The notes under the pieces: model-generated
Database searches by the model: none
What the model saw: only the letters and a program-made list of their open reading frames with translations
Told to the model about the DNA's origin: nothing
Assembly (NCBI GenBank): GCA_902783115.1
Contig: CACZPW010000225.1
Location: 1 to 50,130, forward strand
Length of the DNA: 50,130 bases
Direction: 5' to 3'
Origin: an uncultured Ruminococcus sp.
GTDB taxonomy: Bacteria > Bacillota > Clostridia > UBA1381
Program-made: the position numbers and the translations under genes
Shown here: positions 1 to 50,130 of the stretch, one piece after another
Position numbering within the stretch: position 1 is the first letter of the stretch
Layout: each line of letters starts with the position of its first letter

Positions 1-239
1 AAAAACGAAGTCAGTATGTTGCTTAAATTTAATATTTATACCATAGGCACTCTTTTTTGTGCTGTCTGTACAAATTGGGGCAGTTCATTTATACCGTAGT
101 CCTTTTTTAGTACATTAATTCATAGTTTGATTTTATATTGGTTAAATGAGCTATCAAATGGAATTTTAAAACATTCCAAATAATTTTTGAAATTATCCTG
201 CACCGGCAGGCAGGTATCAATTAAATATCCTTTAATTAT

Positions 240-3200
240 TTACTCTACTTCTTTGATGGTGATGTCATCAAACCATACTGACTGCAAGACTTCTGCTCCT
301 GCCGAGGAGGTATCAAGTCTCGGTGTGAAATAACTGATTACGCTACCCTCGTTTGGAACAGTGTAGACAGCAGTTATTTCGGTCCAGTCATCTGCGCTTG
401 AGTTGTATTGAAGCAGGTTCTTTGTGGAATCATCACTATCTCTTACAATCCATTCACCTGCACCGTTTTTAACACCGAATGAAATTCTTACTTTCGACCC
501 TTCATACAGATTTTCCGTCTTGATCCATGCGCTGATCCTATAAGTTTTTCCGGGCTCAACCTCGAAGTCATCGTGTCTGAAGCCTCGCCAGTTTGAACCT
601 GAGCCGGGATCTGTTTCAAGCTTCATGGAAACTGCGCCGTTTCGCACAACAGTCTTATCAAAGGAGCATTTTGTCTTTTGTGCCGACCATGCCGTTGATG
701 AAGATTCCATATCTCCATTGCTCAGGGAAACGCCTTGTGCCGTCTCGGTGGCAACAGGCTTTGCGTAGTCGGGGATCTGTGCAAATATCTCTACGAGTTG
801 GCTGTCGTTATTCCATACGACGGTAGCACCAAAGCTTTCGCTGATAAAGCGAATAGGAACCATAGTTTTTCCATTGATATTTTTTGCGGGAACATCCAGC
901 TTAACAGGCTTATTGTCAATATAAGCGGTAGGATCGTCGGGCCTTACTGAGATCGTATGGTCATATCTGGTGCCGGTTACCGTTTGCGTTTGCGAATCCC
1001 AGTCTATTTCCACGCCGAGCGCTTCAAAAACAGAGCGGAAAGGAACAAGTATCCTGTCGTTAACATTAACGGCGGGTTGGTTAAATGACATATACGAGCC
1101 GTTAAGTTTTACATTTATACCCTGTAATTTCTTGTTATTACGGGTAACTTTCCAACTGTTATCGGGAGGTAACTCAACCGAAACCCAACCGGTGTCAGTT
1201 TTGAAGCTTACCAACGAGTCGCGGACAAGGTCTTTTTGAATTACAATGGATTTTGCAATTTCTTCTCCTGTTTTTTGATCGTTTAAATTCGGTGCAAGAA
1301 CAGTGATAAAATTCATTGGCGTGTTTTTGACCATGGTTGTTTTAAGATAAGTCGTATCTGCACCGATAACAGATTTCAGGTGTCCTATTTGAGCCCCATC
1401 TTTTTGACCGTACATAACAAACATTCCGTTTGTTGCACCCTCACTGTCTGAGGAATTTCTGTACCACTTCTTTTCGCCCTTTTGCAAAAACCAGTTAGCA
1501 CCGCTTTCTTTTACATTATAAATGTTAAACAGCGGGCCGCCTATGAAACCGTCTGCCGTTTCGCTTGGAGTGACTGTATCCTGAATGATCGCATAACCCT
1601 CTTCTGTAAGAACTATTCTTCTCTCAACGGTGGAGCCCTTTTTGATATGGTCGTTTAGCTTGAATGATGTATATGTGTCCTTTCCGGAATTTTCAACCAT
1701 TTCATCAGTCATGTAGCCGTTGTCGTTAAACAGTTCTCCGGGAGCAATTTGGATATAACAGTTTCCGTAACCGTCAAGCGTCGCATTTGTCACCTTAGAT
1801 TCATCGCATTTGTTATCCCATATACGGAATATGCTCCACAATGCCGTAGTCGTATCACCGACGGGTGTTTCTGTTTTCCAATCCCACTTGATGTGAGTGT
1901 ATTCATTCATACTGATTTTAAGATTTGTTGTCGCATTATAGAATACGCTGGAGTCGTCAATGGTTATTTTCATCATGTGATCACTTTCGTATCCGCCGGC
2001 TACATTTTCAAACGGAGAGTCGCTTCGCTTAAAGTTTCCGACCCCGCCGTCCTCAAAGTCATAGATCATACGGGTTCCCGCAGGACCTTCAAGGCGTATA
2101 TTGTCAATATAATACCATATTTCGGGATTAGACTCCCTTGATAAACGCAGTGAAATAGAATCCACATCCCGCATGGACGCATCGCTGCCGTCACTTGGCG
2201 GGAGCGCACTTAAATCCAACTCATCGTGGTACCATACGCCTGTGCGACCGCGTCCCGGATTTTGCTTATTGCCGGGTGATTCGTCAAAGGGGTAGTAGCC
2301 TGCGTCGTCCATAAAGAACGGCACATTCTGATACCGCGGATCCACAAATCTTCTGGTCAGGGAATGATATAGTGGGATGTTATCGTATTCATAGTATACC
2401 ACCGAACCCTTGGCTGCGGGATGTGAATGGCTTATACGATATTTTGGGTTGTCGACCATAATAAACGGATTTCCGTCAAGTTTAGAGGAACGCATAAGGA
2501 TTTTTGCAGTTGCGTCCTTTTGATTTTTGTAGTTTCGTGTTGAAATTGTTGCAGCCTCTTCATTTAAGTATGCTTCATCGTATAAATCGGGAATGTCAAA
2601 CATTTCGGTATCAACGAAGAAGTCCGACAATCCATTTTTTATAGCCCAGTCATATAAATGTCTTGCTGCATAGGCAAAGGTGGGATCCTCATAGAGGTTT
2701 GCACAATACTCAAAAATATAGATCCAGTCCATTGCCCTGCCGTAGAAATCGTCGCCGTATTCGGGCATAGAGCCGTTGGGGGCGAGCTGATCGCGGAAAC
2801 GGGAGAACATTTTTTTCATTCCATCGTCTTTTAAAAGCTCGGGCTTTCCGTCGATTTCCGCCCAGCGGATAATATCACGCATCATAACGCCGTTGTAGTC
2901 ACCTGCATCTTCCTGCATATCACGGTCTTCATACCAATAATCCCATAATTTATCGAGCCAATCCCGCCATTCCTGCCACTTAGGTGATTCGGGAAGAGCC
3001 CGGATTGCATACGATACACCAACGGCACGGGCAATGATCTGATTATGGGAATCCATCAAAGAGGAGCGGAAAAACGAATCCATATATTGGTTGATAATCC
3101 GGGTTTGCTCAGGCGTAACGAGCCCCAACTTTTTTAATTCCCAATATGTTTGCATGAGGTAGTTACCTGAAAAGAAATCGCCGCCGTTGTTTGACAGAAC

Positions 3201-3485
3201 ATTTTTATCTGCTGCCATAGCCTCGCAGTCCTGACTAAAGAAATTCACGGCGTCATTAAGATATTTCTTGTCGTGGGTGTAGAGGTAGTATCTTATTGCG
3301 GTATTGCATTTCCAACGGTGTGAGTTTTTTCCGGATAGCATATAATCATAGTTTTCGAGCAGATAGCTGATATAATCAGGCTTTTCCGTAATTGCAACGC
3401 TTTTCATGGGCTCTGCAAAAATCTGTGTGGGCAATACCGATAGGCAGATCGCCGTACTGATAATTAAAGCAATTAGTTTTTTCAT
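240..3485 (-). CDS. Secreted multidomain protein (1081 aa). Has an N-terminal ~720-aa putative polysaccharide-lyase-like region, a copper-amine-oxidase-N-like stalk repeat and a C-terminal CBM-like jelly-roll.
   Basis: Full-length ORF with signal peptide MKKLIALIISTAICLSVLPTQIFA. About 720 aa are colinear with the central region of the 12357-15965 protein (shared DxQEDAGDYNGVxMRDxIRW, APNGSMPEYGDDFYGR, SHxH..KGxVxYYEYDNxPL, IDNIRLEGPAGTxMIYDFEDG). The stalk motif is ILVPFRSVFEALGVEIDWDSQTQTV / TMVPIRFISESFGATVVWNNDSQLV. The C-terminus ends VWFDDITIKEVE, as CBM4_9/22-like modules do. The lyase assignment is weak and comes from memory of heparinase II/III-like H-x-H motifs. Confidence 0.85.
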   Translation of the reverse strand: MKKLIALIISTAICLSVLPTQIFAEPMKSVAITEKPDYISYLLENYDYMLSGKNSHRWKCNTAIRYYLYTHDKKYLNDAVNFFSQDCEAMAADKNVLSNNGGDFFSGNYLMQTYWELKKLGLVTPEQTRIINQYMDSFFRSSLMDSHNQIIARAVGVSYAIRALPESPKWQEWRDWLDKLWDYWYEDRDMQEDAGDYNGVMMRDIIRWAEIDGKPELLKDDGMKKMFSRFRDQLAPNGSMPEYGDDFYGRAMDWIYIFEYCANLYEDPTFAYAARHLYDWAIKNGLSDFFVDTEMFDIPDLYDEAYLNEEAATISTRNYKNQKDATAKILMRSSKLDGNPFIMVDNPKYRISHSHPAAKGSVVYYEYDNIPLYHSLTRRFVDPRYQNVPFFMDDAGYYPFDESPGNKQNPGRGRTGVWYHDELDLSALPPSDGSDASMRDVDSISLRLSRESNPEIWYYIDNIRLEGPAGTRMIYDFEDGGVGNFKRSDSPFENVAGGYESDHMMKITIDDSSVFYNATTNLKISMNEYTHIKWDWKTETPVGDTTTALWSIFRIWDNKCDESKVTNATLDGYGNCYIQIAPGELFNDNGYMTDEMVENSGKDTYTSFKLNDHIKKGSTVERRIVLTEEGYAIIQDTVTPSETADGFIGGPLFNIYNVKESGANWFLQKGEKKWYRNSSDSEGATNGMFVMYGQKDGAQIGHLKSVIGADTTYLKTTMVKNTPMNFITVLAPNLNDQKTGEEIAKSIVIQKDLVRDSLVSFKTDTGWVSVELPPDNSWKVTRNNKKLQGINVKLNGSYMSFNQPAVNVNDRILVPFRSVFEALGVEIDWDSQTQTVTGTRYDHTISVRPDDPTAYIDNKPVKLDVPAKNINGKTMVPIRFISESFGATVVWNNDSQLVEIFAQIPDYAKPVATETAQGVSLSNGDMESSSTAWSAQKTKCSFDKTVVRNGAVSMKLETDPGSGSNWRGFRHDDFEVEPGKTYRISAWIKTENLYEGSKVRISFGVKNGAGEWIVRDSDDSTKNLLQYNSSADDWTEITAVYTVPNEGSVISYFTPRLDTSSAGAEVLQSVWFDDITIKEVE

Positions 3486-3506
3486 ATGATCGTTCCTTTC
3501 ATTTCT

Positions 3507-6500
3507 TTAATCCGGATATGTAAGCTCCGGTTTTTGACCTGTGTAATAGGGCGGCTTAAGATAAGCATATTCCCTTGTATAGGCTTCAGAATAAGTAGGC
3601 GGATAAAAATTCAGTATCGGATTTTGGCAATCAAAAGCAAATGACGGCAAGCTTTCCCCGTATTCATTTACCGATGTCACATAATATACGCCGTCACCGT
3701 CTGTCTGCACGGCATTTTCCTTGCCCGCATACAGGGGTTTTGCCTGTCCGTCTTTATACAATCTGTACTCAATAGCTCCGTATACTTTGCCCCAGCTTGC
3801 TCTCTTTTTGTATATCCGCAGCCCGGCCGGCGCCTCAGGAACATCAGATATGGGGAAATACGGATACTCGTTTGAATATTCACTTGAAACGGAGCCGTTT
3901 ATGCCCCTCATTCGCAAGACAGCTTTTTGCTTCAGGGTGAAGATACTCTCCTCTGAAATTTCGGTAAAGCCGGTACCGTCCGTACTGTATTCAAAGATAT
4001 GCCTGTCGGCACCTATTGACGGCTCATATTCAAGCTTTCTTCCGCATACTCCGAGTATGACAGGCTTTGACGGCGTCATAACCGCATCGGTTATCTCAAT
4101 TATATGCGTACCGCACGGTAGATCCGACAAATCGAATACAGGCTTAAAATCAACATATACAGGAGCTTTTGTACCACTTGTTTTTAATTTTCCGCCAGGT
4201 GCAACATATATTTTACCGTAAATCCTGTCTTTAGTAAATGTCAGACACAGCGATACATTCCTTGTCTGTATCGAAAAACCGCCGATGCAGACACTTGTTC
4301 CGTCAATCACACTGACAGTTATATCAGAGTTGACATTTTGCCGTATAACACCGACTTTTCCGACAAATTCTATGTCCCCGCATTTAAAGGTATGTATATC
4401 GACATCGTTTATGATATGATCCGTAAATCCGATTCCCGTGACGATACAGCCGTAATCTGCGTAACTGACATCAAGATCATGTAAGTGGCTTACGACTGCC
4501 ATACAATCGCCGCTGCCTTCAAACCACTTACCCTTACTCTGCGGAGTGAAATGCTCGGTCATGGCGTAATTTTCAACCGCAAACCGATTCATTGTGATAC
4601 CTTTTACAAAATGTATAAAAGGATATTCGTCTTCTTTTCTCACAAACCATGAGAACCTCGTGCACACATTAGGATGTGAAACGGCATCGTATGTTACAAT
4701 ATAGTCGCCGCCTATCATAAGCACACTTCGGTATTTATACTCAGGGTAGGAGTATACCATTTTACAGTCAGAAGTAATTTTCTGGTATTGTATTTCGCCA
4801 AGCGCCAGAAGCGGCTCGGAAAGAGTATTTTGACCGATTGAGCGGTACCGGTGTTCCTTCCAGACGCCAAAGCAGGTCGAAAGTGATGCATCGTCCGCAC
4901 GCCTGTCCCCGGCGTTTTCCTTGCCGTTATAGGAATAGCACTTTTTGTTTGCATAATAGAATATAGTGCCGCAGCCTCCGTCATTTGCAAACCCCCAACG
5001 GTAGTTTGGACCGGCATCGATCTGCTGCAGATGTACCGACATTTCCTCAGATGTATAGGGCTTGTACCGCATAACACTGCCATAGCCCGTGTATTTACGG
5101 CTTTCAAGCTCAGGTCGGGAAAATATTGTGTCCTCATCGTAGAGATAGCTCCACTTAATATGTTTTTCGTTTGCTTCCGGAATAAAGTCTGTGCTGTCTT
5201 TTGTTATATAGTATATATTGTCCGCAAGCAACGGGTCAAAGTTTTTAAGCTGTTGTGCAATAAGCCTGAACACCTTGGGAATGGGGCGCAGAGCAGAATG
5301 TGCACCCTGAGTGCTAAGCATCCGTAGCTCCCGTCCGTCGATTGCGGTTGGTGCGGATGACAAGCCTATAACCCATTTGGCTATTGCTACGACACGGTCG
5401 TTTACCATACGCGCTTTTCCGTCATAATGCGCTTTTAAAAGTGCAGCCGTCAAAGCTGAGGGTCCTAAAAACGCCCATGTATAAATCCCGATTGCCTCCG
5501 TCCAACGCCCACCTGATGCGTTCCAGGATTTCACAGCCGGACGCGTATGATAACGGGTGTTGAGGTCTATAAATTTCTCGAAAATATTCGCAAACAGCCA
5601 CGCATCGGGATGCTCGGGAAATAAAAATGCCATTAGTGCGGGAATACATTTAATGTCCGTAAGGAAATTAGGATGCCCTCCTAACATATTCCGCATCGGT
5701 ATCGCTTCCTCACCTGCACAGACATACGCTGTTATCAACAGTAAAGCGTTTACCTCTTTTAGCTGTTTTGGGGAAAGATCTTTATAAAGCCTTAAATAGC
5801 TGTCACAGAGGGTATCGTATACCGTGCGGATCTCCACCGCTTCAAATGTATACGGACGCTCGTGAAATTCCTCTGTTCCCTTCGTCGCAATGGCTGTTCT
5901 GCCGGTTGAAATGACAAAATTGTATAATTCATCCGCAGTATTGAGTGATTTATCGGGGAAGCAAATCGAATCGGGATGCTTCCCCTCGTATGTAAGCTGC
6001 CAGTCCTTGACCTTGTTAAGATTTAAGGTTACATATCTGTTATGCAGATATGCGGTATAGGTAGTAGGAAAGGCAGTCAGTTTTTTTGCTTCGGCGGGAG
6101 ATACTCCCATTTCTTCGAGCTTTGTCTTTAAATTTTGTAAAAATCCAAACCATTCCGTATCCTTCTTTCGCGAATAGCAGCTTACGCAGACGCTTCGCTT
6201 ACCGGAGGCAATGGGCAACCGCCAGATAACAGTATTGTTTTCATAATAGTAATGACCTGCAAGGGTATCACCCGCCGCCCATATTTCATACTGACCGTCG
6301 TCCCAATTTTCGTTTCCGTTTACAAATATTCCGAGACTGTTGCCTGTGTTTTCATCCCAATATGCGCCGCAGGGGCGGATCGAATATCCGAAAAACGGTG
6401 CGTAAGGAGCAAGGCGTATGGCATCACCGTCGTGTCCCACAGAGTCTTTGGCGTGCAGGCTTCCGCCCTGAAATCTCGGATCCTCGCCATAGTAGCAGTG

Positions 6501-7253
6501 GCAGGGGTTGTCCCAAGCCCTGCGCCACGGATAGTCGCCGTAACGGTCGCTTCTAAGCTGCCATTCACCGTCAGGCCATGTACTCATATATTTATGTGTA
6601 GCGTTAAAATCAGTCCAAGTATATTCTAATTTGATACAATCGTCGGGTGTAATACCGTCTGCCGTTTCCCAAAGCTCAACAAAGTCGTAGCCTGCGGTTA
6701 TTTTTACAGTAGCGGAATATATTTTTCCTGCTCCGAAGCCATATCTGATTTCATATTCGGCAAACACCTTGCCGAATATTTTTTCATTCACTGAAACAGA
6801 TCCTGCGCAGGGGGCGTTTATAAAATTATCGCCCATCCATTGTCCTTCCCTGCATATACATATAATGGGAGCGGGAGTTTTGGAATACGATATATCATTT
6901 CGTGGGATTTTTATGCTCAGACTGCCGTTAGAGAGAATTATTCCGTCATCGCAGATCGTTTTTTCGATTCCGTTACTGCAGGGAGTGTGCCCTCTTTTTA
7001 CGGTAAATGATTTCTTCTGACCGGGCTGAAGATCGGATAAAAAATACAGCGTGCCCATATCGGACTTATTATAAACAAGCTGACAGGGAATGGCTTCTCC
7101 GTCCTCATTGTAAACGCTCAGCTCTGCCTCATGGCACGCCGAGAAATCAAGGGGATATCCGAGAAGTGTCTTGGGCCAGGCAAATGCAGGGTGCTCCAAA
7201 GGGTTTTGCAGAGTTATTACCAAGCCGTCTGAAAACTGTTTAAGATCATTCAT
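3507..7253 (-). CDS. Large (1248 aa) protein without a signal peptide and of unknown function. Has a C-terminal Fn3-like module and may be an intracellular glycan-processing enzyme.
   Basis: Uninterrupted ORF. I prefer the ATG at 7253 (MNDLKQF...) because an AAAGGAG RBS lies 7 nt upstream (7261-7267, minus strand), whereas the track start at 7277 has none. The N-terminus is not hydrophobic. Only 21 nt separate it from the downstream gene, so the two are probably co-transcribed. I did not recognise a catalytic family. Confidence 0.85.
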   Translation of the reverse strand: MNDLKQFSDGLVITLQNPLEHPAFAWPKTLLGYPLDFSACHEAELSVYNEDGEAIPCQLVYNKSDMGTLYFLSDLQPGQKKSFTVKRGHTPCSNGIEKTICDDGIILSNGSLSIKIPRNDISYSKTPAPIICICREGQWMGDNFINAPCAGSVSVNEKIFGKVFAEYEIRYGFGAGKIYSATVKITAGYDFVELWETADGITPDDCIKLEYTWTDFNATHKYMSTWPDGEWQLRSDRYGDYPWRRAWDNPCHCYYGEDPRFQGGSLHAKDSVGHDGDAIRLAPYAPFFGYSIRPCGAYWDENTGNSLGIFVNGNENWDDGQYEIWAAGDTLAGHYYYENNTVIWRLPIASGKRSVCVSCYSRKKDTEWFGFLQNLKTKLEEMGVSPAEAKKLTAFPTTYTAYLHNRYVTLNLNKVKDWQLTYEGKHPDSICFPDKSLNTADELYNFVISTGRTAIATKGTEEFHERPYTFEAVEIRTVYDTLCDSYLRLYKDLSPKQLKEVNALLLITAYVCAGEEAIPMRNMLGGHPNFLTDIKCIPALMAFLFPEHPDAWLFANIFEKFIDLNTRYHTRPAVKSWNASGGRWTEAIGIYTWAFLGPSALTAALLKAHYDGKARMVNDRVVAIAKWVIGLSSAPTAIDGRELRMLSTQGAHSALRPIPKVFRLIAQQLKNFDPLLADNIYYITKDSTDFIPEANEKHIKWSYLYDEDTIFSRPELESRKYTGYGSVMRYKPYTSEEMSVHLQQIDAGPNYRWGFANDGGCGTIFYYANKKCYSYNGKENAGDRRADDASLSTCFGVWKEHRYRSIGQNTLSEPLLALGEIQYQKITSDCKMVYSYPEYKYRSVLMIGGDYIVTYDAVSHPNVCTRFSWFVRKEDEYPFIHFVKGITMNRFAVENYAMTEHFTPQSKGKWFEGSGDCMAVVSHLHDLDVSYADYGCIVTGIGFTDHIINDVDIHTFKCGDIEFVGKVGVIRQNVNSDITVSVIDGTSVCIGGFSIQTRNVSLCLTFTKDRIYGKIYVAPGGKLKTSGTKAPVYVDFKPVFDLSDLPCGTHIIEITDAVMTPSKPVILGVCGRKLEYEPSIGADRHIFEYSTDGTGFTEISEESIFTLKQKAVLRMRGINGSVSSEYSNEYPYFPISDVPEAPAGLRIYKKRASWGKVYGAIEYRLYKDGQAKPLYAGKENAVQTDGDGVYYVTSVNEYGESLPSFAFDCQNPILNFYPPTYSEAYTREYAYLKPPYYTGQKPELTYPD

Positions 7254-7317
7254 TAAAAAAACTCCTTTCTGCCGCAACCGTGTGCGGACACAATATAATT
7301 CCCGATACTACAATTAT

Positions 7318-7345
7318 ATTATATAGCAAAATTTATTTCTTACAA
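7318..7345 (-). promoter_or_regulatory. Candidate sigma-A promoter for the minus-strand operon 7253->240
   Basis: On the minus strand: TTGTAA (7345-7340), a 16-nt spacer, then TATAAT (7323-7318). It lies in the AT-rich divergent intergenic region. Confidence 0.5.
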
Positions 7346-7414
7346 GACAAATAATTAAACATAATAAAAAAATATTCCTGATATTTGTAAAAATGAGTTA
7401 CTATATTAAATTAC

Positions 7415-7448
7415 TTGTATTGACTGATAAGTTTTGCAATGCTAAAAT
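7415..7448 (+). promoter_or_regulatory. Candidate sigma-A promoter P1 for the giant surface-protein operon
   Basis: TTGTATTGACT contains the -35 TTGACT (7420-7425). A 17-nt spacer follows, then an extended -10 TGcTAAAAT (TAAAAT at 7443-7448). Confidence 0.6.
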
Positions 7449-7496
7449 AAAATCGTTAAAGTGACACAATTAAATTTTGATATGGGAGGGTTTACA

Positions 7497-10400
7497 TTGA
7501 AAAAGACACGTATCAGTAAAATTCTTTGCCTGTCGTTATGTGCATCCATGGTATGTCCGTATATGACGGCAAGTGCGCAAACGCAGTACGGCACAGTAGA
7601 ACTTATAAACAACGGCGGCTTTGAAGCTGCGGATGCTGAGGATTTTCCGGCGGGATGGAGTTCCAACGGTAAAAATTTACTTTTGGGCGGAGATTTTGAA
7701 ACGGGAGATGCCGCGCTGACCTCTGTAGGTACAGCGGCTACGGGAGAAACCTTAAGATGGGCATCGCCCACTACAGGTACAAATGATATTTCCATAGTCC
7801 GAGCGTCGGAAGAAGAAAAGAGCGAACATGGAGATTACTATGCAAGAATGCGCTTTACAGCTCAGAACTGGGGCGGTCTGGGATATCCGAATCTCAGTAA
7901 GACCTCCAATTTGCTGAATGTAGCATACGGCGGTGAGTATCTGTTTAAAGCAGATTACAAGGTAAGCTCGACCGATGCGTTCAATGCTGCAACGATGAGC
8001 GCGTATTATATGGTGACAACGGCTCAAAGTGCAGAAAAAAATACAACGATGTTTGAACCGGTTTTTCCTAATAAAAGCAGTATGCCGTCTACACAGTGGC
8101 AGGAGTTTTCAACAAGCTTCACTGTTATAGACAGACCTGAAGGCGAAAATTTACAATATGACCCGCCGTGTGTATCAAGATTTCAATTCAGATATGGCGG
8201 CAAGCCTGTAATCGGTGCAGGCGAAAGTGCCGACTTGTTTGCAGATAATATCCGGCTTGAAAAGCTTGGGCGCACATCGTCAGAGTATAGCGCTTCGGGT
8301 AGCAGATCCCTTAAAATCGTCGGATACGCAGACACTGAGGACGAAATTTGGGAATCCGGGCAGGCAGAGGTTGAGCCGGGCGAGGAAATTGATGTTTCGG
8401 CAAAGGTATTGTCCGAAACTGTTGCAAAGTATACCGCTAACGGTGTCGAATACGAAGGTAAAATCAAAATATCTGCCGTATTTGACGATGGAAGCGAGGC
8501 AGAGATCGGAAGTATTACTCAATCCGGTAATGATTATGTAACGGTATCGGACGCCGTTACAGTTCCGCAATATGCGTCAAGGATGAATATAAGGATCACA
8601 TTTACGGGCGAGGGAATCGCATATATTGACGATGTGAGCGCAACGGCACAGCGCGAAATTGCCGATATAGCAGTGCCGGAGGACTATAAAAACATAATTG
8701 CAAACGGCGGCTTTGAAAACTATGACAGCCATGATTTCCCGGTAGGATTTTCTTCGGCAGGAAAAAATCTTATCGCAAACGGTGATTTTGAAACCAACAG
8801 TCTCGAATGCGGTAAGGATTTAAGCGGCACAAGAACGCTTACATGGGCAAAGGCGGGCTATGTTTCCGCTGTTACGCTTGAACAAAACTGCCAAAGCGAT
8901 TTGGCAGCTTACGGAAACTATGCCATGAAAATGCAGTGGGGTGACACAAAATGGGGCGGTGCCGTACTTCAGCATGACGCAAACGGCATTTTCCGTCTCT
9001 CTTACGGAAACAGCTATATTTTAAGAGCAAGTATAAAATCCGCTACTGAGAATGATTTTATCTCAAATGCACAAAGATTTCAGTTCAATGTAAATGTCGG
9101 CGGAACAGACAATATAGTTGATGAGAGCACATGGGTACCGTCTACACAGTGGCAGGAATATTCAGCCGTATTCTCGGCACCTCAGAATGCGGGTTTTGCC
9201 GGCAGGTTACAGCTAAGAGGCCGTACGGCTAATACTGCAGGGTCTGTTTTATATGCTGATAACATCAGTGTTGAGAAAACAAGCCGTACAGATTCTGCGG
9301 AGAAGAACACCGGAGATCGCTCTCTTCGGATTGACGGTTATGCCGATTCGGACGGTGCAGACGAGGTTTGGACATCCGAAACGGTCGGCATAAACGGCGG
9401 AGAGGATGTTTATTTCGGGCTGTCTTACAAGAAAGACAGCATAACCGCAGGCGCAGGCGCAAGACTTGTCTTTGTCGGTGCATCGGAAAGAATACTCGGT
9501 ACGGAAACGGTTGATTTGGGAACAGGCAGCAAATCAATATGGCAGCAGCGCATCGTAAAGGCTATAGCTCCCGAAGACGCGGAGTGTGTATATGTTGAAA
9601 TTTATCTAAAAGAGGGATCCGGTACTCTGTGGACGGATGATGTCTTTGTTTCGGTCAGAGCAGAGGAGGAGCATGAGAACGTCATTGTTCCCGACCAAAT
9701 CATTAACATTGTCGGAAACAGTGGATTTGAAGATGTTGACGGCAGACTGTTCCCGACAGGCTGGACTTCTGACGGGCAGAATCTGATCAAAAACGGAGAT
9801 TTTGAAGATGAGGCTTACTGGTACGCTGCCGGAGCATCGGCATCGGGAACCCGTGAATTTGCGTATTCAAGCGATAGCCCCGACGGTACAACGAGCGGTA
9901 ATCTGAAATGGACTGAGGCAACGGGAAATGAGGAATGGGGTTGCATGGCATACCGTGAAGGTCAGGGTACGCCTGCTGCCGCTTCGATACCGGTTGCCCT
10001 GGACAGTGATTACTATGTAGCTATGGACGCCAAACTTGGCGACAATATAAAGGGAAACAACATCAGGGTCATGGCTGAAATGAAAAACGGTGATAATCAG
10101 TGGGCGGCACAAACATTGCTTTCAAAGACTGCCGACGGTGAGTGGGCTAACTATACTTCAACGTACCATACACCGCTTGCATCGGCGGAGAAAAACGGCA
10201 ATAACCCCGATGTGTCAGGTGCATATATTTACTATGTGTATGCAGGACGCGCAACTGCTATCCCGATAGAAAGCGGAGAAACGCAGCTGTGGATAGACAA
10301 TCTGCGTTTGGAAAAGGTTGGCAGAGCTGACACTGCAGAATATGCAGCAGGTGAAAGGTCACTCAAGATTGTGGGCTATACCGACGGCGTAGATGAGGTA

Positions 10401-12329
10401 TGGGAATCGGACGATGTACTTGGAGTTACAGCGGGCGAGACGGTTTATTACGGCGGTAAGGTAAAGCTCCAGGGACTTAAAGACTATGCGCGGTTTGCAG
10501 TCAACTTCTATGACAAGAACGGCGTGTTTATATCATCCGATGGATTTAGCGCAGGCAGAGGTACAAAAGCGTGGGAAAGCTATACGGACGCTGTAACAGC
10601 TCCTCAAGGCGCAGATTATGCAAAGCTTGCCCTCATTGTAAATGACGGAAAAGGCACTGCGTGGTTTGACGATGTTGTTTTGGGCAAGCAGATAAGTGGG
10701 ATATATGCCAAGAAGGCAGTATTTGATCTTGATGAGCTTGCATCCAATGCAGGCAAAACCCTGACGGCTTCTACAAATGTATACAGTTATGAAGATGCGG
10801 CTGATGTGATGCTTGCTCTGGCTGTTTATAATCAGGGTATGCTTGTCGGTATAGATGTCAAATCGGCAAGAGCCGATGGCGAGGGAGTACCTGTGAGCGC
10901 ATCTGTAACCATTCCCGATATTGGCGAAACAGAGCTTGCAAGCTGTATCGCAAAAGCATTTATATGGGACAGCGATACTTATAAACCCATACACCCGGTC
11001 TGTGTTCTTGCGGGAAGCAAGACCATAGGAGGTATTACGATGTCACCGGCGTATGGGGATAATATGGTATTTCAGCAGGGTGAAGAAATTACGGTAAGCG
11101 GAACGGCTATGCCGGGTGAAACGGTTGATGTCAGTTTTGGAAACAGAAAGCAGACGGCATCTGCCGATGAGGACGGAAACTGGTCGGTTGACTTTAGTGC
11201 AATGGCTGCCGGAGGTCCTTATGCCCTTGTGGCAGAGGACGGCAGAGGACATAAAGAAGTGTTTACAAACATTATGATAGGTGAGGTATGGCTTGTAAGC
11301 GGACAGTCCAATATGCAGTATACTACCTCAGCCTTTAAAGAACTTGACCAATACACCGAAGACAATGAAATGTTAAGACTGTTCAGTGTTCCGCGTGTAC
11401 AGGAGGATGAGCCTGTTGACACGCTTGCGGCGGGCGAGTGGAAGAAGTGTACAAAGAGCGTTGCATCAAGCTTTTCGGCAGTCGGGTATCTGATCGGCAG
11501 GGAGCTCTCAAAGGCAATGCCCGATGTTGCGATCGGGATCGTGGAATCCTCCTATGCAGGCTCGGATATAGGTGAGTGGATGGATAATCAAACAGCCTAT
11601 CTTGCAAATGTCAACACCGCTGCGGAGAAACGCTCAAAACGCTTTAACGGTATGATATATCCGTTAAGAGAGTTTAAATATAAAGGCGTTGCGTGGTATC
11701 AGGGTGAATCAAGCCGTAACTGGCTGTATCAGATATGGTTGGAGGCAATGGTAAGCAACTGGAGAAGCACCTTCAATCAGCCAAAGCTTGATTTTGCGGT
11801 TGTCGGGCTTCCGAGGTTTAATCAGGATCAGTTTGTGATAGTAAGAGAGTGTCAGCGTCTTGCGGCAGAGGAAGACGATAACATTCATTTGTCGGTAAAT
11901 ATAGACCTTGGTGAAAAGGACAATGTTCATCCTTCGGATAAGCTGCCGCTTGTTCAAAGACTGTCAAATGTTATATTAAAAGAGGTTTACGGGAGAAATA
12001 TTGACTGCTACGGTCCGAAATTCAAGAGCGTTTCGTTTGAGGGAAATAAGGCTATAGTAACATTCGATAATGCACAGGGTATTACAACTACGGACGGAAA
12101 TGCACCCCGTGAATTTATTATTGCGGGCTCTGACGGTAATTTTGTTGTTGCGGATGCGGTAATAAATAACGGAAAGATTGAGCTTACGGCACCGGGCGTT
12201 TCAAAGCCGGTGTATGTCAGATATGCTTTTGAAGGTTATCCGGAGCCTAATTTGATAGGCGGTAACGGACTGCCTGCAGAGCCGTTCAGGACGGACTCCA
12301 TTAAAGATGTATATCCGTTTGAAGGATAA
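7497..12329 (+). CDS. Giant secreted protein with three tandem CBM-like A-B cassettes, an Ig-like module and a C-terminal SASA/SGNH-type carbohydrate O-acetylesterase domain
   Basis: The ORF is open from 7461. I prefer the TTG at 7497 because GGAGG (7485-7489) sits 7 nt upstream and it gives the signal peptide MKKTRISKILCLSLCASMVCPYMTASAQ. Three NGGFE..FPxGWxSxGxNL..NGDFE modules each end in DNIRLEK(L/V)GR and are followed by SLKIVGY...GTAWFDDV modules. The esterase region (about 11035-12329) has GEVWLVSGQSNMQ (Ser codon 11307-11309), WYQGESS and DNVHPSDK. Confidence 0.9.
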   Translation: MKKTRISKILCLSLCASMVCPYMTASAQTQYGTVELINNGGFEAADAEDFPAGWSSNGKNLLLGGDFETGDAALTSVGTAATGETLRWASPTTGTNDISIVRASEEEKSEHGDYYARMRFTAQNWGGLGYPNLSKTSNLLNVAYGGEYLFKADYKVSSTDAFNAATMSAYYMVTTAQSAEKNTTMFEPVFPNKSSMPSTQWQEFSTSFTVIDRPEGENLQYDPPCVSRFQFRYGGKPVIGAGESADLFADNIRLEKLGRTSSEYSASGSRSLKIVGYADTEDEIWESGQAEVEPGEEIDVSAKVLSETVAKYTANGVEYEGKIKISAVFDDGSEAEIGSITQSGNDYVTVSDAVTVPQYASRMNIRITFTGEGIAYIDDVSATAQREIADIAVPEDYKNIIANGGFENYDSHDFPVGFSSAGKNLIANGDFETNSLECGKDLSGTRTLTWAKAGYVSAVTLEQNCQSDLAAYGNYAMKMQWGDTKWGGAVLQHDANGIFRLSYGNSYILRASIKSATENDFISNAQRFQFNVNVGGTDNIVDESTWVPSTQWQEYSAVFSAPQNAGFAGRLQLRGRTANTAGSVLYADNISVEKTSRTDSAEKNTGDRSLRIDGYADSDGADEVWTSETVGINGGEDVYFGLSYKKDSITAGAGARLVFVGASERILGTETVDLGTGSKSIWQQRIVKAIAPEDAECVYVEIYLKEGSGTLWTDDVFVSVRAEEEHENVIVPDQIINIVGNSGFEDVDGRLFPTGWTSDGQNLIKNGDFEDEAYWYAAGASASGTREFAYSSDSPDGTTSGNLKWTEATGNEEWGCMAYREGQGTPAAASIPVALDSDYYVAMDAKLGDNIKGNNIRVMAEMKNGDNQWAAQTLLSKTADGEWANYTSTYHTPLASAEKNGNNPDVSGAYIYYVYAGRATAIPIESGETQLWIDNLRLEKVGRADTAEYAAGERSLKIVGYTDGVDEVWESDDVLGVTAGETVYYGGKVKLQGLKDYARFAVNFYDKNGVFISSDGFSAGRGTKAWESYTDAVTAPQGADYAKLALIVNDGKGTAWFDDVVLGKQISGIYAKKAVFDLDELASNAGKTLTASTNVYSYEDAADVMLALAVYNQGMLVGIDVKSARADGEGVPVSASVTIPDIGETELASCIAKAFIWDSDTYKPIHPVCVLAGSKTIGGITMSPAYGDNMVFQQGEEITVSGTAMPGETVDVSFGNRKQTASADEDGNWSVDFSAMAAGGPYALVAEDGRGHKEVFTNIMIGEVWLVSGQSNMQYTTSAFKELDQYTEDNEMLRLFSVPRVQEDEPVDTLAAGEWKKCTKSVASSFSAVGYLIGRELSKAMPDVAIGIVESSYAGSDIGEWMDNQTAYLANVNTAAEKRSKRFNGMIYPLREFKYKGVAWYQGESSRNWLYQIWLEAMVSNWRSTFNQPKLDFAVVGLPRFNQDQFVIVRECQRLAAEEDDNIHLSVNIDLGEKDNVHPSDKLPLVQRLSNVILKEVYGRNIDCYGPKFKSVSFEGNKAIVTFDNAQGITTTDGNAPREFIIAGSDGNFVVADAVINNGKIELTAPGVSKPVYVRYAFEGYPEPNLIGGNGLPAEPFRTDSIKDVYPFEG

Positions 12330-12356
12330 ATCAGTTAACAAAATGGGTGATTTACT

Positions 12357-15300
12357 ATGACTTTTATGAGGATTGCAACGGGCTTTCTCAGTGCAGCCAT
12401 AATAAGTGCGGCTGCGCCCTTGGAATACCCTTTGTATGCAAATGCGGCAGGCAATACTTATGAGAACATTCTTGAATACGGCGGCTTTGAACAGGCTGAT
12501 TCGTACGATTTTCCTATCGGATGGACATCAAACGGTAAGAATTTACTGCAAAACGGTGATCTTGAGAACGGATCCTTTGATGCGGGCGACAATTATTACG
12601 GCGACGCAAGGCTTAAGTGGTTATCGCTTGCAGGTGTGGGTATGTCGTTGGAAAACAGTGAAGATACGTACGGGCAATATCGTGCAAAGCTGATGTGGAA
12701 CGAAGCAAAATGGGGCGGAATAGGTATTCATAACAACAAAGGCATATACCCTCTTTCTTATGGCAGTGATTATATTTACAGAGGTATGTATAAGCTGTCG
12801 GATGAAAATGTATTTCCGCAAGATGCCCGCACACAGTTTAATACGATTTTTTACACATCCGATACGAATTATACAGAGCGTGTAGACTCTATTGATGTCA
12901 GACCGAATGCACAGTGGCAGGAAATAAGCCATTGCTATTCCATAAGAGAAAAGCTTGATACGGACGAATATCAATATCCGCGTATGACCAGATGGCAGTT
13001 CAGATTATCAAAGGGTGCCGAACAAACCGGTATATATGCAGACAATCTCAAAATGGAGAAGCTTGGCAGAACCGACACATCGGAAAAATACAGCGGCGAA
13101 AGAGCTTTAAAAATCGTTGCATATAATGACGGTGTTGATGAGGTGTGGACTTCCGGTCGGGTGGACGGCATTACAGGAGGAAGAACGGTAATTTTCGGTA
13201 CAAGAGCGAAGCTGTCGGGAATATCCGGAGAAGCTTCCTTAAGGCTTAACTATTATGATATGTACGGAAATTACATTTTATCGGATGAAAAGACGGTAGA
13301 AAGCCCGGATTCTGACTGGCATTCATACGAATTTGCCTCCATAGCGCCGGAAGATGCAAAAAAAGTTGATTTGGAGCTTGTATTGAAAGGTGCAACGGGT
13401 ACTGCGTGGTTTGATGACTGCCATGTTGACAGGAAGACAGACAGTGCATCTGCCCGTGAAGTTGAATCCAAGTATGCCATTTGGTATAAGAGCAATTACA
13501 GCAACCTTTTTAAAGGCGATGCGCATATAAGGGCTGCAGTTGCGGCAAGGTATTACCGCTATTTCGGCACTTCAAAATATCTTACCGATGCTTTAAACAG
13601 CTACAGGGAGATGATGACCGAATGGTCGCAAAGCAGCAGTGCGATTTCAAGTCTGGCAGATGATTTTTTCTCAGGCTCGTATATTATAGAAACATATATT
13701 ATGCTGAGAACCATGGGATACACTACGGACGATGAAAAAGACCTGATGCTTAACTATATAAATCAATTTTTCAGACCGAGCCTTAAAGGCTCGCACAATC
13801 AGGTTACTGCAAGAGCCGAGGCTATGGCGTATGCCGTAAAGGCGTTTCCTGATGAGCCTGCGGCGGCAAGCTGGCAGGCGTGGCTGGATATGTACTGGAA
13901 TATTTTAGATTCCGATAAAGATATTCAGGAGGATGCGGGCGACTATAACGGTGTTGCGATGCGGGATATGATCCGCTGGCTTAAAGTGTCGCACAATGAG
14001 GAGAGGCTGTTGGATGAGGGCTGGCGTCAGATGTTTTTGCGGTATCTTTATCAACAGGCACCCAACGGCTCAATGCCTGAATACGGCGATGATTTTTATG
14101 GCAGAACTTTAGACTGGATATATATTTTTGAATATCTTGCGGATCTGTATGACAGTCCCGAATTTGCCTACGGTGCGAGGAGGGCCTTTGACTGGGGTAC
14201 AAGAAACGCTCCCAGCGGTTATTGTACGAACAGTGAAACGCTTGAACTGCTGCCGAGGCTTTACGGCGGTGATGAGCAAAGACCCGAGCTTGCCTCCGAG
14301 ATCACAACAAGGCGGCTTGTAGGCGGTGAGGCAGCAAGAAACAAAATACTCTTGCGTAACAGCAAGGGCTATGTGTGGATAGACAATACATATAACTTAA
14401 GTCATGCACATAAAAATTCAAAGGGTGCCGTTACATACTATGAATACGATAATGTACCCCTGTTTCATTCGTTCCAGCGTCGGTTTGTTGACGCACGGTT
14501 TCAAAACCGTATGGCTATGCTTGAGCCGGACGAGGATTTTCCGTTTAATGGAGTTGTAAGTCATCAGACAAATCCCGGTCGTGCGGCTACAAATACATGG
14601 TATCATGACACGCTTCCCCTTACGGGGCTTCCCGAGTCGGATGCCCAAAACCCGAATTTGAGGGATTTGGATCAGATTTGTTTGCGCTTGTCCAAGGAAA
14701 AGAGCGACCATGTACTGTTAACGATCGATAATATAAGATTAGAAGGTCCGGCAGGGACATATATGATCTACGATTTCGAGGACGGCACTACGGGTGGTTT
14801 TAAGGGCAGAGCTTATACAAATGTTGAGGACGGATACGGAAGCAACAGAGCGATGACGGTGCGTGTGGATTCAAACGCACAGCTCTTCAACAAAGCAAAT
14901 CTTTGGCATAAGTTTGACATTACACAGTATAACTGTCTTAAATGGGATTGGAAAACGGCTACGGACGATAACGATGATATGACATGGTTGTGGTTTGTAA
15001 TGCGTGTCTGGGACAGGGACTGCGACGAATCCAAGGTAACGGAGGCATGGCTTGACGGATACGGGGACTGCTATGTGGAGATGAATCCGGGAGAGATAAG
15101 TACCTTTACAACGGACATTACAGATGCCTATGTAGAGGATAGAGGCGGCGATAGCTACGCAGAGCTTGAGCTGGGCGACTTTTTCGGAACGCAAAGCACC
15201 CAGAAGCGCAGAATAGTGCTTACGGATGAGGGCTATCTGGTCATTCAGGATACACTTTACCCGTCCTTGGCGGCTGACGGATACAGAGCAGGCGCAATAT

Positions 15301-15965
15301 GGGGCTTGTACAATGTCAGCGAACGCGGCAGTAATTGGTTTTTGCAGGCAGGCGAGAAAAAGTGGTATTCGGGCCTATCGGACAGCAAAGGCAAGGCAAA
15401 TGGATTGTTTGTTATGTTTTCCGATACAGATGACGCCCGCATCGACTCAATGTCAATTGTAAGCGGGGTATATACCCAGTCTGCGTCGAGAATAGTCCAA
15501 GGAGGAGTGCCTCAAAGCTTCATTACGGTTGTAGCACCGAATATTGATGATAAAAAGACGGGCGAAGAACTGGCAGACTCAATAAAGATCTTAAAGGACG
15601 GAGTATACCAAAGCGGTGTAAGCTATCAGACGGAACAAGGTTGGGTGCATGTTGAATTTCCGCCCGATGGCAACTTCAGCGTTACAAGAAACGCATCGGA
15701 TTTTGCCTATGTGCCGGAAATTTCAAAAACGGGAACCGAAATTTCGGTAAAGAGTGCGGTGTTCGGCTCTGCAACCCCGATGCTTGCTCTGTATGAGAAT
15801 AATATCCTTAAACGGATCGTAACAAATCCTCAAGCTCAGACATACGGCGATTACGCAATATATTCAATGTCGGCAGACTTGCCCGACGGCGATTACAGCG
15901 CAAAGGTGTTTGTATGGGATAAAAATATGCATCCGCTGACAAATGCGGTGCAAATGTCAAAATAG
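12357..15965 (+). CDS. Secreted protein (1202 aa) with one CBM-like A-B cassette, a lyase-like region paralogous to 240-3485 and a C-terminal Ig-like module
   Basis: Signal-like N-terminus MTFMRIATGFLSAAIISAAAPLEYPLYANA. It has YGGFEQADSYDFPIGWTSNGKNLLQNGDLE followed by DNLKMEKLGRT and a GTAWFDDCHV module. From about 13.45 kb onward it is colinear with the 240-3485 protein. Confidence 0.9.
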   Translation: MTFMRIATGFLSAAIISAAAPLEYPLYANAAGNTYENILEYGGFEQADSYDFPIGWTSNGKNLLQNGDLENGSFDAGDNYYGDARLKWLSLAGVGMSLENSEDTYGQYRAKLMWNEAKWGGIGIHNNKGIYPLSYGSDYIYRGMYKLSDENVFPQDARTQFNTIFYTSDTNYTERVDSIDVRPNAQWQEISHCYSIREKLDTDEYQYPRMTRWQFRLSKGAEQTGIYADNLKMEKLGRTDTSEKYSGERALKIVAYNDGVDEVWTSGRVDGITGGRTVIFGTRAKLSGISGEASLRLNYYDMYGNYILSDEKTVESPDSDWHSYEFASIAPEDAKKVDLELVLKGATGTAWFDDCHVDRKTDSASAREVESKYAIWYKSNYSNLFKGDAHIRAAVAARYYRYFGTSKYLTDALNSYREMMTEWSQSSSAISSLADDFFSGSYIIETYIMLRTMGYTTDDEKDLMLNYINQFFRPSLKGSHNQVTARAEAMAYAVKAFPDEPAAASWQAWLDMYWNILDSDKDIQEDAGDYNGVAMRDMIRWLKVSHNEERLLDEGWRQMFLRYLYQQAPNGSMPEYGDDFYGRTLDWIYIFEYLADLYDSPEFAYGARRAFDWGTRNAPSGYCTNSETLELLPRLYGGDEQRPELASEITTRRLVGGEAARNKILLRNSKGYVWIDNTYNLSHAHKNSKGAVTYYEYDNVPLFHSFQRRFVDARFQNRMAMLEPDEDFPFNGVVSHQTNPGRAATNTWYHDTLPLTGLPESDAQNPNLRDLDQICLRLSKEKSDHVLLTIDNIRLEGPAGTYMIYDFEDGTTGGFKGRAYTNVEDGYGSNRAMTVRVDSNAQLFNKANLWHKFDITQYNCLKWDWKTATDDNDDMTWLWFVMRVWDRDCDESKVTEAWLDGYGDCYVEMNPGEISTFTTDITDAYVEDRGGDSYAELELGDFFGTQSTQKRRIVLTDEGYLVIQDTLYPSLAADGYRAGAIWGLYNVSERGSNWFLQAGEKKWYSGLSDSKGKANGLFVMFSDTDDARIDSMSIVSGVYTQSASRIVQGGVPQSFITVVAPNIDDKKTGEELADSIKILKDGVYQSGVSYQTEQGWVHVEFPPDGNFSVTRNASDFAYVPEISKTGTEISVKSAVFGSATPMLALYENNILKRIVTNPQAQTYGDYAIYSMSADLPDGDYSAKVFVWDKNMHPLTNAVQMSK

Positions 15966-15988
15966 GAAGAGAGGTATCAGACATAGAA

Positions 15989-18900
15989 ATGTGTAAGAAG
16001 GTAAAATCTATATCCGTAGCGGTGGCTTTGCTGACATCTCTTTGGGTCACACCGATCAGTGCGCAGACAGAAGCTATACAGCTTTTGGCAAACGGCAGCT
16101 TTGAGTTTACAAGAGAATATGATTTCCCTGTAGGCTGGAGTTCAAACGGCGAGAATTTAATTCCAAACGGCGATTTTGAAAGCCGCTATTATTGGACATA
16201 CAACAACGGCTATCTTTCTTATGAGCATGATGATGAATTGGATTCTACAGTAGGAAAGCTTGCGTGGAACGCATTAAACAAATGGAATGCGATTACCATG
16301 CGTACCGATAAATTCGGTTTGTATTGGGATTACTCGCAAAATAAGAGATTTAACGAAGATACCAAGACACTGTTCGGCGGTGTGCCCGTAGCGTGGGGTG
16401 AAAGCTATATCCCAAGAATGAAAATGAAGTATACCGGCGATTTGGATACTGCCAGATACCTTGAAATGGAAATGAAGATAGGCTCTGCTCTTTCAACGGT
16501 CAGCGAGGGAAAGACCTACGACATTATAAATGTTGTTGCGAATACGCTGCCGAAGGATACTTGGAGTGAGCTTGGCGGTGAGAAATATACTTTTACGGTG
16601 CCGTCGGCAGAAAGCGTTGTGAGCAGTTATACAGATCAGACTCCGGGTATTATCAATCTTATCAATGTCGGAAGATCTCTGACAGTAAGCGATGCAAGTG
16701 CGGATTATACTAACGCATTTACATGGACGGACGATGCAAGATTTGAAAAATTGGGAAGAATAAGCTCCGATGCCGCAAGCGCAGGCTCAAAGTCCCTTAT
16801 GGTAAGAGGTTATGCAGACGGCATAACGGAGGAATGGAAGTCCGATCCCGTAAGCGTTATTGGCGGCGAGACGGTCGAGGTAAAATCAAAGGTAAGGGTT
16901 GATGAAATTTCTTCATATATAAGAAACGGCGTTACCGTTTCACCTGAGGCTGCGGTTTATGCTGACTTTGGAAACGGTACTGTTTCAAAGGTAGGAAGCA
17001 TATCCGATGTTACCGGCGGATTTGTGCAGATCGAAAGCGATGTTACCGTTCCGGACGGTGCGAACAGCCTGAGCCTTTTGTACACCTTTGACGGAAAAGG
17101 CACAGCATACTTTGACGATGCACAGATAAACGCACAGCGTGAGGTGCAGGATGTAGATCTTGGTGCATATTCCAACAGCATTATAAACGGCAGCTTTGAA
17201 CAGGCTGACAGCAATGGATTCCCCGTATCGTGGGATTCAAACGGAAAAAACCTTATTCCGAACGGCGATTTTGAAACAAACAGCATAGAGTTCGGATACA
17301 ATCTTACCAATACGGCAGTGCGTAGTTATACCAAAGCCGGCGGAGTAAGCGATGTAAGCGTTGTGGAAAACGAAAATGCACCGGCGGAGCTTGGCAACTA
17401 TTGCCTTAAGATGACTTGGAATAAGACAAACTGGGGCGGAGCAATGGTGCAGGATGATGCTGAGGGCGTTATTCCGCTTGCATATAGTTCGGATTATAGA
17501 CTGCGTGCCCGGGCAAAAGTGGATTCGGTAGCAAATTTTGGCACGAGTAAGTTTATATTTAATTTCATTCCAAGCTATAAATCAAGTGACGACTATGTAT
17601 CCACATCGGAGCTTACAACCGAGTGGCAGGAGTATACCGGAACATATACAACAGCCGCAAAGCCCGACGGTGCGGGTGATAGCTTCCCGTTTGCAAAAAG
17701 GTTCAGGCTTCGCAGTACTACCGTAGCCGACAGCGCAGTGATGTATGTAGATAATTTCAGCATGGAAAAGCTCGGCAGAACTGATACGGCAGAGAAAAAC
17801 AGCGGTAATAAGTCGCTAAAGATCGTTGCTTATGATGACGGTATAGACGAGGTATGGAAATCAGACAGAGTTTCGGTAAGAGAAAACCGTGAGATCGCTG
17901 TCGGTGCCTCATATAAGACCGAGTCACTCAGCGGCGGTGTAAGTATCATAGCAAACTTCTATCAAAACAATAACGCTGTGGGCAGTGCTGCGTTAATAAG
18001 CGGCGGAGAATCAAGTGCATGGAAAACTGCCGCAAAGGCGGTTACGGTACCCGAAGGCGCAAACAGTGCCGAGATCGTAATTACCGTTTCGGGAACGAGC
18101 GGTACGGCTTGGATAGACGATGTTCTTTTGGGCGAAAAGGCGGGGAATCCGTTTATTTCAGACATTGACTATTCCGTTGACGATCTTTATGCCAATAACG
18201 GCGAAACGGTAGAGGTCGATATAAATATTTCAAACTACAATGAAGCCTGCACGGCTTTTGTGGGAACTGCGCTTTATGACGGCGATAATAAGATGATCGC
18301 GCTGGATTGTGACAGCGAGGGTCTCAGTGCCAATGCAGCGTCTCAGACGGTGTCAAGATATATCACTTTGCCCGAGAACGGAGACCTTGCCGATTATAAG
18401 CTGAAAACATTTTTATGGCAGAGTGCCGATACGATGCTTCCGTATTGCAGTCCCGAAGTATTCCCCGATACAGTAAGCACATTTACCGTGAGTAAGCTGT
18501 TCCAGGATAATATGGTGCTCCAGCGTGATAAGGAAATAGCAATATACGGTCAGGGCTCGCCCGGCGAGCCTGTATGGGTAACGCTCGGAACCGACAGCGT
18601 TGTTACAAAGACGGACGCACAGGGGGACTGGATCGCATATCTTCCCCAAAGAGAGGCGTCGACAGAGGGAATAAGCCTTACTGTAAGAGGCAGAGGCGGC
18701 AGAGAATTTGATTTTGAAAATATCCTGATTGGCGATGTATTTATTATGTCCGGTCAGTCAAATGCCGCATTTTCCATCAGTGAGGTGATCAATTTCCGTC
18801 AAAACCCCGATCCGGCAAATGACAGTATCAGAGTTTTGGGAATGTATGAAGCAAGTAATAATGACGCTTTGGGCTCACAGGAGGAGCAGAAGGAGCTTCC

Positions 18901-20515
18901 AACGGCACAGGAGCTTAATCCGCTCGGCAAAAGCGGAGTTACAGACCCCACCTGGCTTGTGTTTGAGCCGGGTGCTACAGACAATGAGATAAGGAACGCT
19001 CCTCTGACAAGAGATACATCTGCGGTGCTCTACTACTTTGCAAGAGATTTGCAGCGTGAGCTTAGCTCCTCAACGGGTAAAACCGTGCCTATGGGACTTA
19101 TAACCGCGGCGGTAGGCGGAACGAGAATTGAAAAATGGCTGCCTGCAGAGGTATATGCTGAGCATCCTGAGCTTACAGCAGACCAGCAAGCACTCAGGAG
19201 CACGCTTTATAACAATATGATAAATCCGCTTACCAAGTTTAAGGTCAAAGGAATTTTGTGGTATCAGGGTTGTGCAAATGTCGCAAGCTCTGTCCGCTAC
19301 AAAAAGGAAATGCAATATTTGATAGAGACCTGGCGTACACGGTTTGGAGATCCCGACCTGCCGTTTATAATCCATCAGCTTGCGGGCTTTGGCGATTCGT
19401 ATGCACTTTTAAGGGACGCACAGAAGTCAGTTGCTCAAAGTATGGACAATGTTTATATGAATGTGCTTATCGACCTTGGCGAAAAAACCAATGTACACCC
19501 ACAGGCAAAGGAAACGGCGGGTGTAAGAGATACCGCTATTGCCTTAAGGGAATGGTACGGTATCGAAAATACGGACGGCGTATTTGCCGACTTTGACAGG
19601 TATGAAGCTACGGAGTATAACGGCAATAAGGCTATGAAGCTCTACTTTAAAAATGTAACAGGCGGATTTTACACTGTAAATTCATCCGGTGTCCGTACAC
19701 AAGGTCAGGAGCCCGGCGGTTTCTTGGTTGCGGATATGAGCGGCGAATTTAAGCGTGCCGAGGCTCACCTGAATGAGGATAACACGATCACTGTATGGAA
19801 TGAACAGATAACCGATCCTGTTTATATAAGATACGCTTTTGAGGGCTTCCCGTATCCTGAATTTGCAAATGTGTATACGGAAAACGGACTGCCGCTTACG
19901 CCATTCAGAAATGATACGATAAATGTTGAGTATTCTCTTGATAGGGCAAGCCTTGACAGCAGCAAGAATATGATACTTGACGCAGATTTTGAAACGTTGG
20001 CGGCTGACGGAAAGACATTTACGGGCTATTATACGCACAGAGTAACCAATACAAGCTACGGCGGCGTAACGGCGGCACAGTGGGATACATATACGGAGCA
20101 GTACGGCAGCTACTATGCGGATATGTCGCTCTTTAACGGAACAGGCAATGCAAATACCGCAGTTTATACCGCAATCACGGGCGCAAGGGAAAATCAGCGC
20201 ATAGCTGTAAATGAGGGCACATACATCATCGAGGCGGATGTCGATGCCGACTTTACCGATCCAAGCACACAGCTTTATATGCAGTGGGGACTGTATACAA
20301 ACGATGAAACGCCTGTCGGGAGCTTCTACACAAATAACGGCGACTGGCTTGTAACAGAATCGACCGGCGGCATGGTGCATATACAGGGTACGGTGCATTT
20401 TGACAGCAAATACAATAACGGCTATCTTTACGCTTTCGGACCAAGACTTGTAACAAAATCCACCGAGGTACAGAAAGTTAAGATAGACAACCTTGTTTTA
20501 AGAAAAGCAAATTAA
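15989..20515 (+). CDS. Giant secreted protein (1508 aa) with two CBM-like A-B cassettes, an Ig-like module, a SASA/SGNH-type O-acetylesterase domain and a C-terminal CBM-like module
   Basis: Signal peptide MCKKVKSISVAVALLTSLWVTPISAQ. Esterase motifs are GDVFIMSGQSNAAF (Ser codon 18758-18760), WYQGCANV and TNVHPQAKE. The C-terminal ~190 aa start NMILDADFE and end KIDNLVLRKAN. Confidence 0.9.
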   Translation: MCKKVKSISVAVALLTSLWVTPISAQTEAIQLLANGSFEFTREYDFPVGWSSNGENLIPNGDFESRYYWTYNNGYLSYEHDDELDSTVGKLAWNALNKWNAITMRTDKFGLYWDYSQNKRFNEDTKTLFGGVPVAWGESYIPRMKMKYTGDLDTARYLEMEMKIGSALSTVSEGKTYDIINVVANTLPKDTWSELGGEKYTFTVPSAESVVSSYTDQTPGIINLINVGRSLTVSDASADYTNAFTWTDDARFEKLGRISSDAASAGSKSLMVRGYADGITEEWKSDPVSVIGGETVEVKSKVRVDEISSYIRNGVTVSPEAAVYADFGNGTVSKVGSISDVTGGFVQIESDVTVPDGANSLSLLYTFDGKGTAYFDDAQINAQREVQDVDLGAYSNSIINGSFEQADSNGFPVSWDSNGKNLIPNGDFETNSIEFGYNLTNTAVRSYTKAGGVSDVSVVENENAPAELGNYCLKMTWNKTNWGGAMVQDDAEGVIPLAYSSDYRLRARAKVDSVANFGTSKFIFNFIPSYKSSDDYVSTSELTTEWQEYTGTYTTAAKPDGAGDSFPFAKRFRLRSTTVADSAVMYVDNFSMEKLGRTDTAEKNSGNKSLKIVAYDDGIDEVWKSDRVSVRENREIAVGASYKTESLSGGVSIIANFYQNNNAVGSAALISGGESSAWKTAAKAVTVPEGANSAEIVITVSGTSGTAWIDDVLLGEKAGNPFISDIDYSVDDLYANNGETVEVDINISNYNEACTAFVGTALYDGDNKMIALDCDSEGLSANAASQTVSRYITLPENGDLADYKLKTFLWQSADTMLPYCSPEVFPDTVSTFTVSKLFQDNMVLQRDKEIAIYGQGSPGEPVWVTLGTDSVVTKTDAQGDWIAYLPQREASTEGISLTVRGRGGREFDFENILIGDVFIMSGQSNAAFSISEVINFRQNPDPANDSIRVLGMYEASNNDALGSQEEQKELPTAQELNPLGKSGVTDPTWLVFEPGATDNEIRNAPLTRDTSAVLYYFARDLQRELSSSTGKTVPMGLITAAVGGTRIEKWLPAEVYAEHPELTADQQALRSTLYNNMINPLTKFKVKGILWYQGCANVASSVRYKKEMQYLIETWRTRFGDPDLPFIIHQLAGFGDSYALLRDAQKSVAQSMDNVYMNVLIDLGEKTNVHPQAKETAGVRDTAIALREWYGIENTDGVFADFDRYEATEYNGNKAMKLYFKNVTGGFYTVNSSGVRTQGQEPGGFLVADMSGEFKRAEAHLNEDNTITVWNEQITDPVYIRYAFEGFPYPEFANVYTENGLPLTPFRNDTINVEYSLDRASLDSSKNMILDADFETLAADGKTFTGYYTHRVTNTSYGGVTAAQWDTYTEQYGSYYADMSLFNGTGNANTAVYTAITGARENQRIAVNEGTYIIEADVDADFTDPSTQLYMQWGLYTNDETPVGSFYTNNGDWLVTESTGGMVHIQGTVHFDSKYNNGYLYAFGPRLVTKSTEVQKVKIDNLVLRKAN
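16082..16272 (+). repeat. Segmental duplication, copy A1 (partner 20802-20992)
   Basis: Colinear at a constant offset of 4720 nt with the start of the 20697 gene, with only scattered substitutions by eye. The encoded peptide is LLANGSFEFTREYDFPVGWSSNGENLIPNGDFESR... in both copies. Confidence 0.8.
16727..17125 (+). repeat. Segmental duplication, copy A2 (partner 21474-21872)
   Basis: About 400 nt are colinear at an offset of 4747 nt. The peptide WTDDARFEKLGR...SLMV(R/K)GYADG...VYADFGNGTVSKVGS...LLYTFDGKGTAYFDDAQ is near-identical in both proteins. Confidence 0.8.
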
Positions 20516-20601
20516 AACGGTAAATTCAAGATAATAAATATTTACAGTAAATGCGGATTTTAACGCAGTTACCTTAAAATTGTGTCAGAGTGTTAAATTA
20601 T

Positions 20602-20635
20602 TTGTATTGTAGAGGTAAAAACTTTTTGCTAAAAT
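20602..20635 (+). promoter_or_regulatory. Candidate internal promoter P2, with the same architecture as P1
   Basis: TTGTATTG (20602-20609) with -35 TTGTAG (20607-20612), a 17-nt spacer, then TGcTAAAAT (TAAAAT at 20630-20635). The octamer-to-(-10) spacing is identical to P1. Confidence 0.5.
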
Positions 20636-20696
20636 TAAACTATGGGTAATATATACTTGAAAAAACATAAATCATGAAAAGGAGTTGTTTTAGAAA

Positions 20697-23123
20697 ATGA
20701 GTATCAGAAAAAGAGCGGCGGTTGTTTTGGCTCTTGCGCTTAGTATGATCGCTGCGGTGCTTCCCGCACCCATAGCATCGGCAAGCGTGAGCCCGACCAA
20801 TCTTTTGGCAAACGGCAGCTTTGAGCTTACAAGAGAATATGATTTCCCTGTAGGCTGGAGCTCAAACGGCGAGAACTTGATCCCAAACGGCGATTTTGAG
20901 AGCCGTGCGTATTGGAGATATAACAACGGCAACCTGTCCTATGAATACGATGAAGAGTTGGGTTCTACGGTAGGAAAGCTCGAGTGGAACGGGGGAGCAA
21001 AAGGTTGGAATGCAGTTACCATGAGATCCGATGGAGGTAATAATGTAGGTATATATTGGGATTATGCGCAGAATAAGCGAATCACAGTATCATCGCCGAC
21101 ATTCACCGCAATACCGATTGCGTGGGAAGGACAATATATACCGCGCATGAAGATGAAGTATACAGGTGATGATTGTAATACCAACAAAAATCTTTTGATG
21201 CAAATAACAGTTTCCTCGGCAGCTGTGGCTACGATCCAATCGACTCCAGAGGGAAAAACGCTGGATATTATTATTGCAGTTCCGGCAAAAGATGTTATTA
21301 AAGATGAATGGGCGAACCTTAGCAATACTTGTACGATCGGTTCGGCTTCAGCGATTGTGAGCACTTATACCAATGACACCCCGGGTGTTGTCAGATTGAT
21401 AAATGTTTGCAGAGCAGAAACTATCAATAAAGGAACAAAAGATGACCCAAATTATGGGACGATGACCGCATGGACGGACGATGCAAGATTTGAGAAATTA
21501 GGAAGAACAAGCACCTCGGCGGCGAGCGCAGGCTCAAAATCACTTATGGTAAAGGGCTATGCAGACGGCGTAAGAGAGGAATGGAAATCCGACCCCGTAA
21601 ATGTTATAGGCGGTGAAACACTTGAGGTAAAATCAAAGGTAAGAGTTGATGAGATTGATTCATATACAAGAAGCGGCGTTACCGTTTCACCCGAGGTTGC
21701 GGTTTATGCGGACTTTGGAAACGGTACCGTTTCAAAGGTAGGAAGCGTATCCGCTGTTACCGACGGATTTGTGCAGATCTCGGGCAATGTTACCGTTCCT
21801 TCAACTGCAAGCGGTGTAAGCCTTTTATATACCTTTGACGGCAAGGGTACTGCATATTTTGACGATGCACAGGTTATTTCTTCAAACAGGATCTCAAACG
21901 GCGGCTTTGAGCTGACAGACAGCAAAGACTTCCCCGTATCGTGGGATTCAAACGGAAAAAATATGGTTACTAACGGAGATTTTGAAGCTACAGAGTATTG
22001 GTATGGCAATGGCTATGGTGCATTTAGTTATATAGATAACGGAGGCAAAGACGGTTCAAGATGCGGCAAGCTGGTTTGGAATGCGGCAAACTGGGGAAGC
22101 ATAGCAGAGCGTGTCGGCTATAAAGGCAAAGATAGCAATGAAGCGATGCCCAAAAGTAAAATGCCGGTATTAGCGTTTGGAAGTAAATACAAGGTAAGCA
22201 TGGATACTAAGTGTAGTGCCGGTAACATTAGTAACAGTAATGTAGTGATTATCACTGAATGTCCGTATACGTCTGGCAACTACAAACCGAATATAATCAG
22301 TAAAACGGCAAGCGAAACATGGACAACATATACGAATGAATTTACGCCTGTCAAACCAAACGACTGTGATCAAAATTATCTTACAGTAAATCTGTTGCAC
22401 ACAGCAAGGGCAACAGCTAACGCTGCCGGTGCGGAGGTTTGGATTGATAATGTACGCATTGAAAAGCTCGGAAGAGCAGACACGGCAGATAAGAACAGCG
22501 GCGACAAATCGCTAAAGATCGTTGCTTATGACGACGGTATTGATGAGGAATGGTCATCCGGCAAGGTGGCGGTTGAGGAAGGCGAGAGACTTGATGTTTC
22601 CGCAGCGTATAAGACGGCATCTCTTAGCGGTGGACTTGATATAAAGGCGAAGTTCTATGACGGAAGCACCTATTTAAGCGAACAGTCAATAGCAAGTGCC
22701 GCAACTTCAGCGACATGGACAACTGCAGAGGCGACCGTAACCGTTCCCGAAAATGCGGACGGTATGGAGCTGGTATTTATTGTTCCGGGTGCGAGCGGCA
22801 CGGCTTGGATAGACGATGTATCTGTTACAGAGTCAGCACCTGTTGAGCCTGCGGAGGAATATATCCCCGTAACAGACGGTAATATCTACACATCGGGTGA
22901 TGTGGACGGCGAGCAGGGCTTTGTTGCAGAGTATACGACCGAGGAAACAAGCGGAACAAAGGAAGTCGAGTGGAAAATAATAGACTTCTCGGATATGAAG
23001 TTTACCACAAGAAGCCAGTTTATAAATTTAGACAAAGCAAGCGAGGGTGCTGTCAAATTCGGTCTTATCCTCAGTGATATGATCCCGGGACACAGCTACA
23101 GCGCAATGTATTTTCTTAAATGA
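20697..23123 (+). CDS. Secreted protein (808 aa) made of two CBM-like A-B cassettes with no catalytic domain. It is a paralogue of the N-terminal half of the 15989 protein.
   Basis: GGAG RBS at 20681-20684. Signal peptide MSIRKRAAVVLALALSMIAAVLPAPIASA. It repeats the NGSFE/NGGFE..FPV(G/S)W(S/D)SNG.N...NGDFE signature. I found no SLH, LPXTG or dockerin motif. Confidence 0.9.
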   Translation: MSIRKRAAVVLALALSMIAAVLPAPIASASVSPTNLLANGSFELTREYDFPVGWSSNGENLIPNGDFESRAYWRYNNGNLSYEYDEELGSTVGKLEWNGGAKGWNAVTMRSDGGNNVGIYWDYAQNKRITVSSPTFTAIPIAWEGQYIPRMKMKYTGDDCNTNKNLLMQITVSSAAVATIQSTPEGKTLDIIIAVPAKDVIKDEWANLSNTCTIGSASAIVSTYTNDTPGVVRLINVCRAETINKGTKDDPNYGTMTAWTDDARFEKLGRTSTSAASAGSKSLMVKGYADGVREEWKSDPVNVIGGETLEVKSKVRVDEIDSYTRSGVTVSPEVAVYADFGNGTVSKVGSVSAVTDGFVQISGNVTVPSTASGVSLLYTFDGKGTAYFDDAQVISSNRISNGGFELTDSKDFPVSWDSNGKNMVTNGDFEATEYWYGNGYGAFSYIDNGGKDGSRCGKLVWNAANWGSIAERVGYKGKDSNEAMPKSKMPVLAFGSKYKVSMDTKCSAGNISNSNVVIITECPYTSGNYKPNIISKTASETWTTYTNEFTPVKPNDCDQNYLTVNLLHTARATANAAGAEVWIDNVRIEKLGRADTADKNSGDKSLKIVAYDDGIDEEWSSGKVAVEEGERLDVSAAYKTASLSGGLDIKAKFYDGSTYLSEQSIASAATSATWTTAEATVTVPENADGMELVFIVPGASGTAWIDDVSVTESAPVEPAEEYIPVTDGNIYTSGDVDGEQGFVAEYTTEETSGTKEVEWKIIDFSDMKFTTRSQFINLDKASEGAVKFGLILSDMIPGHSYSAMYFLK
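20802..20992 (+). repeat. Segmental duplication, copy B1 (partner 16082-16272)
   Basis: See the partner entry. Confidence 0.8.
21474..21872 (+). repeat. Segmental duplication, copy B2 (partner 16727-17125)
   Basis: See the partner entry. Confidence 0.8.
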
Positions 23124-23144
23124 CATAAAGGGAGGTAAAAATTG

Positions 23145-23318
23145 ATGAAAGAGATTTATTTAAAGCCCGCCATTGAGGTAGTCGCATTTGAGGGTGAGGA
23201 TATCTTGGCAGCATCTGTAGCTTCTCTTATGGCAGGTGAGGGTGTTGATACAAGCAATATGATGAGTGTTGATGTAAGCGATACCTCGGATTGGCAGGAT
23301 TACACAGACACGAATTAA
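23145..23318 (+). CDS. Small acidic 57-aa ORF absent from the ORF track (below its length cut-off); hypothetical
   Basis: I translated it by hand: MKEIYLKPAIEVVAFEGEDILAASVASLMAGEGVDTSNMMSVDVSDTSDWQDYTDTN. A strong AAAGGGAGG RBS (23127-23135) sits about 9 nt upstream of the ATG. It lies 21 nt after the stop of the 808-aa gene and is followed by an intrinsic terminator. Confidence 0.6.
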   Translation: MKEIYLKPAIEVVAFEGEDILAASVASLMAGEGVDTSNMMSVDVSDTSDWQDYTDTN

Positions 23319-23380
23319 GAGAAAAAAACAGTGGTTTCATTGTAAAAAACACGCGACATTCATTATAGGATAAAATGAAA

Positions 23381-23428
23381 ACTCCTTTGAAGCTTGAGTG
23401 ATAAAGGCTTGGCTTTGAGGGAGTTTTT
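23381..23428 (+). terminator. Rho-independent terminator closing the surface-protein operon
   Basis: ACUCCUUUGAAGC (23381-23393) pairs with GCUUUGAGGGAGU (23412-23424) to give a 13-bp stem with three G-U wobbles. TTTTT follows. Confidence 0.6.
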
Positions 23429-23471
23429 CGGTAATATATTAAATATTTTGGGGAATTTGATATTTTTTCTA

Positions 23472-23501
23472 TTGAAAAAGAGGTATGTAATATAGTAAAA
23501 T
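23472..23501 (+). promoter_or_regulatory. Candidate promoter of the AraC-type regulator gene
   Basis: TTGAAA (23472-23477), an 18-nt spacer, then TAAAAT (23496-23501). Confidence 0.45.
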
Positions 23502-23536
23502 ATAACTGTTAAAAAGTGTGTTTTGGGAAGGGGGCA

Positions 23537-25801
23537 GTGATTTTGTTTAGCAATAGAAAAACCATATTAAATAAAATAACTATGTCATATTTTGCCATTA
23601 TGATGATAGGAATATTGTTGATAGGAACCATTGCCGATATTATCCTTCAGGATTTCTATGTCAGACAGACCATAAATTATAACAGGACAGTCGTGCGTGC
23701 ACTCAGGGAATATGTACTAAAAGATGTCATAAACGGCATTGACCGCACATATTTAGATGTTATATCCGTTGAGGACGGCAGCGAATTTTTTGTTGATTTG
23801 TTCGATATGGAGGATATAAGCTATAAAAATATCAAAAAAGCCATAAATTATATGAATGATATTGCCGTCAGTGAAAACGGATGGCTGGACGGTATATATA
23901 CATATTTTTCGGAAGCGGGCGTGCTTGCCGGCACGGACGGACTCATATATAAACGGGGAAACCGTGCCAATACCGTTCCCGATTGGATGAACAGTATTTT
24001 AGAGAATGAGGATAAATATATACCCACCCGTCATTACGATATGCTTCCCGCATACGGAGAAGGCAACCAATGTATGCTCGTAAAGCCGTATCCCGTGTTA
24101 TACGGCAACGGAAATGTAAAGGGGTATTTGATATTTAAAGTAGATGAAAAGACATTTTCAAGGATACTTTCGCAGTCGGATGTTTTAAACGGCGGCGAAT
24201 ACAGGGCAATAATAGATAAAAACGGAAACATTATCTCATCTACGCTTGAGGAGCATTACCCCGCCGTATTTGACGGAGCAAAGGAGCTTTATAAGCAAAC
24301 GGAAAATAGCGGGTACATAGAAACAAAGCTCAACTCCAAGCGGTATATCATTACATATTCCTCAATAGAGCCGTATGACTGGCGGCTTATAAGCGTTTGC
24401 CCCAAGGGTGTATTTTACAGGACATTATACAATATCCATCTGGTTATGCTCGCGGTAAGCATTGCGGCGATACTTATGGGACTGGTGATAGCGCGTCATT
24501 ATAAGCGTAAAATTTACAGCCCGATAAAAAGAATCGCAACAAGACTTGTCGGTATCGAGGACGAGGATGTAGATGTGGACGCAGCGATAAATCATATTTC
24601 GCGCCATGTTGAAAATATGCAGGATATGGTAGATTCGGCAAAGCAGTCCGCAAAACGGGAGCTTATCATTTCCCTGTGTCTTAACAATGGCTTTAATGCC
24701 GCAGAGTTTAAAAAACTTGTAAAAATATATCCGTTTAATTCGGATAAGAAAATGTATGCTGCGGCAATATTCAAGCTTGATAAGGATGTTGCCGAAAATC
24801 TTACCGCAGAATCGATAAACGGGATAATTGTAAACGGTATCGACATTATAGAAAGCATGAGCGATGAAGATACCGAATATATGGCGTGCTATTTCGGGAA
24901 TAATGAAATTCTGACCGTTGCAGGATTTTCTCACTCGAATGAAAATATCATAGTTGAGGAAATGAAGAATGTAAAGGACACGATTTTTACGGCATATTAT
25001 CTTAATTTAATATCGGTTGTAGGGATACCGGTAAAGCGGCATGAGGATATACATTTATCATACGAAAGTGTGAGGGAAGCGGAAAAGTATGTTGCGTTTT
25101 CAAAGCAGCAAGGTCCGATCTATGCGCCCGATGTGCTTAAGCTTGAAACAAGCTCCCTGGTTATTGACGAGCGTATAATGGAAAAGCTTCGCAGAAATAT
25201 ATATCTGTTTGATCTGCCTGCCATAAAGGACGACTTAAAAGCCATTGCGGAAGAAATGTCGGGCGGCGGATATTCGGCGTCGTACTGTAATTCAAAGCTT
25301 TTAGAGATAGTAAATATGATTTCCGTCTACATCAGGAATAACGGAATGAATTCCGATGAGATAATGGACAAGGATCTTATAAGCGGGTTTAATGAGATGG
25401 AAAACATTTCCGAATACTTGGAATGGGTCTATGCGATTTTGGAAAGGTTAGCACAGAAAATGGATATACGGAACGAAACCGATATGCAACGCATTACAGA
25501 GCGGGCAAAGGCGTATATTGCGGATAATCTCTCAAAAGAGCTGTCGCTTACATCGGTCTCGGACTATCTGCATATAAGCTCACAGTATTTCTGTAAAATA
25601 TTCAAGGAAGAAACAGATATGAACTTTGTCGACTATGTAACACTGGTGAGAATGGAAAAGGCAAAGGAGCTTCTTACGACCACCAATATGAATATAGAAA
25701 GCGTTGCAAGAAGCGTCGGATACAATACGCCGCATTACTTCACAAAGAAATTCAAGGAGCGTTTCGGCGTAACGCCCAAGACCTTCAGAATGAATCAGTG
25801 A
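23537..25801 (+). CDS. Membrane-anchored AraC/XylS-family one-component sensor-regulator (YesS-like architecture)
   Basis: It has an N-terminal TM segment (YFAIMMIGILLIGTIADIIL), a ~270-aa putative extracytoplasmic domain and a second TM segment (IHLVMLAVSIAAILMGLVIA). The C-terminal double HTH reads YLHISSQYFCKIFKEETDMNFVDYVTLVRMEKAKELL...SVARSVGYNTPHYFTKKFKERFGVTPKTFR. The start is ambiguous: the track uses GTG 23516, and after the GGAAGGGGG RBS there are a GTG at 23537 and a TTG at 23543. Confidence 0.85.
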   Translation: MILFSNRKTILNKITMSYFAIMMIGILLIGTIADIILQDFYVRQTINYNRTVVRALREYVLKDVINGIDRTYLDVISVEDGSEFFVDLFDMEDISYKNIKKAINYMNDIAVSENGWLDGIYTYFSEAGVLAGTDGLIYKRGNRANTVPDWMNSILENEDKYIPTRHYDMLPAYGEGNQCMLVKPYPVLYGNGNVKGYLIFKVDEKTFSRILSQSDVLNGGEYRAIIDKNGNIISSTLEEHYPAVFDGAKELYKQTENSGYIETKLNSKRYIITYSSIEPYDWRLISVCPKGVFYRTLYNIHLVMLAVSIAAILMGLVIARHYKRKIYSPIKRIATRLVGIEDEDVDVDAAINHISRHVENMQDMVDSAKQSAKRELIISLCLNNGFNAAEFKKLVKIYPFNSDKKMYAAAIFKLDKDVAENLTAESINGIIVNGIDIIESMSDEDTEYMACYFGNNEILTVAGFSHSNENIIVEEMKNVKDTIFTAYYLNLISVVGIPVKRHEDIHLSYESVREAEKYVAFSKQQGPIYAPDVLKLETSSLVIDERIMEKLRRNIYLFDLPAIKDDLKAIAEEMSGGGYSASYCNSKLLEIVNMISVYIRNNGMNSDEIMDKDLISGFNEMENISEYLEWVYAILERLAQKMDIRNETDMQRITERAKAYIADNLSKELSLTSVSDYLHISSQYFCKIFKEETDMNFVDYVTLVRMEKAKELLTTTNMNIESVARSVGYNTPHYFTKKFKERFGVTPKTFRMNQ

Positions 25802-25833
25802 GGCGATAATATAATTTTAATATGTTAAATTTT

Positions 25834-25868
25834 TTGTATTGTGCGCGCCTGTTTTAAGATGTTATAAT
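25834..25868 (+). promoter_or_regulatory. Candidate promoter P3 for the ABC-transporter/surface/GRE operon, sharing the TTGTATTG box
   Basis: TTGTATTG (25834-25841), an 18-nt spacer, then an extended -10 TGtTATAAT (TATAAT at 25863-25868). Confidence 0.55.
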
Positions 25869-25920
25869 TACAGTGAGGCAGTTATGTGCACAAATATTTA
25901 AGAAAGGTGTAAGGACAAGT

Positions 25921-26862
25921 ATGGCGAAACGAAACGACAGAGCGATCGGGGACAATAAAAAGTCCGGCAAAAACATATATTGGCGGCAAAGATATTTGCT
26001 GCTTCTGCTTGTGCCGTCGATTGCGTATTTCATTATATTTCATTACATACCTCTATATGGTCTTACCATCGCATTCAAAGATTATCAGATCCAGAAGGGG
26101 ATATTGGGAAGTACATGGGTAGGCTTTGCACATTTTGAGAGGCTCTTCCACATGGAAAGCTTCCGGCAGGTATTTAAGAATACGATCGTACTGGGATTTT
26201 TAAAATTCATTTTCGGGTTCCCGGCTCCGATAATATTCGCTGTTATGTTAAACGAAGTGCAGCATAGCATAATCAAAAAACCGGTACAGACGATATCCTA
26301 TCTGCCGCATTTTATGTCATGGGTAGTGCTGGGCGGAATTTTAACGCAGCTGTTATCTCCGTCTACGGGACCGGTAAATTTGATAATCCAGAAATTAGGC
26401 TTTGAAAAGATATATTTTCTTGCCGATCCAAAATGGTTCAGGACTGTGCTTGTGGTATCCTCGGTATGGAAAAATATCGGCTGGGGCTCCATAGTTTATC
26501 TTGCGGCCTTGTCAAATGTAGACCAGGAGGTACATGAGGCGGCTATGGTGGACGGGGCATCAAGACTTCAAAGGATATGGAAGATCACGATCCCCGAAAT
26601 AGTCCCGATAATAACCATAATGCTTATATTGAATATCGGCTCATTGATAAACGATGATTTTGATCAGGTATTTAACCTCTACAATTCCGCTGTGTACGAT
26701 GTCGGAGATGTGTTGAGTACATACATATACAGAGCAGGTCTTGTGAATTTTGAGTACAGCTTTGCAACGGCGGTAGGCCTCTTTAAAAATCTGATTTCGG
26801 TAGCGCTTGTTCTCTCTACAAACGCAATTTGTAAGAAAATCAACGAGTATTCGATTTGGTAG
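25921..26862 (+). CDS. Carbohydrate ABC transporter permease (LplB/YteP-like, CUT1 family)
   Basis: Multi-TM protein with a typical MAKRNDR...YWRQRYLLLLLVPSIAYFIIFHYIPLYGL N-terminus. The EAA-loop-like segment is EAAMVDGASRLQRIWKITIPEI. I prefer the ATG at 25921 over the track GTG at 25873, which would sit at the predicted transcript start. Confidence 0.85.
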   Translation: MAKRNDRAIGDNKKSGKNIYWRQRYLLLLLVPSIAYFIIFHYIPLYGLTIAFKDYQIQKGILGSTWVGFAHFERLFHMESFRQVFKNTIVLGFLKFIFGFPAPIIFAVMLNEVQHSIIKKPVQTISYLPHFMSWVVLGGILTQLLSPSTGPVNLIIQKLGFEKIYFLADPKWFRTVLVVSSVWKNIGWGSIVYLAALSNVDQEVHEAAMVDGASRLQRIWKITIPEIVPIITIMLILNIGSLINDDFDQVFNLYNSAVYDVGDVLSTYIYRAGLVNFEYSFATAVGLFKNLISVALVLSTNAICKKINEYSIW

Positions 26863-26873
26863 GAGATATAAAA

Positions 26874-27767
26874 ATGCGAAAAAGAAGGTCTTTATTACAA
26901 AGAAAAACGAAAGGCGATATCATTTTTGATATCGTAAATGTGATCATACTGTTTATTGTATGCTTTGCTACGCTCTATCCGTTTTATTATCTTTTGGTGA
27001 TGTCCTTTACAAGCGGAGATGTTCCTCTTACGCAGATGTACTGGTACCCGCCGAAGGTAACGCTGTCAAACTATGCGAAGGTGCTTTCCGACAGCGCGAT
27101 ATGGAACGGATTCAGAAACACGATAATAAGAACGGTGTTAGGTACCGCAATATCGGTACTGGCGGTAATATGTACGGCGTATCCGCTGTCAAAAAAATAT
27201 CTTGTACACAGAAACCTTTTTACAAGCTTTGTTGTTATTACAATGTTTGTAAGCGGCGGTACGATACCAAGTTATCTGCTTGTTAAAAACATGGGGATTA
27301 TGGATACGGTATGGGCGTTGGTACTGCCTACAGCCATAAGCGCATATAATGTCGTTATCACGCGGAACTTCTTTATGAGCATACCCGCGTCATTGGAGGA
27401 ATCGGCGCAGCTTGACGGTGCAAACGATATAGAGATACTGTTTAAAATATATGTACCCGTTTCCTTGCCGATAATTGCAACGATCACCCTGTGGGTGGCG
27501 GTGGCACACTGGAATGCGTGGTTTGACAGCCTTATCTACATAACCAATTCAAATAAACAGGTTTTACAGATAGTTATGCGAAGGATAGTTCTTGAAGGAA
27601 CGCAGGATATGTTAAATCCCGATGCGTTTGAGGAATCGATGCACGTAAATGCTGAAACCATCAAGGCAACTACCGTTATGGTAACAACGATCCCGATACT
27701 GCTGGTATATCCGTTTATCCAGAAGTATTTTGTAAAGGGTGTTATGGTCGGCTCGCTTAAGGGCTGA
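26874..27767 (+). CDS. Carbohydrate ABC transporter permease (LplC/YtcP-like)
   Basis: Six-TM pattern with the EAA-type loop ESAQLDGANDIEILFKIYVPVSLP. An AGGAG RBS lies upstream of the ATG at 26874. Confidence 0.85.
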   Translation: MRKRRSLLQRKTKGDIIFDIVNVIILFIVCFATLYPFYYLLVMSFTSGDVPLTQMYWYPPKVTLSNYAKVLSDSAIWNGFRNTIIRTVLGTAISVLAVICTAYPLSKKYLVHRNLFTSFVVITMFVSGGTIPSYLLVKNMGIMDTVWALVLPTAISAYNVVITRNFFMSIPASLEESAQLDGANDIEILFKIYVPVSLPIIATITLWVAVAHWNAWFDSLIYITNSNKQVLQIVMRRIVLEGTQDMLNPDAFEESMHVNAETIKATTVMVTTIPILLVYPFIQKYFVKGVMVGSLKG

Positions 27768-27828
27768 TATAAAATAAATGAAAATATACAATGTGGCGTA
27801 AGCAGATTACGCCGTCAAAAAGAAAGGA

Positions 27829-29463
27829 ATGGATAAAATTATGAAAGCAGAGAAGATTTTGACACTCGTACTTGCAATATCACTTGCGGCAGCATCGCTT
27901 GCGGGCTGTGCAGGCAAAGAGCAGGCACAAAACGATGATTCGCAGTACACCTATACAATGACGATGTATCAGACAAGAAATTCAAATCCTGATGCCGTCA
28001 TGCTTAAAAATATTGAGGAAAAATACGGTATCAAGCTAAAGGTTATAGATATTGAGTGGCAAAAATACGATGAGATCTTAAATCTGAAGCTCTCAGGCGG
28101 CGAGATCCCCGACATAATTTATACAAAGTCGCCTGTTTCGGCAAGCAAGTACGTTCAGCAGGATGTTGTCGGAAGTATACCGATGGAGCTGCTTGAGGAA
28201 AAAGCTCCCAATATACTCAAAAGAGTAAAGGACAGCAGCGGAGATATTATGAAATACTATTACATAAACGGAGAATTGTATGCTTTGCCGCAGTTTTCTG
28301 TAGGTTCGGGCCCGTCGGGAATCCCGATGGTATGGCGTGGCGACTGGCTTGAAAAGGTCGGCATAACCAAAACTCCCGAAACGCTGGATGAATTTGAACA
28401 GGCATTTTATAAGTTTGCAAACGAAGATCCCGATGGAAACGGTGTAAAGGACACATACGGACTTTCGGCATCGGGTTTGACTTCTGTTTTTGCATCTTAC
28501 GGATATGTACCGGCACTCGGCTCGGTTTCAAAAGAGAGTGCATGGCAGGAAAGGGACGGCAAGCTTGTTTTTGCGGCGATACAGCCCGAAATGAAAGAAG
28601 CACTTAAAAGAATTGCAAAATGGTACGCGGACGGAGTTCTCGATCCTGAGTTTATAACCGGTGAGAACAAAGGCGGATACTGGGCTATCTCGCATCAGTT
28701 TATCAACGGGATAATAGGCTTTACATCTCACGGGAACAGCTATCATTGGGAGCCTATGTTCTACGCAGACGCAGATCCGAGTACATCGGGTCAGGACACA
28801 TACGAGTTTTCAAAGCTCAATCCGGAGGCGGCAAAGCAGCTTGTTGTAAATGCCAAAGTTCCCACGCTTGTTGCGGGACAGGAGAAGGTGTATGAGAAAG
28901 CGCCGCTGGTTAAAAATGAAAGATGGATGTTCAGCAAAAAGCTTGTCAATGACAAGGAAAAATTTGAACGCTTGCTTGAGATCTACAATGATATTTACGA
29001 AAGCAAAGAAAATTTTGATTATGTTAAAAACGGCGAGAAGGGCGTAGTATGGGATTACGAGGATGTGCAGTCCGTAGACGGTAAGACCTATAAGAGAACG
29101 GTGTTCCTGGGCGAATGGAAGGATGACGAATACAGAAACGATAACCTGTTCAATTTTGCACCGTTCAATCCCACATTCGTTGAGGCGGAGCAGTATAAAA
29201 CTCCGCGTGATGACTGGGCTGTTCCCAGAGGCTTTGATAAGCAGTATATGCCGTATTCACAGTTGTATGCGCCGCTGCCGTCGGCTTCTATGTATAATGC
29301 GGAGCTGACAAAAATCGAAGAGGAAGCTTATACCGATATTATAACCGGCGATAAGCCTGTCGATTATTTCGATGAATTTGTCAAAAAATGGCGTGCGGCA
29401 GGCGGAAGTGTTCTGGAAAAAGAAGCCCAGGAGTGGTATGACGAAGTGAACAGTGCAAAATAA
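27829..29463 (+). CDS. Extracellular solute-binding lipoprotein of the ABC importer (large LplA/YtcQ-like type)
   Basis: Lipobox LAAASLAGCAG. The ~540-aa size and motifs (GEIPDIIY, WRGDWLEKVGI, FANEDPDGNGVKDTYGL) are typical of oligosaccharide-binding proteins. The ATG at 27841 is an alternative start. Confidence 0.85.
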   Translation: MDKIMKAEKILTLVLAISLAAASLAGCAGKEQAQNDDSQYTYTMTMYQTRNSNPDAVMLKNIEEKYGIKLKVIDIEWQKYDEILNLKLSGGEIPDIIYTKSPVSASKYVQQDVVGSIPMELLEEKAPNILKRVKDSSGDIMKYYYINGELYALPQFSVGSGPSGIPMVWRGDWLEKVGITKTPETLDEFEQAFYKFANEDPDGNGVKDTYGLSASGLTSVFASYGYVPALGSVSKESAWQERDGKLVFAAIQPEMKEALKRIAKWYADGVLDPEFITGENKGGYWAISHQFINGIIGFTSHGNSYHWEPMFYADADPSTSGQDTYEFSKLNPEAAKQLVVNAKVPTLVAGQEKVYEKAPLVKNERWMFSKKLVNDKEKFERLLEIYNDIYESKENFDYVKNGEKGVVWDYEDVQSVDGKTYKRTVFLGEWKDDEYRNDNLFNFAPFNPTFVEAEQYKTPRDDWAVPRGFDKQYMPYSQLYAPLPSASMYNAELTKIEEEAYTDIITGDKPVDYFDEFVKKWRAAGGSVLEKEAQEWYDEVNSAK

Positions 29464-29612
29464 AAATCAATAAACTTTGAAAATACGGAAAGATTCCTAT
29501 ACATCCGTAATAATGACCTTGAGTTCAGACTTGTAACTGTGCTCATGCAGTGTTTAGGGATTATTCTGACGGCGGTACACGGCTGTTTGTTTGTGTACAT
29601 CGGGAGGTAAAT

Positions 29613-32600
29613 ATGAAAAAATATGTAGCAGCCTTAATCAGCTTGACAATGATTATAGGTACGCTTCCTTCGCCCGCAGTTATGGCAGAGGGAGCTACAG
29701 ACCTGATTTCAAACGGAAGCTTTGAAAGCTACGATGCGAAGTCTGAATTTCCTGTGGGCTGGAGCTCAGCCGGTGAGAATCTGCTTCTTGAGGGTAACTT
29801 TGAAAACGGCAGCTCCGCCACAAGCAATATAGGAAAATCTCCGACGGGATATGCGTTGAAATGGGTGTCTCCCAGTACCTCTGCCAACAGTGTTGAGGTC
29901 GTCTCCTCTTCATCGGGCGAAAAGGCGGAGCACGGAAACTATTATGCCAAGCTGCAGTTTAAATCTTCAAACTGGGGCGGTATAGGGTATAATAATGCAG
30001 CCAAGCCGGATTATTTGTTTAATACCGCATACGGCGGCTCGTATATATTCCGTGCCGATTATAGGGTGAGCTCGACCGCTGCTTTTAATAAAGCAAGTAT
30101 GTGCGCTTTTTATATCGCAACTGTGGCGGACTCGGAAGTTGCCAATCAAACAAAGTTTGAAACCAGTTATACAGATACTGTTTCATTACCCAAAACATCC
30201 TGGCAAAGCTTTGAAAAAGAGCTTACGCTCCCCGAAAAACCGACGGGAAGTGAGACATATTACGATATTCCGCACGTTTTAAGATTTCAGTTCAGATATG
30301 GCGCAAAGCCCGTACTTTCAACGGGGGCTACTGCGGATCTGTTTGTAGATAATATCCGTTTGGAAAAGTTGGGAAGAACAACATCTGAAAAATCTTATCA
30401 AGGCGACAGGTCTCTTAAATATGTAGGTTATGATGACAATCTTAATGAGGACTGGGTAAGCGATGAAATCAGCTTGAAATCAGGCGGCCTTTATGAGCTT
30501 ACTTACTATTCGGTCGGTGTCGGCGCAAGCGCATATATTGAAGACAGTGACGGTAATAAGCCGAAATTGGAAACTGTCGCAACAGAGACTGACGGAGAAT
30601 GGACAAAGACTACACTCAGATTTACAGCGAATGGAAGTGCGAAGGTCGGCTTGACGGGAGGACTTAATACTGTTTATTTTGACAGTATAAGCCTGAAAGA
30701 AACTTTAGTGCCAAAATCAATCAGTATTACAGCCGAAACCGGGAAAGCGTATGCAAACAGGGGAGCGCAAACTGCGCTTACGGCACAGATTTATGACCAA
30801 TTTGGATCTCTTATGAGCGGTGAGAGTGTGGCATGGAGCATTAAGGAAACGGATGCGGACGCTCAGATCACCACAGGCGGATTACTGACGGTTGGCGACG
30901 GCGCAGCATTAGGTAGTTATATTACGGTTGTTGCAACATCTGCATCCGACAGCAGTGTTTACGGTGAAGCCCGTCTTTTGGTATGCGGTGTTGAGAGTAT
31001 GCCCGTAAAGGTTACGATCAGCGGAAAACAGAGCATTGCCACAGTTACAGGCGGGGCATATACACAGGAAGCATATACAGCAACGGTCTGCGACCAATAT
31101 GATGCAGTTATCAGTGACGGTGTAGACTGGACATGGAATGTTGACGCACAAAAGAGTACAGTCAAAAATATCACTGTTGATAATAGCGGAGTTGTAAAGG
31201 TCAACAGCAATCCGACAGCAGGGATGCTGGTGATCACAGCATCTGCTACTTACGGCGGAGTGAGTGTCGCATCGGAATTTAAAATCACTGTTACTCAATC
31301 GGTAGAGGGTATATTATTTGAGCAGAGAGGAGTATCGGTAGAGCCGGGCGGCGAAAGAAGCATTGCGGTCAAGGTATATCCCGACAATGCCCAAAACAAA
31401 GCCTTTACGGTAAAGAGCAGTGACGAGGCAGTTTTCGAAGCGAGGGTAGAGGGCAGTAATGTTATAGTAAAGTCCGTAGCTGACGGACAGGCTGTGATTA
31501 CCGTCAAATCCGACGACGGCGGCTTTGAGTCTGAGATAACGGCGATAACGGCTAAGAGTGTGTCCTCAGATGTTGACCTTACCTTTGAAAACGGGGGCAC
31601 AGGCTGGAATTTGAATAAATTCAATATAATTCCCAACGCTGATTTTGAGGGAAGAACAGATTGGACAGCCGTAGGTCCTGCAAGCAGGGCTGATATGGGC
31701 TACATTACAAAAGATGATGGTGCGGAATATGTTTATGACGGGACATCATCAATATATATGAAATACGGTGCGTCCGTCGGATCAAATATATGGTCTGCAT
31801 TCAGGAACAATGATGTAATTTCAATAAATCCGCAATCAACATACAGATTGGGTATGGCGGTAAATATACCGGACATTGAATCGGGACAGCGCGTAGCCCT
31901 GAGCTTTAAAATAACGGACAGCAATAATAATCAGATAGTGGGCGAGGATCCGGATATTTTAAGAATTACCGTGCCGACATCTGCATGGGAATATAAGGAA
32001 ACGGAATATACCATACCCGAAAACGGCACCAAAATATCCCTGCTTGCGGCAAGGGGCTTTGCTAAGGCCGGTTTCAAGGCATACTTTGACAATTTGAGAT
32101 TTGAGACCGTGGCAGGTGTCACATCAGATCAATATTACGCCGGCGGTCATTCGATGAGAATAGGAGCATATGACGGTGTTCATTCTGAGGACTGTCAGAC
32201 GGTTATCTCCGATAATATCGCAGTGGAAGCAGGTAAAGCCTACAGCGTTTCCGCAATGCTCAGAGGTGATACAGAGGAAGTTACGGGTGCTGTTGTGATG
32301 GAATACTTAAGCGCAGGCGGCGATGTGGTTAAGACCATTGGCTCAAGCCCGAAGACATGCACCGACTGGACATCTGTTTCAACCTCGGGCACAGCGGCGT
32401 CAGGCTGTAAATACATGAGAATCAAGCTTATGAGCGGCGGGACGGGTATATGCTACTTTGATAATGTCAGCGTTATTGAAGAGGCGGTATATCCGAACAG
32501 CATATCGATAACGGGAGCAGATACCGTGGCGATCCCAAAATCGGGAAAAAAGACTAATAGCTATACGATATCGGTATTGGATCAGTACGGCGAGGTCATG

Positions 32601-33746
32601 GCAGACCGGACTGCAGTGGCAGAGCTTAAAAGCCAGGCTCAGGGCACGGCATTTGCGGCAAATGTCCTTGATGTCGGCTATGATGCCAATCCTACCGAGA
32701 TCACGGTGGTTGCAAGGCTTGGAAACCTTTCGGCAGAAAAGGTAATATCTTTAATAAAGGTCACATCCTTTGAATTTAAGGATCTGCCCGACAGTATCGA
32801 AAGGGGAAATGCGACCGTATCCTATGATTTAAAGACGGTTTTGGGAGTTTCAAATGTAAAAAATGAGCTTGATAATGACAGGGTTGAATACTCCGTTGTT
32901 GAGAATTATGACGGAGTATCTGTTTCGGACGGAAAGCTGGTCATAGCCCCATCGTCAAAGCTCGGCACGGTTAAGGTAAAGGCTGTACTTGTTGATAATG
33001 ACGATGTAAAGGCGGAGCATTCTTTAACTATTAAGAAAGCCGCAAGCACATCAGGTTCCGGCGGATCAGGTTCCGGAGGCGGCTCATCATCGGGTTCATC
33101 GGGCGGCTCGTCGGGAGTAAAATACATCGAAGGCTCTCTTGGGATGCCGGGCACTGTTGATGCACCTACCGGCGGAGCAAAAACACAAGCCGGGACAGCG
33201 ATAAAGGATGTACCGCAGTCACATTGGGCGTATACTGCAGTAAATACATTTGCTCAAAACGGCATTGTCAGCGGACGGGGTGACGGCACATTCGATCCTA
33301 ACGGACTTGTAACCAGAAGTGAGTTTTTGAAAATACTCATATCTGTATTCAGGCTTGAATTATCTTATGAGCTTGTTAATTTCACGGATACGGTAGAAAC
33401 ACAGTGGTATTATCCGTATGTTTCCTCAGCTTTTGCAAACGGAATCACATCAGGATACCCCGACGGCACATTCGGTATAAATAAGCCTGTCACAAGAGAG
33501 GAAATGGCAGTTTTCACAAAACGGGCACTGGAAGTGAAGGGTAAAAAAGTCGATAGCAGCCCGTCCTCTGACGGGGGCTTTGCAGATGCCGATAAGGTGT
33601 CGGATTTTGCCCGTGAAGCTGTGGAGCTTATGCGAAAGTCAGGTTTCCTGTCGGGAAACGATAAGGGAATGTTTAATCCTAAAAATAACGCCACAAGAGC
33701 GGAAACGGCAATGATGCTCTATAGAGTATATTCCGTGCTCTACTAA
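29613..33746 (+). CDS. SLH-anchored cell-surface protein with CBM-like A-B cassettes, several Big_2-type Ig domains, a Gly/Ser linker and three C-terminal SLH repeats
   Basis: GGGAGG RBS (29602-29607) before the ATG at 29613. Signal peptide MKKYVAALISLTMIIGTLPSPAVMA. It carries the NGSFESYDAKSEFPVGWSSAGENLLLEGNFE signature. A Big_2-like segment reads VSVEPGGERSIAVKVYPDNAQNKAFTVKSSDEAVFEA. The linker is SGSGGSGSGGGSSSGSSGGSSG. SLH repeats include IKDVPQSHWAYTAVNTFAQNGIVSGRGDGTFDPNGLVTRSEF. Confidence 0.9.
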   Translation: MKKYVAALISLTMIIGTLPSPAVMAEGATDLISNGSFESYDAKSEFPVGWSSAGENLLLEGNFENGSSATSNIGKSPTGYALKWVSPSTSANSVEVVSSSSGEKAEHGNYYAKLQFKSSNWGGIGYNNAAKPDYLFNTAYGGSYIFRADYRVSSTAAFNKASMCAFYIATVADSEVANQTKFETSYTDTVSLPKTSWQSFEKELTLPEKPTGSETYYDIPHVLRFQFRYGAKPVLSTGATADLFVDNIRLEKLGRTTSEKSYQGDRSLKYVGYDDNLNEDWVSDEISLKSGGLYELTYYSVGVGASAYIEDSDGNKPKLETVATETDGEWTKTTLRFTANGSAKVGLTGGLNTVYFDSISLKETLVPKSISITAETGKAYANRGAQTALTAQIYDQFGSLMSGESVAWSIKETDADAQITTGGLLTVGDGAALGSYITVVATSASDSSVYGEARLLVCGVESMPVKVTISGKQSIATVTGGAYTQEAYTATVCDQYDAVISDGVDWTWNVDAQKSTVKNITVDNSGVVKVNSNPTAGMLVITASATYGGVSVASEFKITVTQSVEGILFEQRGVSVEPGGERSIAVKVYPDNAQNKAFTVKSSDEAVFEARVEGSNVIVKSVADGQAVITVKSDDGGFESEITAITAKSVSSDVDLTFENGGTGWNLNKFNIIPNADFEGRTDWTAVGPASRADMGYITKDDGAEYVYDGTSSIYMKYGASVGSNIWSAFRNNDVISINPQSTYRLGMAVNIPDIESGQRVALSFKITDSNNNQIVGEDPDILRITVPTSAWEYKETEYTIPENGTKISLLAARGFAKAGFKAYFDNLRFETVAGVTSDQYYAGGHSMRIGAYDGVHSEDCQTVISDNIAVEAGKAYSVSAMLRGDTEEVTGAVVMEYLSAGGDVVKTIGSSPKTCTDWTSVSTSGTAASGCKYMRIKLMSGGTGICYFDNVSVIEEAVYPNSISITGADTVAIPKSGKKTNSYTISVLDQYGEVMADRTAVAELKSQAQGTAFAANVLDVGYDANPTEITVVARLGNLSAEKVISLIKVTSFEFKDLPDSIERGNATVSYDLKTVLGVSNVKNELDNDRVEYSVVENYDGVSVSDGKLVIAPSSKLGTVKVKAVLVDNDDVKAEHSLTIKKAASTSGSGGSGSGGGSSSGSSGGSSGVKYIEGSLGMPGTVDAPTGGAKTQAGTAIKDVPQSHWAYTAVNTFAQNGIVSGRGDGTFDPNGLVTRSEFLKILISVFRLELSYELVNFTDTVETQWYYPYVSSAFANGITSGYPDGTFGINKPVTREEMAVFTKRALEVKGKKVDSSPSSDGGFADADKVSDFAREAVELMRKSGFLSGNDKGMFNPKNNATRAETAMMLYRVYSVLY

Positions 33747-33829
33747 GTGGTATTTTACGAAAAACGGCGGCTTTTAACCGGCCGGGTAAGTCATTTAAGC
33801 GTATAAATACCGGGAAGGAATGATGCAGA

Positions 33830-36484
33830 ATGTTAAAAAAGATAATAAGCAGTTTTCTGACACTGTTGATGCTTGTGAATTTGTCGGCATTTGCGGTAAT
33901 GGCACAGGACGATATAACAGGAAGCAAATTTGAAAAGGAAGCGCGTATTCTTGCCGCCTTGAATATAATGGGCGGTTACAAGGACGGCAGTTTTCGACCC
34001 GATGCCCAGATAAGCCGTGCGGAGTATGCAGATATCATAGCAAGGATCATGTTTGACACCGGCGGTTACAGTGTTCAGGATGCGTACTTTGTTGATGTGC
34101 AGGCAACGCATTGGGCTGCACCGTCAATTTATATGTTGGCGGATATGGGAATTATTAACAAATCAACACGGTTTAAGCCCGATGAGGCGCAGACCTGTTA
34201 TGATGCTGTGCGCGTTCTTTTAAATCTTTTGGGATACGGCGAACATGCGGCCTCCAACGGCGGATATCCCGAAGGCTATTTAAGTGTTGCCAATTCTCAA
34301 CAGCTTTTAAACAATGTTGTTATTACAACTGATAATATGGGAATGACAAGAGGTAATGTGGCAAGGTTGATTTATAATGCACTTGATATAAAGTTTGCTC
34401 ACATTGATGATAGAGATGCAGACCAGACGATACTTAGCTGGAAACATATTATCTCAGGTACCGGTACGGTGTGTGCCGTTCACGATGCGGCAATAGACGG
34501 TTATTCAAATGTTGGGATAGAAGAGGTGCTTATCGTTGATAATAACGGCGATGCACATCTTGTGAATATCGGTGATACAGATGTTTCGTCCATGCTCGGA
34601 CAAAGAGGCAGATATTACATAGACGAAAATGAGGAGATACTTCTCTATTTCGGTGGAAGCGGCAGCAGCTCGGACGAGTTTTATATCAGTGCAGACAGCA
34701 TTGAAGAGGTAGGCGAGGACTATATCGAATACATAAAAAATGACCGTACACAGCGGGTATCGTTTTCTCCCTCAATAGCTGTCATTGTAAACGGCGAAAG
34801 GATCTACAGTGAAAATCCCACAAGCTATATGTGGCCTGAGCTTGGCGGTATAAGGCTTAAAAAGAGCAGCGGAAACTCAAAATATGATATTGCGTATGTA
34901 AGCTCTTATGAAGCGTACATTGCCGATGTAGCCATATCGACAGAGGGAAAGCTGACATTTAAGTCGGGTATAAGCAGCAGACAATATATTTTGATAGACG
35001 ATTATGCCCGGGCTGAAATTACAAGAGACGGACAAGAAGCCCGGCTAAAGGATATTCAGGAATGGGATGTTATACATATTGCAGAAAAAAGAGATAAAAG
35101 TGCAATTACCATAAGTGCATCATCAGGTAACAGGGTAAGCGGCGCAATAGACAAAATCGGAAGTGATACGGTTACCATCGGTGGTAAGGAATACCGTGTG
35201 GATTGGAGGGTTGCCGAATCGGATTTGTACCCTGCATTAAGGTTGACCACTACAGGAATCTTTTACTACAATATAAACAATGAGATTTTCGCGTGGAAAA
35301 TCGATAATTCAATCGACGGAACATACGGTTATTTGAAAAATCTCTTTGTTGACGAGGAAGACAGAGAAGCGGATTCCGCAATCTATACCATGGACGGAGA
35401 GTTTATCAAATATGAATATGATAAGCGTGTTGTCATTAACGGAGTGGCTTATCAGAATTCGGAGCTTAAAAATGCTGTGGATATATACGATGGAGTAGAG
35501 GTAAAGGATCAGCTTATAAGGTACACCACGGGTGTAAACGGTAAGATCAAAAATATTGAAACGGCTAAAACGCTCGGCGAGAGCAGAAGCTCCAAGTATG
35601 GGTACGACGACTCGCAGTTTACACTCGTACTCAAAAACAACAGCGCTTTGTCAAGCTTTATTAAGATGGATCATTTTAATAACGGAAAATTTGATGATAC
35701 ATATTTGGCGGACAAAGATACAAAGGTAATCGTTGTTCCCGAAAATCTTGATAAAAATAAATTTTCGATAATGACGGTCAAGGAAGCGTTTACAGGTAAT
35801 ACCAAATACAGAGACAATAAGCCGCTCGATATCGGAGAGGTCATGCTGTATGATGCGGACCGTTTTCTTACAGTCCCGATAATCGTTTGTAAAACCTCAG
35901 AGACAGATATACTTTCAAATTCAATCGACTACAATTCGGATATGATAATTATTGATGAGTGCGGAGTTGTACGTAATGCGGACAATGAGATCGTGCGCCA
36001 GATAAGCGGACTGTACAAAGGTCAGAGAGTTACTTATGAAGTGGATAATGACATAAATATAGATTTAGACAGCCTGCATTGGGGTGTAGGAATTCAGTTC
36101 AGTCTGAATAAAGACAATGTAATTGCGGGCATCCGTGTGTTGTTTGATATTGAGAACAGTAAAGATCCTTATGTTGTGTCAAGCGATAATGTTGTGGGCA
36201 AAAATGAAACGGCGGGCTGGAACAGTAATCAGCTTATCTATTACGGAAATGTATACGATAAAAAGGATGACGGTTCCCAGATTATGATTAACACAAATTA
36301 TGCTTGGGATCATTACAGGGGCTTTTTGTCAACCAATATGCGTGTCTATAAATATAATGCAGGATCGCATACGGTGGCAAATGCAAGCTACAGCGATTTG
36401 ATGGGTACAAGATCAAACCCTCAAAAGGTGGTATTCAGAGCATACCGTTCTTTGGTCAGGGAATTGATCATTATTGAGGATTGA
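33830..36484 (+). CDS. SLH-domain cell-surface protein (884 aa) whose remainder has no recognised function
   Basis: Signal peptide MLKKIISSFLTLLMLVNLSAFAVMAQ. N-terminal SLH repeats are ALNIMGGYKDGSFRPDAQISRAEYADIIARIM and FVDVQATHWAAPSIYMLADMGII. I recognised no catalytic motif in the remaining ~700 aa. Confidence 0.85.
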   Translation: MLKKIISSFLTLLMLVNLSAFAVMAQDDITGSKFEKEARILAALNIMGGYKDGSFRPDAQISRAEYADIIARIMFDTGGYSVQDAYFVDVQATHWAAPSIYMLADMGIINKSTRFKPDEAQTCYDAVRVLLNLLGYGEHAASNGGYPEGYLSVANSQQLLNNVVITTDNMGMTRGNVARLIYNALDIKFAHIDDRDADQTILSWKHIISGTGTVCAVHDAAIDGYSNVGIEEVLIVDNNGDAHLVNIGDTDVSSMLGQRGRYYIDENEEILLYFGGSGSSSDEFYISADSIEEVGEDYIEYIKNDRTQRVSFSPSIAVIVNGERIYSENPTSYMWPELGGIRLKKSSGNSKYDIAYVSSYEAYIADVAISTEGKLTFKSGISSRQYILIDDYARAEITRDGQEARLKDIQEWDVIHIAEKRDKSAITISASSGNRVSGAIDKIGSDTVTIGGKEYRVDWRVAESDLYPALRLTTTGIFYYNINNEIFAWKIDNSIDGTYGYLKNLFVDEEDREADSAIYTMDGEFIKYEYDKRVVINGVAYQNSELKNAVDIYDGVEVKDQLIRYTTGVNGKIKNIETAKTLGESRSSKYGYDDSQFTLVLKNNSALSSFIKMDHFNNGKFDDTYLADKDTKVIVVPENLDKNKFSIMTVKEAFTGNTKYRDNKPLDIGEVMLYDADRFLTVPIIVCKTSETDILSNSIDYNSDMIIIDECGVVRNADNEIVRQISGLYKGQRVTYEVDNDINIDLDSLHWGVGIQFSLNKDNVIAGIRVLFDIENSKDPYVVSSDNVVGKNETAGWNSNQLIYYGNVYDKKDDGSQIMINTNYAWDHYRGFLSTNMRVYKYNAGSHTVANASYSDLMGTRSNPQKVVFRAYRSLVRELIIIED

Positions 36485-36525
36485 TATGACTTAATAACAG
36501 AGTGTATAAGGTCGGGTAATAGTTT

Positions 36526-37293
36526 ATGGTTAAAGGAATAGTTACCGATATACAGCGGGCATCGTTTCACGATGGGTACGGAATACGGACGACGGTTTTT
36601 TTAAAGGGTTGTCCGCTCTCATGTAAGTGGTGCCATAATCCGGAATGTATATCATTTGAAAAAGAGATAATGGAATACCCCGAAAAATGTATCCATTGCG
36701 GAAAATGCTCAGAGGGTTGCTTTTCGGGCGCAAGGGTAGTCTGCGGACGGGAATTGACTGCACGGGAGGTGCTTGAAGAAATAGATGAGGATAGGAGCTA
36801 TTACGGTAATGACGGGGGCGTAACGGTTTCCGGCGGTGAGCCCATGGCTCAAAAGGACTTTGCAAATGAGCTGATAGACATTTGCCGTGAACAAAAAATA
36901 AGCTGTGCCATGGAAACATCACTGATATATTTTGATGAAAAGATTTTAAAAAAACTTGATTTTATAATGGCGGATCTCAAGATTTGGGACAGCGGTATTC
37001 ATAAGGCATATACAGGTGTCGGGAATGAAGTGATCAAAGAGAATTTTAAAAAGCTCAACGGATTGAATATCCCCATAATCGCAAGAACGCCCGTCATTCC
37101 GGGAGTAGAACAGGGAATAGATGAAATTTCGGAGTTTTTAAAAGGCCTTTCTAACGTTGTAAGGTATGAGCTTTTGCCGTACCACCCGCTCGGGATCTCA
37201 AAAGCGAAGGCACTAAAAAGGGCGGTTGAGGAATTTAATATACCGTCTGCGGAATACATGGAGGAGTTAAAAAAATATGCTTACATACGATGA
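36526..37293 (+). CDS. Glycyl-radical enzyme activating enzyme (radical SAM) with one extra ferredoxin-like Cys cluster
   Basis: The radical-SAM motif is CPLSCKWCHNPE. The additional cluster is CIHCGKCSEGC. The SAM-binding-like segment is GGVTVSGGEPMAQ. The gene overlaps the following GRE gene by 17 nt. Confidence 0.9.
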   Translation: MVKGIVTDIQRASFHDGYGIRTTVFLKGCPLSCKWCHNPECISFEKEIMEYPEKCIHCGKCSEGCFSGARVVCGRELTAREVLEEIDEDRSYYGNDGGVTVSGGEPMAQKDFANELIDICREQKISCAMETSLIYFDEKILKKLDFIMADLKIWDSGIHKAYTGVGNEVIKENFKKLNGLNIPIIARTPVIPGVEQGIDEISEFLKGLSNVVRYELLPYHPLGISKAKALKRAVEEFNIPSAEYMEELKKYAYIR

Positions 37294-39487
37294 CAGATTG
37301 AAGCTTATGCGTGAAACAAAAATCAAGCATACTTTTGAAAAAAGAACACAAAACGGGTATACCGATGTCGATGATTACGGTACTGTTCCCATTACGGACG
37401 GTTATGATGTTGAGCCGTGGTATAACGCTATGGACGGCAGATTTTTCGGCTATGAGGGAATGTGTGAAAACTTCTGCCGCGTGATCGATGCGCATCCTGC
37501 GTATGTCGATCCCATGGAGATGCTTTGCGGCAGGTGGCGTGATATGCTTGAAAATTACCGGGGTGATGTAAATTATCTTCCCGATTGGATAAAAAATAAG
37601 TCAAAGCTTATGGACCGTATAAAAGGCGGTGATGGGTGCAGCAGAAACTGGAACGAGCAACGGTTTCCCTATGACGATTTAAAGCCGTTACAGGAAAAGT
37701 ATAATATCGAATCCGGCATAGAAGGCAATTCACATCTTGCCTGTGATTACCGCATCGGTTTTTCGCTTGGGTTTGGCGGACTTTTGGATAAAATAGAAAA
37801 ATACAGAAAAATAAATCCCGATAAATCCGATTTTTATGATGCGGAGGAAAAGACCCTTCTTGCAATAGTCAGATTTATCGACAGGCATATTGAAAAAACA
37901 GATGAGCTTTTAAAAACAGAGGACAGAAAAGAGATAAGAGCAAGTCTTGAAACTATGAAACAGGTTTGCCAAAACATAAGGACAGGCGCACCAAAGACAT
38001 TCCATGAGGCGTGTCAGTGGACAGCGTTCTTTATTTGTGCGTCAAGGATTTATACCCGCGACGGCGCGGGGTTTCAGATGGATACGCTTTTGTATCCGTA
38101 CTATAAGCGTGATATTGAGGCAGGGATTTTGGACGATGAAACGGCAAAATTCTTAATTGCAAATCTTTTATTGATCGATCCGCACTATTACCAGATCTCA
38201 GGCGTTGACGAAAACGATAACGATATGACAAACCACCTTTCATACCTTATATTGGAGGCGGCGGACAGTATAGATATTGCCTGCAACCTGACTGTAAGGG
38301 TACATAAAAACTGCGACAGAAAGTTTTTTGAAAAGGCGGTATATTATCTGCTTAAAAACAAAAACGGCTGGCCGAGATTCTGTAATGATGACGCCCTTTG
38401 TAACGGATATATGAAAAACGGAGTCGATAAAAAGACGGCAAGGGAAAGAATAGCGGTAGGCTGTAACTGGATGTGTGTTCCGGGTAAGGAATTTCCGATG
38501 AACGACACGGTAAAGATAAATATAGCAAAGGTCATGGAAGCGGCGCTTTTTGATATGCGAAACGAGGCTCTGAGGAGTACCGAAAGGCTTTTTGAGTTAT
38601 TTAAAGAGCATCTTAGGATAGCAGTTGACACAACGGCAAAGGGTGTGAATCTTCATATAGACCATCAGGCGGAGGTAACGCCCGAACTTGTAATGAATCT
38701 TATGATGGAAAATACCATAGAACAAGGCGAGGATATTTCAAGATGTGCCTCATTGTATACGGTAGGTGTTGACGGTGCGGGACTTGCGGTAGTTGCGGAT
38801 TCGTTTGGAGCACTCCAAACAAGAGTGGAACAGGAAAAGGTGCTTACATGGGATGAGGTATATGAAGCTCTTGACAATAATTTTGAGGATGAGAGAACGC
38901 GCCTTATCTTAAACAGCGCACCCAAATACTGTCATGGTAACACCGTATCGGATGAATGGGCAAAGAGGCTTACGGATTGTTGGGTGGAAAGTATAGTAAA
39001 TCAGAAGATGCCGGAGGGCAGATGCCTTGTTCCGGGCTGGTTTTCGTGGGCAAGAACGATCGAATACGGCTCAAAGGTAGGAGCTACGCCAAACGGAAGA
39101 AGAAAGGGCGAGCCTATATCGCATGGCGCAAACCCGAATCCGCATTTCAGGGCTGACGGAGCACCTACGGCACAGTCAAACGGAATAGCGTCTGTTCAGT
39201 GCGGTTATGGGAATACGGCACCGCTTCAGATAGAGTTTGACCCCAAGCTTGCGGCTGATGAAAAGGGTGTTGAGATAGTGGGAAAACTGATATTGGGACA
39301 TTTTGAACAGGGCGGAACGCTGATAAACATAAATATACTTGATAAGGAAACGATATTGGAGGCAAACAAGGATCCCGATCTGTACCCCGACCTTGTGGTA
39401 AGGGTAACAGGCTTTACAGCGTATTTTGCAAGCCTTTCACCAAAATTCCGCCAGCTTGTAGTGGACAGATTTTTAGAAGGAGTATAA
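37277..39487 (+). CDS. Glycyl-radical enzyme (PFL-superfamily, 736 aa) with an atypical Cys loop
   Basis: GGAGGAG RBS at 37261-37267. The C-terminal glycyl-radical motif is VVRVTGFTAYFASLSPKFRQLVVDR (Gly codon 39410-39412). The Cys loop is AVGCNWMCVPGKE (Cys codon 38462-38464). The family-typical ATPNGRRKGEPISHGANP...GAPTA is present. Confidence 0.9.
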   Translation: MLTYDDRLKLMRETKIKHTFEKRTQNGYTDVDDYGTVPITDGYDVEPWYNAMDGRFFGYEGMCENFCRVIDAHPAYVDPMEMLCGRWRDMLENYRGDVNYLPDWIKNKSKLMDRIKGGDGCSRNWNEQRFPYDDLKPLQEKYNIESGIEGNSHLACDYRIGFSLGFGGLLDKIEKYRKINPDKSDFYDAEEKTLLAIVRFIDRHIEKTDELLKTEDRKEIRASLETMKQVCQNIRTGAPKTFHEACQWTAFFICASRIYTRDGAGFQMDTLLYPYYKRDIEAGILDDETAKFLIANLLLIDPHYYQISGVDENDNDMTNHLSYLILEAADSIDIACNLTVRVHKNCDRKFFEKAVYYLLKNKNGWPRFCNDDALCNGYMKNGVDKKTARERIAVGCNWMCVPGKEFPMNDTVKINIAKVMEAALFDMRNEALRSTERLFELFKEHLRIAVDTTAKGVNLHIDHQAEVTPELVMNLMMENTIEQGEDISRCASLYTVGVDGAGLAVVADSFGALQTRVEQEKVLTWDEVYEALDNNFEDERTRLILNSAPKYCHGNTVSDEWAKRLTDCWVESIVNQKMPEGRCLVPGWFSWARTIEYGSKVGATPNGRRKGEPISHGANPNPHFRADGAPTAQSNGIASVQCGYGNTAPLQIEFDPKLAADEKGVEIVGKLILGHFEQGGTLININILDKETILEANKDPDLYPDLVVRVTGFTAYFASLSPKFRQLVVDRFLEGV

Positions 39488-39552
39488 CTGCATATTGAAT
39501 AAATAAGCGGTTATTCAGGAAAATTTATTGTTAAGACTGAGAGGTATAAGAC

Positions 39553-40578
39553 ATGAAATATAAAGAGTTGGTAAAAAGAGTTGCAGACAGAATGATCGAT
39601 GAAAACCCTGTTTCGAGAGTTATGACAATAACTGAATTTGACTGGGTTGACGGCGTAGGAATGTACGGTCTGCTTCGTGCGGCGCAAAAATACGGTTTTG
39701 ATGAATATGTACGGTTTATGAAGCAATGGGTGGAAAGCAATAAAGACAAGGCATACCGTATAAACACCGTAAACGGCACGGCTGCAATGATCGCAATATT
39801 GGATATGTGCGGCGGCTTAGACGATGAAAATATAGATTTGTGCAGATATGTGGGCGAGTATATCATAAACGATGCGGACAGAACAGACAACGGAGCGCTT
39901 GAGCATACGGTTACGGACCCGAATTTTGTATTTCATCAGCAGATGTGGGCAGATACTCTGTTTATGAGCTGTATATTCCTTGCAAAGCTCGGCAAGAAAA
40001 CGGGCGAAAAGAAATATGCCGATGAGGCTGTAAAACAGCTCAGGCTGCATCATAAATTCCTCAAAGACAAAGAAACGGGCTTGTTTTTCCACGGCTATTC
40101 CTGTATAACTAAGGATAATATGTCATCTATTGACTGGGCGAGAGCCAATGCGTGGATCACGGCAAGTACGGTAGAGATATTGGAACTCTTACCTGCGGAT
40201 TTTGAGGGCAGGGACGAAATACTTTACTCATTAAACGAGCAGGTCGAGGGATATGCAAAGTATCAGCGCAGCAGCGGTATGATCACAACCATTATCAATG
40301 ATCCGACAAGTTATGAGGAAACCTCCGCTACAGCAGGCATGGCGTACGGTATATGCAGAGGAATTAAAGACGGTTATATTGACGCCAAATATGCAGATGT
40401 ATATAAAAGAGCGGTTGACGGTGTTATAAGAATGATTGACAGTGAGGGATATGTTGGCGGCGTGTCTTCGGGAACTCCTGTTATGCCCGATGCACAAGGC
40501 TATAAGGACATCATCATTGAGCCGATCTTATACGGACAGGCACTAACTGTAATGATGTTGTGTGAAGTCGATGGCTGA
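39553..40578 (+). CDS. GH105/GH88-type unsaturated (rhamno)galacturonyl/glucuronyl hydrolase, cytoplasmic
   Basis: No signal peptide. Motifs are WVDGVGMYGLL, MWADTLFMSCIFLAKLG, GLFFHGY, DWARANAW, YEETSATAGMAYG and GVSSGTPV. These match my recollection of the YteR/YesR/UGL (alpha/alpha)6 family. Confidence 0.8.
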   Translation: MKYKELVKRVADRMIDENPVSRVMTITEFDWVDGVGMYGLLRAAQKYGFDEYVRFMKQWVESNKDKAYRINTVNGTAAMIAILDMCGGLDDENIDLCRYVGEYIINDADRTDNGALEHTVTDPNFVFHQQMWADTLFMSCIFLAKLGKKTGEKKYADEAVKQLRLHHKFLKDKETGLFFHGYSCITKDNMSSIDWARANAWITASTVEILELLPADFEGRDEILYSLNEQVEGYAKYQRSSGMITTIINDPTSYEETSATAGMAYGICRGIKDGYIDAKYADVYKRAVDGVIRMIDSEGYVGGVSSGTPVMPDAQGYKDIIIEPILYGQALTVMMLCEVDG

Positions 40579-40622
40579 TCACTTTGGATAAACCGGTGTT
40601 TTTATAAATACAAATAAAAGTA

Positions 40623-40651
40623 TTGACATATTATGTATAATATGATAAACT
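40623..40651 (+). promoter_or_regulatory. Candidate sigma-A promoter for the second activase/GRE/kinase/isomerase unit
   Basis: Consensus TTGACA (40623-40628), a 17-nt spacer, then an extended -10 TGaTAAACT (TAAACT at 40646-40651). Confidence 0.6.
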
Positions 40652-40682
40652 CTAATTAGTTAAAGAGTTTAACTAATTAGAG
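40650..40682. promoter_or_regulatory. Perfect 15-bp inverted repeat; candidate operator or RBS-occluding hairpin
   Basis: CTCTAATTAGTTAAA-gag-TTTAACTAATTAGAG has no mismatch. It starts inside the -10 element and ends inside the GAGGTG RBS of the activase gene. Confidence 0.7.
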
Positions 40683-40691
40683 GTGTTTTTT

Positions 40692-41393
40692 ATGCGGATC
40701 TTCAGCAAAGGCTTTAATTTTAATCAGGACGGACCGGGAAACAGGCTTGTCTATCATCTTCAGGGCTGTAATATGAGGTGTATATGGTGTTCCAATCCTG
40801 AAGGTATGTCATTGGACGGGGGAGAGGAATATACGGTTTTGGAGATGCTTGATGAGTGCATAAGGAGTAAACTGATGTTTTTTTCCGGCGGAGGGGTCAC
40901 ATTCACAGGCGGTGAGGCAACAGTGCAGTATAGCGAGCTTCAAGAGCTTATAAAGCTCTTGAAGAGCGAAAATATCCACACCTGCATTGAAACAAACGGG
41001 ACATCGAAAGGGCTTACAGAGCTTTTGCAATATATTGATTATCTGATAATGGATTTTAAACACTACGATAGCAGAACACTGGAAAAATACACAGGCATCG
41101 GGAACGATACGGTAAAAATGAATTATGAAAGCAACTGTAAAACCGGAAGACAGCAGCATATAAGGATCCCGTTGATCAATGGAATAAATACGGATGATCC
41201 AAACGGATTTGCAGAGTATTTTTCAAGATTTGATACAAAAAACACCGTGTTTGAGTTTTTGTCCTACCACGAGTATGGCAGGCAAAAATGGAAAGGTGAG
41301 TATAAAGTAAAAAATGGATTTGTTCCGTCCGAAACGCTTGAAAAGTTTAAAGAGACCTTTATGGCATATAATCTTAATTTAATAACCACATAG
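40692..41393 (+). CDS. Glycyl-radical enzyme activating enzyme, minimal PflA-like type with no ferredoxin insert
   Basis: The radical-SAM motif is GCNMRCIWCSNPE and the SAM-binding-like segment is GGGVTFTGGEATVQ. I prefer the ATG at 40692 (GAGGTG RBS 6 nt upstream) over the track GTG at 40683. Confidence 0.9.
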   Translation: MRIFSKGFNFNQDGPGNRLVYHLQGCNMRCIWCSNPEGMSLDGGEEYTVLEMLDECIRSKLMFFSGGGVTFTGGEATVQYSELQELIKLLKSENIHTCIETNGTSKGLTELLQYIDYLIMDFKHYDSRTLEKYTGIGNDTVKMNYESNCKTGRQQHIRIPLINGINTDDPNGFAEYFSRFDTKNTVFEFLSYHEYGRQKWKGEYKVKNGFVPSETLEKFKETFMAYNLNLITT

Positions 41394-41405
41394 GAGGTGC
41401 TGATT

Positions 41406-43733
41406 ATGTTTGGAATTTACAAAAGCGGTGAAATCACTCAAATGGCAAAGGAGCTCTATAAGGAAGAAAGGCAAATAAAAAGACTTGACGGATGGTTCAG
41501 AGCAAAAGAAATTGAGATGCTGGCAAATGAGAAATACTCTGACTGCACTCCCGACGTTAAGCAAGCATACCTTCTGTGCGAGGTTTTAAAGGCGATCCCC
41601 ATATCCATAAGCGACAATGCGATTTTTGCGGGAACCCAGCGCGATGCTTTTGCAAAAAGCTATGCGCTCATCAACCCGTCCTTTACTGTTGAGGGGTTTT
41701 CGGGGTATTGCGACCCTATGGCAATATATAATGATATTGAGCCAAACGATGAATTTACAAAAGAGCGAATAGATAAGGTACGCTCCTTTACGGCAAAAAC
41801 AAAAATGGTTGAAATGCTAAATAAAACCTATGCTGAAGCGGAAAATTATACAAAAGAGGTCATATTTTTTGTCGAACAGGTAACGGGACATGTGATTCCG
41901 GATTTCAGGTCTGCGTTGAAATACGGCGTTGATGCGCTTATTGAAGAAGCAAATTCAAAGACGGGCGAGTTTTATAAAGCCGCAGCAATAGCCCTTAGCG
42001 GTGTAAAAATTCTTGCGGACAGATATATAGGACTTATCAGGGAGCAAAAGCAAAGCTGTACACAAAAAAGGCTTGAACAGCTTAAAATTCTTGAGGAGAC
42101 GCTTGTAAATATTTCATCTGAGGGCGCAAAAAATCTGTATGAAGCGATCCAACTGTACATTTTACTGTGGGAGATTATGTGTATCGAACAGGCGCCCAAT
42201 CCATACGCCTTTTCCGTGGGTAATGCGGACAGGATTTTTGAGCCCTACAGAGGTGGGCTTTCAAGGGAGGAAGCAAGCGAGCTGTTCAAGCATTTTCTTG
42301 TTTTCTACAATGTAGGCGACCGCAGCTGGGCTATTTCTCAGAATGTTCTTATCAGCGGCAGGGATATTGACGGCAATGACCTCACAAATACAATGTCCTA
42401 TGCTATTATGGACGCATACTATGATATGAATTTACCGCAGCCCATCTTGTCGGTGAAGCTGCATAAGAATACCCCGCAAGAGCTATATGCCCAAATGGGA
42501 AGATTTTTCTTTTCGCCCGGGGTACTTACGCCGTCGCTATTCAATGATGACGCATTGTTTGAGGTCTTGAAGAATAACGGAGTGGATGCGGAGGATATTC
42601 CCGATTATTCTGTAGCGGGCTGTCAGGAGCCGCTGATTATGGGAAGAGATAACGGCAATACAACAAACAGTTGGCTTAATCTTCCAAAGGTGCTTGAAAT
42701 GGTTTTAACGGGAGGCTGTTCCACAATAACGGGTGATAAACTTATAAATACGCCTCCGTATACCCTTGAAAACATAAGAGATGTGTTTTACAAAGCATTG
42801 GATAAAGTGTGCGACAAAATGGTTCAGGCGGCAAACGGTGCTTCCTGTGCACTATCAGAGCTCAGAGTGCCGTTTTTAAGCGTGTTTATGGGCGGGCTTA
42901 CATCTGGTGCGGATATGCGCGATACTAAAAAGCAGGGCACAAAATATAACGGAAGCGGGTGTTTGGTGCACGGGCTTAGTGTTCTTGCCGATTCGTTTGT
43001 CGCCATTGATGAGTTTGCAAAAAAATATCCCGATGGAAAGGAAATGCTCATAAGTGCGATAAAGAGTGATTTCGAAGGCTATAAAGATTTAAGGGAATTT
43101 CTTTTATCATGCCCAAAGTTTGGGAACAATACAGAGGTTGTTGATAAAGAGGCGAGGGAAATTGCCATCAGGGTTTCTAAATTATTACGCTCAAAGAAAA
43201 ACTATTTGGGGAATCCGTTAAGACCTGACTTTTCAAGCCCGTCAACACACCTTACATACGGTTATTGGGTGGGAGCAACCCCGGACGGAAGAAAGAGCCG
43301 CGATATGCTTGGCTACGGTGTCGATCCGCTTTACGGTGAGGCATCAAATGGGTTGGGCTTCAGAATGCTTTCAAATATGCAGCTTCCGTTTGAAGAATTT
43401 AACGGCGGGTATGCCTCGCATCTTGGTATTGATCCAAAATACTTTGCAGGCGGTGATTACGGAGAAAAGGGAGTAGCATTCTATCAAAACATTGTCCGCC
43501 CGCTGTTCTTTAATGAGCTTAAAGACGGTGTATCGCCTTTTTATCTGTATGTAAATGTAACCACGCCCGAAACCTTGAGAAAGGTTTTGGCGAATCCGCA
43601 AAAATATGCGCCAAGCGGCGTGTATATAATGAGAATACACGGAACATTTGTGAATTTTCTCGATTTATCGCCACAGATACAGCGGGATATTATTACAAGG
43701 CTTGATCTTAAATCAACATCAATGGGTTGTTAG
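41406..43733 (+). CDS. Glycyl-radical enzyme (PFL-superfamily, ~775 aa) with an eliminase-like Cys-x-Glu loop
   Basis: AGGAGG RBS (41392-41397) lies 8 nt before the ATG at 41406 (the track uses GTG 41397). The Cys loop is VAGCQEPLIMG (Cys codon 42621-42623, Glu codon 42627-42629). The glycyl-radical motif is IMRIHGTFVNFLDLSPQIQRDIITR (Gly codon 43641-43643). GATPDGRKSRD is also present. Confidence 0.9.
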   Translation: MFGIYKSGEITQMAKELYKEERQIKRLDGWFRAKEIEMLANEKYSDCTPDVKQAYLLCEVLKAIPISISDNAIFAGTQRDAFAKSYALINPSFTVEGFSGYCDPMAIYNDIEPNDEFTKERIDKVRSFTAKTKMVEMLNKTYAEAENYTKEVIFFVEQVTGHVIPDFRSALKYGVDALIEEANSKTGEFYKAAAIALSGVKILADRYIGLIREQKQSCTQKRLEQLKILEETLVNISSEGAKNLYEAIQLYILLWEIMCIEQAPNPYAFSVGNADRIFEPYRGGLSREEASELFKHFLVFYNVGDRSWAISQNVLISGRDIDGNDLTNTMSYAIMDAYYDMNLPQPILSVKLHKNTPQELYAQMGRFFFSPGVLTPSLFNDDALFEVLKNNGVDAEDIPDYSVAGCQEPLIMGRDNGNTTNSWLNLPKVLEMVLTGGCSTITGDKLINTPPYTLENIRDVFYKALDKVCDKMVQAANGASCALSELRVPFLSVFMGGLTSGADMRDTKKQGTKYNGSGCLVHGLSVLADSFVAIDEFAKKYPDGKEMLISAIKSDFEGYKDLREFLLSCPKFGNNTEVVDKEAREIAIRVSKLLRSKKNYLGNPLRPDFSSPSTHLTYGYWVGATPDGRKSRDMLGYGVDPLYGEASNGLGFRMLSNMQLPFEEFNGGYASHLGIDPKYFAGGDYGEKGVAFYQNIVRPLFFNELKDGVSPFYLYVNVTTPETLRKVLANPQKYAPSGVYIMRIHGTFVNFLDLSPQIQRDIITRLDLKSTSMGC

Positions 43734-43743
43734 GGAGAGGGTT

Positions 43744-45024
43744 ATGAAGGCAATAGGAATTGATATAGGCACGACAAGCGTGTGTGGTGTGGTAATAGAT
43801 GTGCAAAGCGGCGAACTCATAACCTCAACAACCAAAAACAGCGATGCTTTTTTAGCCGGCGTAGCAGACTGGGAAAAAATACAGTCAGTTGACAAGATCA
43901 TGGATGTCGCCGTAAGCATTCTTGACGGGCTCATTGACAGCGATGTGTCTGTGATAGGCGTAACCGGTCAAATGCACGGCATAGTTTATACCGATATAAA
44001 CGCAAATGCGGTAAGCCCGTTATATACATGGCAGGACGGGAGGGGAAACCTGCCGTATAAAGATACAACGTACGCAAAGCATCTGAACAGCTTTTCCGGG
44101 TATGGGAATGTAACAGATTTTTACAACACAGAAAATGGAATAAGACCTAAAAATGCTGAAAGCTACTGTACCATACACGATTATTTCGTGATGAGGCTTT
44201 GTGGCTTGAATGTTCCGGTTATGCACTCAAGCGATGCGGCGAGTATGGGGTGTTACAGTATAAGTGAAAACAGGTTTGACTATGAGTGTAATGTTGATTT
44301 GACTTCGGATTACCGTATAGCCGGTGAGTATAAGGGTATACCCGTAAGTGTAGCGATAGGAGACAATCAGGCAAGTGTATTCTCAACTCTTGCGGATAAA
44401 AACGATATTCTTGTGAATGTAGGAACGGGAAGCCAGATTTCGATCATATCCGACAAACCCGTTGCTGCGGACAATATCGAAACACGACCGTATTTTGAAA
44501 ATGATTACCTGGTTGTCGGCTCGGCACTTTGCGGAGGCAGGGCATATTCGATGTTAAAGGATTTTTACTCGGGTGTTTTTAAGTATATTGAAGATGTCGA
44601 CGATGACAGAGTATACAAAATTATGAGCAAAATGCTCAAGGACGGTGATAAGTCATCCTTAACAGTCGACACCCGGTTTGCGGGGACCAGGAAGGATCCG
44701 AAACATTGCGGGAGCATCAGCGGAATAACCGTGGACAATTTTAAGCCCGCTTATGTTACGGTGGGCGTGCTTGACGGAATGGCGGCGGAGCTTTTTGGGA
44801 TGTATAAGCAGATGAACCGGGTAAGATATGGAATTGTCGGGTCCGGCAACGGAATACGGAAGAATCCGGCACTTGTTAAAAGGTTTGAAATGCTGTTCGG
44901 TACAGAAATGAAAATACCGAAGCATTTGGAAGAAGCTGCTTTCGGAGCGGCGTTGTTCGGTCTGATCTCCTGCGGGATCTTCAAAAATGCTGCGGAAGCA
45001 CAGAAAATTATAAGGTATAACTGA
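43744..45024 (+). CDS. FGGY-family carbohydrate kinase (sedoheptulokinase-like subgroup); substrate unknown
   Basis: GGGAGAGGG RBS before the ATG at 43744. The N-terminal ATPase motif is MKAIGIDIGTTSVCGVVID. It also has GVTGQMHGIVY, AIGDNQASV, NVGTGSQ and GSGNGIRKNPAL. Confidence 0.8.
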   Translation: MKAIGIDIGTTSVCGVVIDVQSGELITSTTKNSDAFLAGVADWEKIQSVDKIMDVAVSILDGLIDSDVSVIGVTGQMHGIVYTDINANAVSPLYTWQDGRGNLPYKDTTYAKHLNSFSGYGNVTDFYNTENGIRPKNAESYCTIHDYFVMRLCGLNVPVMHSSDAASMGCYSISENRFDYECNVDLTSDYRIAGEYKGIPVSVAIGDNQASVFSTLADKNDILVNVGTGSQISIISDKPVAADNIETRPYFENDYLVVGSALCGGRAYSMLKDFYSGVFKYIEDVDDDRVYKIMSKMLKDGDKSSLTVDTRFAGTRKDPKHCGSISGITVDNFKPAYVTVGVLDGMAAELFGMYKQMNRVRYGIVGSGNGIRKNPALVKRFEMLFGTEMKIPKHLEEAAFGAALFGLISCGIFKNAAEAQKIIRYN

Positions 45025-45037
45025 CGGAGAAAATGAT

Positions 45038-46054
45038 ATGATGAACGAGCCGATTTTTTTTGAGAGAAACAGGGTACGGCGTGTGTACACCGGTGGCAGG
45101 CTTTTTGGCGATTTTTTTGGTGATGAGCCTGTGGACGGTTTTATGCCGGAGGAATGGATAGCCTCGTCCGTAGAGGCGATCAACAGGGAAAAGACAAGCG
45201 AAAAAGAGGGTGTTTCCATTGTAAAGGGCAGCGGCATATACTTTGACGAGCTTTTGGAAAAGTATCCCCTTGAAATGCTTGGCAGCAGACAAAAAATGCG
45301 TGTGCTTGTAAAAATATTGGATAGTGCCGTAAGACTTCCCGCACAGGCGCACCCTGATAAGGAGTTTTCAAGAAAATATTTTAATTCGGAGTACGGAAAG
45401 ACAGAGAGTTGGATAATTCTTGATAAAAGGCAGGATGCAAAAATATATTTTGGGTTTAAAGACGGCGTTGACAGAAAACTCTTTTCTGACGCAATAGACG
45501 CAAGTGAAAAAGATAAAAACGCAATGGAAAGACTTATGGAATGTTATGAGCCTCAGATAGGCGATGTCTTTTTAGTCCCCGCCAAAACCGTCCATGCCAT
45601 AGGGGCAGGCTGCCTGATACTGGAGGTTCAGGAACCGACGGATTTTACAATTCAGCCTGAGCATTGGTGTGCAGATTACAGGCTCAGTGATGATGAGATG
45701 TATATCGGGCTTTCGAAAGAGGAAGCAATAGGCTGTTTTAATTTTTGCAAATCGCCCGATACCGGGATCGTCCCCGTAACGGTATATCACAAAGACCGAG
45801 CGAGAGTCGAGAATGTGATAAAGCCGTCAGATACCGGTTGTTTCATCATCAACCGTATTACGCTAAACGGCGGTGAGTACACATTAAGCGTAAATGACAG
45901 CTACGGTGTGTATATTGTAACAGAAGGTACCGGCGAGATTTGCGGCGATGGCTATTCAAAGAAAATACAAAAAGGAGATTACTTTTTTATGCCTGCTTGT
46001 CTTATGGATAGATTTTGTTTAAAAGGCAGTATGAAAGTAACGGAATGTTTTTAA
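45038..46054 (+). CDS. Class-I phosphomannose-isomerase-like cupin (sugar-phosphate or keto-sugar isomerase)
   Basis: VLVKILDSAVRLPAQAHPD, YGKTESWIILD and FLVPAKTVHAIGAGCLILEVQEPTDFT match the type-I PMI metal-site layout (Q/H...E...H). Confidence 0.75.
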   Translation: MMNEPIFFERNRVRRVYTGGRLFGDFFGDEPVDGFMPEEWIASSVEAINREKTSEKEGVSIVKGSGIYFDELLEKYPLEMLGSRQKMRVLVKILDSAVRLPAQAHPDKEFSRKYFNSEYGKTESWIILDKRQDAKIYFGFKDGVDRKLFSDAIDASEKDKNAMERLMECYEPQIGDVFLVPAKTVHAIGAGCLILEVQEPTDFTIQPEHWCADYRLSDDEMYIGLSKEEAIGCFNFCKSPDTGIVPVTVYHKDRARVENVIKPSDTGCFIINRITLNGGEYTLSVNDSYGVYIVTEGTGEICGDGYSKKIQKGDYFFMPACLMDRFCLKGSMKVTECF

Positions 46055-46104
46055 TTTAAACAAATGCAAGTATCATATTGAATAAAAACGGAGTTATTAA
46101 AGAT

Positions 46105-47193
46105 ATGGAATCAGCGACAAATTCATCTTTGATGCGTAAGAATAATGAAAAAATTATTCTTGCAATGATCAACAAAGAGCCTGTTTCAAGAGCAGATATC
46201 GCAAAGAGAACAGGACTTACAAAAGCTGCGGTTACTATTATAGTTGATGATTTAAAGCGGCGCGATATTGTGACCGAGAAAAACGGTAAATCTGATACTG
46301 TAGGGAGAAATCCTGTGATGCTGTATTTGAATAAGGGAGCTTTTTATATCGCAGGTATAAATATCACAAGGCGTGATATTACCTTCGGCATAACTGACTT
46401 GGGCGGGAATATAACAGCGCAGAAAAACATTGAAATTTGTCCCCCCGAAAAAGCATTTACAGAAATAATAAAAGGGTTTGAAGAACAGATCGCAAGAATG
46501 GGTATGGATATTTCTAAAATATATAAGATGTCCGTCGTAGCTCCGGGACCTGTGGATCTTCTAAACGGTGTGATTTTAAATCCGCCAAATTTTAATGAGT
46601 GGCACGGTGTGCCGATAGTGAAAGAGCTTGAAAGCCGTACAGGACTTAAGGTTATTTTGGAAAATGTATCCTCTGCGATCGCCATAGCCGAAAAATATTT
46701 CGGGGCGGCGAAGAACACCGCTGATTTTTTGGCATTGCAGGTAGATGAGGGAATAGGTTCGGGGATAGTGATTGGTGATTCCTTATTCAAAGGACCGTGT
46801 GAGATAGGTCATACATCAATTAAATATGACGGAAAAAAATGCGAATGCGGCAATCGAGGCTGTCTGGAAAAATACGCATCAATACCTGCCATACTTGCAG
46901 GTACGGACTATAAAACCTGGAGAGAAGTGATAGAGAACGATGATGAATGCCTTATTGAAAAAGAGGCGCAATATTTAAGCACAGCGATAATATCGGCAAA
47001 TAATATTTTTAAGCTTGATAAGATAGTAATATGCGGAGATTTAGCATACAAACCCGAAAAAATAACAGAGTTTGTTTTGAAAAGACTGAAAAAACATATT
47101 TTTTTCAAAAACAAATTTGATATATGTGCCGGAAAGGTCGATTCAAAACTGAAATTTGCCGCTGCGCTTGCCATAAATGATTTTTTTGTATAA
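46105..47193 (+). CDS. ROK-family transcriptional regulator (N-terminal wHTH plus a sugar-kinase-like sensor domain)
   Basis: The wHTH is NNEKIILAMINKEPVSRADIAKRTGLTKAAVTIIVDDLKRRDIV. The ROK Zn motif is GHTSIKYDGKKCECGNRGCLEKY. I prefer the ATG at 46105 (GGAG upstream) over the track TTG at 46078. Confidence 0.85.
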   Translation: MESATNSSLMRKNNEKIILAMINKEPVSRADIAKRTGLTKAAVTIIVDDLKRRDIVTEKNGKSDTVGRNPVMLYLNKGAFYIAGINITRRDITFGITDLGGNITAQKNIEICPPEKAFTEIIKGFEEQIARMGMDISKIYKMSVVAPGPVDLLNGVILNPPNFNEWHGVPIVKELESRTGLKVILENVSSAIAIAEKYFGAAKNTADFLALQVDEGIGSGIVIGDSLFKGPCEIGHTSIKYDGKKCECGNRGCLEKYASIPAILAGTDYKTWREVIENDDECLIEKEAQYLSTAIISANNIFKLDKIVICGDLAYKPEKITEFVLKRLKKHIFFKNKFDICAGKVDSKLKFAAALAINDFFV

Positions 47194-47198
47194 AAATT

Positions 47199-47489
47199 GT
47201 GATAAAAAATAACTATGTTAATAAGGCAATAAAAAGGATAATTCGAGACTGTAATGATGCAGTGCTGGAAAAAGGTGGAGATGACGCTGTTTTAATTCCG
47301 CCTTTCAGTTGCCAGACATTGAGACACACGTTTGCAACAAGAATGTGTGAAAACAAAGTAAACATCAAGGTTATTCAGGAAGTGCTGGGACATAAAGATT
47401 TTACAACCACTATGGATATATACACAGACGCTACAAAAGACCTCGAACAAAGTGAATTTGACACTCTGAGTGATATGATAGACAATTAA
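47199..47489 (+). pseudogene. Truncated tyrosine recombinase/integrase with only the C-terminal catalytic portion
   Basis: It encodes ...QTLRHTFATRMCENKVNIKVIQEVLGHKDFTTTMDIYTDAT, the R-H..R..Y part of the catalytic domain (LRHTF, LGH, IYT). The N-terminal core-binding domain and first catalytic Arg are absent. It begins 5 nt after the ROK stop with no RBS. Confidence 0.75.
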
Positions 47490-47508
47490 ATAAAAGTCAA
47501 ACAAAAGG

Positions 47509-47537
47509 CTCTCTGCTCCGTTGCAGAGAGTTTTTTT
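47509..47537 (+). terminator. Rho-independent terminator
   Basis: CTCTCTGC (47509-47516), loop tccgtt, GCAGAGAG (47523-47530), then TTTTTTT. Confidence 0.8.
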
Positions 47538-47789
47538 GTTGTGCAGAGATAAAAATTTAGGCGCATCTTCATTTCAAACTGAAAGATTTTTCTGAAATCG
47601 ATAAAATATTTCAGTTTAGTGAAAGATATAACTCAATCTTTAATTATGTGTAAATACACAAAATTTTGGAAAGTAAACAACAACTTTTTGAAATGCCGTA
47701 TATAAAAAAGGAAAAATGTGATTTTTAAGGTTGATTTGGCAGGAATTTTGTGATACCATTCCAAAAACGGCTTCTTATTTTGATTTCGC

Positions 47790-47818
47790 TTGACAAATCA
47801 AAATAAAAGTGTTAAAAT
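47790..47818 (+). promoter_or_regulatory. Sigma-A promoter of the Fic gene, embedded in an inverted repeat
   Basis: TTGACA (47790-47795), a 17-nt spacer, then TAAAAT (47813-47818). The -35 is flanked by ATTTTGATTT...AAATCAAAAT. Confidence 0.65.
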
Positions 47819-47851
47819 AAATATGTAATTTTGATTTCAGGCGGTGCTGAT

Positions 47852-48985
47852 ATGAACAAAGCTGGTGAATATATATCTAATTTAAGTGGAGAGGCTGAAT
47901 ATAAATCATTCAGACCCTCACCATTGCCAATAGAAATAAAAATGGATACCGAAATGATTTCATTGCTCACAAGAGCAACAAAATCATTATCAATGCTTGA
48001 TACACTGTCAAGTTATATTCCAAATATGAATTTATTTGTTTCAATGTATGTAAGAAAAGAAGCACTATTATCTTCACAGATTGAAGGTACACAAGCAACC
48101 TTGGAAGATGTGCTTGATCCAAATGCTCCTCAAAATGCAAACCAAAATGTGGCAGATGTAATCAATTATATAAAGGCAACTGAGTTTGCTATCAAAAGAC
48201 TTAACACCCTCCCGTTATGTAACAGACTTATAAAGGAAACTCATGCAGTTTTAATGGAAAATGTAAGAGGTCAGGAGAAAAATCCGGGTGAGTTCCGTTA
48301 TTCACAAAACTGGATTGGAGGCGCCGGTAGTACGCTTAAAAATGCAAGGTATATTCCTCCAAATCCAAATGATATGGAAAAAGCAATGTCTGATTTGGAG
48401 AAATATATAAATTCGGATGACGAATTGGATTTGCTTATTCAAGCGGCGCTTATACATTATCAGTTTGAAACAATTCATCCATTTTTAGACGGCAACGGGC
48501 GTATAGGAAGACTGCTTATAACACTATTTTTAATGGATAAAAAGAGACTTGGCACACCGGCACTTTATATTTCATGCTATCTGAAGAATAATCGCATCGA
48601 GTATTATGACCGTATGAGCGAAGTGAGAAAAGGCGGAGATTTTGAGCAATGGGTAAAGTTTTTCCTTCGTGCAATAGAAGAATCTTCCGAAGATGCTTGT
48701 GATACAATAAACAAACTGACCGAACTGCATAATCAAAATATTGAAAAAATAAATAAAATGGGTAAAGCATCAAAGACTGCAAAGACCATTTTTGATTACT
48801 TGGAGCAAAATCCGATAATAGATATAAAGAAAACTTCGGAAGAATTATCACTTGCATTCAGTACTGTTTCTGCCGGTGTAAAAAGACTTGAAGAATGTGG
48901 TATTCTTTCAAAAACGGGTAATGTAAACCGAAACAGGGTATTTTCTTATAAAGACTACTTAGATATATTAAGAAAAGACACCTAA
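47852..48985 (+). CDS. Fic/DOC-family protein (AMPylase-type) with a C-terminal wHTH-like domain
   Basis: The Fic motif is HPFLDGNGRIGRLL. The upstream inhibitory-helix-like segment is SSQIEGTQATLEDV. The C-terminus FSTVSAGVKRLEECGILSK is wHTH-like. I prefer the ATG at 47852 to the track TTG at 47831. Confidence 0.85.
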   Translation: MNKAGEYISNLSGEAEYKSFRPSPLPIEIKMDTEMISLLTRATKSLSMLDTLSSYIPNMNLFVSMYVRKEALLSSQIEGTQATLEDVLDPNAPQNANQNVADVINYIKATEFAIKRLNTLPLCNRLIKETHAVLMENVRGQEKNPGEFRYSQNWIGGAGSTLKNARYIPPNPNDMEKAMSDLEKYINSDDELDLLIQAALIHYQFETIHPFLDGNGRIGRLLITLFLMDKKRLGTPALYISCYLKNNRIEYYDRMSEVRKGGDFEQWVKFFLRAIEESSEDACDTINKLTELHNQNIEKINKMGKASKTAKTIFDYLEQNPIIDIKKTSEELSLAFSTVSAGVKRLEECGILSKTGNVNRNRVFSYKDYLDILRKDT

Positions 48986-49239
48986 AAAACAGCAATCGTC
49001 TTGACAAAAAAAGTAAAAAGCGGTACAACAATGACCGTAGAAAGCTGTGCGAAAAGGTGTAGTTCTATATTCTCTGAAATCAAGATTTTAAGGGCGTTTT
49101 AGGTTACTACACCAACTAGTGATGGCTTTAAGGCTGTTATCAAATTTCTTGAAACAATGGTGTCTCTTGGTGACAAATTGGTTGGCCAATTAGGAGTAGC
49201 AGGTACTCTGATTACAGGTCTTGGTATAAATGCCGCACG

Positions 49240-49640
49240 AAAAAATGTCGGTAGGGGTAAAATGTTTCCCCTCGAAAGGTTGCAATTAAATGCCGACGGT
49301 TATAGATTTCTTTGGGGTGCCAAAGTTTTAATATAACACCCAATGAAATACATTAGGCTAAACACTCGATATGGTCTGAAAGACTTATGCTAATAATCGC
49401 ATAACTGAGAAGCGAGCTAAGCCTTTGCTACTCCCCTATTTTGGTGACATTATAGGCTTGTAAAAATGTAAAGGTTCTCGTGGTCAGCAGGGAAGCCACT
49501 TAATAAGTAGAACCCTCACTGTAATGAAATGGGTGTGGATAGCCGTATGAAACGACGGTTATCTGAATAGACATTCGGAACTAAACCGAATATGGCGGTT
49601 GATTATTGGTAGGTTTCTTATCTCCTACCTCCATATATGT
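49240..49640 (+). other. ORF-poor region with a dense series of short perfect hairpins; candidate structured RNA or decayed mobile-element sequence
   Basis: Stops occur in all plus-strand frames from about 49340 to 49620. The hairpins are: GTCGG(49247)/CCGAC(49293) enclosing AGGGG/CCCCT; GGGTG(49315)/CACCC(49337); GGTTCT(49473)/AGAACC(49509) enclosing GTGG/CCAC; GATAGCCGT(49538)/ACGGTTATC(49555); ATTCGG(49573)/CCGAAT(49586); GGTAGG(49608)/CCTACC(49624). I could not assign an RNA family. Confidence 0.3.
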
Positions 49641-49779
49641 TTGATAAGAAGATATAATTTTTGAATGACGGTGTAACTGTCGCTTGTCTATTGCCGTCTG
49701 TGATGCGGTGTGGCCGCTGAGCAGTACGAAAAAAGACAGGGACGATTGGTGTGACCATGAATCTCAATAGACAGTGAGA

Positions 49780-49807
49780 GACTGCGGAGTATTCCGCAGT
49801 CTTTATA
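49780..49807 (+). terminator. Intrinsic terminator-like hairpin just upstream of the 49846 gene
   Basis: GACTGCGGA (49780-49788), loop gtat, TCCGCAGTC (49793-49801), then TTTATAG. The U-tract is short and interrupted. Confidence 0.55.
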
Positions 49808-49845
49808 GTATATACTATTATAATTGAGAAAGGAGTGAAATAACC

Positions 49846-50121
49846 ATGCAAAAATCTAACATTACACATCAAATTGACTGTTCTAAGAAAGATATTATGA
49901 ACATACTTTCCAACTGCATAGTTGAAGTAGATACAGTCATAGAGAAATTAAAGCGGCCGTACTCTCCTGCTTTAAATGAACTCATTTCAGTTTTGTTGGA
50001 ATATCAAAATGAGGATATTTTTATTTGTAATGAGGCAAAAGCCATTAGAGAGTATTTTCAATCCAAGGGCTATACGCAAAAACAAATTAAGGAGTTGGTT
50101 GATTGCCTTATTGATGAGTAG
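49846..50121 (+). CDS. Small hypothetical protein (91 aa), with phage/plasmid-like context
   Basis: AAAGGAG RBS (49829-49835) lies about 10 nt before the ATG. The stop is followed immediately by GTTGATGA, suggesting a coupled downstream start at the window edge. I recognised no motifs. Confidence 0.6.
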   Translation: MQKSNITHQIDCSKKDIMNILSNCIVEVDTVIEKLKRPYSPALNELISVLLEYQNEDIFICNEAKAIREYFQSKGYTQKQIKELVDCLIDE

Positions 50122-50130
50122 AGTTGATGA

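Follow-up and report, generated by a model that had tools for sequence, protein, structure and literature searches.

A repeated cassette in secreted proteins of an uncultured gut Clostridia bacterium is probably one CBM-like jelly roll nested within another

Five large proteins with signal peptides, encoded in a 50,130 nt window (the whole stretch of DNA analyzed, contig CACZPW010000225.1), are built around a repeated cassette, which raises the question of why its two parts always occur together and why it opens with two NGxFE motifs. An earlier note on this DNA had divided each repeat into two consecutive modules, A of about 220 aa and B of about 130 aa, had counted about ten in five secreted proteins, and did not recognize the architecture as a described one. 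Motif scans and alignment do find ten cassettes in five ORFs, each of about 320-360 aa, with NGxFE starts at nt 7611, 8703, ~9717, 12477, 16091, 17186, 20811, 21897, and 29712, all within 8 nt of the starts given before. The 29613 protein, for which one to two cassettes had been proposed, holds two, the second being divergent and without the textbook signature. All 45 cassette pairs match in BLASTP (E from 3.6e-163 to 9e-4 at worst) and the cassettes are 21-42% identical to the reference one; similarity of this order lies far above what chance would give. The host genes are as follows.

7497..12329 (ORF from 7461), forward strand: p7461, signal peptide, three cassettes, a ~100-aa module, an Ig-like domain, and a SASA-type esterase domain
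12357..15965, forward strand: p12357, signal peptide, one cassette, then a ~750-aa domain without family assignment
15989..20515, forward strand: p15989, signal peptide, two cassettes, a ~100-aa module, a SASA-type esterase domain, and a lone C-terminal CBM-like domain
20697..23123, forward strand: p20697, signal peptide, two cassettes, and a 94-aa tail
29613..33746 (ORF from 29550), forward strand: p29550, signal peptide, cassette, Ig-like domains, cassette, Ig-like domains, and three SLH repeats

Positions 7497 (TTG) and 29613 (ATG) are probably the true starts of p7461 and p29550, because GGGAGG(G) ribosome-binding sites precede them. No catalytic domain was detected in p20697, and the ~750-aa domain of p12357 is also present in p240. 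SLH domains are confined to p29550 and p33830, no C-terminal LPXTG motif is present, and the Pfam scan, which was the sole check for dockerins, lists none; by these checks four of the cassette proteins do lack all three, as had been noted. Their retention at the cell, which had been posed as a puzzle, is no real one, as secretion in free form, as enzymes or binding proteins, would suffice for these four. The locus contains SASA esterases, a GH88, an ABC transporter (importer), an AraC/dCache regulator and the SLH proteins, and a second metagenomic contig keeps the identical gene order. The cassette genes all belong to one polysaccharide-utilization locus, the bacterium being an uncultured member of the gut Clostridia.

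The reading that we consider probable is that each cassette is a single CBM-like beta-sandwich in which one early loop accommodates a complete second beta-sandwich, the whole serving as a glycan-targeting unit. The outer domain would be a beta-jelly roll of CBM4/16/22 type encoded as two pieces, namely a 27-aa N-segment (NGGFE-x6-FPxGWSSxGxN) providing the opening strands of “B”, and the ~122-aa remainder, here called B (RTDT..GxRSLKIVGY ... GTAWFDDV). The inner domain would be a complete CBM_4_9-like jelly roll of 163-209 aa (NGDFE ... DNxRxEKLG) placed in the turn after the outer strand that bears the conserved Trp, so that the chain would exit the outer domain, form the inner one and re-enter the outer one. 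One such domain-in-domain insertion would account for A and B being strictly paired and also for the opening with two NGxFE motifs. The earlier parsing would then need to be redrawn, in that by structure and by descent the first ~27 aa of module A are part of B while the rest of A is inserted, and the pairing becomes the consequence of one insertion instead of a rule between independent modules. The partition below is based on alignment and on matches to two HMM profiles, one of the inner domain and one of the outer domain spliced in silico (N-segment joined to B).

7596..8654, forward strand: p7461 cassette 1 (aa 46-398), N-segment 7596-7676, inner 7677-8270, B 8271-8654; spliced profile matches aa 47-122 and aa 268-397, inner profile aa 73-270 (E 1.4e-63)
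8688..9662, forward strand: p7461 cassette 2 (aa 410-734), N-segment 8688-8768, inner 8769-9284, B 9285-9662
9702..10694, forward strand: p7461 cassette 3 (aa 748-1078), N-segment 9702-9782, inner 9783-10322, B 10323-10694; B matches spliced profile positions 25-149 (E 1.4e-47)
12462..13439, forward strand: p12357 single cassette (aa 36-361), N-segment 12462-12542, inner 12543-13067, B 13068-13439
16076..17140, forward strand: p15989 cassette 1 (aa 30-384), N-segment 16076-16156, inner 16157-16756, B 16757-17140
17171..18142, forward strand: p15989 cassette 2 (aa 395-718), modelled, N-segment 17171-17251, inner 17252-17776, B 17777-18142
20796..21887, forward strand: p20697 cassette 1 (aa 34-397), N-segment 20796-20876, inner 20877-21503, B 21504-21887
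21882..22838, forward strand: p20697 cassette 2 (aa 396-714), N-segment 21882-21962, inner 21963-22472, B 22473-22838
29697..30707, forward strand: p29550 cassette 1 (aa 50-386), N-segment 29697-29780, inner 29781-30374, shortened B 30375-30707
31551..32486, forward strand: p29550 cassette 2 (aa 668-979), divergent, N-segment 31551-31625, inner 31626-32114, B 32115-32486
249..725, reverse strand: uninterrupted CBM_4_9 domain at the C-terminus of p240 (Pfam E 8.2e-11, aa 921-1045)

The insertion site is identical in 52 out of 52 cassettes, these ten and 42 more in 26 other metagenomic proteins. In global pairwise alignment the closest paralogue of p20697 cassette 1 is p15989 cassette 1, with 80% identity in B, 89% in the N-segment, and 56% in the inner domain. 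The last line of the list is the lone B-like module that had been seen at the end of the 240-3485 protein; positions 19-148 of the spliced profile match its aa 931-1079 (E 4e-6), and it represents a contiguous, un-inserted form inside the same window.

With input alignments of 10 sequences only, AlphaFold2 modelled the full p15989 cassette 2 with a pLDDT of 89.6 and a pTM of 0.83, and its spliced N-segment and B as a full jelly roll (pLDDT 89.9, pTM 0.86). Foldseek placed the spliced model on CBM16 2zey (TMq 0.79, TMt 0.81, rmsd 2.8 Å, 155 columns) and also matched it to CBM4-2, CBM70, and CBM22. Together with the Pfam CBM_4_9 matches this bears out the earlier assignment to CBM4_9/CBM22-like jelly rolls; the folds are jelly rolls of CBM4/16/22 type. 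Structurally, the reconstituted outer domain comes closest to CBM16 (2zey/2zew/3oea), CBM4-2 (1k42, 2y6j), and CBM70 (4d0q), at TMq 0.73-0.79 and rmsd 2.8-5 Å with essentially the whole target covered; these, however, are uninterrupted domains with an identity of only 12-19%, at which their ligands (beta-glucans/mannans, xylan, hyaluronan) are not transferable to the cassettes. Foldseek matches also include phage fibres, Cry/Vip3 toxins, and reelin, jelly rolls of CBM4/16/22 type being known in such non-lectin roles as well.

Given the nested topology, the unit might act as a structural spacer or a protein-protein module, for example docking secreted enzymes onto SLH proteins or the cell envelope. 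We regard this as unlikely. It would fit the absence of any anchor in four of the five cassette proteins, the occurrence of the fold in those non-lectin matches, and the aromatic and charged positions that hardly vary and are common to 52/52 cassettes; but the outer lobe has its nearest structural neighbours in ligand-bound CBM16, CBM4-2, CBM61, CBM70, and a porphyran-binding CBM, the cassettes are carried by carbohydrate esterases in a sugar-utilization locus, and two cassettes sit on the SLH protein itself, where substrate capture fits better than enzyme docking.

It is very improbable that the cassette consists of two independent serial modules which always travel together, a ~220-aa A with extra N-terminal strands and a ~130-aa CBM-like B truncated at its N-terminus. 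The linear order of N-segment, A, and B agrees with such an arrangement, and so does the identity of the N-segment, which follows that of the inner domain and that of B to the same degree (partial r 0.28 and 0.27, 52 cassettes). Moreover, the best Foldseek match of the whole cassette (E 1e-13) is the sequential CBM22-1-CBM22-2 tandem of Paenibacillus barcinonensis Xyn10C (PDB 4xup), where two CBMs of one fold class, both jelly rolls, likewise occupy the N-terminal end of a secreted Firmicute enzyme. Its superposition as a whole is poor, however (TMq 0.34, rmsd 16-21 Å, 13-14% identity). Against serial modules, the inner domain without the N-segment is already N-terminally complete, matching CBM_4_9 from model position 1-4, as in p7461 cassette 2 (aa 435-579, model positions 1-123, 26.0 bits), and p15989 cassette 2 (36.9 bits, from position 4), whereas B alone lacks the first ~32 model positions, the p12357 match beginning only at position 33. 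The inner domain of p29550 cassette 2 also matches CBM_4_9 (aa 692-829, E 1.3e-13, 51.9 bits). The lowest CBM_4_9 E-value that any of the ten cassettes reaches falls from 1.1e-3 to 8.7e-7 on splicing, with outer-domain matches mostly below the curated cut-off. The spliced profile is collinear with solved CBM70 (2-148 to 3-155) and with CBM22-1 (4-144 to 11-151, E 0.008), while B alone aligns with CBM22 from residue 34 (E 0.33). Among the best 150 database representatives, 102, which are unrelated, contain 250 uninterrupted end-to-end domains (profile positions ≤8 to ≥140) in which N-segment and B are fused with nothing between, and in the contiguous examples P0014, P0027, and P0036 NGGFE..W..SG runs straight into ..SG.SLK; the 17 two-piece matches, with gaps of 149-199 aa, occur only in 11 relatives of the cassette family. 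The outer domain of the cassettes is encoded discontinuously. Finally, deletion of A leaves the N-segment beta assignments (residues 2, 12, 18, and 21-23) and the B strands of the model unchanged, and the splice point falls in the non-strand stretch 24-28; these identical DSSP patterns suggest that the N-segment contacts B in the full-cassette model. That the nesting is an artefact of repeat phase, with each N-segment completing the B of the preceding cassette by strand exchange, is scarcely credible even though in multi-cassette proteins the N-segment of the next unit lies only ~10-20 aa past B, since every cassette has exactly one N-segment, always 5' of the inner domain, the first directly follows the signal peptide, none follows the last B of any cassette protein, and the single-cassette proteins p12357, P0009, P0012, and P0013, which already contradict it, have one before A and none after B.

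Domain insertion of the kind favored here has precedents among glycan-binding proteins. Bacteroidota xylanases of Xyn10C type (e.g., Pm25) have CBM4-1/CBM4-2 inserted in the GH10 catalytic domain, and SusG has an inserted CBM58 (PMC7848910). As in the cassettes, the CBM4-type jelly roll is a guest in a loop of a discontinuously encoded host and the arrangement is evolutionarily stable; there, however, the host is a TIM-barrel or GH13 catalytic domain, whereas here host and guest belong to one superfamily, the host being itself a CBM-like jelly roll, and a protein can carry as many as three copies of the cassette. The galectin-like host domain of phage Dit proteins is a beta-sandwich. In the “evolved Dit” baseplate proteins of siphophages CBMs sit as insertions in the Dit arm (PMC8540738), again adding glycan binding through a loop or arm of another domain, but the host is a phage structural domain in a phage tail, not a CBM_4_9-type domain of a bacterial secreted enzyme, and has no sequence relationship to the cassettes. 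A phrase search of the literature turned up no description of a CBM within a CBM, the cassettes are 12-22% identical to solved CBMs, without a clean mapping to a described family or tandem, and the best whole-cassette TM-scores are 0.36 against PDB and 0.41 against BFVD, all of which supports the earlier view that the architecture is not a described one.

In at least three cassettes the inner domain scores above the curated cut-off of Pfam CBM_4_9 (PF02018), sharing its NGxFE start and D-rich end, but the model detects the guest only. Annotation tools therefore see the cassette by half, and because the split host is missed standard annotation gives one weak CBM match per ~330-aa unit. The two crossovers would join the lobes and fix their orientation, giving a rigid two-lobed lectin-like unit. 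One to three cassettes stand at the N-termini of two SASA-type acetylesterases, the enzyme with the ~750-aa domain, a non-catalytic secreted protein, and an SLH-anchored surface protein, and would direct these proteins, and via the SLH protein also the cell surface, to a single complex polysaccharide. We infer carbohydrate binding by the cassettes, their rigidity, and the identity of the ligand, the polysaccharide being probably acidic and acetylated; rigid two-lobed glycan targeting within a polysaccharide-utilization locus is the likely function of the cassette.

From 7.5 to 33.7 kb the + strand of the window encodes five large proteins with signal-peptide-like N-termini, and regular-expression scans with the signatures of the earlier note, together with a MAFFT alignment, recovered ten cassettes of about 320-360 aa in them, the NGxFE starts agreeing to within 8 nt with the positions it had assigned. 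These proteins, and a sixth with a single terminal domain, are:

240-3485, - strand: p240, with a lone C-terminal CBM
7497-12329, + strand: p7461, SASA-type acetylesterase with three cassettes
12357-15965, + strand: p12357, with one cassette
15989-20515, + strand: p15989, SASA-type acetylesterase with two cassettes
20697-23123, + strand: p20697, non-catalytic protein with two cassettes
29613-33746, + strand: p29550, SLH-anchored protein with two cassettes, the second divergent

BLASTP gives significant matches for all 45 pairs of cassettes (E 3.6e-163 to a worst value of 9e-4); the architecture is real and repeated, not random. The sequence GGGAGG(G) precedes both of the alternative start codons that had been chosen, TTG at 7497 and ATG at 29613, and the lone module that had been seen at the C-terminus of p240 is a clean, uninterrupted match to Pfam CBM_4_9 (E 8.2e-11). 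The earlier note had described each cassette as a module A followed by a module B; the repeats stand, by their signatures and by BLASTP, but A is not supported as one module, its first 27 aa (the N-segment, NGGFE..FPxGWSSxGxN) being assigned here to B and the rest (the inner or guest domain, NGDFE...DNxRxEKLG, 163-209 aa) being read as an inserted domain.

Both the NGGFE..FPxGW..G opening and the second NGDFE resemble the strands with which a CBM4_9 domain starts, and module B opens with the G.RSLK motif which normally comes after such strands; this gave the idea that the N-segment belongs to B and that the remainder of A is inserted. The cassette is very probably nested in this way, with an inner jelly roll inserted into an outer or host one, and such a domain-in-domain construction accounts for both features that had seemed puzzling, the strict A-B pairing and the doubled opening. 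For the inner part, the CBM_4_9 match begins at the NGDFE of that part and takes in the model from position 1-4 onward (for example aa 435-579 of p7461), and the match of B alone begins only at model position 33. Joining the N-segment to B moved the best CBM_4_9 E value among the ten cassettes from 1.1e-3 to 8.7e-7. Single sequences spliced by deleting the inner domain in silico gave mixed results against Pfam, one improving and one losing its match, and the comparison was then repeated with all ten members, and with profiles against PDB sequences. The spliced profile of N-segment and B is collinear with CBM70 4d0q (2-148 to 3-155) and with CBM22-1 4xuo (4-144 to 11-151, E 0.008); with the B-only profile the CBM22 match starts at residue 34 (E 0.33).

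An exhaustive HMMER profile search of 1.84 billion representatives returned 4,126 proteins at E <= 1e-3, most of the best 150 of which match the B part alone. In these B-matching relatives the N-segment motif lies directly upstream of B with nothing between, as in the database relative P0014: NSGFENGDIGSVPESWKASGSANSAFVSSEEHYSGSNSMKL. Among the same best 150 representatives, an HMM built from the spliced alignment matched 250 domains in 102 proteins end to end and uninterrupted, against 17 cassettes in 11 proteins where it matched in two pieces lying 149-199 aa apart; it follows that the host is normally a contiguous domain and that the cassette family has acquired a guest. Full nested cassettes were found elsewhere 42 times, in 26 of the best 150 representatives (SLH-anchored proteins of 2,000-2,700 aa are among the carriers), and the junction is identical in all 52 cassettes, the 10 of the window and the 42 others. 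As in a domain insertion, the host is uninterrupted in relatives and is broken at one fixed loop, the guest appears complete by itself, and the host is predicted to fold without it.

The structure model of a full cassette, the second of p15989 (15989_c2), has a pLDDT of 89.6 and a pTM of 0.83, a high value for a two-lobed model that suggests a defined mutual orientation of the lobes; the model of the spliced N-segment and B has a pLDDT of 89.9 and a pTM of 0.86. Beta assignments in the N-segment fall at residues 2, 12, 18, and 21-23 in the full and spliced models alike, all B strands coincide, and the junction lies within the non-strand stretch 24-28. Since the strands of the N-segment are unchanged when the inner domain is removed, their pairing partners cannot be in that domain, and in these models the N-segment would instead contact B.

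Sequential CBM tandems are common, and the best Foldseek match of the whole cassette is one of them, the CBM22 tandem 4xup, but it superposes poorly (TMq 0.34); moreover, if the cassette consisted of two complete domains in series, the second would be without its first ~32 positions unless the upstream 27 aa were added, and this arrangement was rejected. An artefact of repeat phase or strand exchange is ruled out by the number and position of the N-segments, as there is one per cassette, always upstream of the guest, in single-cassette proteins included, and none after the last B. The similarity of the N-segments among the window cassettes seems to follow B (r 0.60) more than A (r 0.46), and the N-segment sides with B in the four clear cases in the window where the nearest neighbours of A and B differ; in the set of 52 cassettes the partial correlations are 0.27 for B vs 0.28 for A and do not separate the two, and these correlations have not been counted as support for nesting.

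The nested reading is also consistent with the structural comparisons. When superposed on complete structures of CBM16, CBM4-2, and CBM70, the model of the spliced outer domain gives TMq of 0.73-0.79 (CBM16 2zey, TMq 0.79, TMt 0.81, rmsd 2.8 A; CBM4-2, TM 0.77; CBM70, 0.75), and single-CBM targets fit within the predicted full cassette with TMt of 0.73-0.76. Among the top matches listed, in order of E value, none from PDB or BFVD fits both lobes together (best TMq 0.36 and 0.41). On superposition with solved CBMs the predicted models exceed the TM of 0.5 that was set for the whole domain, and they have the jelly roll of the CBM4/16/22 type. As to family, the gathering score of Pfam CBM_4_9 (PF02018) is 25.9 bits for the whole sequence, and judged by their sequences the inner domains would be borderline members: those of 7461_c2 (26.0 bits), 15989_c2 (27.5 bits, 36.9 when isolated), and 29550_c2 (51.9 bits) exceed it, that of 20697_c2 (23.7 bits) falls under it, and five of the ten match at E <= 1 when isolated. 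The outer domain as encoded, that is split, reaches the gathering score in no cassette, with B alone giving 19.3 bits at best among the matches listed. After splicing, five of the ten outer domains match CBM_4_9 (best E 8.7e-7), and the spliced reference cassette scores 15.1 bits, below the cut-off, yet spans positions 1-131 of the model. Profile searches of PDB sequences gave E values between 1e-5 and 1e-2, in most cases over part of the length and at 12-22% identity, with no significant similarity to a characterised founder of CBM4, CBM16, CBM22, or CBM70; the outer domain is of the same fold class and is not demonstrably a member of any CAZy family.

Insertion of CBMs into other domains has been described, as for the pair of CBM4 modules carried within the GH10 barrel of Xyn10C/Pm25 and for CBM58 in SusG (PMC7848910), and for the CBMs set in the arm of the "evolved" Dit proteins of phages (PMC8540738). 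When the open literature was searched by phrase for one CBM nested or inserted in another, only papers on phage Dit came up, and the present construction, in which one CBM-like jelly roll sits within a second and which occurs ten times in a single locus, appears to be undescribed. The fold and general role of the cassettes are ordinary; among the structure-search matches, jelly rolls of this fold type are also found in non-lectin settings.

Guest and host do not always resemble their counterparts to the same degree. The inner domains of 7461_c1 (7596-8654) and 29550_c1 (29697-30707) are 53% identical and their B parts 26% (match columns; 52 and 23% by global alignment), whereas 15989_c2 (17171-18142) and 20697_c2 (21882-22838) share 56% in B, 74% in the N-segment, and 26% in the inner domain (55, 74, and 28% by global alignment). 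At the sequence level this discordance suggests an exchange of guest domains or very unequal rates.

The context of the cassettes is a Gram-positive polysaccharide-utilisation locus, which also comprises an AraC/dCache regulator, an ABC importer with binding protein, a sugar kinase, a cupin isomerase, and the following:

33830-36484, + strand: second SLH protein, directly downstream of p29550
36526-37293, + strand: radical-SAM activase
37277-39487, + strand: glycyl-radical (PFL-like) enzyme
39553-40578, + strand: GH88, flanked by the two glycyl-radical enzyme/activase pairs
40683-41393, + strand: radical-SAM activase
41397-43733, + strand: second glycyl-radical (PFL-like) enzyme
46078-47193: ROK regulator

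To our knowledge, glycyl-radical enzymes are unusual within a polysaccharide locus. Each cassette may be a rigid two-lobed glycan-recognition unit, its binding being predicted, and the cassettes would concentrate the enzymes on one complex polysaccharide, probably acetylated and containing uronic acid; those of p29550 would also hold the polysaccharide at the cell surface. The anchorless cassette proteins, whose retention had been considered unclear, would require none. The second SLH protein has 884 aa, with the SLH at its N-terminus and no other recognisable domain. From 46001 to 50130, where the ROK regulator is followed by a Fic/DOC-family protein (47831-48985) whose C-terminus carries a wHTH domain, the G+C drops from about 0.44 to 0.35-0.37, a change that could reflect either the border of the locus or a different origin. 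Neither the Rfam nor the tRNA scan of the window gave a match.

A domain of ~750 aa is common to p240 (aa ~38-783) and p12357 (aa ~373-1112), which are 46% identical over it, and has no match in Pfam, NCBIfam, or PDB sequences; given the GH88 in the same locus, it may represent a new family of polysaccharide lyases or hydrolases. Between this domain and the terminal CBM, p240 carries a Pfam Cu_amine_oxidN1 (copper amine oxidase N-terminal-type) domain (aa 794-900, E 1.4e-33), and these two, the CBM being contiguous, replace the N-terminal nested cassette of the paralogue p12357. A recurring module of ~100 aa (...VFDLDEL...FIWDS..KP...; BLASTP E 1e-9 and about 1e-3 between copies) follows the last cassette in both esterases, p7461 (aa ~1088-1200, nt ~10722-11060) and p15989 (aa ~728-840, nt ~18170-18508), and stands at the end of p12357 (aa ~1131-1195, nt ~15747-15941). 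After its esterase p15989 has a lone C-terminal CBM-like domain (DADFE ... IDNLVLRK; aa ~1328-1508, nt ~19970-20512), which matches the inner-domain profile weakly (E 0.005); the database relatives P0003, P0008, and P0012 have this C-terminal domain too. Divergent from the cassette genes, 3507-7277 (- strand) encodes a protein of 1,256 aa without an obvious signal peptide, whose sole match is a weak N-terminal DUF4861 (E 0.0023) and which has no relative among PDB sequences.

The distribution of the locus was addressed by database searches. Only five relatives of p12357 were found among 5.8 billion clustered proteins, all in ENA or Logan metagenome assemblies. An exact-sequence look-up of p12357 gave no record, so that the window is not itself part of the collection consulted. 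In a second organism, represented by ENA metagenome contigs (L003/L004, 11,665 bp), the gene order of the window is repeated, with a three-cassette SASA protein (1,656 aa) followed by one that has two cassettes and the 750-aa domain (1,542 aa) and then by a further cassette protein cut by the contig end. A single pattern from the cassette alignment, scanned against the GTDB species representatives, gave 27 matches of which none was confirmed, and for this pattern the family seems to be absent from them. A word-index protein search with one cassette gave no match, which reflects a limit of sensitivity and not absence, as HMMER later found thousands. For the second glycyl-radical enzyme, 205 relatives, up to 85% identical, come from gut Clostridia MAGs, whose labels are Clostridia, Oscillospiraceae, Acutalibacteraceae, and Congzhengia, and no cassette was found beside the relatives in 80 genomic loci (up to +/-10 kb); the cassette genes are thus not conserved neighbours of this enzyme. 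Taken together with the GTDB scan, this makes an uncultured gut member of the Clostridia the probable source of the window, and the cassette locus is rare.

Profile libraries show at most one weak CBM_4_9 match per ~330-aa unit and, since 163-209 aa separate its two pieces, do not see the host domain at all; recognising discontinuous CBMs would account for large "unannotated" stretches in giant Firmicutes surface proteins. The nested unit would be a natural case of two jelly rolls of the sugar-binding type locked by a double connection, and a template for rigid bivalent binders as opposed to the usual flexible tandems. A broader proposal, which we consider rather unlikely, is that it is an unrecognised modular lectin platform in which the host CBM is rigid and the guest CBMs that it carries can be exchanged, with partly decoupled histories and combinatorial specificities, and that the locus with its 750-aa enzyme domain defines new CBM and enzyme families for an acidic acetylated polysaccharide of uncultured gut Clostridia. 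This rare locus, with its acetylesterases, GH88, 750-aa enzyme domain, and glycyl-radical enzymes, offers a defined target for identifying the polysaccharide eaten by these uncultured gut Clostridia.

Follow-up and report, generated by a model that had tools for sequence, protein, structure and literature searches.

The window, by which we mean the whole 50,130-nucleotide stretch of DNA analyzed here, carries a GH105 hydrolase gene flanked by two intact pairs of genes for a glycyl-radical enzyme (GRE) and its activase (36.5 to 43.7 kb), and the surrounding region is probably a mosaic of three separately inherited units in which both GREs would have sugar-directed roles (probability roughly 0.55). 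The sequences themselves show the gene content, the motifs, the family membership, the synteny, and a putative operator conserved in other genomes, whereas cotranscription, substrate classes, and chemistry are inferred. The two enzymes most likely represent new sugar-catabolic GRE subfamilies rather than a branch of uronate catabolism. If so, a polysaccharide cluster of gut Clostridia has acquired two separate, widespread, oxygen-sensitive radical enzymes without characterized family members, one of which (GRE-1) lacks a catalytic residue kept by all studied relatives of its type.

All five genes lie at the positions, and carry the motifs, given in a first-pass annotation of this DNA (Table 1). 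Our analysis likewise recovered the translational overlap between AE1 and GRE-1 (17 nt), the promoter and palindrome ahead of AE2, and the absence of a hydrophobic signal-like stretch from the N terminus of GH105 (MKYKELVKRVADRM, judged by eye). No terminator-like site was found in the + strand intergenic gaps from 25.9 to 40.6 kb, as had been noted, and such sites occur in the region overall at chance level (20 observed versus 15.8 +/- 4.2 expected). Among the window open reading frames of at least 80 amino acids (aa) that were scanned, there was, again as reported earlier, no Kdu/Kdg-type gene and no microcompartment shell gene. Homologue lengths and ribosome-binding sites make the ATG codons at 40692 (AE2), 41406 (GRE-2), and 43745 (FGGY kinase) the most likely starts.

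TABLE 1 Features of the mosaic region, in window coordinates
Feature	Coordinates	Strand	Basis or remarks
AraC-type regulator with dCache sensor domain	23516..25801	+	Pfam HTH_18, HTH_AraC, dCache_1; native polysaccharide locus context
ABC importer: two permeases and 544-aa solute-binding protein (SBP)	25873..29463	+	Pfam BPD_transp_1 (x2), SBP_bac_8
Two SLH-anchored surface proteins, 1398 aa (CBM4_9, Big_2) and 884 aa	29550..36484	+	Pfam SLH, CBM_4_9, Big_2
AE1, radical-SAM GRE activase, 255 aa	36526..37293	+	TIGR02494; CPLSCKWC
GRE-1, glycyl-radical enzyme of Cys-x-Trp clade, 736 aa	37277..39487	+	PFL-like, Gly_radical
GH105/GH88-type unsaturated uronyl hydrolase, cytoplasmic, 341 aa	39553..40578	+	PF07470
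Sigma-70-type promoter of GRE-2 cassette	40623..40651	+	TTGACA-17-TAAACT, TG upstream
Inverted repeat, probable ROK operator	40650..40682	.	Perfect 15-nt arms, 3-nt spacer
AE2, short PFL-AE-like activase, 233 aa	40692..41393	+	CNMRCIWC; 233 aa in homologues too
GRE-2, divergent CXE-type GRE, 775 aa	41406..43733	+	PFL-like
Divergent FGGY-family sugar kinase	43745..45024	+	Pfam FGGY_N, FGGY_C
Mannose-6-phosphate-isomerase (PMI)-like cupin	45038..46054	+	PF21621
ROK-family transcriptional regulator, N-terminal winged helix	46078..47193	+	Pfam ROK, MarR_2

The first unit would be a native operon comprising the AraC/dCache regulator, the ABC importer, the two SLH proteins, and the cytoplasmic GH105 enzyme. 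The hydrolase matches PF07470 over residues 7 to 339 (E = 7e-76, 256 bits) and the solved GH105 structures 3qwt (4.7e-54), 3pmm, and 4xuv. Its orthologues (74 to 75% identity) form the end of three related loci that have no GRE, designated L100, L101, and L102. In L100, genes for an SBP (81%), two SLH proteins (51% each to the window SLH proteins), and GH105 (75%) follow one another and are succeeded by hairpins with a T run, judged by eye to be a terminator; in L102, the order is AraC regulator, permeases (77 to 79%), SBP (75%), and GH105 (74%). The importer proteins as a whole share 75 to 81% identity with the L100 and L102 orthologues, and the window regulator shares 53% with that of L102. 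Because related contigs end in SBP-SLH-SLH-GH105-terminator without a GRE, synteny identifies GH105 as native to the polysaccharide locus and as its final gene. The enzyme would trim unsaturated uronate from imported lyase products; the large surface proteins of the window are without a recognizable GH or PL domain.

The second unit, AE1-GRE-1, would be an insertion that separates GH105 from the preceding SLH gene. Since it has neither a promoter nor a terminator of its own, it is probably cotranscribed with the polysaccharide locus. AE1 scores 254 bits against TIGR02494 (cutoff, 174) and has a shortened ferredoxin-like insert, and its family combines CX3CX2C with five to seven further Cys residues in the 75-residue span that starts at the first radical-SAM Cys. 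GRE-1 matches the PFL-like (PF02901, E = 1e-94) and Gly_radical (E = 7e-13) domains, with VGCNWMCVPG as its Cys loop and RVTGFTAYF as its Gly loop. Its Cys396 aligns with the catalytic Cys433 of glycerol dehydratase, but Trp stands where that enzyme has Glu435, so that the Glu of the CXE motif is missing. Both GC[N/H]W (hence C-[N/H]-W) and RVTGF are invariant in 45 of 45 relatives, and the best 119 of 1,820 matches are 76 to 85% identical to GRE-1. More broadly, Cys-x-Trp is present in 52 of 133 representatives (50% clustering), and the 24 full-length members form one monophyletic clade, free of any other motif, in a neighbor-joining tree built without bootstrap from sequences picked as top matches to GRE-1. 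More distant members are found beside a 2-oxoacid dehydrogenase complex or beside URO-D with a hydantoinase; the clade is therefore functionally mixed.

The neighborhoods of close GRE-1 relatives point to sugars. AE1 accompanies GRE-1 in 37 of 40 loci. GRE-1 is typically encoded together with two to five NAD(P)-dependent sugar oxidoreductases of the GFO/IDH/MocA type, found on its upstream side in 26 of 35 loci, and with a hydroxypyruvate-isomerase-like TIM barrel, which occurs in 15 of 28. The substrate of GRE-1 may thus be a keto-sugar or polyol that such partners produce or consume. Every characterized GRE eliminase, isomerase, and decarboxylase uses the missing Glu to deprotonate or hydrogen-bond its substrate, and the chemistry would accordingly be something other than Glu-assisted 1,2-elimination. 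None of the usual GFO partners is present in the window, so the role of GRE-1 here may differ.

The third unit would be an autonomous, ROK-repressed cassette (AE2-GRE-2-FGGY kinase-PMI-like cupin-ROK). AE2, whose family is without a ferredoxin-like auxiliary cluster insert, scores 147 bits against both TIGR02493 and TIGR02494, under either cutoff. GRE-2 matches PF02901 (E = 1.4e-104), and no complete family member departs from its Cys loop (AGCQEPL) or its Gly loop (MRIHGTFVNF); the best 119 of 3,466 matches share 80 to 85% identity with it. The CXE motif is thus kept across the family as C-Q-E, with the Cys aligned with Cys431 of PflD and Cys441 of YbiW. Like GRE-1, GRE-2 has the PFL-like barrel, a catalytic Cys on the Cys loop, and an adjacent CX3CX2C activase that mark the GRE superfamily. 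In its Gly loop (RIHGTFVNF), the Gly is invariant but the next residue is Thr rather than an aromatic one, and Pfam Gly_radical gives no match; the superfamily pattern, RVxG with an aromatic residue after it, which GRE-1 shows, therefore appears in GRE-2 only in variant form, and radical formation is assumed. Among the best 119 listed relatives of each GRE, the named sources are Clostridia metagenome-assembled genomes or Qingrenia yutianensis.

By comparison with other genomes, the cassette is self-contained, with its own promoter and a putative operator conserved elsewhere. AE2 adjoins GRE-2 in 26 of 34 loci, and an FGGY kinase shares the locus in 20 of 30, nearly always directly 3'. Among the 17 loci with enough flank, the PMI-like cupin occurs in 7, GH38 in about 5, an aldose epimerase in 4, and a TAL/FSA-family gene in 2; the last of these is absent from the window. 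Regulators at GRE-2 loci are of the AraC or ROK type, and ROK orthologues close the cassette in L092 (its closest relative) and L060. The inverted repeat reads CTCTAATTAGTTAAA-GAG-TTTAACTAATTAGAG, and its core, TTAGTTAAA-N3-TTTAAC, recurs upstream of AE2 in L092 and L093/94 and, with one substitution, in L060; TTGACA promoters precede the related palindromes in all of these. A ROK gene lies in the window and in the stretches retrieved for L092 and L060 but not in that for L093/94, and the repeat is a probable ROK operator. At the RNA level, the repeat folds into a hairpin (-16.5 kcal/mol, z = -4.8) that covers the AE2 ribosome-binding site. The kinase and the cupin are, on their model scores, too divergent to name: the best NCBIfam match of the kinase is XylB (69 bits versus a cutoff of 380), and the cupin scores 68 bits against TIGR00218, under the cutoff, and matches Bacillus subtilis PMI (1qwr) at E = 1e-16. 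We infer that GRE-2 may cleave a C-O bond, as a radical eliminase or isomerase, in a mannose- or fructose-type hexose derivative; its substrate or product would be phosphorylated by the kinase and enter glycolysis.

The first-pass annotation had regarded the GREs as a pair wired into one locus; they appear instead to be independently inherited modules, the second with its own regulator, promoter, and putative operator. A stronger form of this view, that both are mobile cassettes with unrelated substrates that landed in or beside the locus so that their juxtaposition is functionally meaningless, seems to us improbable, although it is the most serious competitor of the three-unit mosaic. It would account for the changing flanks of both cassettes from genome to genome, the relaxase and integrase that adjoin the GRE-2 cassette in L092, and the independent regulation of that cassette, as well as the RNA hairpin with a U run at 40650 to 40682, which would stop read-through from GH105. 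Beyond the GRE-2 cassette, the window continues with a Fic gene and a low-GC stretch, which would also suit a mobile element. However, both cassettes elsewhere sit among glycoside hydrolases (GH5, GH28, and GH30 for GRE-1; GH38 and GH32 for GRE-2), and the position of AE1-GRE-1 inside an operon without its own promoter implies coexpression with the importer and GH105, which argues against pure chance.

On a uronate reading of the first-pass proposal, the two GREs would together stand in for the missing KduI/KduD/KdgK/KdgA route, with DKI, the 4,5-unsaturated uronate that GH105 sets free, as their substrate. AE1-GRE-1 does lie immediately 5' of GH105, with short gaps (41 and 65 bp) and without a terminator-like site between; the window is without Kdu/Kdg genes; the TIM barrel and reductases found near GRE-1 elsewhere could in principle mimic KduI and KduD; and a GH28 gene stands beside the GRE-1 cassette in L095. 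Nevertheless, GH105 adjoins GRE-1 in 0 of 43 loci and GRE-2 in 0 of the 17 loci with enough flank, and the orthologous loci have GH105 but no GRE. The GRE-2 cassette, moreover, is under its own regulator and putative operator, and it travels with GH38, GH32, the kinase, and the PMI-like gene, a combination that points to neutral hexoses. Kdu/Kdg genes may also be encoded outside the 50 kb of this genome that the window covers. We therefore consider a uronate branch quite unlikely. What stands of the original proposal is a sugar-derived substrate, since carbohydrate genes accompany both GRE families in most of the other genomes surveyed, with the most distant relatives of GRE-1 as exceptions; the link to GH105 and unsaturated uronate does not.

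We give similarly little credence to a more specific role for GRE-2, the removal or rearrangement of a nonhydrolyzable mannose substituent, either the 4,6-pyruvyl ketal of xanthan-like exopolysaccharides or an O-methyl ether, after which the kinase and PMI-like cupin would lead to fructose 6-phosphate. The pairing of these two genes does follow the logic of mannose to mannose 6-phosphate to fructose 6-phosphate, several genomes add a GH38 alpha-mannosidase and a mutarotase to the cassette, L100, which is syntenic with the window, carries a PL8 lyase, and two SASA-type esterases are encoded in the window. A gut xanthan locus with PL8, GH88, GH38, and esterases releases pyruvylated mannose, and a term search of a 2024 xanthan review gave neither the term "depyruvyl" nor a passage on the further metabolism of this sugar. 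On the other hand, the window yielded no PL8, GH5, or GH38, the published xanthan locus has no reported GRE, cleavage of a ketal or ether by a GRE is without known precedent, and the GH32 genes of two GRE-2 loci and the GH27 among GRE-2 neighbors do not fit.

The new-subfamily reading also rests on distance from characterized GREs. Both enzymes are 19 to 25% identical to Escherichia coli PflB, PflD, and YbiW, their mutual identity is 20%, and neither reaches more than a quarter of any curated NCBIfam equivalog cutoff (full-length models with cutoffs of 994 to 1,150: 73 to 223 bits for GRE-1 and 58 to 173 bits for GRE-2). This holds for the HypD, HpfG, HpsG, CutC, HPAD, and IAD equivalogs (all 58 to 223 bits versus 1,000 to 1,150) and for the PflD model NF007437 (218 and 173 bits versus 1,109), and neither GRE falls inside the PflD/YbiW clade of the neighbor-joining tree. 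Neither GRE thus falls in a characterized clade, and the refuting condition named in the first-pass annotation, membership of both in such clades, leaves its proposal unrefuted. That both are ordinary pyruvate formate-lyases (PFL) or glycerol/propanediol dehydratases, as public annotations (formate acetyltransferase or PFL family protein) and the best PDB match (glycerol dehydratase 1r8w, E of about 1e-55 for GRE-1 and 1e-52 for GRE-2) might suggest, is refuted at the sequence level and thus extremely improbable, given 73 and 76 bits against TIGR01255 (cutoff, 994), 19 to 22% identity to PflB and no CC motif in either, equivalog scores far under cutoff, no dehydratase Glu in GRE-1, and no shell genes found in the window.

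Several known systems resemble parts of this region. Among Gram-positive polysaccharide-utilization loci with PL, GH88/GH105, and esterase genes, the Ruminococcaceae UCG13 xanthan locus shares with it an ABC importer, multidomain enzymes anchored at the surface, acetylesterases, and an unsaturated uronyl hydrolase in the cytoplasm, but no GRE is reported in it. PFL and TdcE have the superfamily fold and glycyl-radical domain in common with both GREs, and PFL-AE, like AE2, consists of a radical-SAM domain only; in contrast, the adjacent two-Cys motif, which according to a 2026 review occurs only in PFL and TdcE, is absent from both. B12-independent glycerol dehydratase of Clostridium butyricum is the best sequence match for both GREs, the equivalent of its His164 is kept in both, and Cys-x-Glu is kept in GRE-2, yet the subfamily model TIGR01774 gives only 291 (GRE-1) and 238 (GRE-2) bits versus a cutoff of 678, and, unlike this enzyme and other 1,2-eliminases, neither has shell or aldehyde-processing genes nearby. 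The two enzymes differ in their Cys loops: CXE, which the 2026 review states is kept by all eliminases and isomerases (definition in PMC13450708), persists in GRE-2, and GRE-1 has Cys-x-Trp without the Glu.

Another parallel is with the anhydroglycolysis GRE isomerases YbiW and PflD of E. coli (PDB 8id7, 8id0, and 8yjo), which act on sugars and have a CXE Cys loop, as GRE-2 does, and whose genes accompany those for sugar uptake or phosphorylation and, in E. coli, those for FsaA/FsaB and GldA. A TAL/FSA-family gene and an aldo-keto reductase domain are likewise encoded in some GRE-2 cassettes. In L092, however, the TAL/FSA-family protein has Glu and Phe, a transaldolase signature, at the positions of Gln and Tyr in E. 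coli FsaA and FsaB, which weakens the parallel with FsaA. GRE-2 also differs in being only 24 to 25% identical to YbiW and PflD, in falling in another clade of the tree, in having an FGGY kinase and a PMI-like cupin as partners instead of a PTS, and in having an activase without a ferredoxin insert; GRE-1 lacks the Glu altogether. YbiW and PflD, missing from the known GRE substrates considered earlier, act on 1,5-anhydrohexitol 6-phosphates (PMC13450708), so that radical chemistry on a sugar-derived intermediate is no longer unprecedented. The GRE-2 cassette may be viewed as a possible Clostridial counterpart of this anhydrohexitol-phosphate route, in logic rather than by orthology.

The ORF listing and profile searches of the window recovered the gene order and the motifs quoted in the first-pass annotation, in which two pairs of a glycyl-radical enzyme (GRE-1 and GRE-2) and its radical-SAM activase (AE1 and AE2) bracket a GH88/GH105-type hydrolase (GH105). 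The starts of AE2, GRE-2, and the FGGY kinase were revised to 40692, 41406, and 43745, respectively, on the basis of homologue lengths and ribosome-binding sites, and AE1 overlaps the start of GRE-1 by 17 nt. Located 5' of AE1-GRE1 are genes encoding an AraC/dCache regulator, two ABC permeases, a solute-binding protein (SBP), and two SLH proteins, and still further 5' are genes for a set of very large paralogues bearing CBM4_9 and SASA-esterase domains.

Features of the two-GRE region and the matches or motifs by which they were recognized
Feature	Position	Evidence or remark
AE1	36526-37293	TIGR02494 at 254 bits (cut-off 174)
GRE-1	37277-39487	PFL-like, E=1e-94; Gly_radical, E=7e-13
GH88/GH105-type hydrolase	39553-40578	PF07470, E=7e-76
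Promoter TTGACA-17-TAAACT, upstream TG	40623-40651	
Perfect inverted repeat, 15-nt arms, 3-nt spacer	40650-40682	Just 5' of AE2
AE2	40683/40692-41393	Radical-SAM motif CNMRCIWC
GRE-2	41397/41406-43733	PFL-like, E=1e-104
FGGY kinase	43745-45024	Pfam FGGY_N and FGGY_C
PMI-like cupin	45038-46054	PF21621
ROK regulator	46078-47193	Pfam ROK and MarR_2

The very large proteins (window 240-23123) are six mutually paralogous products of 808 to 1622 aa, built of repeated modules of ~330 aa, with CBM4_9 and two SASA-type acetylesterase domains. No glycoside hydrolase or lyase domain was recognizable in them, and they may harbor hidden novel catalytic domains against the target glycan; PL8, GH5, and Pel9 homologues are absent from the window. 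Kinship of these giant surface proteins with the giant proteins beside GRE-1 cassettes elsewhere was rejected, as the two are not homologous. At the other end of the window (46000-50130), GC content falls from ~44% to 35 to 37% across the ROK gene and beyond, a Fic/DOC protein with a C-terminal HTH is encoded at 47831-48985, and there are AT-rich inverted repeats at 47053-47132, 47576-47617, and 47775-47806. This stretch may be the border of an inserted segment.

Judged by sequence, both proteins belong to the GRE superfamily, displaying four of its five defining features, with intact Gly and Cys loops and a cognate activase for each, and neither is a member of any characterized family. With no curated NCBIfam equivalog did either score above a quarter of the cut-off (PflB, the PflD-type NF007437, HypD, HpfG, HpsG, CutC, HPAD, and IAD). 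Their top match among all solved structures was glycerol dehydratase 1r8w (~1e-55 for GRE-1 and ~1e-52 for GRE-2), with PflD, YbiW, HypD, PD, HplG, IslA, CutC, HpyG, HpzG, BSS, and MASS below it. Direct alignment with E. coli pflD, ybiW, and pflB gave each GRE 24 to 25% identity to PflD and YbiW and 19 to 22% to PflB; GRE-1 and GRE-2 share 20% identity, and PflD and YbiW share 39%. Because the equivalog scores are far under the cut-offs and the identities to characterized GREs are low, neither GRE falls inside a characterized clade; both falling inside such clades was the outcome that the first-pass annotation had named as counting against its proposal.

Both GREs represent conserved and widespread families. 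All of the best 119 of 1820 matches to GRE-1 are 76 to 85% identical to it, and all of the best 119 of 3466 matches to GRE-2 are 80 to 85% identical. The majority of these listed relatives carry no source name; where named, the sources are Clostridia MAGs (Oscillospiraceae, Ruminococcaceae) or Qingrenia yutianensis, and the source-named relatives are labeled only “PFL family protein,” “formate acetyltransferase,” or “hypothetical.” The motifs GC[N/H]W and RVTGF[T/S/C]AYF are present in 45/45 GRE-1 family sequences, as are AGCQEPL and MRIHGTFVNF in every complete GRE-2 family sequence. The presence of the GRE-1 cassette in a named species, Q. yutianensis, provides an experimental entry point if a culture can be obtained.

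The most interesting element of the finding is the clade to which GRE-1 belongs. The Cys-loop motif Cys-x-Glu (CXE), whose Glu contacts the substrate, is kept by all C-O, C-N, and C-S eliminases and by the three isomerases HplG, YbiW, and PflD, and two Cys residues occur only in PFL and TdcE (2026 review, PMC13450708). Unlike the eliminase and isomerase classes, GRE-1 lacks this defining motif, with Trp aligned to Glu435 of glycerol dehydratase. When the best 150 matches to GRE-1 were drawn from 1.84 billion representative proteins, 133 spanned the Cys loop, of which 52 have Cys-x-Trp and 68 have Cys-x-Glu. In a neighbor-joining tree of 108 full-length sequences (without bootstrap, and with sampling biased toward GRE-1 matches), the 24 Cys-x-Trp sequences form a single clade with no other motif inside, and GRE-2 groups with one other C-Q-E sequence, apart from PflD and YbiW. 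The activases are also distinctive: in AE1-type activases the ferredoxin-like insert is shortened and contributes five to seven additional Cys residues instead of eight, and AE2-type activases lack the insert, as PFL-AE does, an insert-less activase being the exception among GRE activases (2026 review, PMC13450708).

The genomic company of GRE-1 was compared across 44 loci from species-representative genomes, supplemented by look-ups (loci fetched for comparison carry L-numbers). AE1 was present at 37/40 loci, at least one GFO/IDH/MocA oxidoreductase lay upstream of GRE-1 at 26/35, and a TIM-barrel protein, best matching hydroxypyruvate and 2-oxo-tetronate isomerase models, was found at 15/28; AraC regulators were common, and GH5, GH28, or GH30 genes were occasional neighbors. 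None of these loci and look-ups placed GH105, the FGGY kinase, or a true GRE-2 relative next to GRE-1. Two matches to the GRE-2 query at GRE-1 loci (GRE-x in L034, and L050) were rejected as distant (22 to 25%) matches to other GREs, and a Pfam profile of 114 GRE-1 neighbor clusters revealed little beyond GFO and AraC. The assignment of the TIM barrel as a C-glycoside or 3-keto-glycoside lyase was unsupported given its isomerase matches; a faint BT_2158-family match was confined to the oxidoreductase GFO1.

Since its Glu is missing and its usual company is NAD(P)-dependent sugar oxidoreductases, GRE-1 probably has a keto-sugar or polyol as its substrate and a mechanism of another kind. We assign a probability of roughly one in four to the full reading: that GRE-1 represents a mechanistically new GRE class (Cys-x-Trp, a large monophyletic clade without a characterized member) performing Glu-free radical chemistry on a keto-sugar or polyol from GFO/IDH/MocA dehydrogenases, recruited here alongside another new sugar GRE cassette, of CXE type, to ferment a hydrolase-resistant modified sugar of an acetylated uronic-acid glycan. 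The absence of the catalytic Glu throughout a large clade implies a different mechanism and offers a tractable target.

Other pairings and contexts were observed among GRE-1 relatives. In four loci from Acutalibacteraceae-type MAGs (L031, L032, L034, and L043), a GRE-1 orthologue (64 to 67% identity) is preceded by a third GRE, unrelated and of CXE type (Cys loop YGCGEY and Gly loop RVGGFSARF; for example, L034:7060-12211), and a single activase between the two is shared by both; large membrane-anchored surface proteins come next after the pair in L031 and L032. In these four loci a Cys-x-Trp GRE and a CXE GRE are thus paired a second time, independently. The most distant Cys-x-Trp GREs (40 to 43% identity) occur in nonsugar contexts (L044:8693-17396, L047:2427-5547, and L048:2080-3138). 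The order in L044 is Zn-alcohol dehydrogenase, GRE, and E2, E3, and fused E1 of a 2-oxoacid/acetoin dehydrogenase complex; a URO-D-like protein adjoins the GRE in L047 and L048, with a hydantoinase-like protein also in L047.

The first-pass annotation had further suggested that the two GREs might carry out oxygen-sensitive radical chemistry on a sugar-derived intermediate of the glycan. The closest GH105 homologues (74 to 75% identity) are in loci orthologous to that of the window. The order in L100 is SBP (81%), two SLH proteins (51% each), and GH105, followed by hairpins with a T run, taken by eye as a terminator, and with a PL8 lyase nearby; in L102, it is AraC (53%), permeases (79% and 77%), SBP (75%), and GH105. 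Both L100 and L102 are free of GREs. GH105, a cytoplasmic enzyme, is part of the importer operon, and because the orthologous loci have it without a GRE, it is the native terminal gene of that operon. The most parsimonious account of AE1-GRE1 is that it was inserted between GH105 and the gene for the 884-aa SLH protein; the GRE-2 cassette has been added 3' of GH105. The bracketing is thus a feature of this lineage rather than a conserved design and gives no ground for inferring a radical uronate pathway, which is left unsupported; this negative result matters because the adjacency is a misleading cue for such a pathway. The sole NCBIfam match of GH105, NF051900 “beta-galactosidase BglB,” falls below its cut-off (289 versus 420 bits), and the GH105 assignment was kept from PDB matches; BglB is an odd label for a PF07470 protein, and no literature explaining it was found.

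Across 41 metagenome loci and look-ups, the core of the GRE-2 cassette is AE2-GRE2-FGGY kinase, with the kinase at 20/30 loci and the PMI-like cupin at 7/17 loci having enough flank; GH105 was found at 0/17. Variable neighbors include GH38 alpha-mannosidase (in some cases as a fusion with an aldo-keto reductase), aldose epimerase, a TAL/FSA-family gene, and GH32. The closest cassette (L092, 85% identity) lies directly 3' of integrase, TnpV, NikA-like, and relaxase genes (L092:4020-9202), suggesting that it travels on a mobilizable element. Between GRE-2 and the kinase, L092 (12349-12999) and L052 (8212-8856) carry a TAL/FSA-family gene of 215 to 216 aa. The L092 protein is 36 to 38% identical to E. 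coli FsaA and FsaB, and its assignment as an FSA is weakened by Glu and Phe in place of FsaA Gln59 and Tyr131, Glu/Phe being the transaldolase signature. The GH38-aldo-keto reductase fusion is directly 3' of the GRE-2 kinase in L004 to L006 (L004:9057-12455 and L006:5229-8426), and a 40%-identical homologue lies upstream of the cassette in L060 (5893-8958). This unusual architecture hints at a reduction step coupled to mannoside cleavage.

The two GRE pairs appear to be controlled separately. AE1-GRE1 would be transcribed together with the importer operon, as its flanking gaps of 41 and 65 bp are without a promoter-like or terminator-like site. The absence of a terminator noted in the first-pass annotation was borne out for the + strand intergenic gaps at 25.9 to 40.6 kb, with such sites overall at chance level, and the promoter and palindrome before AE2 proved real. 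The GRE-2 cassette has its own promoter, putative operator, and regulator, and it occurs in two regulatory versions: one has a divergent AraC gene, and the other combines a ROK gene with a TTGACA promoter and a palindrome whose core is TTAGTTAAA-N3-TTTAAC. The exact palindrome of the window was absent from other loci and its half-site was not enriched within the window; the conserved core was revealed only by aligning upstream regions. AE2 is preceded by this core intact in the window, L092, and L093/94 and by a version of it with a single substitution in L060; a ROK gene was seen at each of these but L093/94. The palindrome is a candidate ROK operator. As RNA, it folds into a hairpin (-16.5 kcal/mol, z=-4.8) that spans the ribosome-binding site of AE2 and is followed by a U run. 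Transcripts initiated at the promoter of the cassette itself would begin within the left arm and avoid the hairpin, which may thus shield the cassette from read-through out of the operon.

With GREs, gut anaerobes gain chemistry beyond any hydrolase or oxygenase. We consider the odds about even that a product of this glycan in particular serves as substrate for either GRE. Literature searches on GREs tied to polysaccharide or unsaturated uronate, inositol, FGGY/FSA/mannitol, or uncharacterized sugar-linked network clusters yielded nothing beyond general statements and the 2026 review. GREs acting on sugar phosphates are already known, and many abundant gut GREs are of undetermined function (2024 review); the two GREs described here are therefore fresh variants within a known kind of enzyme. 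As GRE-2 keeps Cys-x-Glu and a His aligned to His164, we tentatively suggest, at somewhat less than even odds, that it is a C-O-cleaving eliminase or isomerase whose substrate is a hexose derivative of the mannose or fructose type, with its reaction coupled to phosphorylation. A widespread Clostridial GRE-2/kinase/PMI-like cassette of this kind would extend radical sugar catabolism past the E. coli anhydrohexitol route and is itself a tractable target, its proposed route being alike in logic to that of YbiW and PflD without orthology to it.

Follow-up and report, generated by a model that had tools for sequence, protein, structure and literature searches.

A large, uncharacterised clade of glycyl radical enzymes from gut and rumen Clostridia has tryptophan in place of the general-base glutamate

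Results

The window analysed here is a stretch of 50,130 nt from an uncultured Ruminococcus sp. (contig CACZPW010000225.1) and all features described below lie on its forward strand. GRE-1 (37277–39487) encodes an oxygen-sensitive type of radical enzyme, a glycyl radical enzyme (GRE), of 736 amino acids that belongs to what we term the C-x-W clade. The protein has PFL-like (PF02901; 1e-94) and Gly_radical (7e-13) domains by Pfam, and a look-up of its exact sequence returned no record. Its ATG overlaps the stop codon of the preceding gene, AE-1 (36526–37293), the overlap of 17 nt being repeated in two orthologous loci (L001 and L085), and a Shine–Dalgarno sequence, GGAGGAG (37260–37266), is placed 10 nt 5′ of this ATG within the 3′ end of AE-1. 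AE-1 is predicted to be a radical SAM glycyl-radical activating enzyme of 255 amino acids with a CX3CX2C motif and one CX2CX2CX3C motif, Radical_SAM and Fer4_12 domains, and a score of 253.8 bits against NCBIfam TIGR02494 (cut-off 174). GRE-1 thus has a radical SAM activase with CX3CX2C directly beside it, as is characteristic of the superfamily, and the activase adjoins the GRE in 60 of 83 orthologous loci. GRE-1 and AE-1 are best explained as a functional two-gene glycyl-radical module.

The GRE-1/AE-1 module is placed in a polysaccharide locus. It is followed by a gene for a GH105-type unsaturated uronyl hydrolase (39553–40578; Pfam Glyco_hydro_88), with the GH105 structures 3qwt, 3pmm and 4xuv as best PDB relatives, and by a second GRE module (40683–47193) comprising AE-2, GRE-2 (with a C-x-E loop), an FGGY kinase, an MPI-like cupin and a ROK regulator; this second module is conserved elsewhere without GRE-1. 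The only Pfam domains in the giant proteins encoded upstream are CBM4_9, SASA and SLH.

An AlphaFold2 model of GRE-1 was obtained with high confidence (pLDDT 93.6, pTM 0.93; pLDDT 91–92 for Cys-loop residues 391–410). In Foldseek comparisons the model matched 50 GRE chains at TM 0.78–0.85, those of the GRE eliminases and isomerases at 0.83–0.85 with approximately 20% identity; it has the PFL-like domain with the 10-stranded barrel of the superfamily and carries its catalytic Cys (Cys396) on the Cys loop. By its sequence and predicted structure, GRE-1 is therefore a GRE of the PFL-like division, with a barrel fold, a cognate activase and a predicted radical relay, Gly712/Cys396, that is intact; it is most likely active as a GRE.

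The Cys loop, G395-C396-N-W398-M-C400-V-P-G-K-E405 (38459–38491), has the codon for Cys396 at 38462–38464 (inside AVGCNWMCVPGKE), that for Trp398 at 38468–38470 and that for Cys400 at 38474–38476. A sequence-only reading of this DNA had proposed Cys396 as the thiyl-radical Cys, and both alignments bear this out: phmmer against PDB sequences pairs Cys396 with Cys433 of glycerol dehydratase and Trp398 with its Glu435, and in a MAFFT alignment of 133 GREs the column of Cys396 is the only invariant one, which rules out misassignment of the catalytic Cys. In the same alignment Trp398 shares its column with the Glu of 66 C-x-E GREs. GRE-1 therefore lacks the C-x-E motif of the GRE 1,2-eliminases and isomerases, with Trp398 where those enzymes have the general-base Glu that hydrogen-bonds to the substrate hydroxyl, and it also lacks the adjacent Cys-Cys of the formate lyases, its second Cys being at +4, not +1. 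The departure from both loops is real, as that reading had held, and the Trp is invariant: GCNWMC[VI]PG[KR]E, and with it the C-N-W-M-C motif, is kept in 120 of 120 homologues (76–100% identity) and GC[NH]W in 83 of 83 orthologous loci. Cys400, to which attention had also been drawn, is indeed present four residues after Cys396; it does not vary within the GRE-1 subfamily and is also found in several other branches of the clade. Only 24% of the clade representatives have Cys at this position, however, so that it is not a clade feature and is ruled out as a clade-wide second catalytic thiol.

The premise that all eliminase and decarboxylase GREs have Glu at Cys+2 did not hold. At this position 12 of about 103 distant representatives have other residues. 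Further, we take Cys482 to be the catalytic Cys of the arylacetate decarboxylase PAD, which would place Gln484 at its Cys+2 position. Gln484 of PAD is listed as an essential residue (PMC13450708).

Other positions were compared in the same manner, and the roles of the CXE Glu and of glycerol dehydratase His164, the general acid for the leaving hydroxyl, are those given in a recent review (PMC13450708). His153 (37733–37735) aligns with His164 and is kept by 88% of the C-x-W proteins and by 95% of those with C-x-E; Asp410 (38504–38506) aligns with dehydratase Asp447 and PFL Phe432 and is present in 100% of the C-x-W clade by comparison with 26% of C-x-E GREs. GRE-1 therefore retains, in His153 and Asp410, equivalents of the β1 general-acid His and its partner Asp. 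Glu470 (38684–38686) is specific to the clade (100% in C-x-W versus 0% in C-x-E) and lies in a region where the P-x-P-F-L-S of C-x-E GREs is replaced by P-E-L-V-x-S/N-L; to our knowledge it matches no first-shell position in the published structures. Glu405 is conserved in 88% of the C-x-W clade, Lys413 aligns with PFL Arg435, and the candidate pocket positions of the clade are rich in aromatic residues (Tyr304/305, Tyr406, Phe588/589 and Trp591). The orientation of Trp398 and the placement of Glu470, Cys400 and Lys413 are those suggested by alignment to positions in solved GREs.

The glycyl radical fingerprint, RVTGFTAYFASLSPKFRQLVVDR (39401–39469; Gly712 codon 39410–39412), was compared with the pattern RVxG[FWY]x6-8[FL]x4Qx2[IV]x2R. 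RVTGF and the other positions fit, and Gly712 is present in 120 of 120 homologues; the motif had been called canonical, and the one position at which it is not is Arg725, where the pattern has Gln and where the clade is divided between Gln (48%) and Arg (44%). The short length that had been pointed out is real but modest and is a trait of the clade, with medians of 731 amino acids for C-x-W and 788 for C-x-E proteins. The residues missing from GRE-1 (approximately 63 between positions 91 and 146, 17 after 301 and 12 after 432) point mainly to N-terminal remodelling; the catalytic core is not the source.

In phylogenetic analysis all 27 C-x-W proteins formed one clade with zero intruders and a branch length of 0.255. 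The C-x-W proteins are therefore a group of their own, monophyletic and apart from every characterised GRE class, with signature residues W398, E470, D410, E405 and T711. GRE-1 has the Trp at Cys+2, Asp410, Glu470, RVTG[FY] and length of about 730 amino acids that go with membership, and it falls within the monophyletic group. At least 593 species genomes contained the clade-derived Gly-loop pattern and encoded a relative of GRE-1; the hosts are mostly gut and rumen Clostridia, and the clade is common in the human, ruminant and poultry gut. Cultured carriers include Qingrenia yutianensis and Anaerocolumna xylanovorans DSM 12503.

Comparison with solved structures, with NCBIfam and with the literature, a GRE review of June 2026 (PMC13450708) among it, brought to light no characterised subfamily with a C-x-W loop, or with the C-N-W loop of GRE-1, and full-text literature searches yielded nothing on C-x-W GREs or on GRE–Gfo cassettes. 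A match to 'Tetrahydrodaidzein reductase as a GRE' is unrelated and reflects a coincidental RVXG. The C-x-W clade is thus a large, uncharacterised clade of GREs.

Genes for Gfo/Idh/MocA dehydrogenases were found in 56 of the 83 orthologous loci (160 genes in total), the usual layout being two to six such genes followed by the activase–GRE pair. This cassette is taken to be AraC-controlled. Among the 63 loci considered informative (at least 4.5 kb of upstream sequence), 48 have one or more Gfo/Idh/MocA genes upstream, with the GFO-A type in 41 and the DgpA-like type in 33, and 15 have none. DgpA-like proteins are of the glycoside 3-oxidase type, and the DgpA-like protein of the cassettes matches DgpA (7xr9) over its full length (E 1e-53). 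Against NCBIfam the partner dehydrogenases gave no equivalog match, only sub-threshold generic ones. An AP_endonuc_2 sugar isomerase is encoded in 17 of the 83 loci; six Gfo genes precede the closest homologue of GRE-1 (85% identity); and a distant clade member is encoded beside a sugar ABC transporter and sugar enzymes that are NAD-dependent, the surroundings of three other distant members (P0121, P0125 and P0149) being uninformative. No conserved family of small ORFs was found beside the GRE in the 83 loci, nor were the small Fe-S subunits of X-succinate synthases and HPAD-type decarboxylases, enzymes that were also the weakest PDB matches of GRE-1. The window itself contains neither Gfo/Idh/MocA (DgpA-like) nor AP_endonuc_2 genes by tblastn, so the dehydrogenase partnership of the clade is not obligatory in cis.

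Discussion

The closest matches to GRE-1 are glycerol dehydratase (1r8w) and 1,2-propanediol dehydratase (5i2g/9rco), with E 1.5e-55 and TM 0.83–0.85. These B12-independent C-O eliminases have the barrel, Cys loop and Gly loop in common with GRE-1 and share the His164/Asp447 equivalents and an adjacent TIGR02494-type activase; by comparison GRE-1 has about 20% identity, Trp398 for Glu435, an altered P-x-P-F-L-S motif, a length shorter by some 50 amino acids, mainly at the N-terminus, and loci in which sugar dehydrogenases are usual, without microcompartment or diol-pathway genes. The YbiW/PflD isomerases (8id7, 8id0, 8yjo) give comparable fold scores and act on sugar-derived rings (1,5-anhydrohexitol-6-phosphate), but keep CXE, with Glu443 and Glu433 bonding the C2-OH (PMC13450708), where GRE-1 has Trp398; they are paired with a kinase and an aldolase, a layout that is that of the GRE-2 module and not of GRE-1. 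Further down the match list, PAD/PhdB are characterised GREs with a presumed non-Glu residue at Cys+2, although they decarboxylate arylacetates and have Gln, not Trp. The non-canonical GRE relatives known as aminoacyl radical enzymes (AAREs), with Thr, Ser or Ala for Gly, are also uncharacterised and common in gut Clostridia, but GRE-1 deviates in the Cys loop and not in the radical-storage residue, and its Gly712 rules out that identity.

The neighbourhood invites comparison with the DgpA/DgpBC (DfgE/DfgAB) systems, given that DgpA-like oxidases (7xr9, 9m3d) usually precede the activase–GRE pair and that the cassettes sometimes include an AP_endonuc_2 TIM-barrel protein. The cassette protein, however, resembles hydroxypyruvate or 2-oxo-tetronate isomerases, and the known lyase step is catalysed by the metal-dependent DgpBC and not by a radical enzyme. 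The paper on dgpA in Catenibacillus mentions no link to a GRE.

The sequence-only reading had suggested a distinct mechanism or substrate class. A distinct substrate class fits, because the gene neighbourhood, with its Gfo/Idh/MocA and DgpA-like dehydrogenases, differs; a distinct mechanism is plausible, although classical eliminase chemistry could again be open to GRE-1 if the base has been relocated to Asp410, Glu405 or Glu470. We consider it somewhat better than an even bet that a single explanation accounts for these observations, namely that GRE-1 and AE-1 are a functional module of the C-x-W clade acting on a carbohydrate-derived and pre-activated substrate by a base-free route. The substrate would be a carbohydrate-derived small molecule, most likely an intermediate of the keto-, anhydro- or unsaturated-sugar type. 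Among the candidates are 3-keto-glycosides and keto-sugars, a keto-glycal or anhydro-sugar from oxidative glycoside cleavage and, in the window, a product of the GH105 hydrolase. In the proposed mechanism the Cys396 thiyl radical would take a hydrogen adjacent to a carbonyl or enol; because the resulting substrate radical would be stabilised and acidic from the start, a base on the Cys loop would be dispensable. Trp398 and the clade aromatics (Tyr304/305, Tyr406, Phe588/589, Trp591) may stack on the ring, His153/Asp410 would protonate the leaving group to give C-O (or C-C) cleavage, and the product radical would regain its hydrogen from Cys396.

The same acid pair could also serve 1,2-elimination of the classical, base-assisted kind, in which GRE-1 would take a sugar or polyol that has not been oxidised, with the Gfo/Idh/MocA enzymes processing the product downstream and the base moved to Asp410, Glu405 or Glu470. 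His153 and Asp410 match dehydratase His164 and Asp447, the dehydratases are the top structural matches, and the clade has acidic residues to offer (D410 100%, E470 100%, E405 88%), but Glu470 is at no first-shell position that we know of. CXE, moreover, is kept by all characterised eliminases and isomerases (PMC13450708), and we regard this alternative as rather improbable. Another reading is that the substrate is aromatic or hydrophobic, for instance a polyphenol or a C-glycoside aglycone, held by π-stacking in a Trp-rich pocket for C-C cleavage or decarboxylation. This would suit the aromatic-rich candidate positions, the DgpA-like partners (as in flavonoid C-glycoside metabolism) and, if Cys482 is its catalytic Cys, the precedent of PAD Gln484. 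It is nevertheless unlikely: the neighbourhoods have neither small subunits nor aromatic-pathway genes, the window context is a polysaccharide locus, and GRE-1 resembles the decarboxylases and X-succinate synthases less closely than it does the eliminases.

Class III ribonucleotide reductase (RNR) likewise lacks a Glu base, and the subfamily-invariant and elsewhere recurrent Cys400 might supply, with Cys396, the reductant for an RNR-like net reductive deoxygenation, formate being the other candidate; the scarcity of Cys400 across the clade, however, and the failure to find conserved thioredoxin or formate genes nearby make this very improbable. Hardly credible is that GRE-1 is a pyruvate formate-lyase (formate acetyltransferase) or a decayed, non-catalytic paralogue. 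Databases do name its homologues 'formate acetyltransferase' or 'PFL family protein', and PFL/TdcE share its superfamily and have a similar length, but the absence of their adjacent Cys-Cys and a score of 73 bits against a cut-off of 994 for the PFL equivalog TIGR01255 rule out that function; in one locus (L048) the GRE-1 orthologue has a genuine PFL beside it, whose loop reads ACCVSS. Decay is unlikely because the Cys, the Gly and the activase are strongly conserved across hundreds of genomes.

With sugar-oxidising genes as its usual neighbours, then, GRE-1 probably catalyses a new kind of radical reaction on a compound derived from sugar, the base-free reading being the one that we prefer. 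A more specific proposal, that the C-x-W GREs are an eighth functional GRE class catalysing C-O or C-C cleavage of keto-sugars or 3-keto-glycosides, or of the keto-glycals and anhydro-sugars that result from oxidative glycoside cleavage, made by DgpA-like NAD-dependent oxidases, with oxidation replacing the Glu, is put forward tentatively and we lean against it; if true, gut Clostridia would have a radical means of breaking down glycosides or sugar derivatives that are refractory to polar elimination.

The widespread database label 'formate acetyltransferase' for C-x-W homologues is corrected by these findings, and the existence of cultured carriers makes the question directly testable. Trp in place of Glu with the acid pair kept implies that the base either has moved elsewhere or is not required by the substrate, and on either account the range of GRE chemistry may extend beyond the seven classes described in the 2026 review (PMC13450708). 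Given its link to glycoside-3-oxidase-type genes, the clade is probably part of an anaerobic pathway, so far unrecognised, for glycosides from the diet or products of plant polysaccharides.

The catalytic Cys loop of GRE-1

The glycyl radical enzyme (GRE) gene GRE-1 (37277–39487, + strand; 736 amino acids) has a ribosome-binding site, GGAGGAG (37260–37266), ahead of its ATG. Its first 17 nt coincide with the 3' end, stop codon included, of the preceding radical SAM gene, which encodes the activase AE-1, an overlap also present at orthologous loci. The product contains PFL-like (1e-94) and Gly_radical (7e-13) Pfam domains. The sequence-only reading had assigned the thiyl radical to Cys396 (codon 38462–38464, within AVGCNWMCVPGKE) and had remarked on the missing Glu two residues later (Cys+2). 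In a phmmer search of all PDB sequences, Cys396 pairs with Cys433 of B12-independent glycerol dehydratase (GDH) and Trp398 (codon 38468–38470) with GDH Glu435; across an alignment of 133 sequences no column but that of Cys396 is invariant, and the Glu of 66 GREs with a C-x-E loop shares the column of Trp398. The assignment is therefore correct and the Glu truly absent. The phmmer alignment also equates GDH His164, Asp447 and Tyr640 with His153, Asp410 and Phe588. The glycyl motif, described earlier as canonical, is so except at one position: RVTGFTAYFASLSPKFRQLVVDR matches RVxG[FWY]x6-8[FL]x4Qx2[IV]x2R save for Arg725 in place of Gln.

With this alignment as input, AlphaFold2 gave a model with a pLDDT of 93.6 (91–92 in the Cys loop) and a pTM of 0.93. 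Its Foldseek matches in the PDB were exclusively GRE eliminases and isomerases (GDH, propanediol dehydratase, PflD, HplG, HypD, CutC and YbiW; TM 0.80–0.85) at approximately 20% identity; none of the solved structures is a close relative.

Trp at Cys+2 is the trait of a clade

The motifs GCNWMC[VI]PG[KR]E and RVTGFTAY were found in all 120 homologues among the matches listed (76–100% identity, 735–739 amino acids), so C-N-W-M-C is kept throughout this set, and GC[N/H]W in 83/83 orthologous loci from reference genomes. Approximately 25 further full-length families with a G-C-x-W loop (x being N, H, F, Q, G, P or Y), at 26–51% identity, emerged when 1.84 billion cluster representatives were searched. 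In a neighbour-joining tree, 27 C-x-W sequences formed one exact clade (branch length 0.255) with zero C-x-E intruders. The C-x-W loop is thus a clade trait rather than an accident or the oddity of one protein; what had been noticed in GRE-1 is real and broader than was thought.

Trp398 is present in 100% of the clade and 0% of C-x-E GREs, where Glu is universal. Also enriched are Thr711 (88% versus 12%) and a Trp at residue 166 (88% versus 0%; Phe in GRE-1 itself), and around Glu470 the clade has P-E-L-V-x-S/N-L versus P-x-P-F-L-S. His153 occurs in 88% and 95% respectively. The shortness attributed to GRE-1 is genuine but clade-wide (median 731 versus 788 amino acids), arising mainly from the loss of approximately 63 residues in the stretch from position 91 to position 146 of GRE-1, with further losses in the loops after residues 301 and 432. 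Carriers are mostly uncultured Clostridia of gut and rumen; cultures exist for two, Qingrenia yutianensis (78% identity) and Anaerocolumna xylanovorans DSM 12503 (52% identity).

Outside the clade, Cys+2 was neither Glu nor Trp in 12 of approximately 103 distant GRE representatives in a protein alignment (P0196, P0202, P0207, P0213, P0229, P0231, P0232, P0241, P0252, P0253, P0259 and P0266, all uncharacterised; loops CST, CAD, CSI, CVG, CVQ, CTG, CNN, CNQ, CNH and CAG), and Cys-loop diversity therefore exceeds the CXE/CC dichotomy. In phenylacetate decarboxylase we take the catalytic Cys to be Cys482, placing Gln484 at Cys+2. This Gln484 is given as an essential residue (PMC13450708). The earlier family rule of Glu at this position, or Cys-Cys, was therefore somewhat too tidy.

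Gene neighbourhood

BLASTP clustering was applied to ORFs called in the window and in 84 related loci, with recurrence counted over 83 loci. An activase lay beside the GRE in 60/83; Gfo/Idh/MocA oxidoreductases occurred in 56/83 (160 genes; each cassette has two to six, immediately preceding the activase–GRE pair), an AraC regulator in 45/83, an AP_endonuc_2 TIM-barrel protein in 17/83 and a PF12831 FAD oxidoreductase in 12/83. Sub-clustering of the Gfo/Idh/MocA genes gave a core pair, GFO-A (48 loci) and GFO-B (39 loci), GFO-A adjoining the activase on its upstream side in the cassettes examined (e.g. L001, L025). Where 4.5 kb or more of upstream sequence was available (63 loci), a Gfo gene was present in 48, GFO-A in 41 and a DgpA-like gene in 33. 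The best full-length solved relative of GFO-B was DgpA (7xr9, E 1e-53; also 9m3d), a glycoside 3-oxidase in C-glycoside cleavage by gut bacteria; a second paralogue likewise matched DgpA1 best. GFO-A is nearly without solved relatives (best E 1e-8) and has IGF[S/A]HMHVNE at the N-terminus where the Rossmann GxGxxG is expected (L025:8156–9250, L001:8157–9257 and 46 other loci). One other paralogue type has IGLSHIH. A distant clade member adjoins an inositol-1-phosphate-synthase-like enzyme, an NAD epimerase, beta-helix proteins and a sugar ABC transporter. In some genomes another GRE, unrelated to the C-x-W enzyme, adjoins it: a true PFL (ACCVSS) in L048, a GCGEY-loop GRE in L059 and L061, and a GCNQI-loop GRE in L064.

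Compared with loci L001 and L005–L085, the window differs. No Gfo/Idh/MocA or AP_endonuc_2 gene was found by tblastn in its 50 kb, whereas Gfo/Idh/MocA genes are present even at orthologues of 82% and 85% identity, the latter, the closest homologue, having six plus an AP_endonuc_2 gene upstream. Instead, an AraC/Cache regulator, an ABC sugar transporter and giant SLH/CBM4_9/SASA-esterase proteins precede AE-1/GRE-1, and a GH105-type unsaturated uronyl hydrolase directly follows. Lacking its usual partners amid carbohydrate surroundings of its own, AE-1/GRE-1 thus acts as a portable two-gene unit that appears to have moved into a different operon. AE-1 itself (36526–37293, 255 amino acids) carries CX3CX2C and one CX2CX2CX3C ferredoxin-like motif; eliminase activases usually carry two.

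Seven very large proteins (884–1622 amino acids; within 240–20515 and 29550–36484) have just SLH, CBM4_9, SASA-esterase, Big or copper-amine-oxidase-N domains in Pfam, and a catalytic domain of a glycoside hydrolase or lyase could not be recognised in any of them; two (3507–7277 and 12357–15965) had no significant Pfam match. These proteins may represent new types of carbohydrate-active enzyme belonging to a polysaccharide locus. The sugar locus is followed closely on its downstream side by a gene (47831–48985) for a protein of the Fic/DOC family that has a winged-helix domain at its C-terminus.

After the GH105 gene come the PFL-AE-like activase AE-2 (40683–41393, 236 amino acids, without a ferredoxin-like motif), the second GRE, GRE-2 (41397–43733, probable start 41406; its C-x-E loop, GCQEPLIMG, is of the normal kind), an FGGY kinase, an MPI-like cupin and a ROK regulator, a layout like that of the YbiW/PflD anhydro-sugar pathway. 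This module is independent of AE-1/GRE-1, being found elsewhere (L089–L091) without GRE-1, at times with a TAL/FSA aldolase between GRE-2 and the kinase. The GRE-2 Gly loop is odd, reading MRIHGTFVNFLDLSPxIQxDIITR in 113/120 homologues among the matches listed (P0272–P0390; source name 'hypothetical protein'), the few variants listed being conservative ones with a constant MRIHGTFVNF core. The radical Gly is retained, followed by Thr where the fingerprint calls for F/W/Y, and the Pfam Gly_radical model did not match this loop.

Possible function of the C-x-W enzymes

GRE-1 combines an intact Gly712/Cys396 relay, a cognate activase and acid-pair equivalents (His153 and Asp410) with loss of the Cys-loop base, and we are highly confident that it is an active GRE of a distinct clade. 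Source databases name its homologues 'formate acetyltransferase' or 'PFL family protein', a label that is untenable because the Cys-Cys pair is absent; PFL activity or decay of GRE-1 is effectively excluded.

In eliminases and isomerases, the thiyl radical attacks a carbon whose hydroxyl is deprotonated by the Glu, and the resulting ketyl radical anion expels a beta leaving group, which in GDH is protonated by His164 (PMC13450708). The context of GRE-1 is carbohydrate-linked, and its substrate is probably derived from a carbohydrate or glycoside. For the clade we infer that partner dehydrogenases would produce keto-sugars or 3-keto-glycosides; a radical adjoining a carbonyl would already be stabilised and its hydroxyl acidic, so that a dedicated base could be dispensed with. 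In the ensuing C-O (or C-C) cleavage the leaving group would receive its proton from His153/Asp410. The clade also has aromatic residues at several sites on predicted barrel strands (Tyr304/305, Tyr406, Phe588/589 and Trp591), which together with Trp398 would offer a stacking surface of the kind usual in sugar or aglycone binding. This specific pre-activated-substrate mechanism is the likeliest of the schemes considered but is offered tentatively, at clearly less than even odds.

Alternatively, the base may have been relocated to Asp410 (100% of the clade versus 26% of C-x-E GREs), Glu405 (88% versus 20%) or Glu470 (100% versus 0%) and the chemistry be that of an ordinary eliminase; Asp410 is at the same time the acid-pair equivalent of the proposed mechanism. 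A reaction directed at an aromatic or aglycone is a further rival to the keto-sugar scheme. An RNR-like reduction would use Cys396 and Cys400 (codon 38474–38476); this second Cys, singled out earlier, is kept across the 120 listed homologues but in only 24% of clade representatives, and is a feature of the GRE-1 subfamily, not of the clade.

No NCBIfam model exists for the clade, the best being the generic TIGR01774 (291 bits versus a 678-bit cut-off). Aminoacyl radical enzyme identity was rejected because the radical Gly is kept. Seven GRE classes are distinguished in a review of June 2026, with CXE kept by all GRE eliminases and isomerases and its Glu hydrogen-bonded to substrate (PMC13450708); neither this review nor other full-text literature searches yielded mention of a C-x-W enzyme. 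The clade is undescribed in the sources searched; it is a variant within the GRE enzymes, with a credible chance of being a new GRE functional class.
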